DNA of 62,301 nucleotides, the filler included, from Bipalium vagum (Eukaryota): assembly GCA_037834085.1 (NCBI GenBank). It is 3 parts of 3 records of this genome, joined end to end, with 100 filler letters (N's around TTAATTAATTAA, not from the genome) between each part and the next. Parts side by side here need not be neighbours in the genome. Positions count along the whole stretch, not along the records: positions 22,506 to 44,798 come from JBBMKC010224117.1; 2 more parts are not named here. One strand, written 5' to 3'. The position numbers were made by a program, and so were the translations under genes. The notes under the pieces are model-generated. The model had not been told where the DNA came from, made no database searches, and saw only the letters and a list, made by a program, of their open reading frames with translations. Shown here piece by piece: positions 1-62,301 of the stretch. The first letter of the stretch is position 1, and each line of letters opens with the position of its first letter.

Positions 1-69
<69 letters not shown>
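1..69. repeat. (ATA)n microsatellite
   Basis: Perfect trinucleotide run at the window start. Similar (ATT/AAT)n runs occur at ~3051-3092, 12826-12870, 45438-45501, 49490-49525 and 62176-62202. Confidence 0.97.
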
Positions 70-396
70 TAAAATAGTGATATATCAATAATTTTTATAA
101 TACCAATAATAATCAATAAAATCAAATCAAATAATAATCAATATTTTTTTGATAGGAAGCATGAAATAATTTGTACAATAAATTGGTAAGTAAAAACAAC
201 ACTTTAAAAATATTTTCATGTTCCCTTTAAGCCATCTCTCCTCATATGCCAACCAACTTATCGCTCTTATTATTATTTCCACAGTCAATATCACTCCTTA
301 AATACATCTTCCTCTCTTTCTCTCTTCCTCTCATCTTCTACACTTCCTCTCCTAAACCTCTTCTTTCTTTAAGTCATAGATTTTTGAGGTCTTCAA

Positions 397-3047
397 TCAA
401 TAAATACATTTTCTCATGTCCTTGTTATCGTGATCGTTGTCATCGACATATTCTTCTTCGAGTTCACTTTTCTCTTCTTGTTCTTGTTGCTCAGTGTGAT
501 GCATCTGACGGTGTTGGTGGTAATCACGATGACCATGATGATTATGGTGATGAGAGTGATGGTGGTGACTGTGATACTGGTGATGGGCGGCCCTTATGCA
601 ATCATCTATCGTCTGATCTTGTTTGTAGTCTTGTTCCTGGGACCTTTGTTGTAGAAGTTGGTCTTGTGGGTCATCAGTGGATTTTGTTCTGACAAGGGAG
701 TGGTGTGAATGAAGTTGGGCATTTTGGTGGGATTGGTGATGATGATGATGCTGATGAACATCTGATGTTGTTGATTCGTTCTGACTGGTCTTTAGGCAAC
801 GCAACTGGTGCTTATTGGCTGCCGTGGCACAGGTAAACACTCGACCGCACAGTTTGCACTGCATGTCCGCCGTTTTCAAATGCATCTTCAAATGAATAAT
901 TCGAATGTGATAACGAATACTGCTCTTGATGTCGTACATTTTACCACAAAATTTGCATTTGTAGTTCTTCTTTCCAGGTACACCTCCCGGCCCTACTCGT
1001 ATTTCGCAAGAATCCAACAGACGATTGAGCTCATCGGAATTAAGAGTTTTCCTCGTTTCGTGTGCTCTAGGCCTCGACAAAAAATTCATGAATGCTCCAC
1101 CTCCTAATCGTTTATGATTTTGCACTCTATCGGAAAAGTCACCGGATGACTCTTTTACTGCAGCATTGCGCGAAAACGTTGTAACAGGAGAGCTAGACCG
1201 ATTGGTCCAAAGAACCGATTCGGTAGGATTATGGTAACCGTTTTCTGTCACCATTGATAAATAAGGCACACGTTTGCCGTTAAGGGGACTATTTTCAGTC
1301 ATGGTACCACAATTATCGTGATCAACCAACGGCTCGGTGGGAAACATGGTATTATTGGAAGAAGTTGACGAGGTGGCCGTGGAAATAGCAGCTGCAGCGG
1401 CAACGTTAGCGGTATTACTGAGAAAGCTCTAAATGTGAAGAGCGCTTTCAAGTATCAATGGACAAATTGTTCAGAGAAACCAAAAACTTTAATTACATTT
1501 TCGTTTTAATTAAACAGACATTATACCAAAGATTTGATTTTTTTAAAAATTGGATCAAAATATTGTGAAAAGACATAAATTGAAAACTGTAGAGGTTATT
1601 AAGATTGTGACTGTGAAATTCAATAGTTATCATTTTCACAATAAAAAGAACTCGTGTATTTAAAATAAAATTTTACTTTTAAAAAAAAGTTTTATATTTT
1701 TTTAAATTATGAAATTTTCAGCCATTAAAAAGTTTACTAAAAATTAAAACCCAATATTTTGTTCTTCCTCAACAGGTTTCATTTTAAAAGTTAATTTCTA
1801 TTTAGCATTATTAACTTAATTTTAAATAAGAAAATCCTTAAAAAGATAAATTAAATTTTAATAAAATATTTTATAAAAAAACATGTTATTTAAGATTTTA
1901 TTGGTCAAAGTATCATATAATCTCTCTTATCTCAAAACAGAAAATTTAAGAAATAGACAAGATATCCATTTAAATTCAGAATTAAAATAATAAAATAATA
2001 ATATATTAAATAATAATAATAATAAAGTATTCCAAAATCAATAAAAATTCACGTTAGAGTTTGTTTAGAAAAACATCAACATCTTTGCAAAATGTTTATT
2101 AAAACAAAGTTAAAGTCGGAAAAATGAGAAAAAGATATATTTATTTATAATATTCGATTGCTTTTTTCTGTCAGACAAAAATAATGAAAACCTTTATAAT
2201 ACGGAATACCAATCGATAATGATACAACATGCCTCACAAGCCTACGAAAGATTCCACTCTATAATCACCATTCGTCTTTATCAAAATTCTAACAACCTGT
2301 ATGGTAATCATTAAAATTATGAAAAAAATGTTACAACGGTTTTCAATTTGGAATTTTTCTGCAAACGTCAATGACGGAAAATCAAGTGAAACTAGTTGAA
2401 CATTCAAGTACTTGTAATGCGAAAAAAAGAATGGCAGTTATCGAACAAGAGCAGTTAGACAACATTAAGAAAAACAATATAGAACATTTTTGATGAAGAA
2501 TAATTGTGATTTGCAATTTGTCTATCAATCCTTACAAATTCGAAAATCATAAATGAAAGAAAATCTCGGTGTAGAGAATTAAAATAAATGGAAATCGTTC
2601 ATCAGAAGGAGAGCAGAAGTTTGATGCAGTGCAGAGATTGAAAGAACTTAATGTTAAAAGTGAAAACAGCTATTTTTTGAATAAAAAATTGAAAAAAGGG
2701 AAAATATTTATACAGAAAACAGATTTCCAATCAAAATCGAAGTTATCCGCTTGAATAAATTTTTGGCAGAGAAAAAGATAAGACTCAATTCTGGACGTTC
2801 ATAAGTAAAAAATAACACCAAGATTGAAGTATGAATTAGGTCGACACACAAGTAAAGTTGTATCATCAAAAAAGGACACAGAGCAGGAATATTAAGTAAA
2901 TAAATCGGCACCATTGTCTTCTACAATCTCAATCCATTTCAAGGGTAATTTCAAGATTACTAGCATAGAATAGAAAAATTTTGGACGGAAATATTTACAG
3001 CTTCAAAAGAAACGAACATTTTCACACCAGGACATGTATTGCTAGCA

Positions 3048-3093
<46 letters not shown>

Positions 3094-5060
3094 TTCTAAT
3101 CATTTTATGAGTTACATTTCTCTAGTTAATATTAATTCAATTTATTAATATTTATGTTATATTATATTATTATTTATTATGAAATACTAAATTTTATTAT
3201 TACGGAAATCGAAAATGGTTTTACCGATAACAGAAATTGGAAATCGCTTTCTCTCAGAGAATTATCGCCATTATGAGAAGACTTGGCCAACAAATTCGAA
3301 TCGCAGCGACTCGGAATCACTGTCTATGATATATATATATATATTATGATATATATGATTTTTGATATCGATCATAATTAATAAATTATTATTTTTAGAT
3401 TTTGTCATTGATTTATTTATAACAATTATTGCTAATTAACAATGATAAGTTTGAATCAATTCAACTTGGCACTACATTTTTAAAATCTGGTGACAGATTT
3501 AATTGATTTCATTATGTTGGTTAAACTATGTAGTGTCAGTTTTAACTGATATAAATACAAACTAAAATAATGAAGATAAACTAAAATGGATAAAGATTTT
3601 CTTAATATGATAGCCAGGTCAGTTTCCTATTTCTAAATAAATAATTTATCATTAATTAAATATTAGAGATGCAAGTAAAATGAAATTCACCTCTCCGTTG
3701 GGTGCAATGGTAAGATGAAATTAACTAAGACGAAAACAACAACAGACGGTCTAGTGTGGCGATGTAAAAATACGAAAGACGTAAGAAAAACAATAATTAT
3801 TCGTTCGGGCTCATGGTTGACATCTTTCAAAATTGAAATCAGGCAAATGGATTTTTGATTTCTTAATCTCAGGCTTTTATGTGATGTCACATTTCATTGA
3901 TTACATTATTTAGTGACATATTCAATTGATGGTTGTTGTTGTGTCAAGTTAAATTGATCCTAAGTATGGATTGACTTTTATTTACTAATTATTATAAAAT
4001 GTTGATTTATTATCGACTTTTTATATTTCACAATTATAAATTTTTTAATTGATCTTTATATGATTATCTTCATCGATAAATAGAAATATTGATTTTTTAA
4101 AAATTTTTTAATTAATCATTTTTTTTAAAATATCTTTTTATATTAAATTATTGTATTCGATTTGTTTTCAATGCAATCATCGATAATTAGCAAGACTGAT
4201 TTTTTAATTGATTTTTATAATAAATTATTACAATTGTTTCTTAATATTTATACAAATTATAAATTATCGAATTTGATATATTTTCATTGAACATAATTTT
4301 TTAAAATTTTACTGATCAAATATTAATTACTGAATTTTTAAAAAGAATTTTTTATTACAAATTATCTTCATCGATTTATTTTTTCAAAACAAAAATTAGA
4401 AATACCGATATTTTTATCTTAATATATAATCGATTTTGTTAATTTTTACATCATAAAATCGACAGATCAGAAAAATATTACCTCTGAACTACTGCCGCCC
4501 CCAACTAGATTGGTTTCTGACTTGATCAAGCAGTTCAACGCTGCAAAAGACGAGGGCGAGCTGCTCGACAGCGGCAAAATTGTGGAGAGAGAATTCGAAA
4601 GAGAATCCGAACTGGGATAAGATATTCGGTTGTTGGAAAACAGAACGGGTTCCTGGTTTGGCCGAAAACCCGTAGACGACTGAGAACAACAAAAATCTAC
4701 GTTACCATGAGAACAATTGGTGAACGAGTTTAGGAAGGAGTTTTGGTAATTAATTCCGTGATTCTTTTTCATTAGACCGTCACAAGATGGGGATTTGGCG
4801 CTGTTGCCCACACCACTCGATGCGTATTGCATCAGTTCGCCGACTTTTTCCAAGAGATTAATGGACGTTTTGAAAGCCATTAGCATGTCCTCTTTTGGTA
4901 TCGATTCAGCCGTGTTTGCGGCACATTGGACCTGATTTAGAATTATCAAATAATAATTATTAAGATAATAATTATCATTTTAATAATTCTAAATCGTAAA
5001 AAATTTTCGTACCATAGACTGAAATGACCGAATCGGAGACATGATGAGTGACAGATCCAT
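397..5060 (-). CDS. His/Gln-rich zinc-finger transcription factor (one C2H2 and one C2HC finger), 3 exons, ~509 aa
   Basis: Exons 5060-5013 (MDLSLIMSPIRSFQSM), 4931-4482 and 1428-397. All introns are GT..AG and phase 0, and the joined frame is open. Fingers: CKFCGKMYDIKSSIRYHIRIIH and CKLCGRVFTCATAANKHQLRC. The C-terminus is poly-His/Gln/Glu. A further upstream exon cannot be excluded. Confidence 0.85.
3453..3960 (+). mobile_element. Non-autonomous Merlin (IS1016/IS1595-like) DNA transposon inside intron 2 of the zinc-finger gene
   Basis: 20-bp TIRs gaatcaattcaacttggcac / gtgtcaagttaaattgatcc (3 mismatches). The flanks taagttt(g) and taagtat(g) look like a TSD. Internal translation CNGKMKLTKTKTTTDGLVWRCKN..IIIRSGSW matches the Merlin transposase N-terminus pattern. 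Confidence 0.75.
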
Positions 5061-6837
5061 ATTCAGAGTTATAATTTGAAAATTCCGCAATTAAGTTCGT
5101 TTAAACAAATTTCGAAATTAATAAAAGAAAAAGTTTATTTTAAAACAATTTAATGATTTATTGGAAATGTTAAATAAATTTATTTTACAGATGAAAAATT
5201 TTCACCTGTTTTATGTAAAAATTCTTTATTTGATAATTTTTTGATTAATGAAGTAATAATAGTGATATTATGTTAATGTTAAAAATGTCAGATAAAATAT
5301 AAAAAGATTTTGTTAAATTTTAAAAAATTGATTTTAATTATTAAAAAAATGATTTAATTAATGAAAAATGTTAATTTATTTTACCGAAATTGTTTTAAAA
5401 TAAATTTTAAATTGTTAATCAATTAATAATTATTATTATATTATGTAGAGACACGATTACAATGATACACGGTTGTAAAATGTTGAGTCAGTGATGGTGT
5501 TGGAATCGACTTCAGACCAGATGGTCGCTTTGGTATATGCTGTTCATTATATGCCAGATTATAGCCTGAGCTTAATTGGTAACTATGATACAGTCAAAAT
5601 CACCAAAATACTCCGAAATCTAGTCTGGGTGATTTAAGGACCAACATAAAACTCTTTGGTTCATATACGCATATAATCGATCTTTGCATTTTCGTTGATA
5701 TAATTGATGTAATATTTTGATCATACTCACCTCAGTGTATTTCCATTTCCAGCTTAACAATCAGACATACTAATTCCATAAACTTCGATTCCAACCTTAT
5801 GTTATACATCTCTTGTATTTATGTTTTACAATCATTTATAATTTTACACTTTACACTTTTCTTAGCTTATCTCAGGAGTTATGCAGACTACCATTAGTCG
5901 AAAAGATTATTATTCTTTAATGAAAAAATTAACATTGTACATGTAATTATTTAGAGTTGGAAGCAACTGAAATTGTTATATAAATCGATTCATTATATTT
6001 CATTCGATACAGACATATATTATTAATCCGCAACTTTTTTATTATAGTAAATCTAAATAATAATTGAATTCTCTGTGTTGAATAGTGAACGATAGGTTGA
6101 ACACATATTGATTAACCCAACAATAGTAACAAATTTTAATGATTAATTTAAAAATTTTTAAGAAAACTAAATAAATTAGAAATAAAATATTAAAAAGTTT
6201 TAAATTTATTTTAATTATTTTTTTATAAATTAATTTTATTCGCAAAAATGATTTTAGTTGAAAAATATAAAAATTATATAAATAAATAAAAACTAAACCT
6301 AATTATTATTTTAAAAATTTTGAAAAAAAAATATTTATTTTTAGAAATGAAAACAATTTTTATATGTTTAAAAGCATATTATTTCTTTAAATAATAAAGT
6401 TTTTTTTTAACTTAATGACCTTATTGTTTCCCATCAGTTGCTCTTCATACGAGATGGAGATATATTATTCCGACTTTGGAAAGCCATGTAGAGATTTTAT
6501 TTATTTATGTTTTCTGCAGCTTTTTTTTAATAAAAATAATAAAATATAATATCCTTATAAAATTTGGAAATGTATAACATAGGGTACGCAAGATATCAAA
6601 TGAATTCTCAGGGCCCGAAATATGCTTAGCAGCTGATGATTATTTCAGAATAGAATCAGCTTGAGAAACGAGTAAACTATTCACTATAACGATTAGAAGT
6701 AACGCTTTATTTATTGAACAAAAGTTTTGTTGACAAAAGAAACGTTGAATAAAGTACAAGTCAACAATTCTTTTCCTTATTTAAGGAAGAATAAAAGTTT
6801 AAATTGCAAAAAACTTCTATTCCGAGAAACGAGCTCG

Positions 6838-7718
6838 ATGATTTTAACTATTTACTTATTCCTGCTTATTTACAAAGTTGAATCAAATATGTTTTACCAT
6901 TCCACGGAGATCTGTGTTTTCAAAACGCCACAGAAGCTTACAGTTTTGTCTCCGATTGAATGTGCTCTTCAATGCTACTTTAGTGATTGCAGCGGTTTCC
7001 AATTTGATGTGACGAACATGGTCTGCTTGTTGTATGGAGAGTCCAAAATAGAAAAAGACAATACTAAGTGTCCCAATATCACCACATTTATCGCAAACAA
7101 AAATATGGAAAAGGTTTTAATTCCGTTTTTCGTTAAAATCGATCAATGTTTTTAATTTAGTGCCCCACAGTTGCGCCAAATCACCGAATTACAATTATAA
7201 GAAGGCTGAGCAAATACTTTGGCTTAGAAGAAAATGTGACTTTCAAGATTACTGAAATAGGTTCAACGACCTCCATTGGCAAATTTATGAATTCTTCTTT
7301 CTTTGCGGTTCTGATCACAACGAAAATCAATAAGCTTTTCATATTGAAGCCCCCTTTTTTTCAATGTTTCATAAGCATTACAAGTTTCTGTATTGGTTTC
7401 GTACACAATTTTCTGTCTTACGCAACTGACAACACTTGTAATGACCACATGACGTGCCTTGCCAATCTACGTAGCCCTATAAGACGACCACACGTCAAAA
7501 ATCAAGTACTTCTCATTATGGAGGTCAAGTATGTCGACTATCCCAGATTCATTCAGGAAATGGTTCAAAATAGATGGCATCTGGTTTTGGTTCCCAAGAA
7601 TGGGTTTCACAAACCGATCATCCAAAATATACTCAGATATTTTAAACTTTGTAAGAACAATTACTTTTCTATTGAAAACATTTGCTTTGGCGACCTTGAC
7701 GTAGAACACACAACGTAG
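6838..7718 (+). CDS. Secreted PAN/apple-domain protein (exon 6838-7113, intron 7114-7160, exon from 7161; 3' end uncertain)
   Basis: Hydrophobic N-terminus MILTIYLFLLIYKVES and PAN-like cysteine pattern SPIECALQCYFSDCSGFQFDVTNMVCLLY. A 47-nt GT..AG intron joins it in frame to the 7236-7718 ORF. Confidence 0.6.
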
Positions 7719-8309
7719 AACGTCCCTTATCGTGTCTTAGCACTCATATCTTTGTTGAGCCTTTGGATTGGTGTTGTCATGCGATTTAGTAACAATAAAT
7801 GTTGGATTCAATTTCTCTTTTAAAGTTTTATTAACAAAAAAAGAAAAATGAAATAAAGTCGAACATGTTTAAAGCTTAACTCGGGGACTATCGGTATTTT
7901 GTCGCGTTATCCGTTTTTCGTGTGAAGCACTTTTATATAATTTATGACGTCATCCATTATAAAATAATAAAACATTATAAATTCGAACACTCTGGCACTC
8001 ACGTAGGCATATATAAAAGGCAAGTTTAAAAGATTCCCTTCAGTTAAGATCACAGTATAAAGACTCGTCGTAAATGTGGTAGTTTTTGCTATCCACTTAA
8101 GTTACACCATATTTTCCATTTTAACTGTCTCTCTCTTCATACCAAAAACCTCAAACGTATAATCCGTGCACCAATCACAAAAGACACGGGGAATAATGCT
8201 AAGATGGTCAAACAAAATCAACAAAGAACCTAAACCTAAGCAATATCGTTTCTTACAGACTGGTTATCTCAAATGACTTGGATACACAAATAATATTTCT
8301 TATTTACAC

Positions 8310-8500
8310 ATAGACCCCAACAATAACAAAAACCGTCAACATAACTGTGATTTTGGAATGGTCTTGATGGACTGTTGTTGGTTTCGGTCCATTTTTGCAA
8401 GCCTCTAACGTGCTAGTCGACTGCATACTCATAAATCAATGTCTCATAGCCAGTAATAATGTGGCCCATGAAAAGCATGTCTTGAGTGACAAGAAAACAG
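8310..8500 (-). mobile_element. mariner transposase fragment
   Basis: Minus-strand translation gives ..FMGHIITGYETLIYEY.. and, after a frameshift, PKPTTVHQDHSKITVMLTVF, matching the mariner IITGDETW / KVMLTVF motifs. Confidence 0.65.
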
Positions 8501-9179
8501 GCAAGACCCAATTGATATCCTATTTATTCAGGTATCTCTCTGGTTTTCAACGGACCATCATTGTGCAAAGGCTTTCTTCCTTTTCAAAGGTTTCCATCGT
8601 CGGTTAATGTGGAAGGTCTTCCTTTTATGGATTTTTTGCAGTCATCAAAGAGCATTTACCAGTGATAAGTTCTTGCTTGGGACGGAGAATTTTCTTCTTT
8701 TCATTCCCAGAGTTCTCAACTACTCAAGATCATTCCACTGTAATGCCAACAGGGAGGTGTGAAAAATCACGTGATGATTTCTTACGCGATCACTTAAACA
8801 AGGATACCTATTCAATAATAACAGAAAACTTTGAATCTCTATGAATTTTTAGGACAGGGTCAACCTCAAATTTACAAGGTTTTTTGCCTCATCATGATCA
8901 ACATGATTGTTGAGCATTGGTGACGGTCTCGACAGAAGTCACATCTTTTTTGTTATTTCATCCATTATCATATTCGCACTCCTGATAATGTGACGACGTC
9001 ATCAAATTGTAATTTGTTATTCCGGTACGCTAAGTTACAATGATAAAGCTGTGTCTTACCGTAATGAGAAAGAAGACGGGAAATTTCTGTGTCTTTTCCA
9101 CTTGGTGCCTTGTTCGGTTGGAAGATTACTTTTTTTTGTTGGTACACTGGGAGGGGGAACACTAGTACCTCTTTATAGC

Positions 9180-10340
9180 GGATAAGTCATCCCGCGAGAC
9201 GTTCCTCCTAGATCCAAGTAGGAGTGAACTGGGTCTGAAGCAGAAATGATTTGATATCATTCTCTTTATTCTATCCCTTTTGCAGGACCTACAAGGAGAC
9301 AATGATTGTGGTCATTTTGTCTACAGTTATACCATTAACTATTGCCTAAAGAATCGGGTCTTTAAGGTACCGAAATTGAATATGATTAATGAAGAACCAA
9401 TCTTAGTGGTAGGTAGGATAATAGAGGGAAAAAGTCTCTCAACCAAGGAGATGAAAAAGGAAACAGTTGAAGAACTCATATCCATGCCCCCATTAGTCAA
9501 GTTGGGGATACTTTAATGTTGTTCTTTCTGAATAAAAGTCAAAGTGCTGGTACTGAAATTGATGTGTTACGATGAGAAGATGTGTGCCAAGTACAAGAAG
9601 ATCACAGATCGGATACTTATAGACTACAAGGAACCAACATAGCCCTTTGACCCTAGAATGGCTTGGTAACATCGATTCCCGTATCATAATAGTATTATTC
9701 AGGGTTACAGGTGTCTGACGAACTCAACCCTGTATTCCTGCTGTCCTTGTGATGGTATCCCCATAATACCCAGGACCCGATGAGTGAGAATAGAACGAAA
9801 AAATATTAAAAATCCAAAATCAAAGCAATCAGTCAACAAGCAGAATCATCGGAAATCAATAAAATTTAAAATAAACCATACATATTTTCATGATGTGAAA
9901 CAGTGTTGTAAATCAAATGAATCGTTGTAAATTAACAATTATATTACTAAAACTTGGTGGAGAACGGAAAGTGTTAGGGTTCTTGATTTTTCAATTCTCA
10001 AACATTGACAACTAGAACGAAGCCATCACACAAGAATTGGTACATATATCCGTTGAAGTGCTTAAAAATTCAACCAATATCGTTCCATGATAATAATAAT
10101 GTTGGCGCAAACCTACTCCTTAGCGTACCTGACCTTACTGAGATTGCTATGGGCCTAACTACAGAGCTCGCACCTCACCCTTCAAAAAAACACAAAATCT
10201 CTCTCTGTAAAAATTTATTGAATGAGGGTGAGACCTTTGTAAATAAACAAACAAACTGCAAGGCAGTCATTCACTCAAACATCCTTATTATAAAGCTGTG
10301 CCAGGGAAAACCCTGGTCAGCAAAAATAAAATTATCATAA
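9180..10340 (+). mobile_element. Mosaic of degenerate retroelement-like sequence
   Basis: Higher GC than the flanks with broken ORFs. Contains a cysteine-protease-like QGDNDCGHFV motif (~9292-9321) and a PBS-like TGGTGGAGAA (~9956). Family not resolved. Confidence 0.35.
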
Positions 10341-11440
10341 TCATACCTGATAATTTTTTGGCTTATATAATTTTTCAAAGTTTATTTTAGCGTTTCTGAT
10401 TGGTCAATTAAGTAGTCAATCGTGAAGTACTTATTATATTTAATTATTTCTAAAAATAGAATAAATTTCTAAAATTTTCTACAAAATTTAATTTAGGAAT
10501 TTTAGGATGACATGCTACTGATTAAAAATCAGTAGTTGCTCCTAAAATAATATTTAAAATTCAATTTTTACAAAATTAAAAATATAATGATAATTATTTA
10601 TTTCACTGGCATTAAAATGTGGTAAATTATCGTTTGGAAATTCAATAAATAAAATTTCTCTATAATTAGTTTTAAGGATCTCATTCCGAAAAAAGCTGTA
10701 GCATGTTGATTTTATTTTTAAATGGCTAATTTAATCTTTAAGTAATATACATTTTTAGCTTTACTTTTTTAATTATATAGGATATTATTTAATTGTAACG
10801 AAAGTGGTCGCTATTTAGGTCGCTGCACTCCGCTAATTAAGAAAACACTCTGTAAGTCTGGATTCTAAAAAAGCATAATATAGCATAAGAAATATTAAAG
10901 TAACCTTGTCAAAAGACCTGCAGTGATATCGATGTTTAACCAGTTTTCCTTTTATTGTTGTTATTGATTTATCTATACATTCAATATCAGCACAAATAAT
11001 CAATGAATTCGTAATTTATATTAAAATTTTTCCATTTCTTAATAAAATATTAAAACTGTGTGATAACGTCTTTCGATTTCTGTTTCTGTCACTTTTTAAG
11101 GTCATTTCTTCAAAATAATCTTGGAGAAAAATATTCTCGAGGTGACTGTTTACTCTTGGTTGAAAATTTCAAAACAAAAAAAAATTAGAAAATAAAACCA
11201 ACGAAAAAATTCCCAAGTCAGAAATATATATTTACAAAGGCATATCAACAAAAACCACTTCATCATCATCATCATTGCCATTGCCATTGGAGACCCATCG
11301 AGTAAATTTCGGGTTGAACTGGATTGGAGACTAGGTACTGTGAAGCAAAGAAAGAGGAGACTCTACAAGGCAAAAGAGTGTCAAAGACAAAGAGAGAAAA
11401 GAACAGGCTGAGAGAGAGAGAAAGAAAAGAGAACAATTGT

Positions 11441-12824
11441 TTACAGAGGCGGCAAGAAATCGTCAAGATCCAATGGCAGCTGGAGAGGAAAACCGTCATC
11501 GGAAGATGTTTGGAAGTTGGACGAACAGCTGAAATCCGTGTCGAACGATGACGACGTGTTGGAATCGTTGAAATCGTCGAAGCCACCGAACACAGACGAA
11601 TAGCTGGACCGGACCGGTGAAGGAGACATTTCCGATTTAAATGCGTCGTCGCTTATATTGTCCCTGTTGCTGCTTGTGTTGTTGCTGGTGATGGGGTCTT
11701 CATGGAAGCGATCGATGTCGGTCAGTGAATAAAGTGTCGGTGAATTTGGTTTCGCTGAATCGCCGTTGAGGCAGATTTGGGAAATGACGTGGTCGTTCTC
11801 GGCTATGGTGGCGTATTGATTCAAGCTGGACAGAGCGTAGGGTTTTTTGAAGATTGGCTTAGACAGAAAGTGACCACTGCCCTGATTGGACAGAGGAGGA
11901 AGAAACTTTACGATGCTGGATTTTTCGCTGGAAAACCCTGTTCTCTTGGTCAAATAGCAAAGTTTGGAAACAGTCTGGTGAAGAGACAATGGAGATTAAT
12001 GGGGTTTTGTCATTATTTCATAAATGATAATAATAATAAAAATAATAAAAATAAAAAATAATAATAATTTAATAACTAATAGTCGATCATTTAATTGAAA
12101 ATGAGGTAATCTAAAAAATCAATAAATATTTAACCTGTTTAAAAGGAACTGTCTCAAAGCATGCTTGTGTTCTTGATAGGCTCAGCGATCCCGTCAACAT
12201 TCTCGAGTTCCAGTTGCCTCCGCTGGCGCAACCTTGTCCGGGAGCACCGACCCCGGTTGCAGTGGTCGCCTGAGACTGAACCTGAGTCGTAGCTGGAGAC
12301 CCGGAACCCATTCCGTAAAATCGATCGTCATTGATCATTGAGTATTGATTGCCGGTGATAATGTTGCTCCTGTTGGTACTGGTGCTGTTGGTACTGCTGG
12401 GGTTGTGAGGCGCGACGGTGGTGGCGGCCGAGTAAATTTGGAACTGACGCCGATATTTGATCAAATTTGAACCGAGATTGTCCGTGTAGTTCGGATTTAT
12501 TCTCCAAAATCCACCCTTACCCCTTTCATCTTTTCTCCGTGGGACTTTTTCGAAGCACTTCTTCAATGACAAATTATGTCGCACTGAGTTCTGCACAAAT
12601 TTCGATTCAAAAACCAAATCATTTACGTTATTGATTTTTATTAATCAATAATTACAAAAGATTGTCAATAAAATTAAACTAAAATAACGTCAAATAATAT
12701 CAAAATAAAAATCAATTATAATAAAATCAATAATATAAAAAATATAAATGTAATAATAAATAAAAATAATTATCAATAATAATAATAATTATTATTATTG
12801 ATTTTTATTATTTTATGTTTAATA

Positions 12825-12870
<46 letters not shown>

Positions 12871-14549
12871 TTAAAATGAATGTTAACAAAATTTAAAAAT
12901 TAAAACCTGAAAATAACCAAAAAATCAATAATTATGAAAAAAAATCCAGAAACTTTTGAAATATTAATGGAAATCGATAAGGCGAGTAAATTGAGATAGA
13001 AATAAAGACCGAGTAATTAATTAATAATAATAATTAATTAATTAAAATGGCTCAGCGTCGCCACGTCATTTCGCAACGGAGAAAAATCTATCGATACCCG
13101 ATTATGCAACAGTAAATTGCATTGTGAAAAGGGTTTTCTTTTCGAGCTGTGCTTGAGCAGAGCGCACACAGCTGCGTGACGATAAAATCAGCATCGATCC
13201 GTCGAAACACGTTTCACTTCGGCACAACTCAACCGTATCGATCGTTTAAATCTGATCGATCGATATAAATAATTTAAAATAAAAAATATCGGTATCGGTA
13301 AAGATATCTAAAAATAGCAACCCGATCAATTGTGACCGATGACGAATCATTTATTGATTTATATTCACTTTATCGGGGAAAATCGATAAAATTTAAAATA
13401 ATCAATAATTATTTTTTTTGAAATTGTAAATTTTGAAAAAAGATCGATAATTATATTAAAAATATCAATAATATGCGGAAAAATAAGCAACAATAATAAA
13501 AAATAAAATCAATTAATGTTAATAATAAAATCAATAAAATAAAGATAAGCCGAAAATAAATTAAATCAATATAAGTGATATTGAATAAAGTAAAAATGTC
13601 TTCAAGCATTTAATTAAAAATCAATAAAATAATAAAAATCAACGGTAAATATAAAAAATCAATAAAAATCGATATCAATTAAATAAAATTTACAATAATC
13701 GAAAAATTAAAAAAATCAATATCAAATAAGTTTTGGTAATTAAAAATTAAAAAATAATAAAATCAATAAATAATTAAATGACATCGATTATTTCAAAAAC
13801 GAAAAGACAAAACTGAACTCGTTCAACTATCATAAAATCAAATAAAAATAATATCGATCTATTTATCGATCGCCCAGTCGGTCGCCTAATCGACTGATCG
13901 AAAGCTAAAGCAAGCTGAATAAAAGCGTAGTCGCACCTGCCAGCTGGAGTCCGATCGGCGGTAGTAGAGAAAGTTATCGCGGATCCACTCGTAGATCTCG
14001 TAGAGCGCGATTTTCGGCTTGCCCAGGTCCAACATGGCCATGCAGATGAGCGTCGTGTACGAAAACGGAGGCTTGTTACGCCACGATGTTCTGTACTCGT
14101 GTCTCACCGACGGATCGAACAGGCCTTCGTTTCGCAGAGCGATCTGCAGCTTGACCGGGAAATATTTCAACAGATTCGAGCTGGTCGGAGATGGATTGCT
14201 GATGCCGCTGGAGACCGAGGACTTCTGATTGGGATTGTTGAAAAGGTGTGACAACGGGCTGAGAGAAAGACATTCCTCACCGTTGCCGTTCGAAACGATT
14301 GGTATGTTGATATTCTGCACGGTGGTCAAATTAAGTCATGAAACTAGCAAATTGTGGCCAGAAATTCGTTACCGTCAGCCAGTTGAGGCTTGTTAGAGAC
14401 TCATCTTCTGATGGAAAGCTTTCCGCTGTGTGTCTGCCAAGAATGTTCTTGTAGAGAATATTCGACAAGTTAGTAACATTGGACCATTTTGTGCGGCTAT
14501 TGTTGTCGGTGAAGATCATACTTCGTCGGGGTCCATCGATTGTCTTCAT
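11441..14549 (-). CDS. foxJ1: Forkhead box J1 family transcription factor (motile-cilia regulator family), 4 exons, ~514 aa
   Basis: Exons 14549-14373, 14314-13937, 12590-12135 and 11974-11441, all phase 0 with GT..AG introns. N-terminal motif [15 protein letters not shown]. Forkhead domain [34 protein letters not shown]|[33 protein letters not shown], whose VPRxKDExGKGGFW segment is FoxJ1-like. Acidic C-terminal LPLDLDDF. The paralog number cannot be assigned. Confidence 0.92.
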
Positions 14550-15149
14550 GGCGGCTTGATATTTAATGAACGGTGGCAAAATAACGAGCGGCAATAACGT
14601 CAGAGTATAAAGTGAATTGAATGAAAAATTAAATTGAGCGCAAAGTTTAAGTTAAATATAATCGATCGATTAAACAATTATTTAATTAAAACTGTAATAT
14701 ATTTAAATAACTTTTCATAAAACTTTGAAAAATTAATTTGTTTTCAAATTTTAAAATTAATAAAAATTTTTAAATTTTTCTTTCTTTCTTAAAATTTTAT
14801 TTTATTTAAGTATCATTCTTTGCATTTTAAAATCATTCTATGATAAAAAATTCAAAACCCATATTAAAAGAAATTTTGTTGTTGATGCTCATTAATTGGT
14901 CGATTTTGAAATAAAAAATGTTGAAACTCATAAAATTTAAATATTCTTATTCTTGTATTTATACTTTCCATATCTACCATCAGCTTTTACTTTATAAATG
15001 ATTAAATATGCTCACAGAACTTTAAGCAATATAAATATTACAATTAATATCAAGAGATTTCAAGTCCATACTTTATTTATTACAAAATTTAATTATTTAA
15101 TTGATTTGATTAAAATTCCATATTATTAAACTTGAAATTAGCTTTTTTT

Positions 15150-15560
15150 AATGAAAGATTCTCTCAATCTTTTATTGCTAGATCGTGAATCCAATATTCC
15201 ATTTATTGGCTGTAAAACCATCTTTAAGAATCTGGATTTCTTTAAAAACATTAACTTTACCCAATTCCAATACTTTGTTTCGAGAATATTCTTATCAGTC
15301 CACTAAATTTTACTTCTGGCGACATTCAACCTCAACATTATATTGAGGTTTCCTTAAAACTCAAGTCGTATTTTATTTTCAACATTGGGTTTGTCAAACT
15401 CTCAACTTTAGGTTGCTCGATAAATACATTGTTGCTAGCCATTGATTTACTCAGTTCTCTAAATACTAATCGATTGACCAGTGGCGTTCCTGGTCGATAT
15501 AATTTGGTATTTTTCGTGTTTCTTAATGATTTTTTTTTATTTTTGATATTTGTTTTCATG
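15150..15560 (-). mobile_element. Probable Gypsy pol remnant
   Basis: Stop-riddled translation including ..DGFTANKWNIGFTI.., which resembles the pre-RT 'F..nkwdiG.t' segment. A similar segment occurs in the 44100-44660 copy. Confidence 0.35.
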
Positions 15561-16325
15561 TTTTAACCCTTTTTGTCGTTTTTGAAATAAAACATTACTT
15601 ATAATCTGAAATATTAAGTTCTTAAGATTTTTTACGCTTTACATTACTATGAAGCATTGTATCGTACATTACTGGTCCTTTCTTTTTGGTTAATAACATG
15701 TTTGGAAATAATTGAATCAAAACGACCACAATAAAACTTTATTCTATCAACACAGATGATCGACACACAGTAAATCAATCTCAACTGTAGAATGTCTCTA
15801 ATAAATCAAATATGACAAATTCAAAATCGATAAATCGATCCAAATATACTGAAATCAAAACAATCAATAAATATAAAAGTCAAATAAAATAAAATTCAGA
15901 TCAAAGTAATAAGTCAAATTTAATCAATAAGTTCGTTAATTATTAAAAGTAAAACAAAAACAAAGTGAAGATCTCATCACTTTAAGAAAAATCGCATAAA
16001 ATCGGGCTTAGTAAAAAAAATGATCACCAGTAATTTTCTTCCCACGTATTCTCTCAATGTTAATTCTCTTCTGTCGATAATTTTCTATTAAATTTTCTGA
16101 CACAACCGAATTCTTCATTTCTAAATTACCTTAACACTCCAAATAGTCTATTAAAAACAAATAAAAACTGAATTCTTTTTGTGGCAGTCTATTTAGGATT
16201 TCAGTGTCTTATACTGATCAGAGCACTATTCAATTGTAGACCAGTATTCTTAATTGGGAGTGTCAAATTCTTTTTTATGCACTTAATCCTAAATCGGTCC
16301 ATAAATAATTTATGAATCGGTCCTA

Positions 16326-16363
16326 ATCTAATCTTGACAATTCAATATTTGTCAAGATTAGAT
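16326..16363. repeat. Perfect 15-bp inverted repeat (hairpin, 8-nt loop)
   Basis: atctaatcttgacaa-ttcaatat-ttgtcaagattagat. Confidence 0.9.
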
Positions 16364-18559
16364 CATTTAATTATAAAAAATATTATTATTTTATTATTAG
16401 TAGTATTATTAACTTTATTATGTACTTTAATAATAATACTATTATTATTATTATTCTATTTCCGGTTGTTATAGTAAGTTGAATATTATGTTATTCTAGA
16501 CCCTTGAGATCTTCTAATTCAAATGATAATTCAAAGGGTTAAAGTAATGTGTCTTGGGTAACCAATGAAGATAATTACAAATTAGTTTCAAATTAAAATA
16601 AATAAAAGCAACTAATCTAATAAAATATCTGAATTCAAAATCAAATGTTTTATAAAAATCTTCCTCTATTCCTTGACGGCCTTGTTCAAGAGGCATCTTG
16701 ACATAATCTCCACATTTACAAAGCATGATTATTTTAATAACAAATATTTGTGATACACGATTTACGTATTAAATAAGTTTTAATTTTTATATATTGTTTA
16801 TATTTGAAAAATAATTACCAAAATATTAACGTTTAATCTGATTTCAAAGATCTTATTTCTGGATACGCCACACGAGATATTAAACATAAATTTAAAGTTT
16901 AATTGATATACAACAACGATAAGGTTTTTGTTCATAAGATAACGGAAAATCGACAGAGTTGTCCTAATTATTTGATGTTCTCATAGATTGATTTTGTAAG
17001 CCTCAATAATTTTAATTAAGGTTTTCATTTCGTTACGACATTTTTTTGGAACTTTGTCTGTTGGCCTCCTCATTTCGTCTTTATATTATTTTCTAAGAAT
17101 GCAAAAACCTATGGTATAAAAGAAATAATTTAATATTTTCTTGGAGAAATATTTCTTTCAAATTTAACGACTTCTCCGAATTTCATTTCGAGATTTAATT
17201 TATTGATTATCGGATGTCCCGGACAGATCCTGCGTTTTATCTCTTTATGTTGATAGCTCATTACCGAGATCATATAACAGATCCGAAACATGGTCAAGAT
17301 TCTATTGACAAAGAAGAGAATATTTGTTGTGGGACAGATACGTTTAGCATTTACAATGGTCCTCGACCGACTTTCTTCATTATGATCACTCTGTAATGGA
17401 ATAAAATAATTCGGGGAATATTTTCTGTTTAAAATAAGTGTCAACTAAAAGACAAAAGTTTCCTAATTTGTTTAAGGACAATAAAAGTTAATCAATAAAT
17501 AATAATAAAACAGAACAGCAAAACCTAAGCGAAATAATTGGGGAAAATATTTCCTTTTTTTTTTAAAATTATTTTGTTTTTTTTAACAATAAAAAAATAT
17601 TTTTAAAATTATTTTAAATTTATTAAATGATTTAATTTAATTAAAATATTAAAAATAAAATTTAATACATTTCAAAGACAAAATGGAGACCTTTTGTATT
17701 CTTCGTTTTTCGGTAACTTCTTTGGAATCTGATTTTCAGTAAACCTTCAATTTTGAAAGTCGCCATTTTGGTAACGAAAGCTTCTGTAAATAATAAAGTG
17801 TCAGAATGGAGTATTTCCTTTTTTGGAGTTACTTTTTTAAGTGTTGACAATTTTTAGAAGAAATTTGATTTAACTGCGCCGTTTATAAATTGTTTTAATG
17901 ATTTAATGAAAGACCCACGAAGATATATTGATTGGTTTGGACTTTATATTGATTTATTGAATAAAAGTTCATTAATTTCGAAAATATTTGATAACGTTTG
18001 ATTATTCTGCATTTGCGAATGATTTATTTAGTTTTAAAAAATTAAATAATTTTTAAAGTTCCTTTGTCAAAATTTGAGTAATGAGAATAAATGGTTTTTA
18101 TTCTACTTTTGACGGAAAGAACTCCATTGAGAAATTTTAACTGAATTTCATCAGAACCACACAACCTGGTGTTATTGTTTAAATGAGGTCTACCTTTTCT
18201 CATTGGTTGTGTTTAACAACAAAGTTTTAATAGTGAAACATTAAGATCAACTGTGGATCTCTAATCAATGCAAAATTTATTTCAATTTATTTATATTCTT
18301 ACTCGAATATTGGACAGCTGAGTGAGCCTTTGATAATTTTCCGTATATCACAGCGTTGCTTCTAAGGGTAGTGCCTATTTACAGCTATTGTTTCTAATAT
18401 CGACAGAAAGGATGGGAAAACAATTATTTTATAGTCATAGAAAACCCTATCGAAGCATTGCGACTTCTCTGTCATATTTATTATAATTAGAAATTATAAA
18501 ATTTTAACAATGTTCAAACCCATGAAACGCAGGAATCGCTTTCTTTCGTAACAATATCA

Positions 18560-18900
18560 TCACAAAAGCGACAAAAATAATACTTGGAGGTTATATCACT
18601 GCCTGCGGGGTGCGGGGCATGAAAGAGAATATTCACGTACTAATGAAGGGAAAGCCTACCCAGTAATATGACTATTGTTACAAAGCCAAGCCAGAAACCA
18701 GTCTGAAGGGTTGCAATTGCAAATTATCCGGAGCCTGTGTCGTCACTAATTGGAAGAAATCAATTTCATTCATTTAAACAATAACGACAGAGAGAGCTTG
18801 TCTGACACTGGTACTGAAATCTGTCCCTTCATTTAAACGAGAATTAATGCAAAACAATTATTAATATTAAAAGCATTATCTTGGTAACATGTGCACTAAG
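18560..18900 (+). mobile_element. Probable LTR retrotransposon gag-protease remnant
   Basis: Decayed zinc knuckle LYHCLRGAGHERE followed by the aspartic-protease-like SLSDTGTEIC. Confidence 0.35.
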
Positions 18901-19199
18901 CCTTGAGTGATTTTAAAAAATTGTTCAGTAAAGGAGAAAAGTGTAATATAAAATGTAATAAGAAGGACGTGTAACAAAAATTGAGCTTTATTCGGGCTTC
19001 AAAGAATTCTTTTTGTTTATAATATCATTTAATAAAAATGATTATTAGAATAATAATTTTCAATTATTAATATATCCAAATAAATATTGATTGGATTGCA
19101 TTCCCAATAATCGGCATATTTTTGTTTTAAATCGTTAAATTAATCAATTTTCCCATTATGAAAGGTGTAATATTTTAAGAAAAGTCTAAAAGTAAGATA

Positions 19200-19480
19200 A
19201 TTATAATTAATGATTTGTTATAGAAGATATCCAGATGATAGCAGTTTTAAATGAATTGCAAAATAATTGAGAAAATATCAGAGAGACATTGGAATATGAT
19301 CTTATTGGATGAATTTTATCATCGTAAAAATCGATGAACGAAACTAGCTAAACGCAAATTTTACCATGGACATCAAGTAAATCATGGATGAACAGTTGAT
19401 GGGATAAAAGGTACAAATGAGGGAAACAGTTTCATTGTAGAAATAATAACCGTGGTGCAGATAAATTGACGAAAATAAAA
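19200..19480 (+). mobile_element. Merlin transposase fragment
   Basis: Frameshifted IVKIDE..LAKRKFYHGHQVNHG*TVDGIKGTNE..FIVE matches the Merlin VEIDESKFGKRKYxRG..WVFGG core. Confidence 0.7.
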
Positions 19481-20169
19481 AGGGACTAACAAACTGGGTG
19501 AAAGGGGTTACCTTTAAAAAAGGGTATTTTGGGTATTTTTGATTCACCTTAATAAGATAGTTTATTGCGATTATTTTGATTCAACCGCATATATATATAT
19601 TATCGAAGTACTTTTAGATTTAACCAACACGTTATCAACAAAGTGAGGAGTTAGGAAAGTTCAGCCTAAAGTTACACATTTCGATAGAGGAATAAATCAA
19701 TTTTATTCTCAACCAGAAAATATAATAAAAAAAGATCAAACAAATAATACATTTTCAAATAACTTTGATAAAAGAAAATAGTCATTTGGAAGGAAGAGAA
19801 GGAAAACAGTTGGATGGATTTGAAAACATAATGAAATCAATATTTAAATACCAAAATGAAGGAGGATCCTCGTATATCAAATTTATCATTATTTAATTAA
19901 ATAAATATAGAAATTTTAAAAAATAATGATATGAGTATATGAGTTAAAATATAGTGATATTTTTGATGAAGAAAAATATATTAATAAATTAAATTTAAAA
20001 ATAATAATTCTCCAATAAAAATAAATTATTTGAGAAGATTTATTAATCAAAATGATATTTTGCCATGTTTTAATTTTTTCTAAATTTTTCAATTTTTCTA
20101 ATTTTTTTGATTTTTTAATGACATTTTCGCAATAGTATAAAAATAGAAAAATCTGAAATTAAAAATTTT

Positions 20170-20823
20170 GACTGTATCGTAAAACTTGTTTCGACATTTT
20201 AACATTACTAATTTTATCTATAAAAAAATTTAATTACTAAAATAAATCTATAAAGGGATTTTATGTGGATTTTTCTCATATCATTTGCTGTTAAAATATC
20301 TGATAATTTCGTCCTTTTGAAAAATTTTGGAATCGATTTTCTCTTTCTGCATTCTAATAAGAAGTCTAAATGTTGATTGATTTTCTCAACTTTAATAAAG
20401 TATTTTCTATATTCCAAATATATTATTCTTAATCTTGTGAACAATATAAATTTATTTTTCGAAATTTATTTTTCCCATAATTATTCTGAATTCGTTCTCT
20501 TTAACTTTGCTTTTTCTTTCACCACAGTTTACTGAATGATCCAACACCTTGCTTGATCTGCTTGGTTGTGAATGCTCGCTAATGCGTGTTCTGAAATGAC
20601 TCTGTGTCTCTCCTATATAGATTTTTACATCCATGACTTGTAAATTGGTACACGACATTAGCTCGCAACACTATTGGTGTATGACCAATTTACTTGTCAT
20701 GGATGTAATAATCTATACATAGGAGAGACACAGCGTCATTTCAGAACACGCATTAGCGAGCATTCACAACCAAGCAGAACAAGCAAGGTGTTGGATCATT
20801 CAGTAAAATGTGGTGAAAGAAAA
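20170..20823 (-). mobile_element. Penelope-like element fragment: GIY-YIG endonuclease end, ORF N-terminus and an inverted copy of the GIY-YIG segment
   Basis: The minus strand encodes YIGETQSHFRTRISEH (GIY-YIG), followed by ..KINQHLDFLLECRKRKSIPKF (typical PLE N-terminus). The plus strand at 20684-20823 is an inverted copy of 20512-20649. Confidence 0.8.
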
Positions 20824-21179
20824 TAATTAGATTTTTTATTGTTTAGATATAATAAATCTTACTTAATTTAAATTGAAATTAATTTTTTGATTAATGTATT
20901 GTGCATGAAATATTTGTAAGGTTTTAAAATAACTTTTGGCTAACAAATCAACTAATTACTTAACATAAAACTATTTGTTATAACATATCAGATAATTAAT
21001 TCCAACTAATCATTGCCGAACTAATTTAAAAGTGAAATTATTTATATCTTATTATATAAATTAAGCGTTTGAAGATTAAATATTAAATGTAAGTACTTCT
21101 GTTTGTCAAATACTAAGATTTTATTAAAAAATTATTTAGTAAATTGCAAGATTAACCGACACCGATTAACCGACTACCA

Positions 21180-22096
21180 CGACACCGGAAAATCAAACAG
21201 ATAAATCGGCACTAAGTTAGAAAAGAATGAAAGTATTATAAGATACTTTTTGAAGAATAAAAATAAAGAAAAGAAGACACGGGGTCCTAAGGCGAAAAAT
21301 TCCGTAGCAACGAAGTGTTCCATTATTATGAATGCCAGTAGCTAAAGTGCGAAAATAAAAACGCTATTCAATATAAATTTGTCCGTACAGAGTATTAGAA
21401 AGATTTTAAAAAAATCTCGGACGATCCGGTATAAGAAGATGTTGGTAAAACCCCCTTTGAAGCCACAACATAAAATCAATCGTGTCTGCTGGGCTGAAGA
21501 GAAATTGTCGTGGGTCACCGAATGGGAAAAGATCATCTGGAGTGACGAGAAGAAGTTTAATTTGGATGGACTTGACGGTTACACATATTATTGGCACAAT
21601 TTGCGGAAGGAGGAGATATCTTTTTTGAATAGACACACTGGAGTAGGTTCCTTGTTGATTCGTGATTACCACGAGAAGTCAACTCTCGCGATTATTACCG
21701 GCAGGCTTAATCAATTTGATTATCAAATGCTTTTAGGAGAACATTTACTTCCTTTTATGGATGATTTTTGGCGTAGTCAAACCAATTTTTCAACAGGATA
21801 ATTGTCTATGCCATGTTGCACATTCCACTTTGCAATGGATGCCAGACAGAAATATCGATGTTATATCTTGGCCACCCTATTCACAAGACCTGAATCCCGT
21901 AGAAACTCTTTTGTGGATATTAGCACATTGGGTATATGCTAATGGGAAACAATATGAATCAATTTCAGAGCTGGCACGAGAGGTCATTCGCTGTTGGAAA
22001 GAAATCCATAACAGCGTCCTGACAGCACTGGTAAATTCTATGCCAAATAGAATTTATGAAGTGATTTATTTTCATGGAAGTTCAAATAAATATTAA
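21180..22096 (+). mobile_element. Tc1/Tc3-like DD34E transposase, frameshifted
   Basis: WSDEKKFNLDG..YYWH in ORF 21379-21801, then FQQDN..(34 aa)..WPPYSQDLNPVE in ORF 21761-22096. Frameshift near 21770. Confidence 0.9.
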
Positions 22097-22405
22097 TATA
22101 ATCGAAAAACAATTCAAAATATATTTTTTGTTATGATATATCTTTTTATAAATATGTGGTAATAAATTATTGTTTTTTTTTATTTCATTTATACTTTTTT
22201 TAAAAACTTTTTCATTATATTTTTTTTGTAAAAATAGATAGATATATATATATATATTTATATTTATACTTATTATATATATTATATTTATATATTATAT
22301 TTATTATATTATATTTATTATATATATATTTAATCTTGTGAACATCATAAATTTATTTTTTAAATAGACGCATTTCAATAGTTTTGAACAAATTTTTTCC
22401 AAACA

Positions 22406-22505
22406 NNNNNNNNNNNNNNNNNNNNNNNNNNNNNNNNNNNNNNNNNNNNTTAATTAATTAANNNNNNNNNNNNNNNNNNNNNNNNNNNNNNNNNNNNNNN
22501 NNNNN
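22406..22505. other. Assembly gap linker (44 N + TTAATTAATTAA + 44 N)
   Basis: Exactly 100 bp. The 12-mer places stop codons in all six frames. Confidence 0.97.
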
Positions 22506-22511
22506 ATAATA

Positions 22512-23741
22512 TTGTGTCGTCAAGTATGAAATTTGTAGGTCAATGTAAACAGCTGATTATTTGACAATTGATTCATATTTTACCATCCGGTTTTCTTCAG
22601 AAAGTTACATTCTTCGCCTTTTAAACAAATCAATATTATCTTTAAATAATAATGATTATTTCTTTTAATAATAAAATTATTTAAAAATGAAAGAAGCAGA
22701 AATTCGAATCATTATGAAATATGAATTTTCTCGAGGAACTGCAGCATTTCAGACCGCGCGAAATATTAATGGAGTATTTGGCTGCAGTGTAACTACATAG
22801 CAGACTGTGGCAAATTTTTTTGGTAAATTTTGAAAAGGTAAATTTGGCTTCACAAATGAGTTACGCAGTCCGCCAGTACCAAAGGTCTGTAATGACTAAT
22901 TAAAGGTCACCGTTGAGTCTGATCCATCTCAAAGCGTCCATAAATTATCCTTGAAGTCTGGTGTCAGTGCGCAAACAATATTATTTCATTTATCTCAAAT
23001 AGATAAAGTGAAAAGGCGGATAAATGGTTCCACATGAACTCAAAAAAAGAAATTAAAGCGTTTGGAATCCTGTTTGGTGATGCTTTCTCGTCACAAATCT
23101 GATCCATTTTTGAATCTTTCGTCACCTGTGACAAAAAATGGATCAAATATGACAATCGCAAACGTTCAGCACTATTGCTGGACAAGGATGAAGCACCAAA
23201 ACACACTTCAAAGCCTAAAATTCATCAGAAATATCTGATGATGAGTGTTTAGTGGTCTAGCTCAGGCATTATCAATTTTGATTTGATGAAACCTGAATCA
23301 TCGATTACCGCAGAAGTATACTGCAAGCAATTAAAGGATATGATGGAAAAACTTAAAGAAAAAGAGCCCGGATTGGTCAATAGATTGACTCTTATCTTAA
23401 TGTATGACAACACTAGACCACACAATGCACAAATGACTGTGACAAAACTGCAAGAATTAAAGTTGGAACTTCATCATTCTCCATAATCACCAGATATGGC
23501 TCGCACCGACTACCATTTATTTTAAAATTTGGAGAACTTTTAATAGGAAAGCAATTCAATTCTGATGATGGTGTAAAATTGGCCTTCCATGAAGTCATTA
23601 ACTCCATTCCACCAGGGTTTTATACAACCGGTATGAACAAGCTGCCGCTTAAATGGCAAAAGATGATTAGATTAATTCTTTGTGTTTGTATTTTATTAAT
23701 AAAATTTCTTTTTTTTACAAATTTCATAATTGACTATCCAA
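22512..23741 (+). mobile_element. Full-length defective mariner element
   Basis: TA-flanked TIRs ttgtgtcgtcaagtatgaaatttgta / tacaaatttcataattgactatccaa. Transposase runs from ATG ~22687 (MKEAEIRIIMKYEF) through WVPHE-like, VTCDKKW, YDNTRPH and SPDMA..TDYHLF motifs, with stops and frameshifts. Confidence 0.92.
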
Positions 23742-24912
23742 TATTATGAAAGAAATCGGGTGTTCAGAGATAATCTTAACAGGAAATAATCCCCAAATAT
23801 CCATTTAAAGGAGCAAAATGAAAAAGACAGATGCAACCCATCGTTTCTATGATTGAAGATAAAGTTTTTTAGGACGCCTTCCAAATAATGATTGGTCTCA
23901 AACATCTCGATCACTTAAGGAGTGCTACATTTGGGATAGGAAGAGATAGAGATGTCTCAACTATCAGCTCTTCAGCAAGATGTCTCTTGTATTATTGTTC
24001 TCAGTTGATCGAGCAACATCCCTCCCTCAAACCCAGAACCACGTCCTAGACAGAGTCTAATCTACGAGAAAGAAAAGTAGGCGTAATTAGAAAAAGTCGT
24101 ATCGAACGAAAAGAGGTTGCCAATGTCCCAAATTAATTATCATTTCCTTGGATGGGAATAAATTTCCCTTTCTCAAACATGCTTTGCTAATTTCTCCATT
24201 CGCTCATTCAAGCGCACAATGAGAAAATGGGGATAATTTATTAATATTTTTCCTTGTTTTAATTATTGGAAGATTTATTTAATTGTGAATTTTAAATCGA
24301 TTTTCGTATGAATCTTTGACCTAACTGGGCGAAAATATTTCAATTAGGCCTTCGTGGCTGAACGAGAGCAACGACCGTTGCCTTGGCTGAATTTAATTAG
24401 ATTTCTCCACATCTTATCACAGGACCCATCTTATCCAAGATCGGACTTTGATAAATAAATTTATTCTGATCAAATTTGTTTCGGTGGAACATAAAGACGA
24501 AATAATGTTTGAGAAAGAAACGATTTTTCCCCGAACAATTCTGTCGACGAAATCTTCATTAGTGAAAATTGTCGATTTTTACAATTTTATTTATTTTTCG
24601 AATCAATTTATTTATTTTTTCTCTCATTTAGAGCGAAATCAGCTGAGCAAAACAAATCTTGCCAAGGCCAAGTGAGAGTGGATTAAATTGAGAGGAGCTT
24701 CGTTTGTGTTTTCACTGAACTTTTCAAAAATAAATCTTTACGTATTTATTTATTTTTATTTATTTATAACAGTGTAATAAATAATATTTTTTATGTATTA
24801 TATTATAGAATGGCAAAAATATTACTGTTTTAAAAATAATATTATATTTTTTGAAATTCAGTCTTGTAGATACAAAATTAATAATATTAATAATAAGTAA
24901 TAATAAATATTA

Positions 24913-25436
24913 CCGTAGATACTCGAATATAAGTCGAGGTTTTTTTCTATAAAATTTGATGAAAAAAATAGGGTCGACTTATACAAGAGTCATAGCAGTC
25001 TTAACCAATATAATGGCTATATTTATGCAATGTATCACGCTGTGTTCATAATTGAATACTGGTTATAATTTATGTTTAGTTTTTTTTCCAGTGATAAATT
25101 TATTTCAAATTTGACTAATATAAATATGACTAATGAGCAGGCATTGTAACTTCTTCAATCAGACTCGGATTCCGAATTTTGTGGTTTTGAATAAATGTTA
25201 CCTATGATACCATGTTTGTAAATAAAAATATATAAATATTATCACGAATATTTTGCAATAACGTATCAAAAGATTGGCATTTTTTCCTTGTTATTTTCCA
25301 AATGTACGAAAGTGGAAACTACCCAGACATATAATTTTACCTCGACTTATATAAGAGTCATACGGTTTTTCACAGAATTTCCCATTTTTCCTCCTCGACT
25401 TATACACGAGGTCGACTTATATGCGAGTACCTACGG
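24913..25436 (+). mobile_element. pogo/Tigger-type non-autonomous element (MITE)
   Basis: TA|CCGTA...TACGG|TA ends, TIR ccgtagatactcgaatataagtcga, internal cgacttata repeats, and a retained acidic transposase tail SDSDSEFCGFE*. Confidence 0.85.
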
Positions 25437-25559
25437 TAATTATAAAAAATAATTATGAAATGATAAAATGAAAAATATAAAATAATATTGGCAATTAAAA
25501 TTATATAATAATAGAAAAATTAAAAAATAATATTAATAATAAAAACAACTAATAAAAAT

Positions 25560-26130
25560 ACCAACATATTGGCAACCATTTATTAAAGAAGATCAGACAC
25601 GTATATGCAGACGCTGTCATTCTGAGAATGAATCAATGAATCATGTGCTGCAAGTTTGCAAGATTAATCTTTTCCTATTTGGACAAAGACATGATATTTG
25701 TGTGGAAAAAATCTTCAATGAACTTCAAAGACCAGAACTGATTGTACAGAAAAATATACAATATCAAGAGGTTCATGACTCAAAAGGTACATGATCATTA
25801 CAAACGTAGAGAAGAAGATTATTTACTTGGTTGATATAAAATGTCCAATTGACCCTTTACGAAACTTTGATGTAAGTGATAATAAAAATATCGTAAGGTA
25901 TTCGGACTTGAAGAGAAAAATTAAACTGACAAAACCTGATTAAAAAATCCAATTGAACACGCTGATTATTGGATCTCTTGAGACAATAAATCCAGTTGCA
26001 ATAGACATTCTAATCAATATTAGAATTCAGAAAAGGAAATTAAGTGCACTCTTAAAGTCATGTGCAACATCAAATATTAAGCAATCGACAAAAATCTGGA
26101 ACCTCCATGCTACTGGATATTTGATTAACG
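25560..26130 (+). mobile_element. RLE-type (R2/R4/NeSL-like) non-LTR retrotransposon 3' fragment 1
   Basis: CCHC finger CRRCHSENESMNHVLQVC, then QRHD, ..IYLVDIKCP.., TLIIGSL and KIWNLH: restriction-like endonuclease architecture, frameshifted. Confidence 0.8.
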
Positions 26131-26199
26131 AGTTACTTTTCGGAAACAGGAACATAGATGAGACCACTATAATTCTCCAACAAGGGTTGTGTATTCACT

Positions 26200-26889
26200 A
26201 CCACAACAGATGGATGAGTCATGTGGGCCAAAGTCGGGTTTTGGGTTGTTCCTCAATGAGCGTTTGATCCAATAAAATCATGAGTACCAATACACTGCCT
26301 GCAGCGCATTGGTTTTTCATGATTAAATCACCGAGCAACAATTTGGCACTAAAGTTTCGTCCTCTGAACATTGTTAAGTGGAGAGATATCCATTGTAGAC
26401 TCTGCAAAACTATAGTAGAAACACAAGCCAATGTGCTAAATGATTGCCCCGCCCTCCTGCCCTCCCGCCTGCCCGGTCAAACCAACCAACCGCTAAACAT
26501 AATCACGTGTTAACTCTGTTGTTTAACTTTCTAAGGGACTCAGGATTAGACTTATACGTGGAGTGAAAACCACTCTGTATCCAAACCTAATTGTCAGACT
26601 CAAGGACAAGAAAGTTATCAGTCTCAACGATCTTAAAGGCCATATGATAAGCGTAGTAACTTCTCTGAAGGTCGTAAAAGAAACCATAAGAAATATGAAG
26701 GACTTGCAACCTCCAAAACAGTCAATATCTAAAAGATTAATCTCAAGTGCCTCGGCTCTTGGGATCCAGAGAATGATAAGGTCCTGGATGATAAAGGAAA
26801 AGGATATACATAGATTATCAACCGAAATGATTGTGTCCGTTAGCGCCCAATCATATCATATTTATCTACAATATGTAGTTAAGGGTTGA
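26200..26889 (+). mobile_element. RLE-type non-LTR retrotransposon 3' fragment 2
   Basis: CRLCKTIVETQANVLNDCP, then YPNLIVRLKDKKV (PD..D-like) and ..SYHIY terminus. The sequence is divergent from fragment 1. Confidence 0.65.
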
Positions 26890-26901
26890 CAATCTTAATA
26901 T

Positions 26902-28196
26902 ATCAGGTAACGAACTAAGTTTTTTCGTTTTTTCAGTTGTTTAAATTTGTTAGGCCCTGAGATTCTCATTTATCTATCAATGAAAATTTTCTATATTTTA
27001 GTTTGCTGCTTAAACATGTGTTTCAAATACACTGTATAATTAATGTTATTAACCATTATCTTCTGGAATAGGTGCTCCAAAAGGTCGGTGGACAAATCAC
27101 AAATTCGAGAAATTATTTATTACGAATGGAAAAATGACACAAACACAAATGAAACTGTCTCAAAACTTAACAAGCGGCTTGGTGAAGAAACAATGCATCT
27201 GCGAACCATGCAAAATTGGTTCAAAAAATTCAATAGTGGCGATTTTTCATTGGAAGACAAAGAGAGGTCTCGAAGGCCAAAAGAGTTAAAGGATTATCAA
27301 ATTATGAACCTTCTTGAACAAAACAGATCAATTAGTACTAAACAAATCGCTTATGAGTTAAATATGAGCAATAAGAAACCGACTGAAAGCGTTAGGATTC
27401 ACTTGTAAACTCGACAAATGGGTTCCCCACCAAGTAGCTGAGAAAAATAAGTTGGGTCGCATTGAAATTTGTTCAAGACTACTCGAAAGAAACTGAAATG
27501 ATCCTTTTCTCGACCGAATAGTCTCTTGCAATGAAAAGTGAATCTATCATGACAAGATAACCAGACGAAGATCGTGGTCGTTATATGGAGAGCCTCCAAA
27601 AAAAATTGAAAAACAAAACCTTACTTGAAACAAGGTTCTTTTATGCATTTGGTGGGATTCTCGTGGAATTATTTATCAGGAGTTTCTCAAACCGGGGAAA
27701 CCATTAATTTTGATGTCTATTGTGACATGCTACGAAGAGTTCATACCAATATGAAGGAAAACCGAAGCAGTTTGAAATACCGAAAAAAGTGATTTCCCAC
27801 CAAGATAATGCCAAGTCTCACAAATCAATTGAGACATTGAAGGTTATTCAGGAATTGAACTGAACCCTAATGGAACATCCGCCATATAGTCCTGATATCG
27901 CCCCATTCGATTTCTATTTGTTCAGGGTATTACAGAATCACTTGATGGGTAAAATTGTTAAAAGTTCCAAAGGTATTTAGAATGAGGTACTTTCTTTCAT
28001 TCAAAAGATCGAGATTTCTTTAATACTATGATCAATAAACTTCTATATAGATGGGAGGCAGTAATAGAAAAAGATGGGGAATATCTTGATGATTAATTGT
28101 TTAATAATGTTTTATGATTAATAAATTAAATTTAACTGATTCAGTCTTAGTTTAGTATTTAATTATAAAACGAAAAAACTTAGTTCGTTACCTGAT
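26902..28196 (+). mobile_element. Full-length defective mariner element
   Basis: Perfect 30-bp TIRs atcaggtaacgaactaagttttttcgtttt. HTH ORF (QNWFKKFNSGDFSLEDKERSRRP) plus WVPH, HQDNAKSH and HPPYSPDIAPFDFYLF motifs, with disablements. Confidence 0.95.
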
Positions 28197-29269
28197 TAAA
28201 AGTACTTTTTCTCTCTATTATCATCATAATACATATTATATTAAGTAGAGCATCACTTATTACAATTAATTAATAAGAGAAACATAAAAACAAACTTTAT
28301 TAACTTAAGTAATCACAATCTTCTTAAACTATCTAATTTTAAGATTTTAATAAAACCACCTTTAATAAAAAAAATCTTCTCTTAATGAAAACTTTATAAA
28401 TTTTTTATGTAAAATAACTTTAAAAAAAAATTTCTAATTCTTTAAAAACTTCGTTAACCTAAATAACTGAAACCATAACAAATTATGTATTATATATGTT
28501 TCTTTTTATACGGTATTTTTCTCAAAATGTTCTTTTTTTATTATTCTATATATGTTATAAAATTTTAAAAAACGTAATTCTATCCAGGGCTTAGTAGTTT
28601 GACCCCCAAGGCTCAGGTTGAGAAAAATGGTCAATAATTAACCCTCAATGAATGAGTCAAGGAATTGTAGCCTGATTCATTCGTTCATCTACACGGCAAT
28701 ATCCTGAATTAACCAAACAGAAAGGCTAAAGACAGGAGGGTGAAAAGGGATATAACAATGGGATTTTCTTTTCTTGAACATATGGTATTTTATGTGTGTA
28801 AAAACTTTTTATATTGAAGAGTGGACTTTACTTTTATTCCTAAAAGAGTTAGTAAATTTTTCTGAATGGCTTATTCACAAGAAAAATTAACACAAAAAAA
28901 AGTCACTAAGATATTTCGAAAACTCATATATAAGGTCTTTGTTTTTATTTTAAAGTTTTTGTGATGATTTTAATTTTATGACTTAGGATATTTTTCGGAA
29001 TAACTAGGGACTGGTGTGTTAAGGGAGTTGTGAATTCTCCCTTCTAGACTCAAATAAGTTTTTTTGTATTGGTTTTCTTTTTATGTGTAAATGATGAATA
29101 TGTTAAATGTTTTGTGTTCTGCGCTACCAAAGATTGGTGAAGAACAAACGAAGACAAAAATGCAAAGATGACAAAAAAAAGAGTGAAATAAACTAAGTAA
29201 AGATCAAAAAGAAATGAAAAAGAAGACGGTGAAAAAGTGTTGCTTTTATTTTTGCGGCATTAATGGTTT

Positions 29270-29830
29270 TTGATTGTTTCCATCCTCTATAATTTTAATC
29301 AGTGGTGTACAGTGGTGGATTCACGTTTCATCCATAGTACCTAAACGGTGCATAGAATCTGTTTTATTATGATTAAATCGATCCACACATAATTGAGAAA
29401 ATTGCATGCGAATGAGCTTAACATTGATTTTTAGCAGATGCAGCACCTATCTTGCACAAAGGTTTTTTCATCTTTAAATTTTCATGAAAATATGTCAAAC
29501 TCACTTAACTGAAATTTTAGTAGCAGAACCTATTTTTCACACCTTTATCCATTGATCATCCGACACCATTGATTTCTTGAATGATTTGTGATGTCGCAGT
29601 TTTTTGAGCTTCCACTGTATGGCTCATCCTCAATTATCATATATCCACGTCTCAAGTACAAAGCCCACCTATGAATTGTTGATAAAGAAGGAGCAACGTC
29701 TCTTAATACTTTGACCATCTTTGTATAGATTTCTGTTGTGAATAATCCTTCTAGGATAAAGAATTTTATGATCAATGGATAGTCAATTTTGTTTCATTTT
29801 ACAATGAATGCCGCCAAGTCAAATTAAAAT
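29270..29830 (-). mobile_element. mariner fragment
   Basis: IIKFFILEGL..TIHRWA..EDEPYSG (HTH) and TMDET*IHH. Confidence 0.8.
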
Positions 29831-29989
29831 ACGTAATTTAAACAAATTAGTTTAAAAATTGAAATGGTATTATAAAGATCAAATATTAAAATGGGTTACA
29901 CACTTTTGACTTATTGTTAATTGAGTCACACGCTTTCAAAACTTTCCGAACAACTTTCGTAATTTAAAATTATAAAAAATTTCAGAAAA

Positions 29990-31560
29990 GTTGCATGAAT
30001 TCCAAATTGGCTCCAAAAGCAATAAGAAACCAGAAAAGGAAGAGTCAAAGAGCCACAGAATGTGACAAACTTGCAAGTTTTGAAAAACTCCAAGTAAAAT
30101 ATAATATTCTTACACCAGAACTTCATGATGTTCAGTTGGAAACACTTATTCATTTAGATCCATTGAAAAGCAAATGGAAAGTTGTGAGAGTTATCAATGT
30201 GGATTGTGTATAGTTCCTCGACATTTAAATAAAATTGAAATAGATACCTTTAAACAGAAATATTTCCTTTCTTGATGTGCTATAATGAATATTCTTAACA
30301 ATTTCCAAAATCAGTGATGTACTCGAAAAAGATTTTTTTGTGGTCTGCCAATTATCTCATTCATCACAAGTTTCTGAATGAGAAACTAACTACCGACGGG
30401 TTTGTCCAAGAAATAAATGTAAAACGTCATCATAAAGGTACATAAAATTTTGTAATTTTGTATATGAAATACTTGATCATGCTCCATACTAACAGGATCT
30501 GGGTTCAATAACGGATTTTAGTTTTTGCAAGCAATTGGGGATTTGTATTCGTGAAGAATGCTAAAAAACAAGGAAGGTGTAAAATCGACTTTCAGAATTT
30601 TTCATTTGTAGAAGTACATGGTGTTTCATAATTAGCGCAAAATTTAAAAATACTATTATCATATTTTAACTATAATGCATCAAACGTGGATATTATATAT
30701 TTCAAAATATACACCAATATATGGGATTTTTTTACGTAATCATTAATCTTTCGGTTTTAAACTTTAGATGGATACTGCAGCGTGCATTGAAATTATTAGA
30801 ATTTTTACATTTCTGGAGAAAGCCCAAGGACAACCATACGTGCATACAAATCAGATCACACGGCCCTAGATTTTTAGTTTAGCGGTCTAATAAAAGTCAG
30901 AGTTTATCATAGTTATATTCTTGTGCTGTCACTTTTAATAACAATATAAGATCAAATCAATAATTATAAATTTCATTAAATCTGATTACTCAAACAAACT
31001 TTTCAAACTGGACTTCATCTTCTTTTAAAATTAAATTATTTACTTTATAAAATTTACCAACATTTATTTAAATATTTAATAAACCGTAACTTAATAATTT
31101 TTAAAAACTTTAAATTAAAAACATTTAATAATTGTTTAATAATATGCAACTATTTATTTGAATCACTCCTTATAATCATCATGAGAAACCTTCAACTGTG
31201 GATGAACTGAAAACACGAATTACACAGGAATGTGCTAAAGTCAGTGATGTATTTTTATGCCGTTGGAATAATGCTGCTTACCTCCCGCTAATAAAAGTGT
31301 CTGCATTCCAAAGCATTATATTTTTATTAAAAATTTTCTTAAACTGAGTTACTGCATTTCAAAGTATTTGCAAAAAACCGGCCAGTATTCTTGTACCAAT
31401 CTAACCCATTAGTTAAATATGAATTACATTTTTTCATGTAATTTTGTAAAGTTTTAAAGTTTGGGAAAAGTGTATGAAATTTTCTTTCCACATTTTTATG
31501 GATAAACCTCAGCAAAATGAAATGTCTGCACTCTGTCAATTACGAGAAATGCTGTCTTCA
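29990..31560. mobile_element. Highly decayed Tc1/mariner fragments
   Basis: + strand ILDHAPY*QDL (~30470) and PSTVDELKTRITQEC (~31190); - strand HTH-like VERKFHTLFPN (~31480). Confidence 0.5.
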
Positions 31561-32189
31561 TCAAGATTATCTTTGTGATTATTTTATGTTATATGATTAC
31601 CTTTATCAGATGAATTTGTTGAACCTATTCCTATGGTCTATGAGAAATAAAAGCAGAACCACTATGAAATTATTTCATGGAACGACATTTATGTAGTTTT
31701 TGTAATGGAAACATTCAACGAGAAATAAGCTGATTATTGTAATTATTATGGAATTTCGGTGTTTGGATTCAATAAACTATCGGATGGCATCTCCTGGGAA
31801 TATCCTTTTTTTCTCTTCAAGTTTTCCAGTTGTTTTTCTTGGCCCAAAACTGTTAGCTAGCTTATATTTAAAACTATTGCAAATTCCGAGTTGTTTTTGT
31901 TGCAAATATACCTTAACCAACTCTTTCAAAATGTTGTTCATTGTATATAGACGTCAGTAGATAGGAAAGTAATAAACGCGGCCAACAACCCAACAACGTA
32001 AAACTATTGTGTTTCCTCAATCACCTTTTTTCTTCTATTTCAATTTTTCATGATAAAAAATGTTTCTTAAATACTGGGTTGTCGATCGCGTTTATTACTT
32101 CTCCATCTATTACTTTTATCACACCCCCTCATCATCATAAAACACAAATATATATAAAATATTACTATAAAAATAAATGATACCAAACT

Positions 32190-33010
32190 GGAAGCTTTTT
32201 ATTGTGATATTTGTAATCAATATTTTAAAGCGAAATAAGCTTTAATATCTCATAAAAAATCAAAAGAACATTTAAATAAAATACACTAATTAATAATCAA
32301 ATAACCTTATTTGATGAATCACCTCAACATCAAACTCGACCAGCCATTCTTTCTCTTCTTAGGTTAGACCATATATATTATTCAATCAATTTATTTTCTT
32401 TAAAAGATGATAAAAAATAGTATTGTGAATTTTGTAAAAAATATATCTCTAAAAATTTCATTATGAAGATACAATAAACCATGAAAAACTAGACAATGAA
32501 AATACAAAGACAATAAAAAACGAAAAAACGATAAAAAGCAACGATTAAAAAGTGGAACATAAGAGCAAAAAAGAAGTTTTTAATATTCAAGATTTTCAAC
32601 AAAATACTCAATTAAATAAGAGATTCACAATCAGTAATTACAAATAATAATTTTTAAAATAAATTTACAACAGGAAGACATCCAGGAGAATTACATTTGA
32701 AATTTTTTAACAAAACAAATGTTACACACTAATTTACGGAACCTAGGTCGTATATTGATAAAAATTTAGACAACTTTGATGAAAAAATAAGTAATTGTGA
32801 AACAGAATTGAATATTCTCCAAATTCCTACATTCTATTCCAATAAACAGAATAGACCAAGCAGTAATGAAATATGATGTAAAATATATGTTAACAGATTT
32901 ACAAGATTGTCAAGTTTCCTATGTTAAAATTATTCATGAAATGAACATTATTCAAAATCTAACTTCAAGAGAAAAATTTGAAAGAGATTTAGTAAAATTA
33001 ATCATGAGGA
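32190..33010 (+). pseudogene. Decayed Zn-finger and parvovirus-type phospholipase A2 (PLA2X-like) gene within the Polinton
   Basis: FYCDICNQYFKAK*ALISHKKSKEH (matrin/U1-type finger). RHPGELHL..H*FTEPRS resembles the Y.F.GPG calcium loop, and PINRIDQAVMKYDVKY resembles P.N.LD.AA..HD..Y. Confidence 0.65.
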
Positions 33011-33149
33011 CAAGGTCGTCTTCAACTTAGGAGAATTACATCCTCCAGCTGCCATAGATCTAGAATGAAGGAGTTGCAAAAATATTGCTAATGAAAAACT
33101 ATTTGAAAAATGAAAAGAATTAGAACCAGAAAATTGAAACAAAATTAAC

Positions 33150-33950
33150 AAATACATTTTATAAAGAATTTTTAAAACCAAAATAGTATCTTAAAGTTAA
33201 GGTTTTTAATAAAGATGATATTTGTAGTGCATATTTAACCTTTGTACCATGGGAGAAAGATAATAAAAGAATATTCACAGTTATTAATTTATTAAAAGAT
33301 ATGGTTTTGCTATAACTTTAAAAAATAAAACTGGAAAATCTATAACAGATACCTTCGATGAAATATTCTAAGACTACCTAAAAAATTTTGGTTGATAAAT
33401 GGTACTGAATTTTACAATAGAATATTTGAGTATTTTTGTGGTGATAATGAAATAGAAAATTATTTAACAGAGAATGATGGGAAAACTAATGTCATAGACA
33501 GATTTAATTAAATTTTGAAAAATATGATGTTTTGAAATGTACAGAATAAGGAAAGAAAAAGTGGTTTTATCTTTTACCTCAATTAGTTAATTTTTATGAC
33601 AATAATATTCATAGAATAATTGCTATTTCTCATAATGAAGCATCCAACGAAGTTGTCAGAGCCTTCAGTTAATCAAGGAAAGCTGTCAAAGCTTTCAGTC
33701 AATCCCATGAAGGTAGCAGAAAAAATTGACCGTTTGAAACTGAAAAGAAAATTCAATATAGGTGATAAGGTTCGAAATATAAAAGAATAATTTAAATATA
33801 AAAATAAATTAATAAAAAAGGTTTCACAATAAAATAAACAGAACAAATATTTATTATAAATGAAGTTTATTATATAAATCCAATTGCTTATGGAACTATT
33901 GGCATAAATGGTGATAAATTATTAAATACATTTTATTGAAAATGAGTTGG
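33150..33950 (+). pseudogene. Decayed Polinton-type retroviral-like integrase
   Basis: LKNKTGKSITDTF..PKKFWVDK/GTEFYN..VIDRFN*ILKNMM..KW..LPQLVNFYDNNIHRII..KFNIGDKVR..EQIFII..FY: the full rve core plus the Polinton integrase C-terminus, with many stops and frameshifts. Confidence 0.85.
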
Positions 33951-34210
33951 AGTGATTTTATTTGAAAAGTATTGATAATACTGGGTGGGTTGAAATTCGG
34001 CTTGTTCCAGTTTTTTTATATGGGTCAAACCAAAGGTCATTTTAGATATAAGTATTTAATTTAATTTATTATGTTTTTAGATATTTAAAATATTTTAGAT
34101 ATGAAAGTTTATGGCGCTCTTTAGGACCAAATTTATAAATGTATTATTCTGGAATATTGAAAGAAATATCAATAAGTAAGGAAATTTTATTGAAATATTA
34201 CAAAATACAA

Positions 34211-34560
34211 TTATAGATAAAAGTTATTCCACAAATCATTGCTATTTTTTCGTCTACATATGAATTCCAATAAGTGAGGTGCAATAAAACTGGTCATATT
34301 TATTATTGTTGTCTGTGGAACTTGGCATATCAAAAGATATGATAGTAACAGAAATTCGTGAGCTTTTACATTTCTTTTTTCCAAAGCAGTGTTTCGGAAA
34401 ATACGAATTTCTTTTTGACATATTTTACTGTAGCACCTATAAGATTTCCTTTTTAGGTTTATGGCTACAATTTGATCACAATCACAGCGGTTGTGGGTTG
34501 TAATTATCTGCTTTTCAATTAAGTAACTAATAGCATTCTTCGGATGAAAAAATAACAAAA
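34211..34560 (-). mobile_element. Merlin transposase N-terminal fragment nested in the Polinton
   Basis: AISYLIEKQII..RCDC..SYRCYSKICQKEIRIFRNT..LLLSYL matches the Merlin Zn-ribbon region. Confidence 0.7.
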
Positions 34561-34625
34561 AGATCTAAAATTTTGGGAATTGATAGATTCATTTTACTAA
34601 AATTTAAATAAAATTTTTGATAATA

Positions 34626-34855
34626 TCAGGCTGTGTAGTATGAAATTTTTAAAATGAAAAACAATGTTTTTTAATAAATTACAAATAAAAGAAACTAAGA
34701 TTTATACTTTTTCAGATTAAAATATTTTCAAACAAGACATATATATAATTTACAAACGCAAAAAACAGAATGGTAAAATATCAAGCCGATACCAAATAAA
34801 CAACAATTAAAGTTAGCAATTTCATTACCTACAAATTTCATACTATACAACCTGA
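34626..34855. mobile_element. mariner-derived MITE (230 bp) nested in the Polinton
   Basis: TA|tcaggctgtgtagtatgaaattt ... aaatttcatactatacaacctga|TA. The TIR resembles that of the mariner at 22512. Confidence 0.85.
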
Positions 34856-35491
34856 TACAATCTCTATTTAGACTTACATTGCGAGGTTTTTCAAAAAATA
34901 TTTTTGAAGTTTTAAAAAATCTAAAAATTTACTATGATTAAATTATTGTATTTAAACAAAATGGGAGTAAACAAAATTTACTCCACTGGGTGAGTTAAAT
35001 AAAATATTCATTTATATTAGTAATATTATATTTCTATTAATAAAAATAATAATTATATTTCACATTATCATCTAATATATTTAATTCATAATATTATTCT
35101 GAGCATAAAGACAATTTTAATTTTTTATGGTGCCTAGCATTTAATATTTATATTTTAAATATTTTTAAAGGTTATGGTTTAAAATTTTTACAAGTATTTA
35201 AAGTCCTGTTGCATTTCATATTGATTTATTAAATACTGACATGTTTTTTGGGTATTATGATGTTTTAAAACATTATAAAAATAGTTAATTAAAATCGGTC
35301 AAGGTTTTTTCAATTTTGTTTACCTGAATTTTATTTCAGCTAAAAACGTTGACTGTTTTAATTGGATAATAAATTTGTTAGTGTTATTAATGATGATTGT
35401 AAGTGTTACTTTTTAAGGCACTCGCAGTGAAGTATGTGCATCAATGTAAAAATCTTTAATTTCGAGCTATCATTTTAAATATTTAGTTATT

Positions 35492-35529
<38 letters not shown>

Positions 35530-36779
35530 TATATTAGTTATTTATATAATATAATATTTAATTTTTGATGACGAGGGGTATGTGATGTAAGAAGATGAAG
35601 TAATAAGGTGATCGACAACCCAATAATTAAGAAACATGTTTCATTATGAACAGCTGAAATGAATCGTAGAAAGGTAGTTGAGGAAGCGTGACCGCTTTGG
35701 TTGTTCGCCGCAATTATTACTTTCCATCTATTGACGTCCACGACTTTTTCATTTCGTATTTCTTGATAAACATAAATGAGCTACGTTGACACTACAAATG
35801 GCCCCGTTTACGACTCATTGGAATGTTTTGAATTCGCATAGCAAAATCGCTCCTAAAATTATTATATTATATTATTATTATATTATATATATTATATCAA
35901 ATTTTGAAATCTTCAATAAAAATGGGGATTTATCAATTAATATTAAAACAAAGACCGCATAAAAATATATTTATATAAATTTGACTCGTTATTAGGCATT
36001 TCATTTAATAATTCCTTGGATACCGTGAATAAATTAGCAAAATGGAAAAATAAAATCAGAAAATTTGATTTTGGATAAAAATAATTTTCTGTCTGTGTTT
36101 ATTTTCTGACGACGAATTAATTTCAGGAAAAATTGAGCTTTGCTGCGTCATATATTAAAAGTCAAAAGAACTTGTTATTAATTTTCTGGTGCAATTTTAT
36201 TGATTTAATAAAAATAATTCGACTGAATCAATTTACGAATAATTGTATTAGTTATCTTTTAATTATGTTCAGTTTTTCAAAGCAATAAGCTTTGGAAAAA
36301 AAATTTTTTTTAAGTGTGACCATAAACAGAATCTCGTATTTGAAACAAGGTTTCACAATCTTTGACAATTAAATTCAGGAAGTATAAACTATTTCTGGAT
36401 TATTCAAAGACTTAGAAAGGCTGTGGAATAAGCTATAGACCAAATTAAACTAAAGACCCAAAGGGGTAAAATCACCAAGAATTGGAATTCGAATCGTGTC
36501 TCTGCATAGTTGCTTCAGAGTCCCTTTCACCGTTGTCCATTTTCCTGAACGAATCTAACGTATTTTCACTAAGTTCTAAATTCAATGTATTTATACTTTG
36601 TTCTTGACAGCGATGACAATTAATGTAAAAACATTATTTTGAAAAGAAATGTAATTAGAATAAGAAATGTACTTAGAATGAAATCTTGTCACATGATACA
36701 AATGAGTTCAACTTAGAAAACACAATATCAAGTAAGTATCTGATTTTGAAATGTTACACAGTAAAATATATCCAGCATA

Positions 36780-37960
36780 CGACTTCAAATTGTTGAACCA
36801 CTAACCTTTATTTATTCAAATTAAATATTTCTGTTCACAATGACCAGTAACTTTATTACGCTTATGTAGATGGATGACGTCATATTTTATTGAAATATCC
36901 CTCGGCTATAAGAGATATTTGTCACCAAATATTATTAAAACAGTTTTAAATAATAGCAGCTTAAGGACATTGTTTACGATGCAAGTTGAATTTCACCAAG
37001 TTATTCGTTTTTTGTTTCTAGGGAAGACAGAAAAGCGATATTCAGCTACGTAGATCATATGGAAATAAAGCTCCACACAAGGCTACTACTTTTACCTAGA
37101 TCAGTGAGCTTCCAGAAAATATGTGCTTGATGAAGAAAGATTTGAACAACCATATGAAACTGAAGAAAAGAAACTAGAGAAATTAAGCATTGTTGAGAAA
37201 TGAGAAAAATGGATTACTCAAAGAGAAATTTATTAACATGTGAAGAAAAAATTATAGAACATACTGGAGAATATTGGGAATAGAAAATTATGAATTCGAT
37301 TCAGTCCAATTTTTTGACATCAGATATGTGAGAAAAGCAAATGCAAGCCTGCCAAGAAGACATGGCTCCATTCCATGCTCTTGGAAAGATTTTTTTGAAG
37401 AATATTAAAACGGAAAATGAAACGCCTTTGAATGTGTATGTACTGTACAGCAAGTTGAATTTCGTGAATTGGTTAAATTATTCAGAGGAAGCCACCAAAA
37501 ATATTTTGTTCAAAGATATTTAATCGAGATAGTCTTATGCTTAGTGTGTTTTGAGATGAGAAGAGGTGTAATCATAACCGATCTTACTCAGGAATTCAAC
37601 TACCACAGCATACTTGTTAGTGCTGTGAGAAAGTTGCGGTAGAAGCCAAAAAGCAAGAGCTTTTCTTTTGCATGACAAAGCTCCAGTTCACACATATCGC
37701 CAATATACAAAAAGACTCTTAGATAACTAAGATAATGGTTCCATCAATTTTTTTCAGATTAATGTTTACGCAGATTTATAACGTTGATTTCCTACATGTC
37801 AAGAATGGTATTTGTTTACCATGGATTTTGATTTAATTATGAAGATAATAAGCAAAATAAGAATAGTATACCACTTATCATAAAACTTTCCATTTCAATT
37901 GTTGCAAGGTTGTTTAAACTACTGATCGAAGGTGAAGTATTATAATAAATTGATATTAAC
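36780..37960 (+). mobile_element. Decayed mariner
   Basis: MQVEFHQVIRFLF (~36979), FLKNIKTENET and LLHDKAPVH motifs. Confidence 0.7.
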
Positions 37961-38199
37961 TGTCAATATCATATAACTGTGTATATAATACTGCTTTGCG
38001 ATCTCTAAGAATACTTAACAATTAAGGTGTAATTATTTTTTAACGATTTTGAAGTGATAATAGTGTCATCAGAGTATTCCGCTGACAATTTGGATAATCG
38101 ATATAATTGTTATTCGAACATTGTATTGATAACTTGATAATTGATACCATTGTTATTCTGTATGTATTAATTTTTTGTGATACATATAAAATGAAAACG

Positions 38200-38790
38200 G
38201 ATAAATTGATGCGTGTGAATCTCGCAACTTTTTCATTTAGGTCAATAAAAAAAATCCGTCTTTGTTCCTGAGAAAAGTGAATTCTGTCCAATAGATCAAG
38301 ACGGAGTAGAATCTAAAAAATAGACAAAAGCGCTCAAACGGTTAGTGGTACTGCAAAGGCATTATTCATTTTGAACTTTCCCAACACGTCGAAACATTGA
38401 CGATAGAAAAGTATTGTGAGAAGCTAACAAGATTCAATGCTGCTATTCGTCAAAAACGTCCAGCTTGATCAATCGAAAAGGAAAAATCTTTCACCAAGAC
38501 AAAATACGAAAGCCCACTTTGCGCTAGAGATACTGCAAAAACTGCAAGAATTAAAAGGATAAATTCTCCAACACCCATTATACTCTCCAGATATTCCATT
38601 TTCTGATTTTGAATCTGTTTCGATCTTTACACAATAATTTGAGTGGTAAGAAGTTTAATTCTGATGAAGCTGTGGAAACTTGTCTTAAAAATTGTTTTCA
38701 AGGAAAACCAAGAAATTTTTATCAAAAGTTGACTCGAACAACTTTTAGAAAGTAGCGGTGATTATTTAATTAATCAATAAAGTTTAAAAT
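38200..38790 (+). mobile_element. mariner 3' fragment
   Basis: YCEKLTRFNAAIRQKRP, IFHQDK, LQHPLYSPDIPFSDF and LSGKKFNSDEAVE. Confidence 0.85.
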
Positions 38791-40079
38791 CAGGCCAAAA
38801 CTTTTGCAATGTAATGTATGATAAATCATATTCTTGAAAAGGTAACTTCTTTTTTTAAAAATGGCAAGTCTGGTTAGCTCTCTGACGACAGCAAAAACCA
38901 AATATATTCCAAAGGTGACAACCAGGAAGTCAGAGAAACGAGAGCGATTAAAATAATTCTAAAAACCAAGATTTTTTGATTAGTAAAGCAATAAAGTGAG
39001 AAATATTAGAAGTTCAATTAAACCCCTCCGCACTAAACGCCAATTTAGTTAAAAGAAAATCATGAAATATAAATGAAGGAGAAACGTTTTTTTAAAAATG
39101 TTATACTGTCGATCTATAGCTGGCCTAACCCGCGTACAGATCTGATCGCCGACAGCGGCAAAAATATCGTCAGCATCATCAAATGAATTAAAATCTTAAT
39201 GAAGACATTTTAACGCACGAGAGACATGCAAAGTCCCCAATTGACATTAGTATTGGTTTCCATTAGTACCTCTGTTAAAAAAGCGGGAGAAAAATTTTAA
39301 TGATTAAAATTTTTGAACCTGAAATCGGAAAAAGGAGCTGCTTCCGATCAATTTTAATATTATTTATGTCGAATTCATTTCTATCAAATTTGCACTGAAG
39401 CAATGAACGCACCCACCTGTCAACCACCTTCTTTTAACATGGTACGTTCAAAATCCCAGTGTCCTGAGTACCAAAGTTAGTGTTAAGGGTCCTCGCACAG
39501 TTTGATTATTTAAATCAATTATTTATCAATTGATTTAATTTCATCGAATCGAGGTGCATCAGATAATCGGTTTGTGCAAAAATAACGGAGGTCTTTGTTG
39601 TGTTTCCTTTAAGGGGGCCATTTTGAATTAATTTTTGTTAAATTTTATGCATGTCACGTCATTTTATGGTTTTGTTTTTGGTCGTTTTAATGGAAAAAAT
39701 TAATATTAATATAAGTCCATCCAGGGTGTACATGAAGGGAGTGTGACGATTTCGGAGCTCAACAAAAATCCTTCATCAAAATTAAGTATATTCACTTTAC
39801 ATTTTTCTAAAAAAGAATTACCGAAATTTAATGTAAGTGTTCAATTGTTTTACTGAGTCGGTGTTATCGAACGCAAAAATTCAAACCGTTCATTTTCGAT
39901 GTTTAAACCATGTTTTATGTTTATTTTATGGTTTTACTTTTACGGATTCAAACGAAAATTGTTAATTGACTATTGGGTAAAGGAAATGTCAACGAATGCA
40001 CATTAAAACAAATTTTCAATGGGGGGGGGCAGAAATGATTGGTTTTTCTTTAAGACTGTTCTTAAATGTCTGATATCCA

Positions 40080-40880
40080 TGTTAAAATTATTATAAGCAA
40101 AACTATTTAGAAATTTGTTTAATCGTTACGTATCCTCATCTGAAGATGTTCCTCCATATCTTCCGAATTGCACTAGATACACTTTCTTTTTTTAATTCCA
40201 CCGCCAAAGAAAACTCTTTAGCACGAGCCAACGAATTATAACTGATCCTGATGTCTATTTTACAACAAATATCAGGCCATCCGGAAAGTGATATGGATTT
40301 TGACTAAGAAAATCCAACAGTTTTTAACATTTATCTTAAAAAAAATATTCCCAATTCTGTTTAATAACTCTTCCTCAATGACTAAGGCACCACTGACCTC
40401 AATGGCATTTGCTTTGGTAGAACTTCGTCTAATAATTTCCACGACGCCTAATTTCTTCCTTCACACCACCTTTAACTATTGGATTATCTTAAATTTTTTT
40501 CTCGCATACATCGCAACAGTAAGTTCCCCACTCAACAAGCGTTCTACTGGTATTGTTCATGCTCGCTGCGTGCTGTATGTCTCTCTGTGGCATGTTACCA
40601 CTCCATCCATGAAAGTAGCAAGTGATTTGTTTAAGGGGCAACTTGCTGTTAACAAACAATGAGACATCCCGAATACTTCGACGTTGTTTGAAGAATTTCA
40701 GTACCATCGGTAACCATCCGTTGCATTCTGATAAAAACTAAGTCTAAAAGAACGGTCAAAAGAGTCACAAAATATATTATATGGAATAAACAGACACTGT
40801 GTAAGCCACCGCAACACAACCATAGGTTCCTTGAGTTGATTGCCGAGATCCAATTAACACCAGTCTTGTTGCAAAATATT
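40080..40880 (-). mobile_element. Merlin transposase remnant
   Basis: RRSIRDVSLFVNSKLPL..WS..TLVEWGTYCCDVC..PIVKGG matches the Merlin SIR.GS.F..SKL / T.VDW..F.R.VC / IGG pattern. Confidence 0.8.
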
Positions 40881-41604
40881 TTCTCAAGGTAAGATATCAT
40901 TGAAATCAATGATCGACGTTTAGATACTTGGCCTACTCGCGACTTTGCTTACACTAATTAACTGAAACCACATATTTTTGAGAAACACTTCAAAAACGAA
41001 GGATTTCCGCCACGATTTTGGTATTTTAAAATCTTTCTGATAGAATTTCACAGGCTTACTGGATAAGTCATTCAAGTGCTTTTCAATGGTCGGCAATGAA
41101 TCAAACTTCCGACCCGTTAATGAATCATCTTTGTCAAATATAAGTATTTGTGTAGCTGTAATGATACAACTTTCTGTCTTGTCGTCCATGAAGAAAACAA
41201 ATGAAGAAACTATTTGAAGCTTACAATTGTCCAGAGAACTGGAGACAACGGATTGATCATAACATGGTAGAGGCCGGGGATAACATTATCAAGAAAATAA
41301 ATCGAAAATGACATCACTTTAATTTTTCAAAAATTATCTGAGAACAAGATCTTGATAACACGTTTGTGAGATCAGGAGAAGAGAGGTTATGAAGAGAGAT
41401 ATAGTGATAGCCTGATCTTTCCTTAGTTTATGTGTTTGGGAAAATGAAAATAAAACTTTTAAATGGTAACAATGTTTATACACCACCACATTTATCTGGT
41501 CAAAACAAAACAATTATATATTATTATTTAGATTATAATTTAATTAATATTATTATCATATTATCCAATGATATTTAAAATAAAACTATTTAAAATTTAA
41601 TTAA

Positions 41605-42680
41605 GCTGGGTTTGTCACACCATTTCTAATTTTGTCACCCCTTTTACAATTGACATTTACCTGACTAAAATAAAATTTAAAAACAATATTTTAAAATGTA
41701 TTTGATACACAAAGGTTACCATCAATGATTGGTATTTTTTGAGAAATTTCGGCAAGAAGGAAAATATATTCCTGTAGAATTCAGAACAATCATTGGGTGT
41801 TATTTTGCTTCAGCTGGTTTCAATTAAATCAAACAACTCGTTCAATTTTTAGCTGTCCTACCCTTATCAGGTTTTTCCATTCGAAAAACATATTTTAATA
41901 GGATTAAGGAACTACGAATAAGGTGAAAGGAATAAGAGTGAATGACTAGGAAGGTCACATCATCCATTATTAAAAATTTCTTTTTCAAGCCTCTGGCCTT
42001 GAGTTTATCAAGAAGTTCTTTCAAAAAATCTAAGAAAAAATTCTTTGGAAGGCCTAAGGAAGGAAGGAGTTTGAGATGCATAGTTCACAACACCATTCCC
42101 ATTCATTGCGACACAAACCGATTTTATTCCGCATTCGAAATAATGGAACAATTTTTTCTGCAGCGGTACCAATAAGTGACCTCTTTCTGTTTGCAGAGAC
42201 ATTAAAGTCAATTTCATCCAGAAATATTAAACGAGATTACCTAATTTTTGATATTATTTCAAAAATTCTAATTGTATCTTAAGTGGATCGTTTTCTCATC
42301 ATCTCTTCGCTAAGGTATACCTGCTGGTGATATAAGAAAATATCGAGTTATCTCTGTCAATTGCTTTCAGATATATATCAATATTATAACATTCCTTAGG
42401 TTTTATTTCTATTGTCTTTAATATCATCGTACAATTCTCATCAATCCAGGATTTTATTGTTTAGACATGTTTTTCTGTCAAAGATCTTTTCTGACTCGGC
42501 TTTTGAGTTTTTGTTCATATCTATTTCCTTTCTCGTATACCTTAATTATGAGACATATTGTGTGATATTTTACATTTAACATTGATGATATTTGCTTCTT
42601 CTAATCTTCTTTCAAGTATGTTACTATCCGTTTCTGGGTTTCATTTGTAACCGACATCTGTAAGGTTTCAAAATAAATTT
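41605..42680 (-). mobile_element. IS630/Tc1-like transposon remnant
   Basis: FLDEIDFNVS, KKFLIMDDVTF and a PYS.FLNPI.ICF-like motif, with frameshifts. Confidence 0.75.
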
Positions 42681-43351
42681 AGGTAATAGAAAAGAATAGT
42701 AACACTTCTATGTAATTTAAATGTATATAAATTTGGTATTTAAGTTAAAATTTAAGAAAATGTAAAGGTTAAAAGCAAAAAATAAAAATTTAAATACAAC
42801 ATTTTAAAATGAAATGATAAAATTTAAACCGTTTACCTTCGTACATCTGACATCGTTCATTTCCTTTGTAAGGCCAGCTATATTATATTAGCACAGGCTT
42901 TCTTAATTAAATCGGCTATAAAATTCTTATTCCTTTTTGAGTCATAACATGTGATCTGAGATTCTTGTTTCTTGCGAGTTTTCCATAATTAATATAATCG
43001 ATAAGAATAATTTAGTTAAACCAATGAAAGTAAAATTGATTTTATAAAAATATTTTAAATTTATCTTTAACACCTTGAACAATACAAAAATATTAATATG
43101 ACAAAAGAAACCAGATATTAATTAGAAATTCTCAAAATCAATATTAAAATTTGACTCATAAAATTATAAAAAAATATCCATCGAACAAAAATATTGATAA
43201 AATAATTCTAAAAACACTTGTAAAACATTGAAATAAAAATGAAGCACAGAAATATTAAGGAATACCCTTTTAAACATAATATATACAATCAGTAATTTCA
43301 TTGGGTAAAATAAATTTATATTTCTATAAGCTGTTCAAATGTTCATTTAAA

Positions 43352-45406
43352 ATGCGTTTTTTCATGTACACTGTTTTTAATGTTTTAATAATTATTATGG
43401 ATGAAAGTAAAGGTTCAGAAAATAAACCTTTTACACAGATATTGCCCAAAGGTTGCAAATTACCAACGACAATATCAGAAAGAAATCGTTCAAAAATGAT
43501 AAAAAAGGAGCAACATGCAGTACCGGGGACCAATTTAAAAATGCAAGGAAAAATGACAGAGCAGAAATGCATTGAAGATTGTCATAAAAATCCGAACTGT
43601 TTTAGTATAGATTTTGGACCGACCTTGTGTTTTCAGAATGGGTTTTCAAAGGTATACGTTGAAATAACATACAAAGGAACCCTTTTTTATTATGCCATTT
43701 GCAAAGGTAATTATTATTTGTTTTATGAATAATGTTTAATTAATTATATAAAATATTTTATTTATTAATTAAATAATTTATTTTATATTTAGTAAATAAT
43801 ATAATATTATTTTAAACGCTCTATTTTAAAATGTATTAAAATATATTATGACAATCTGCCATGTTTTGTTATGAAAAATAAATATTTTTGAAGTATTGCT
43901 CTTTTTTATATTTCGAGAAGACATCTCTTGTATAAAATTTATTATTTCCACAACTTACCAAAATCTGCAATTATTTAAACAAAAATCGATTATTCAATAA
44001 ATTAATATAATGCGCCTTTTTATTTTCAAATATAAATGTTTACAAAATATCATTTTAGAATTTAATAAAAAAATATTAAAATATAATAAAACAATCTAAG
44101 CATTTTCAAATATCAAACCTGTCATTCTGTCACCGAATTTCAAAAAGTCTAGATACTGTCTGACGTCTTCTTTTTTCCACTGTCAAATTAGTGGAGTGTT
44201 ATATGGCGGATTGCAACTTCTTACAATTCCATTCTCAAATAAATTCATTATTACATCGTCATTTTTTTCTTCTAAATGTATCTACTGTTTTTTTATTGAT
44301 TGTTACGCCAGTAGTTTTGATTTCGCGTTTCATCAGTTTTGTATATCTAATATCCTAAGCATTTGGCATGACTGCTTCTTTCTTGTTTTTTATGAATTCC
44401 AACAAGTTCTTGTCTTCGACGAGAACTAATATTTCCTCATCTTTAAAAATATTCTAAACCTTTCTTCAATGCTACAAATCTCTGTCTCCTCCATTTCCAC
44501 TGGAATCTTTATTAACTTAAATTATAACTTTGTCAAAAATTCTGTTCTTTCAATTATATCTGGTGAAACTTGCTCTACTATCGTGAATGAAATTGACTTA
44601 CTTCTACTTCCAATGTAAACATCAACTGTTAAATATCCCACAACATTCATTGCCCTATAATACAGTGCAACCCGCTTAATATCACGGCGTCCGTTACAGA
44701 AAAGGTCATGATATTAACCGGGTCGTGATATTAACCATCAACTCGCTTTATATCATGATTCATGATAATAACCGAAAAAAATGATTTTTTAAATATCGNN
44801 NNNNNNNNNNNNNNNNNNNNNNNNNNNNNNNNNNNNNNNNNNTTAATTAATTAANNNNNNNNNNNNNNNNNNNNNNNNNNNNNNNNNNNNNNNNNNNNCA
44901 GTGATGCAGTTTTTAGAGAATAAATCTCCAGAGTTCTTTAAATCGGCTTTCATTGAGTTGGCTGCTCGCTGGCGGTAATGTGTCAATGTACATGGTAACT
45001 ATATAGAAAAATAAAACCTCTGTAATGTGCCTGTTATGTTAAATAAAAATTATAATATTCGTTCATCTCTTTCTATGCTAGTTTCACTACTTATTGGGCG
45101 CACCACGTATCATTTCTATAAAATTTCTAAATCTTAAAAACATTTATCTAATTTATTTCTTTTCTTTTTCTTCTATTTTCTTATTTAATTCAATGTTTTA
45201 TTTTTTATCTTCTATAATTTTATTTCAAATAGGTTTCGAACATAGTGACACAAAATCTAGTGCGATCCTAAATAAAAGTGATAATCCCAATGATCTGGCA
45301 AATAACCTAGTTGACAAATCATTGAGTTCTGAAATCGCCAGGCCCATTATTGATATTAATGAAGCTTCCGGTTCAGGGAAAATTACAATTGTTGAGATCA
45401 ATACAG
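43352..45406 (+). CDS. Secreted PAN/apple-domain protein (exon 43352-43706; probable exon 45233-45406; possible last exon 49883-49899)
   Basis: Signal-like MRFFMYTVFNVLIIIM and PAN pattern TEQKCIEDCHKNPNCFSIDFGPTLCF. The phase-1 donor at 43707 fits the phase-1 acceptor at 45233, whose exon ends phase 1 and fits a terminal (G)CT-PNEN* exon at 49883. The join crosses an assembly gap, so exons 2-3 are tentative. Confidence 0.6.
44100..44660 (-). mobile_element. Gypsy protease/RT 5' fragment
   Basis: MNVVGYLTVDVYIG..FTIV, then LFENGIVRSCNPPYNTPLI*..KKE..VRQYLDF (RT motif GII..S.SP.N.P...K..G..R.C.DF). Confidence 0.8.
44663..44798 (+). mobile_element. pogo/Tigger-like element end, truncated by the gap
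   Basis: TA|CAGTGCAACCCGCTTAATATCAC followed by gatattaacc subterminal repeats. Confidence 0.6.
44799..44898. other. Assembly gap linker (44 N + TTAATTAATTAA + 44 N)
   Basis: Identical design to the gap at 22406. Confidence 0.97.
44899..45108 (+). mobile_element. mariner 3' end with TIR
   Basis: FLENKSPEFFKSAFIELAARWR*CVNVHGNYIEK*, then TIR ..acttattgggcgcaccacg|ta. Confidence 0.8.
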
Positions 45407-45437
45407 GTAGGTGTTCTTAGGTTTTTTTTAATTAATG

Positions 45438-45502
<65 letters not shown>

Positions 45503-46699
45503 TTTAAAATGAATCAAGTTTGATTTCGTTATTAAATTCAAACATAACTTTAAGTTGTTTTTCTACAAAATACTTGGAATATGATTTGTGACTTTGATAA
45601 TTAATCTTATTGATTCTCATTTGATAACTAACATCTGAATGTGCTTTAGTTTCATTTTAATGAGAAAAATTTTTTTTTTTTAAATTTTTAAGTATAATAA
45701 TAATTATTATTATTTTATTCGTAGCCTTACTTGATTTATTATAATATTAAATTAATTTTTTTAAAGCTTTTATTATTAATTTTATAAATTTATTTTAATT
45801 TTATTATTTCAAATTTTTTATAAATTTATTTTTCTCTGCTCTGGTGATTTTAAATAATATTTTTATAAACGATTTCTGTAAATCATGATTTACAATATCT
45901 CCTTTCCTAATTCCGTTATTTAAATAAAATTGCTTTACTGGAGACTTGTAAATTTTTTGTAAGATTACATGAGACCTGAGGATTAGGAATTTGTTGATCA
46001 TTTTGTAAGCGAATTTAGATTATGTTGATATTTTGAAGTCATGAAGAAAGTTTAAATTTTTTTTGCTCAAACGAAAATTTATTCATCCTGATTTCAATAT
46101 CGTTATTAAAAAAATGTAAGGTTTTCACTTATTTCAGCTCAGAAATCTAAAAATAAAAAATCTAACAATAATATTAATAAAAATAATAATGAAAATGTAT
46201 GATAGTAATACAGTTTTGCATTTAATTTCACTGCATGAGTAGATTATCTAAAACTTTACCAAGACAATTTCATCTATTACGACTTTAATCTTTTGTTAAA
46301 AGTCGAAACAATTTACTGTGATAAATTTTGAAAGATTTCAGTAATTACTGAATCCTATTTATCGACTTAACTAATGGAAGTAAAGTCAGAATTTGAGGCG
46401 TTTTCTCCAAAATATTTCTTTGGTCTTTATTTACGTGTTTGTTTAACATGACATCGTCAATAATGTTTCAAGCTGTAAAGAATTTAATTTCGAATAATTA
46501 AATGCCGATGTGGATAAAACTACACTTTACCTTATTTTTTAAAAACTTTTATTTTTGTTTAACTAATGATAGAAGACTGAAACAACGATTTCTTGCTTTT
46601 CGGATAAGTAATGGTTTGAGATCGTTCCATAAGTCTTTACGGAAAAAAACTTGGAACAAAAATATTTTTATAAAAGCAAACAAATACTTTAATCAGTTA

Positions 46700-47410
46700 T
46701 ATAATGTTATCAAATATGGTCTACCAGAGTTTATGTAGAAGTTTGATTCTGTGTTTGAAGAAATATTGTTGCTTTTCAACGAAATATTCGGAGATAGCAT
46801 TTTTAATCTCACATTTGTCACTGAAAACTTTTCTTTTCAAAAAGTGATACGATGATCTGAACAGATGATAATCTGTCAGTGTTATATTTGGTCTGTTAAA
46901 TGAGTGAGGCACAATTTCACACCAAAGTCTTTCAACTTACTTTTGGTTGTTTTATATGTGTGGGGATTTTAAGCTATCTTATTGTCGAACAACACATTTT
47001 CGTTTGGCCAATTTCAACGTGCTGTGACGGTGAGAAGATGTCTTTATGTCATCCCTATTGTTTCCGTGGAATGATCTGATCTTGATTTGTCCTGAGGATC
47101 GAAAGAAGATCTTGGCTGTGGAACTTTCTGAACCTTTTTAAAGATATACTTAAACATGTATGATCGACCAGCCTGCCATAGCACTGTCTTGCCTTTAACC
47201 CGCATTTAAAATCATATAGCATGCACTTTCTAATCATTTCTTTTGTAAAGGCCATCACTAAAATTAATAATTAATTAATGTTATTAAAAAAATAAATGGA
47301 TATGAATAATATAATTTCATTAAATATAATTTTAAATGATTGGCCCATCAATAAATCAAATATTAAATAATAGTCAATGAAAATGGTAAAGACTCATAGA
47401 ATGACCTGAT
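46700..47410 (-). mobile_element. Decayed mariner
   Basis: EMIRKCMLYDFKCGLKA (HTH) and PH..RPNITLTDYHLFRS..LKRKVF. Confidence 0.8.
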
Positions 47411-49491
47411 TGGTATAAGAAATCTAAAAAAATTAATTATACTATAATTTTCATTATTTTTCCGCAATTTGGGCATTTCTTGACTCTGGGCAATATATCC
47501 CATTTATATAACTTTTTTAACATTTGCGCGTTTGGTTTCGAAAACCGACGCAATCAATTATTTTTAATGACCATATTCGAGTTTTTAAATTCTTAATTAT
47601 AATATATAACATGTTACTATAGCTTACGTTTCAAATAATATTGCCAGTTTTAATATAAATTTATATATTTAAACACAACTTAATTTTTTAATTTATTTCA
47701 ATTATGGTTTTCTCTCACCACTCCACCATTGAAGCCTTAGTTTCTAATAATCTTCCTCACAGTTCTAACCCTATTAAATTCCTTCATTTTAAAAAGAATT
47801 TTAAATTTAATATACATTGTGCATTCACTAATGATTTTTTTAAAACTTTTTTGTAACATATGAAGTTTGTCTCTAGTATTTAAAATCTTTGAACGACCTA
47901 TACTTCCAAAATTAGTGATAGCGTTTTGTTTTTCTACACTTTTTAATCAAATATTGAATAGTATATTTTCTTCTGTTAACCATCTTTTCAATGTCATAGT
48001 AACTTTTTTCTGGATATTACGATGTAATAATTCGAGTTCTTTCCTCATTTGATAGTTTTCTGATATTACCCTTATTATTCACTGTGAAGCGTATCTACAA
48101 TTTTAATGTCCATATAATAATCATTATTATTATTATTATTATTATTATAAATTGGTAACACTTTGCAATTTGAAATCAACATAAAAAATTATTTTTTATA
48201 ATTAATATGCTATGACAATCGAATTTACATGGAGAACGAATACTTTATTCATACAAGTAAAATATGAAAGATCTTTGACAAATTGTTGATTACAAATTAT
48301 GTACATTCTAAATTTTAAAAATTTCTTCATTTCTTAAGAAATTGTTATTCTCAATGAATACGAATACTTCGTGGAGCCATTATATATTATTTAATACTAT
48401 AATTTTTATATTAATTGTTATCTGATTGGTTTTATTCTTTTTAATGTTCTATTTAAGATTTTGATCTCTAGTAAATATAAAAAACAGAAATTGATTTATT
48501 GATTTTTTTATTCAGCTAAACAATTAAGTATTTTCAAGCTGATTTTTTATTGATTTCCAAATGATAAATTTTCTCTTACAATTGTCGGAAAATGTATATC
48601 ACATAATCTGACATTTTAATAAGTTCACAATTAATTATCAATTAAAATTTATTTTAACACAAAACGTTCTTCGTTTTCAATTTTTATCACATATGGCGTT
48701 AAAATCATTACAAATCAGAGAAAAAATCTGAAATGTATTTTTACAATTATAGATTTTGTGGTCTGATTTGGAACGGTAATTGTCTATCATTGGACTTTGA
48801 GGAATATTTACATTTAATGTTTTATTCTTTTTCAATATCTTCATCAAAGCAAGGCTTCCCAATCTTGATCTTAGTGAAATTACTATAGTCAGGAATTAAG
48901 TAAATCGATTTTTGCATTCTCTAAAACATAAAATATTAACAAATATTAAGGGTAATACTTTTTTAAATATATATTAATATGTTCTGTTTTTTCGATTAGT
49001 GTTTCTAAATTTCGATTCTCAGAAAGAAAATGGCACTTTATTTTCAGCTAATTAGAGTAAAGAGTTAATTAATATACCAAATTTTCACTGAGAAAATTGA
49101 AGAAAAAACATGTAACTTTAACAAAAAAATATATGGTATAAATTAATAGCATGTCCATAGTTGAATGGTGGTAGAATCATTTTAATATGGAGGTTGGTTC
49201 AATTAACCAATGACGAAAACTTGAACTTAAAAAATAATTTTTTTTAACTATACAGTCACCTCAATTTATAAACAATAATATTTGAACAATTTTCGATCTT
49301 TGGCACATTTGTAGTTTTTTCCTGTCATATTAGATTTCTGTTTAGGAAATGCCAAATCATCCTTTCATCTCTCAATTCTGGAGAAGAAACTATTAATTTT
49401 AATTACCACCAGTTTCGTGTTACATTGTCTTAGTTATGTTCAGGGTTGATCTGATATCATATTCCTCACTTTAATGACTGTAGCTTTAATA

Positions 49492-49526
<35 letters not shown>

Positions 49527-50742
49527 GAAATCATCCTTTATTTTCTAACAAAAATATTTAAATATTTGTTTATTATTACAGTTTATTTAGCTATAATTGG
49601 GTTTCTATCGAATAATAAATTCAAGGCAAATACCTATAAAGATTTAAAGACACCCGTAAAGTAAATGAAAAGTTAATATTATTTTTATGAAATATGAAAT
49701 ATTTAAAAATTCATTAATTCACTTTTAGAAAATTTATATTTTTTACAAAGTTTTATAATACAATTAGAAATATATTTTTTAAAAATCGAATGTTGTCGGA
49801 GAAATTATGGTGAAAATTATTAATATTTGTTAGTTGAATTAGGACAATATTGTATATATATTAATTTTATTTCTGTTTACAGCTCCTAATGAAAACTGAG
49901 GCCGTGAAAGCTGTGTTTCTTATCTTAAATTTATAACTAGACACAAATAATAGATAAAATAAATACAAGCTCTTGCAACATAATCATTAGGCATTGTGAA
50001 AAGAATGAGACTAACAATTAATTATTATTGCTTTGTCTTTCACTGTGTACGGTGTTTAAAAGACATTTTCGGAAAAATTTTCTAAAAAAACAAGAGGATG
50101 CTTAATTGTGATTTTGCCTTTAATTTTAAAAAATCGATCCTGAGTTTCAAAGCGAAGTATATATTCCTGAAAATCTCGTTGATCTGATAACTCTTTGTAA
50201 TTAAAGAATGATAGAATTTGTATTTTTCTATTTTTACATTTATAAGGGAATTATTTTACTTAACCAATTTGAGAAAATGCAACCAAAGAAATTTAAATTG
50301 AATTGTACGTTAATTCTATTAATTATACATAAATCAATAATAAATTTGTCTATACACAAATCTTTAATATTCTAAAAGAAATTTTTGACATCCAGAGAAT
50401 ATGATTGTCAATGGAAATAGGGAGAAATGGGGTAATTAATGTGAATTGTGAATTTGTAAGGGAACCAAAATCAAATTCAAACAGTTGCCAACTTTGTTAC
50501 CATTTTTATACCGGCCAATCAAAATGAACTTTTAGAGCCAGATTACCAATTGGCTTATGTTTAAAAATAGATTGATAAACAATTACTTTCATTTAATAGA
50601 GTTTAAAGAAGACTAAACCTAACTGAAATGTGTCATAAGTACTATTTAAAGTTTTGACGAAAGATGATGAGAATTTTATCCTCAAAGGAATTTGAAATAA
50701 ATATCACTTGGAACATCAACAGCAAATGTAAAAAGTATATCA

Positions 50743-50772
50743 GGTTGAATTTGGTTGAATTTGGTTGAATTT
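50743..50772. repeat. 10-bp tandem repeat x3 (ggttgaattt)
   Basis: Seen directly in the sequence. Confidence 0.85.
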
Positions 50773-52361
50773 TATTTCTTCATAACTGAAAAAACTAGCG
50801 AGACCAATAGGTGAAATAAAGTTGTTATTGAAATTACCATTAAATTCCAATTGTTTTTATTTTGCAAAACGGTTAAAGAAAAGAAAATAAATAACAGAAT
50901 TCATTTTAAAAATAAAATCAGAAAAATCAATGATTTTCAATTTTCTTATTTAAAGTTTTTCCATTATTTTAGGTAGATATACATTGCTTTTCAAATTTCT
51001 TCAGTAAAGGAAAATATACGCATAATTTAAATAATATGCTTATTTCTCAATGATTTTTAAAACCTTTTTACAAATAGTCTAGCGTAATTGCTATCGTCTT
51101 ATTACTTTGTTCCAGATTATAACGAAGAGTAGCAATATAGAATAATTTTTGGCTATGACTTTTAATTGCCTGTTCTATTAACTTGTCTATTTTAATAAAT
51201 AAATGATTTTTTTCACATTCACATGCTTTATTTTACACCATAAATTCAACTCCTATTTCTAGTCAGTCTCTTGTTTCTCATCACTTCGTGAATTGACAGT
51301 AGCAAGAGATCATGTGAATCCAGTTGGTTTTGTGAAAGAAACTTGCTTTGTCAATAAGTTTTATGTATTGAAAATACTCCGAACTTGTTTCACTGATAAA
51401 AACCGATAATTGTTGTGTAATAAAGTGATAAATTTTTACGTCACCAAGTAAAATATTTATTGCAAACTCTGTGAACTTTGTTTCAAAAGAATTAAGTTTA
51501 TTCTACCTAATTTTCAAAGTTCATAAAAATAAAGTATTATTTAAACAATTTCTGCAGGAGGTCGTTTAATAATCATAAATATTTCTCAAAAATACTTTTT
51601 ATCTTGGTACATGTAAATATTTCCGTTTTGTTAACTGTTATTTATTTATTTTTGTTTGGCTCATAAACTTTTTGTTTAATTTCGATTTTTCTTTATTTTT
51701 ATAATTAATTCTGCGATTTTTTCAAGACTCGTATTTGAATTTCAGCAGTATTGAACATAAAATGATCAATCAAGGAATCTTTTTTGGTACCAAACAATAA
51801 AAATTATTATTTTATATTATTATGATTATAATTTTTAAGATTTATATTATTAAATATACCTGATTTTAATTGCATATCTTTTCGAAACAAATAAGATATT
51901 TAAGTCTCAAAGTTCCTGATTTTTTTCACAAAATTTTTTATAATTAGCATTTTTCTATATTCTTTTTTATAAATATCTTTACCAACTCTTTTCGATTTCA
52001 TATTTTTAATCTCAAATATACCATTGGTATAAGTATTATTAAATATCTGCGGTAATATTTGGAAAACTGTTGTAAAAAATCACTAATGACAAATTCTGAT
52101 AGAATAAAAATGGAGATTTGTTTTATTGGTATTTTTTTTTATTAATATCAAGAAAAATAATAAAAGTTTTCTGATAGAGAATAGATTACATTTTTATCTA
52201 ATAAAATGTTATTTTAAACATGAACTGACATGCACCGATTAATAAAAGATATCATAATAATTTTATGTGATTTTTAGTGAAAGCCACAAAAATATTTCAG
52301 TAAACATTTTTTTAAAATTTTATGAAACTTTTTTTATCTTTTAATTATTATTTATTTTCAG

Positions 52362-55300
52362 TTAATGATCGTAACTCTTCTCCTGTGTATGACCAAGTTC
52401 CCATGGACATTAATTTTAATTGTGAAGATATTTCGGATCAGAAACCTTTTGATGAAAATAATGAATTTGATCAAGTAAATTTCAGTCCAGAATCAAATGA
52501 AAACGATTTTGATTGGAATGAAGAATTCAACGATTCAGTTTATGAACAAGTTAAAACGAAATGGACCTTTTGGATAATAATGTTGGAAAATCATTTAGAT
52601 CCCTGCCAAGGAACCGAATTTGAGCTTGCAACCAAAGAAAAGTGCCTTGAAAAAGTCCAAGAATACTTCGCCGGGAATTTTACAGTTTTCTGATTCAGTG
52701 TTTTCTAACGATACTTTGCAGTCAAAAGGTTCAGATTCACAATCATCGTCAGAGTAAGTCATCGACATTATTCACTCAATTTGTTACGATGAATTGGCTA
52801 TGTTTTCTATCGGCTTATATCATTCAATTTTTATTATTATTATTATTTCTAAAAGTTTGTTCAAAAACTTTTGTCTATTAAAAAACGAAAATCAATAAAT
52901 TTTCTTTTTGGTATAAAGATAATTTTAGGCTATATATTAACATCATTCAAAACTTCTCTTATACCTTTCCATATATTTTCCGTATAAGACCGTAAATTTT
53001 TGACACAGTAGCATTTATTTATTAAAATTTAATATTTGTCTACAGATTGACCATTACCTTTGGTACACGTGTGTAAGCGATTACAAAAGTCATGCGTAAC
53101 ATTTGACACATTTCAGCTGATGTTCTGGCGGCTTCCAATTAATTAATTTCAGGTCTTGGATATATTTTTTTATCTGCTATGTACGTATGCATTCTCAAAA
53201 GTAAGAAATCAAGTTATGCTAGAAAAGATGGATTATTGTCGATTTCATTAATTAAGCTTTCGCACATGCAATTCTTTCAGCATAGTCTTCGTCATTTAAC
53301 TTATGAATAATTTGGATCTTGTATGAATAAAGTTAAATCTTTTCTTACTATATTATGTACAACTATAAAGCTGCAATATTTTAAACCAGACATAGTTCAA
53401 ATACAAAAAGATTCTTTCTAAAGTTATGTGTACTATTCGCAAGCACGGAATATTTTCTATATATAAATGTGTCTAAGAGGAAGAGTATTTTTAATAATCT
53501 CTGTAATATTATTATCATAGTCAATTTCATTTTGATCACAGTTTTATTTTCAAAATGCATGTTAACATTATTAAGGTCACCGAAAAAATGACAAGATAAG
53601 GTACAATTGATAATACAGTGATTTTAGTTATGGTTATTGTAAATTTTTACATTATAATCTAATTTAATTATTGAATAAATTAGTTCTAAAATTTTCAATA
53701 AGCTCTTGATTTTTAAAATATAATATCAATTTTTGATATATATATATATATATATTATTTTGAAATATATAAGTGTAAATTATCGATTTAAAATATTTTA
53801 AACAGTTGATAATATTAATTAATAATAATTTTTTTATGAAAATAATAAATATTAAAAATATGATTTTTATTGAAAAACAAACGTGAAAATTTTAAAATAA
53901 AATTATTTATTAATGATGCAGCTTGATTATTAAAATATTATTTTTTAAATTAAAATTAAGTGGTTACATGGCCTTAGAAAATGTGTGAAATATAAATAGT
54001 CTGTCATTGTTTTATCAAAATAAGACTGGTCACAATGATTTGACCTGGGCTATCAAAACAAAAGTACAATGAAAATCGAAAATTATGATTCTGGAATCAA
54101 TTTTCTATGATCGACAAATAAAGGCAATTATTTTCAATATCGATTTCTAGTAAATCTAATATTGGAAGCACGAATTTTTTTTGAGAAAAAACATTGCAAT
54201 TTTTTGTATTCTATTTTAAATTTTTGAATGAAAATGTTTGATTGATCAAGGACCCCAAGAAACCCGCGTCTTTTTTATTTGGAAAATTAATTAAACTCAT
54301 TTTTTAGTCATTGGAAGCGTTTTCTACGAAGTGCCATAAATTTCAGTTCACTTTGGTTTTGAATATGAAAGTAACACTAGTTCATAAAGTATTGAAATAA
54401 GATTGTATAGTGAAATTTTAACTCTTATAATCTATGAATTAAGAAGACTAGATTTTTTGCAAATAAAATCAGCTCTGGCTTAAAAATAATTGTGAAAGTT
54501 TTAGTGGTTCTGTCTCATAAGATTCGTAATTGTATTCTTTTCGGGTTTGAATAGATTAAATGATGATTACCATTAAAAAAGTTGATTCTGTCTGAAAGTA
54601 TAATTGAAATATTGTAAAAGCCCAGGTCTGTTTTTCCAATGTCATTGATTTTCTAAACAAAGTCTAGGATCTCTTTATTTCTCCATTTTTTATTTTCCAT
54701 AAGCTCTTATGTTTGAATAGACAAGCATTATTTTTGTTAGTTACTGCGACGTTATCAACAGTTTCTGATTTCAAAACTCAAGATTTGATGACATTTTTAT
54801 TCGAAGAAAATAATTTTATAGTTTTAATAAGTGTCTCCTTTTTATCCTTTATTTAATCAAATTAATTACTTGAAAATTTTATTAAAATTAATTTATTTAT
54901 TTACTTTGCAAAAAGGATTAAATTTTAATATATTACCTTAAAATTTATTTTATTTAATATTAATTAAAATTTAATCCTTACAATTTTCAAAATCCCACCA
55001 ATTTGGATTTTTTAATGATTTTCCATTATAAATAAAATTAATTAATAATTCAATTTGATAACATCGATTTTCATAACTCAGACAAAATTATGAATTCAAA
55101 CTGATATGTTATTTGAAAACATTTACTGCTGTTACTTTTAATAAAATATTTATTTTTCGCGGAGATTTTTATTTGCATCAATTTAAAATATGTAAAATTA
55201 AATATTAACTTTTACTAAATGCGGCACGTTAAAAAAATTTTTTTTCATTGCCATTTACTAACATTGTTGACAATGTTCTCTTAATTTTAATCTTCTTTGA

Positions 55301-58300
55301 AGATTTTATTTAAAGTTATCCTGTTATGATTTAGGTATTTTCTAAAAGTTTGTCTTATCAATGAAAATATGGAGTAATTTAACCTAATAATTCCAAATTT
55401 ATACCTAAAATATTCGAGAAGTACTATTTTTCAGTGTTCCATAAATATTTACGAAAACCAATGGAAATATTATCTGTAAAATTAAGCTTGAAAGTGCTTT
55501 TTTAATTTTTTTTTAAAGCATGGAAATGATAAGTAACACACGCTTTATTAGACAAAATATTCGCTTTGAATTCTATCATTTAAAGTCGCTGCGGAAGCTT
55601 CTGTATGGGTCTTTAATTCTTAGAGATAATTTTTGCAAAACACGAAGATTTTCTGAAGAAAATTTTATGTAAATGAGTTGATTAAAGTTTTCTTGAATTA
55701 AGTCCGAAAATAACGATGAATATCAATTGGTCCAGTCTTTTTAATAAACTCTGCCAGTCCCGTTAGTGGGAAAATATTACTGAGAATTTAATGTATTTCG
55801 AAAATCTTACAAGGAAATAAGTGTAGCAAATTGAAATAAAGCAACAGTATGCACAAAATTGCAGTATTTACTCTTTGGATTAATTGACTTGAAAAGGAAA
55901 GGGGAACAGTCTTAAAATAAATTGAAAGAGAAATTACCTGAGATAAAAGTGCATCACGACAATGTTAGATCTCAAATTGTTAATTTTGGCCAATGCAAAA
56001 TTATTTGACCATTGTAAGCTTTAGGATATTTGAAGAATTACAAAATGGATTTGATGAGTTCCAGATACATTGGTGAATCTTTCTCATACCAGAATTCATG
56101 TTTATTTCAAAGATCACAAAAGATAATAAAATAACAGTAATAATTACAACGCAATTTTTAAATTTGATTGTTTTTCCTTTTTCTTATAAAATGTAAAATT
56201 TTAGAAGTATCTCTTTGAAGTGATATCAGAGTACAATTTAAGTTGTTCAATGTTTTCTCTTTCTTTTAAATATATCAAATTATTTTCAACAATGTCTTTT
56301 TAGTGTTTTAATACAATGACCTCATAAAATTGATTTTAAAAAGCCACGAGTTGGCTGTGAGAACTTATAAAAATAATTTATTTTATTAAGCAGTCTCTCG
56401 AAAAATCAAGTCAACTCAAATAAAGAGTTTACCAATTCATCGATCGCCTTGAGACCGATGTTGCTTGTTAATAACCATTTCGTAGATAAATACAACGATG
56501 GGTCTCGAGACGATATATATTCCCAGCTGTCATGGTCAGAGAAACGAGACAGGATTGGTGCTTTCCTCGAAAGAAGACTGAGCGAACGACCTTCACCTGA
56601 TGAATTGAAAGAAAAAAATATTTTATACAGTAATCCTATCATTTATATGATTATTTTCTGGTTAAAATTGATTGAATTGAAAAATATAATTGGATAATTT
56701 ATCGAAAAACAAAATTTATGTAAACATCCAATTTTCTACTGCTTAGCTTTGAGACATTCAATTTTGACAATAATATTTTAATATTATAATTAATATATAC
56801 CATTTTCAATTTAAATTAAACCTTTTTCACTTTAAATTCAACTTTTTCATTTTGAATTAAACTTTTTTCATTTTGAATTAAACTTTTTTCATTTTTTATT
56901 AAACTAATAACTAATGAAAGAAACAAACGGATAGATTTATTAATAAACATAATAGGGATAAAATTTTTAATCCATACGCATTGGGTGACCAGAGACTGTA
57001 ATTGATAAATAGATGAATCCTTAAAAACATATTCTTAAACTCAGAAAAGAAAATTATCAGAGATTTTTAATTAATATTTCAAATAATAGGTTGGTAAGAA
57101 AGTAATGTCGTATTTATATAGAAATATTTATTAAAAAATTAAGAACAGGACATTTATTTAATAAAATACTTTCTATGATTATTCATCACTATTAAATCTA
57201 GGTTAGATAAGATACATCACTTTTTGAACTGGAAAGTTGTTAAATAAATTTTCAACAAATTTTGATTTTTCTTTCAAAAATGTTGCAGTGACCGGAATAG
57301 ATGAAAATCTGTCGAACCAATGTTTGGAATATACAATGGATGTGGTAGAACTTCTCGGCCAAGTTTCACCATGTTTATTATTGAGAAATAAAAACTAGCT
57401 TTATTTTGTTGCTGTTGTTTACTATTATTTCATATTTAGAAAAAAAATATTATAAACTGGAGCTGTGTACCCTGCCAAATAGACAGCATTTGTCATTTTA
57501 TACTAATATTGAACTTGAGACCAGACGGTGATATTTGATCAGGTAATCAAAAAGCTAGATAAATCCAGTTACCAGGTGATGGATAAAAGATTCATTTTAG
57601 TGCCTTAGTTGAATAGACATCTAAAATATTCTAACGATTACTATCACTAAAAATATGAAGAAGCAATCTATAAAATTTCTAGATTTATCCTAGCATCATC
57701 AGGTGATTTTCAATGGCTATGTAAAATATTTTGGATTTTTCTTGTTGTCAACGAATTTTTTGTCATTGTATTCTGCTAAACATCTTCATCAACCTGTTCT
57801 GTTCATCCAGAACGAGAATAATAATTCATTATTGAAATCTAGTAAATCATCATGAAACTTTACGAACGTGTACTGTACTCGTTTCATGGATGATATATAA
57901 AATTTTGATAGCTAAAATTTCGTTGTTACCTCTGAGTTAGTTAAAGATTAGTTTCTCATGCTTTGCGAAACACTTAAAAAATTCGAGAAATAAATTTTAA
58001 ATACCAATTTAATTGAAGCATCATTTTTGTAGTTCATATAAATAAAACAAACCTTTTGATGATGTGAAGATTAGAAATTATTCTATTTGCAACGCTTAAA
58101 AAACCTTACTTTCCTGTCAGCCTAATATTATGCCAGCTGCTGTGACTGTAATAAATAATTATTTTGTTACTGATACTGGTAATACAATGTAGTATTATTG
58201 GAAGAAAACTATCGTTTTACTTTTCTTCACTTCAAAGTAATGTTCGTATTTTATTTTTAATTTAATGTGATTTTTGTATCTCATAATCTATCAAAAACTA

Positions 58301-60904
58301 TAACGTCAATATTTAGCTTGACTGCATGCTTGAAACTTTAATATTAAAAATGTATCTAAATCTGGTCTACCAGACACATTTAAAATCTGCGAAGTATGGG
58401 AAATAATTGAACATGACGGGCAGAAATCATTTCGTTAAGTTCTGGTACAAAATATAATTTATTTGTGGTTTTTTCATCATTTGATAAAACGATATTTAAT
58501 TAATACAATTTTCATTTGGAATTCTTTGCTCAAAGGACACTAAATTGAAACATTGCTTAACATTATAAACTTTGTGAAAAAAAGTTGATCTTATTCAATA
58601 GTTTTGGGTGTGAACGATTAGGTTCCAGCGAAAAGATACAACCCAAAAGGTGATGGTATCTGTTTTGGTAAATCATGAAGTAATTGGCTAAATGAAGGAT
58701 TTCGTTTTCTACTCTTAAGAATTGAGTAGATTAAAAAATGCTCGGTAATGATTAACCGAATATGCTTTTTATCTCCTCTCGAAAATACCAGACCACATAA
58801 TTACATAATCAGTTAAGAGTTGAAACCTCCACTGCATTGCTCAGACCTTACGAACAATCTTCGATTACTGTATTCACGAATTATCTTAATGATGTGAATT
58901 TGGTTTCAAATGTTGATTGCAAAAAACTGATAGGTAGTTTTCACAAAAACAATTGGCGAAATTCGACTGTAAGTGAATAAGTAGTTCCCAAATGAAAATG
59001 ATATGCCTTTTACCAAACTGAAATATTCCAAGATGTTGTTCTTTGTTTAGAAATCTCTTGTAAATTCTTCGGTTATTATATAATTCTTAGTTCAAAAATA
59101 TGACAATAGAAATTTTACTTATCCAGAGAAAGTATTAATAAAATATATATTAAAGAAGTATTTCTCTTATAATCAATAAAGCTCCAATTTAGATGAAAAC
59201 TATATTTCCATGAAATTAATTTATAGATCAATTATTGATTAAAATTATTTAATCATTTAACCTTGATATTTGATAGTTTCTTATAGAAAGCAAACTTGTC
59301 TTTATTTTCAATTTGGAATCCCTTAGAAATGTTCTTCACACTTCATTGACTGACCAATTTAAAATATATTCTTTTTAATTTTCCATGAAAGATGATATTC
59401 TTATACAAGATTTCTTTGCACTCTAGAGAGAAATAAAAAGTAATTCAACCACTTGCATCTGTTTATATACGAAACTTTAAAGTGAAAAAGTAAATTAATT
59501 AATTTACTAATTACAATCTTATTTCAAGTGCGTGAAGTCTTTCCATTATTTCAAGTATAATCTGTCACATACTGCCTCTGGCAGATTTCCGTTTTTTCTT
59601 CTGAAATGTCAATGTTACGTAAAGTTTCTTGTTTAAACTTTCTAGACAATGGGCTTTTTATAAATTGGTATTCGTTTTGATGAAAATTACTTTTTACTTT
59701 GCAGGGGAAAGTGAAGAAAGAAGACTTAAGTTGAAAGAAGAACGTCGCAAGTTTCTCATCAGAAAGGTGAGCCGCCTGTGCTGTATTTTAATTTTTTTAT
59801 TCAAACCAATTGTCATTTTCAGCTATCATTTCGACCCACTGTTGAGGAATTAAAACAAAGAAAGATCATTAGATTTAATGATTATGTTGAAGTTACGGAG
59901 GCTGAAAATTATGATCGGAAAGCAGAAAAGCCATGGACAAAATTGACACCAAAGGATAAGGTATTCCTAAGTTTATACTGGTTGATGCTTAATTTGTAAC
60001 TTTTGAAATTGATTATTATTATTATCTATGATAAAATTGTTATTGTGATTTTCATTGGTCATATTTTCTTTATAATTGTTAATCATGACTGAAATACAAA
60101 AGCAATTTACATTTTCATTTATCTTTTTCCAAATAATATTGATATTTCTAAAAATTCAATACAAATAAATTTTTGTCGTGTCTAACTCTCTATAGACTAA
60201 TAATGGTTAATGATTAATTATCTTCGGTAGTGAAGATTATTAATTAAATTTTTCTGATTAATAATAATAATAATAATAACATTTAAAATTTTTATCTGAT
60301 TAATTTTCATTAACATAATTTTAAATTTTGTTTTAATTTTAAAGTAATCGATATGAATCGGCCATTATTTTTTCAAAAACTATATGTAATAAATTGTTGA
60401 AAGGAATTGATAAAATGAATCGAGGTGAAATTCAAAATAAAAATAATGTCACATTATGCCTCTAATAAATAATAAATTAATTAATCTAAAATCATGGAAA
60501 ATAACTTTAAATCAATAAATAAGAGTTTTTTCCCAACTGATTTATATTTTTCACTTTATTTATAGAAATTTTAAGAGAAACTTGATATTATTGATCTAAA
60601 ATTAATTCTAAGAAAAAAACAGTTAATTTCAATTTTTCTTTATTGATTTTAAAGCACAATTCTTACTTTAATTTTACGATATTATATACTGTAATGGATC
60701 AATAATTTTATTATGGTTTTGATTTTTTTAATATTTCCTATTCATTTCTATTAGAAAAAAGTATTATGCCACGCAATGATTTCTTTTTCATTTTTGCTAT
60801 CATTCATTGTGTATTTATTGATTTTAGGCATCAATTCGAAAGGAGCTCAACGATTTTAAATCTCTTGAGATGGACGTTCATGTGGAGAGCAAACAGTTTA
60901 CCAG
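52362..60904 (+). CDS. phactr: Phosphatase and actin regulator (Phactr, RPEL repeats), partial
   Basis: Phase-compatible GT..AG exons 52362-52549, 52599-52753 ([19 protein letters not shown]), 56394-56629 ([24 protein letters not shown]), 59705-59766, 59823-59960 ([46 protein letters not shown]) and 60828-60904 ([26 protein letters not shown]). The start exon and the terminal FHRP micro-exon were not located. Confidence 0.92.
56835..56900. repeat. ~21-bp tandem repeat x3 (aactttttcattttgaatta)
   Basis: Seen directly in the Phactr intron. Confidence 0.75.
57088..58126 (-). mobile_element. Decayed mariner in a Phactr intron
   Basis: Imperfect TIRs taggttggtaagaaagtaa / ttactttcctgtcagccta. 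Contains [23 protein letters not shown] and LITGNWI motifs. Confidence 0.75.
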
Positions 60905-61469
60905 GTACCAATTATTATCTTTATATTTTCCATTGTCTCTATGGTCTGGTATATTTTGAAACCTATTATTATTATTTATCATCTGTGAGAAATTTATTTA
61001 TTTCTGACAAAACAGGACTATCGAAAATCATTTATTATTATATTGATTAACTTTTATTAATATACATAAGTATAGTAATCGATAGACATAAACAATATTT
61101 TCGATTATTGTTATAAATATATAATTTCAAATCAATAATTATTGATCATTTTAGATAATCATTAAGCACACTAAAATTTCTCAGACATCATATTTCAATT
61201 ACCAATCTTTATAAATATTTTTATAATTTAAAGATTTAGGATAAGATAATTTTAACTGATAGAATAATTTATATTAATAATAATAATGGTAATAAATTAT
61301 TTTAAAAATATTTTACTGTCAGTTTTAATGTATAAAGTATTATATATAATATATTCACAAAACTTTTAAATGGCCTAAAATTTTGAATTCTTTTAGAAAT
61401 TAAAATATTATTTACTTGTATTATTCAATCTTGTCTTTTATTGAAGATAAATAATTCACAAAAGTATTT

Positions 61470-62020
61470 TAAAATTAATCATAAATAATAATCTCTTTTC
61501 TTGAAGCTTGGTTAATATTATAGGAAACTTTTCTTTGAAATGTTAAAAGAAAATTTATTAAAAAACTAAAAAATCTTTCTGATCTTTTTCATTTATCTCT
61601 AAATGTTATCAATAACGAAATTGATATCTCTTTTCTAAAAATAAACGAACTTCTTTAATTGGACAATAAATTCTTATTACAAATTTTTCCTTGGTTCTCT
61701 TTGTATTTTCCACCCTGTACTTAAATCTTTTGTCTCCGAATATTTTTCAAAACTTTTTCAAGCAGATTTAATCATTTAAAGAATTGTTCTTAACTGAAAG
61801 ATGGCTTTTGTTTGCTTCGCGGCCTTTTATTTAAATGTTAGTGCATATAAAATTCCTTTTTATTTATTTATGTACATACACAAGAGTATTCGTTTATACT
61901 TTTTTGCAATACAGGATCAATTAGAAAATTCTCCAATTATCTTTGATCATGAAGAATAATTTGCTTTCTCGAATTATTTATTCTATGCATTTTCTAAAAG
62001 TAATATTGCGATCTCCATAA
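61470..62020 (-). mobile_element. Possible Penelope-like ORF N-terminal remnant
   Basis: Stop-riddled Lys-rich translation beginning ISSYGDRNITFRKC, reminiscent of PLE N-termini. Weak. Confidence 0.3.
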
Positions 62021-62301
62021 CTACTGATAAATATAATATCATTTCCTTTATTATTTTGATTGTTATTATTATGTTATATTATATTATATATATTATTTAT
62101 AAAACTCATGATCACTTGACAATTATAAAATGTGCAGATGACTTTTAATATGAAATAATATTATTTATCATTATTTATTAATAATAATAATAATAATAAT
62201 AATATATTCTTATAAAATTAAATGTGTGTTAATATCAATCGGCTTGTAGTCAGAAATAGAAGACATTTTTGAATATATTTTATTAAGTGATATAACAAAT
62301 A

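Follow-up and report, generated by a model that had tools for sequence, protein, structure and literature searches.

The 3.8-kb stretch of Bipalium vagum DNA described here is likely a dead, heavily shortened Polinton remnant that has kept both of its ends. We put at roughly 0.8 the probability of the fuller reading, which is that it represents an old, internally deleted copy of a Polinton-type DNA virus, inserted at GACGTC by an rve integrase and still holding its two ends, the stub of a zinc finger and a broken zinc finger–phospholipase A2–integrase gene. An earlier note on this DNA had already proposed a Polinton-type origin with complete ends, and the proposal is upheld by inverted arms, a likely 6-bp duplication and an rve gene whose relatives sit among virus genes. 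The element measures 3,777 bp, or 2,772 bp without its Merlin insertion, and is laid out as follows (positions count along the window, meaning the whole stretch of DNA that was analysed, 62,301 nucleotides with filler).

31950–31955, unstranded: left GACGTC, palindromic, likely 6-bp target-site duplication
31956–32146, plus: left terminal inverted repeat, begins AGTAGA
32075–32109, minus: inverted copy of the arm's own tip, pairing with 31958–31992 (83%) in a stem-loop of ~155 nt
32197–32271, plus: decayed matrin-type C2H2 zinc finger (Pfam zf-met), left over from the gene that came first inward of the left arm
32407–33955, plus: decayed zinc finger–phospholipase A2–rve integrase fusion gene
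33980–33987, unstranded: left 8-bp duplication of the Merlin insertion, ACTGGGTG, read from the sequence
33988–34984, minus: internally deleted Merlin-like transposon with GG...CC ends
34626–34855, unstranded: TA-flanked mariner-like MITE nested in Merlin
34985–34992, unstranded: right 8-bp duplication of the Merlin insertion, ACTGGGTG, read from the sequence
34993–35557, unstranded: AT-rich spacer containing (TA)n around 35483–35536, no match to any related locus
35558–35732, minus: right terminal inverted repeat, AATAGA from the tip, its inner inverted copy more decayed
35733–35738, unstranded: right GACGTC, likely second copy of the target-site duplication

A broken fusion gene and its intact relatives

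The interior had been described as encoding a decayed Polinton-type integrase, and this part of the claim is confirmed: a profile built from the intact relatives picks out a single locus in the window (32830–33942 is its best piece, E 9e-36), an rve-type DDE integrase of the Polinton kind, albeit decayed. The gene is nevertheless more than an integrase, with zinc-finger and phospholipase A2 domains fused N-terminally. It aligns at 45% identity with residues 5–432 of the intact 441-aa ORF of L007, the best match among 83 loci and one that carries capsid, pX-like and ATPase genes. Decay has brought 4–7 stops, 6–11 frameshifts and altered catalytic sites; we predict no activity for the locus now. 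The fusion is the one unusual trait of the relic, and related viruses carry it intact. The phospholipase match (PF08398, 32812–33027) has an E value of 0.004, below its cut-off, while the zf-met match (E 1e-4) reaches 23 bits against a cut-off of 21.2, and this stub weakly matches a zinc-finger ORF that precedes pPolB in L023 (E 0.008). A Pfam scan of six whole frames returned only a weak zinc finger, and a word-based protein search with a one-frame reading gave no match. There is no chromodomain in the window gene, which ends where chromodomain-less relatives end, and chromodomain families are likewise missing from the 15 closest members; the relic gene thereby differs from the integrases of Alpha and Beta adintoviruses, which carry this domain at the C terminus (as stated in an excerpt of PMC11071296).

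The intact relatives match PF00665 (rve), and four of the six matches to an integrase-only query carry PF08398 as well. The two domains share one frame in 50 of 85 related loci and lie in separate frames in 18, with PF08398 undetected in the other 17. N-terminal zinc fingers are present in 11 of 120 proteins, nine of them among the top 14 tblastn matches and three among the best five (P0052, P0031, P0049, P0059 and P0098). For P0062, one of the intact relatives, a predicted model has a MELD virus integrase as its nearest match (E 3e-18) and also resembles foamy virus integrase, a similarity that concerns the integrase and not the lipase domain, since the integrase part dominates the fold search.

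The company that these genes keep bears on origin: among 42 related loci at least 3 kb long, 40 have matches to pPolB, ATPase or capsid. The relatives' genes include pPolB (L018, L023, L028), A32 ATPase, double jelly-roll capsid, pX-like and SLATT-like genes, with packaging ATPase and capsid both present in L007, L017, L018, L028 and L082, and the pX-like gene a separate one in L002 and L007; no protease family matched among the 80 ORFs scanned. Three of these loci (L017, L028 and L082) are 15.6–16.4 kb long with inverted ends, and the gene lies 5.4–7.1 kb from one end and 7.1–9.3 kb from the other. L017 and L022 begin with a zinc-finger-like ORF, read by eye. Viral contigs yielded five distinct, more distant loci, and bacterial and archaeal genomes no relative.

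The phospholipase belongs to the parvovirus VP1-type family (PF08398) also found in the PLA2X and CAP genes of insect Mavericks and Alpha adintoviruses, where it is proposed to aid membrane penetration (extracts of PMC8502044, PMC5803895 and PMC4642659). In those elements, however, the extracts describe the lipase as encoded by a gene of its own, in many cases together with a pX-like domain, rather than in one frame with rve. Group 2 Maverick-Polintons, which resemble our element through the gene content of its relatives only, are said to have variable gene content and commonly a phospholipase domain; the portion of 10.64898/2026.06.19.733378 available counts this among the capsid-associated genes and says nothing of an integrase fusion. 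We met no description of a lipase–integrase fusion in the literature searched.

A shortened element, its invaders and its copy number

The earlier note held that pPolB, ATPase and capsid genes are missing, and this stands: queries for all three against the window gave no match below E 0.2. The absence of pPolB from the window makes this a derivative rather than an autonomous Polinton, and its length falls outside the 13–25 kb expected of a Polinton/Maverick. What it shares with Polintons/Mavericks (adintoviruses, class Polintoviricetes), as they are described in part of PMC8097293, is an rve integrase, inverted ends within the range of 46–1,447 bp and a 6-bp duplication, together with decay by stops, frameshifts and insertions, and its tips may be of the AGT type; the same part gives 96% of vertebrate Polinton loci as degraded. 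It differs in having only 2.8 kb of element DNA, without a pPolB, ATPase, protease or capsid gene, in the zinc finger and phospholipase A2 fused to its integrase, and in the inverted tip copy inside each of its arms. Small elements such as Ginger1/2, IS3EU/GingerRoot and IS481EU also place a retrovirus-like DDE enzyme between inverted ends, and IS3EU/GingerRoot makes 6-bp duplications, but these end in TA..TA or TG..CA (according to sections of PMC10045372), whereas the relatives of our gene lie in capsid-encoding genomes.

Invasion by a Merlin fragment and a mariner MITE, also proposed earlier, is borne out, and to this can be added what had been missed, namely the Merlin's own two ends (alike at 17/27 positions), its 8-bp duplication and the nesting of the MITE within it. 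The terminal GG, ends of about 27 bp and 8-bp duplication fit Merlin transposons, for which an excerpt of PMC8101967 gives 8–9 bp. The insert differs from them in its internal deletion, its poorly matched ends and a catalytic domain (DDE_Tnp_IS1595) that was not detected; a transposase N-terminal remnant at 34211–34564 (minus) has no Pfam match, and its ESM Atlas leads are IS1595/Merlin clusters at 0.82–0.86, under 0.9 and hence leads only. At the ends of the MITE, 21/23 bases match by eye, and its region is highly repeated in X1, the one run compared (summed depth 18,000–30,000 in bins 34516–34843). The spacer beyond the Merlin (34993–35480) has no match in the related loci. Elsewhere, the AT-rich, transposon-rich window holds forkhead, PAN and RPEL genes, a content that suggests an animal; one forkhead protein matches at 85%.

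Copy number bears on an alternative that we find improbable, in which the 2.8-kb form itself moved as a family, being a minimal transposon made up of two arms and an integrase gene and mobilised by its own or a helper integrase. What survives is, after all, exactly the ends plus the integrase with a clean duplication, and mobile polymerase-less Polintons have been reported (part of 10.1101/2025.02.07.637071). In run X1, moreover, the gene region is highly repeated, with the integrase at 20–700 times flank depth and the zinc-finger stub bin at about 28 times, and one contig with 11 differences, from an allele or a second copy, spans the integrase/Merlin junction. The outer arms, however, stand at only about 1–2 times flank depth at 80% likeness, a threshold at which older arm copies could be missed; the abundant integrase copies therefore do not share these ends at 80%, and a one-off deleted copy fits as well as a mobile family. 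These summed contig depths are not copy numbers, and since run X1 may be the window's own source they add no independent support. Against mobility we can also set the related loci, as inverted repeats closely flank the gene in none of the 52 that reach 2.3 kb and nearly all of the longer ones carry virus genes, as well as the intact-looking lipase domain, which would have no obvious use in a capsid-less transposon. Contigs of run X1 cross both element junctions without differences, and no joint that skips the element was seen among the 15 listed of 160.

Terminal arms and the flanking hexamer

The inverted homologues of ~180 bp reported at the two ends are real. A blastn comparison of the window with itself pairs 31950–32176 with 35738–35525 at 73% over 233 columns (E 5e-23), and a local score of 146 compares with a highest value of 40 in 300 shuffles; in a separate alignment of the arms, 143/171 aligned bases are identical with 14 gap blocks. 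Among 828 window tiles scored against the left arm, the right arm reaches 120 and the best tile elsewhere 34, giving only two arm copies in 62 kb. The element has long terminal inverted repeats of 175–191 bp, 73% alike with gaps. Inward extension past about 32146/35558 was not significant (its score was reached by 38/500 shuffles), and the arms have no match in related loci (best E 0.2). A search of viral contigs with the arm pattern gave one match, in coding-looking DNA of a 130-kb contig, which was taken as chance.

Each arm opens with A(G/A)TAGAT and carries, 120–155 bp further in, this tip again in inverted orientation, an arrangement that the earlier note had missed. The left 155-nt unit folds strongly (z -5.8, reached by 0/200 shuffles), while the right does not do so significantly (z -1.65, 13/200), and six relatives showed no such layout, a 155-bp unit with its own terminal repeats, in their first 650 bp. 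Layout and fold lend some appeal to a second alternative, less probable again than the first, that the arms are two independent MITE copies of ~155 bp with 35-bp terminal repeats, which face each other by chance round a Polinton fragment or carried it along on one occasion as a composite transposon. In run X1 the inner-arm bin reaches 17 times flank depth, though that bin includes low-complexity DNA. Similarity nevertheless continues in both arms for about 35 bp past the inner repeat, the bases next to the left unit are ACTTTT and not GACGTC so that this unit lacks a duplication of its own, no third copy occurs in the window, and the true MITE inside the Merlin is about a thousand times deeper than the arms. 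Neither high copy number nor a separate duplication was found for the arms. At 80% likeness they stand close to single-copy depth in run X1, which speaks against a young MITE family, and the abundant, independent MITE that the earlier note named as a refutation did not show up in that run.

As previously read, the ends are AGTAGAT (left) and AATAGAT (right), and arm similarity stops exactly beyond GACGTC on both outer sides. The Maverick end motif is given in part of PMC8097293 as (AGT)2 or (AG)3, accompanied by long inverted ends and a 6-bp duplication, and against AGTAGT the left tip (AGTAGA) scores 5/6 and the right (AATAGA) 4/6. The flanking hexamers beyond GACGTC share just 1/6 bases, which has a P of 0.0006 at 84% arm identity and, by hand calculation, about 0.007 at 73%, so that no other duplication is present. 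Because nothing is repeated outside GACGTC and the left end begins AGTAGA, the hexamer, known from one locus, is most likely a 6-bp target duplication. That it might instead be the tip of the inverted repeat had been raised as a caveat. This reading, on which the real duplication decayed or never existed, seems very improbable, for although GACGTC reads as part of the inverted repeat, being palindromic (~2.6% chance at window composition), and is more GC-rich than host DNA, both readings need the palindrome while the tip reading also needs an outside duplication to have been lost (the flanks have 0–3 matching bases for lengths 2–10), and the sequence just inside fits an AG-type end.

Origin of the relic and its lineage

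On the preferred reading of a dead Polinton-type virus copy, the GACGTC duplication would have arisen when an integrase, encoded by the element itself or by a relative, inserted it. Deletions, before or after insertion, would have removed roughly 12–13 kb of a 15–16 kb parent, probably to both the left and the right of the integrase gene. Next the Merlin would have inserted, with the MITE then nesting in it, and neutral decay would have separated the arms by 16–27%. The nesting order of Polinton, Merlin and MITE is clean, and the locus itself shows little beyond this. Degraded and polymerase-less Polintons are already known, and among such fossils ours is unremarkable. Were the 2.8-kb form a family after all, it would be a case of a virus reduced to a simple integrase transposon.

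The lineage is of greater interest. We predict that the fused lipase is active in the intact parent lineage, where it would most simply serve membrane escape at entry and tether the integrase to the incoming particle. Across 32 of 32 intact relatives, the putative catalytic residues of the lipase and of the integrase do not vary. This invariance underlies a more speculative idea, tentative and in our view rather unlikely, that the relic stems from a widespread Polinton lineage, so far undescribed, in which integrase and a functional parvovirus-type phospholipase A2 form one protein that would be packed in the particle, break the endosomal membrane and integrate the incoming genome before viral gene expression, much like a retroviral pre-integration complex. 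No Polinton virion has been observed, according to part of 10.64898/2026.06.19.733378, and the natural fusion of integrase to a proposed entry lipase allows one to ask directly if virions carry the integrase, which bears on how and when Polinton integrases are delivered.

Terminal arms and the flanking hexamer

The earlier note was right to propose a Polinton-type relic here, and that reading is carried by the arms, by the GACGTC flanks and by the profile match of the fusion gene. When the window is compared with itself, the arms emerge as a single extended pair in inverted orientation (31950-32176 and 35738-35525; 73% alike across 233 columns, E 5e-23), with a local score of 146 where 300 shuffles reach at most 40, and no third copy was found among 828 window tiles (best non-arm tile 34, against 120 for the right arm). 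The tips read AGTAGAT and AATAGAT, the likeness stops immediately beyond GACGTC on both sides, and its extension further inward was tested and is not significant. The features that matter here are as follows.

Principal features of the element (window coordinates)
31956-32146 and 35558-35732, inverted: well-aligned arms, 143/171 aligned bases, 14 gap blocks
32197-32271: second zinc finger (zf-met), ~50 bp inside the left arm, E 1e-4
32407-33955, plus strand: decayed zinc finger-phospholipase A2-rve integrase fusion gene
33980-33987 and 34985-34992: 8-bp duplication ACTGGGTG, enclosing 997 bp

Could the arms instead be two independent MITEs of ~155 bp, each with its own terminal repeats, around a Polinton fragment? 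The best argument for this is that the tip of each arm recurs, inverted, ~120-155 bp inward in that arm; against it, the arm likeness continues ~35 bp beyond the recurrence, and no separate duplication flanks the 155-bp unit. The left arm folds better than its shuffles (z -5.8, 0/200) and the right arm not significantly so (z -1.65, 13/200). As the inner repeat occurs in both arms, it was probably already in the parent element, and it is absent from the first 650 bp of six relatives, whose contigs may be without tips. Our guesses are that it arose by fold-back duplication during end replication, or that it served as a second binding site for integrase or terminal protein.

On the evidence of this one locus, we take GACGTC as a 6-bp target duplication. 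In vertebrate Mavericks the duplications are 6 bp long, the ends measure 46-1,447 bp and the tips are (AGT)2 or (AG)3 (PMC8097293); against (AGT)2, the element's left tip agrees at 5/6 positions and the right at 4/6. GACGTC might alternatively be the tip of the inverted repeat. Its palindromy (chance ~2.6% at local base composition) does not discriminate, since either reading requires that coincidence, but the tip reading additionally requires a duplication outside GACGTC, where the hexamers agree at only 1/6 bases (P 0.0006 at 84% identity and, by hand, ~0.007 at 73%).

The fusion gene and its relatives

The significance of the fusion gene is taken from its profile hit (E 9e-36) rather than from the alignments that show its lesions. 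With the integrase part, read in a single frame, as query, six proteins matched (E 9e-10 to 6e-5); PF08398, the parvovirus-type phospholipase A2, lies ahead of rve in 4/6, and the other two are short and begin within the integrase. Both families occur in 104 of the best 120 among 677 homologues of the top match, a count biased because the query itself has both. Those 120 align to the window from 32622, and 11 bear a zinc finger at the N-terminus, nine of these ranking in the top 14 by match to the window. Alignment with three queries shows 4-7 stops and 6-11 frameshifts; the DDE positions (the glutamate placed with two of the three) and the lipase histidine are mismatched in these alignments: the gene is dead. 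Across 32/32 relatives that are intact, no variation is seen in the DDE triad or at the lipase H, D, Y and D positions, the lipase ones being presumably catalytic, as in parvovirus PLA2. The predicted model of one intact homologue, P0062, is confident (mean pLDDT 83) and is closest to MELD virus and foamy virus integrases in a comparison of the whole protein rather than of the lipase fold separately. As a rival to a role in carrying the integrase in the particle, the helical domain may act as the N-terminal domain of the integrase, given that the HHCC motif is missing from Polinton integrases (PMC10045372). Within the gene, a short segment at 33003-33078 repeats AGGAGAATTACAT of 32684-32696 and has differing letters in other copies from run X1 (one public sequencing run), a local replacement that perhaps arose by template switching.

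We fetched 83 related loci, some redundant. Of those of at least 3 kb, 40/42 match pPolB, ATPase or capsid queries, a set that came from seven of the fetched loci and that has no window match below E 0.2. The closest locus, L007, has capsid, pX-like and ATPase genes, and residues 5-432 of a 441-aa ORF there are 45% identical to window 32421-33936. In a scan of 80 of 136 listed ORFs, ATPase and capsid genes were found in L017, L018, L028 and L082, and the pPolB family was matched by L018, L023 and L028. L017, L028 and L082 are 15.6-16.4 kb long with inverted ends, and in them 5.4-7.1 kb on one side and 7.1-9.3 kb on the other separate the fusion gene from the ends, whereas the window gene is ~260 and ~600 bp inside its arms. 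By eye, a zinc-finger-like ORF opens L017 and L022, as it does the window element. Among loci of at least 2.3 kb, most loci being fragments, none has inverted repeats closely flanking the gene, and the arm sequence recurs in none of them. One open frame holds both lipase and integrase in 50/85 loci, and the two occupy separate frames in 18/85; in the remaining 17/85, many of them short, no lipase was detected.

Several loci have further features. In L017, a zinc-finger-like ORF starts inside the inverted repeat at both ends (39-3884 and 15696-16385), and a gene like a poxvirus intermediate transcription factor lies at 3898-5064 (PF05718, E 2e-20). L006 has ~60 bp tandem direct repeats directly upstream of the fusion gene (1-270), possibly terminal DNA. 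At L082 7066-8477, the lipase (with DUF5679) adjoins and slightly overlaps the integrase as an ORF of its own instead of being fused to it, so that the gene is either split or a copy with a frameshift.

Nested insertions, copy number and neighbours

The 997-bp insert has GG...CC ends agreeing at 17/27 positions, and ACTGGGTG occurs three times in the window against ~0.3 expected. Terminal GG and 8-9 bp duplications are Merlin hallmarks (PMC8101967); the ORF remnant yields leads only, to IS1595/Merlin clusters. A TA-flanked 230-bp MITE sits within the insert, and it is putatively mariner-like, judging from the flanks and from end motifs of that type. Without the Merlin, the element measures 2,772 bp. 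A run X1 contig with 11 differences (33376-34044) crosses the integrase/Merlin junction, being another allele or a second copy with the same Merlin.

Summed contig depth in run X1, possibly the window's own source, was taken at 80% likeness, so that copies more than 20% diverged would escape it, and is not copy number: ~24 in the flanks, 500-15,700 in the fusion gene, up to 29,700 in the MITE, 45 in the outer left arm, 379 in the inner-arm bin, and 55 and 15 in the right arm. The genome thus contains numerous sequences related to the integrase alongside few near copies of the arms. That speaks as much against a large, young family of the short element as against a young family of MITEs. Difference-free contigs cross both element junctions, and no joint skipping the element is among the 15 listed of 160.

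Elsewhere in the window, a mariner at 26902-28196 looks young; the two halves of its 30-bp inverted repeat (26902-26931, 28167-28196) match perfectly, and it has a Mos1-type HTH (27040-27408). A frameshifted Tc1-like transposase lies at 21346-22096. Host genes include a forkhead gene (12111-14651, minus strand), its domain divided between two exons ~1.2 kb apart, which we take to resemble FoxJ1, and others in which PAN domains and an RPEL repeat occur (6718-7155, 43280-43732, 56377-56697). A 103-bp direct repeat (36766-36868, 52973-53075) is 73% alike.

Origin, precedent and meaning

In the most likely history, what integrated at GACGTC was a Polinton-type virus of 15-16 kb or one already shortened by deletion. 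It would have lost all but its ends, the fusion gene and the stub of a zinc finger; the Merlin would then have inserted, with the MITE already aboard or arriving later, and the decay of the element would have come last. That the short form was once a mobile family is a less likely reading.

Repbase includes non-autonomous Polintons. Degraded Mavericks make up 96% of vertebrate loci (PMC8097293), and mobile polymerase-less Polintons are on record (10.1101/2025.02.07.637071); our literature search found no paper on internally deleted Mavericks. The lipase-integrase fusion is not described in the text passages covered of PMC8502044, PMC3671162, PMC4642659, PMC5803895, PMC11131425, PMC11161782, PMC11071296 and 10.64898/2026.06.19.733378, nor did a wider literature search find it; genome maps in figures, supplements, Repbase entries or subscription papers may show it. 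Pfam already co-annotates lipase and integrase in one protein, the coral homologue P0105 included. Polinton lipases have been proposed to be packaged and to aid entry (PMC4642659, PMC8502044); if the lipase is indeed packaged, the fusion would bring the integrase along in the particle.
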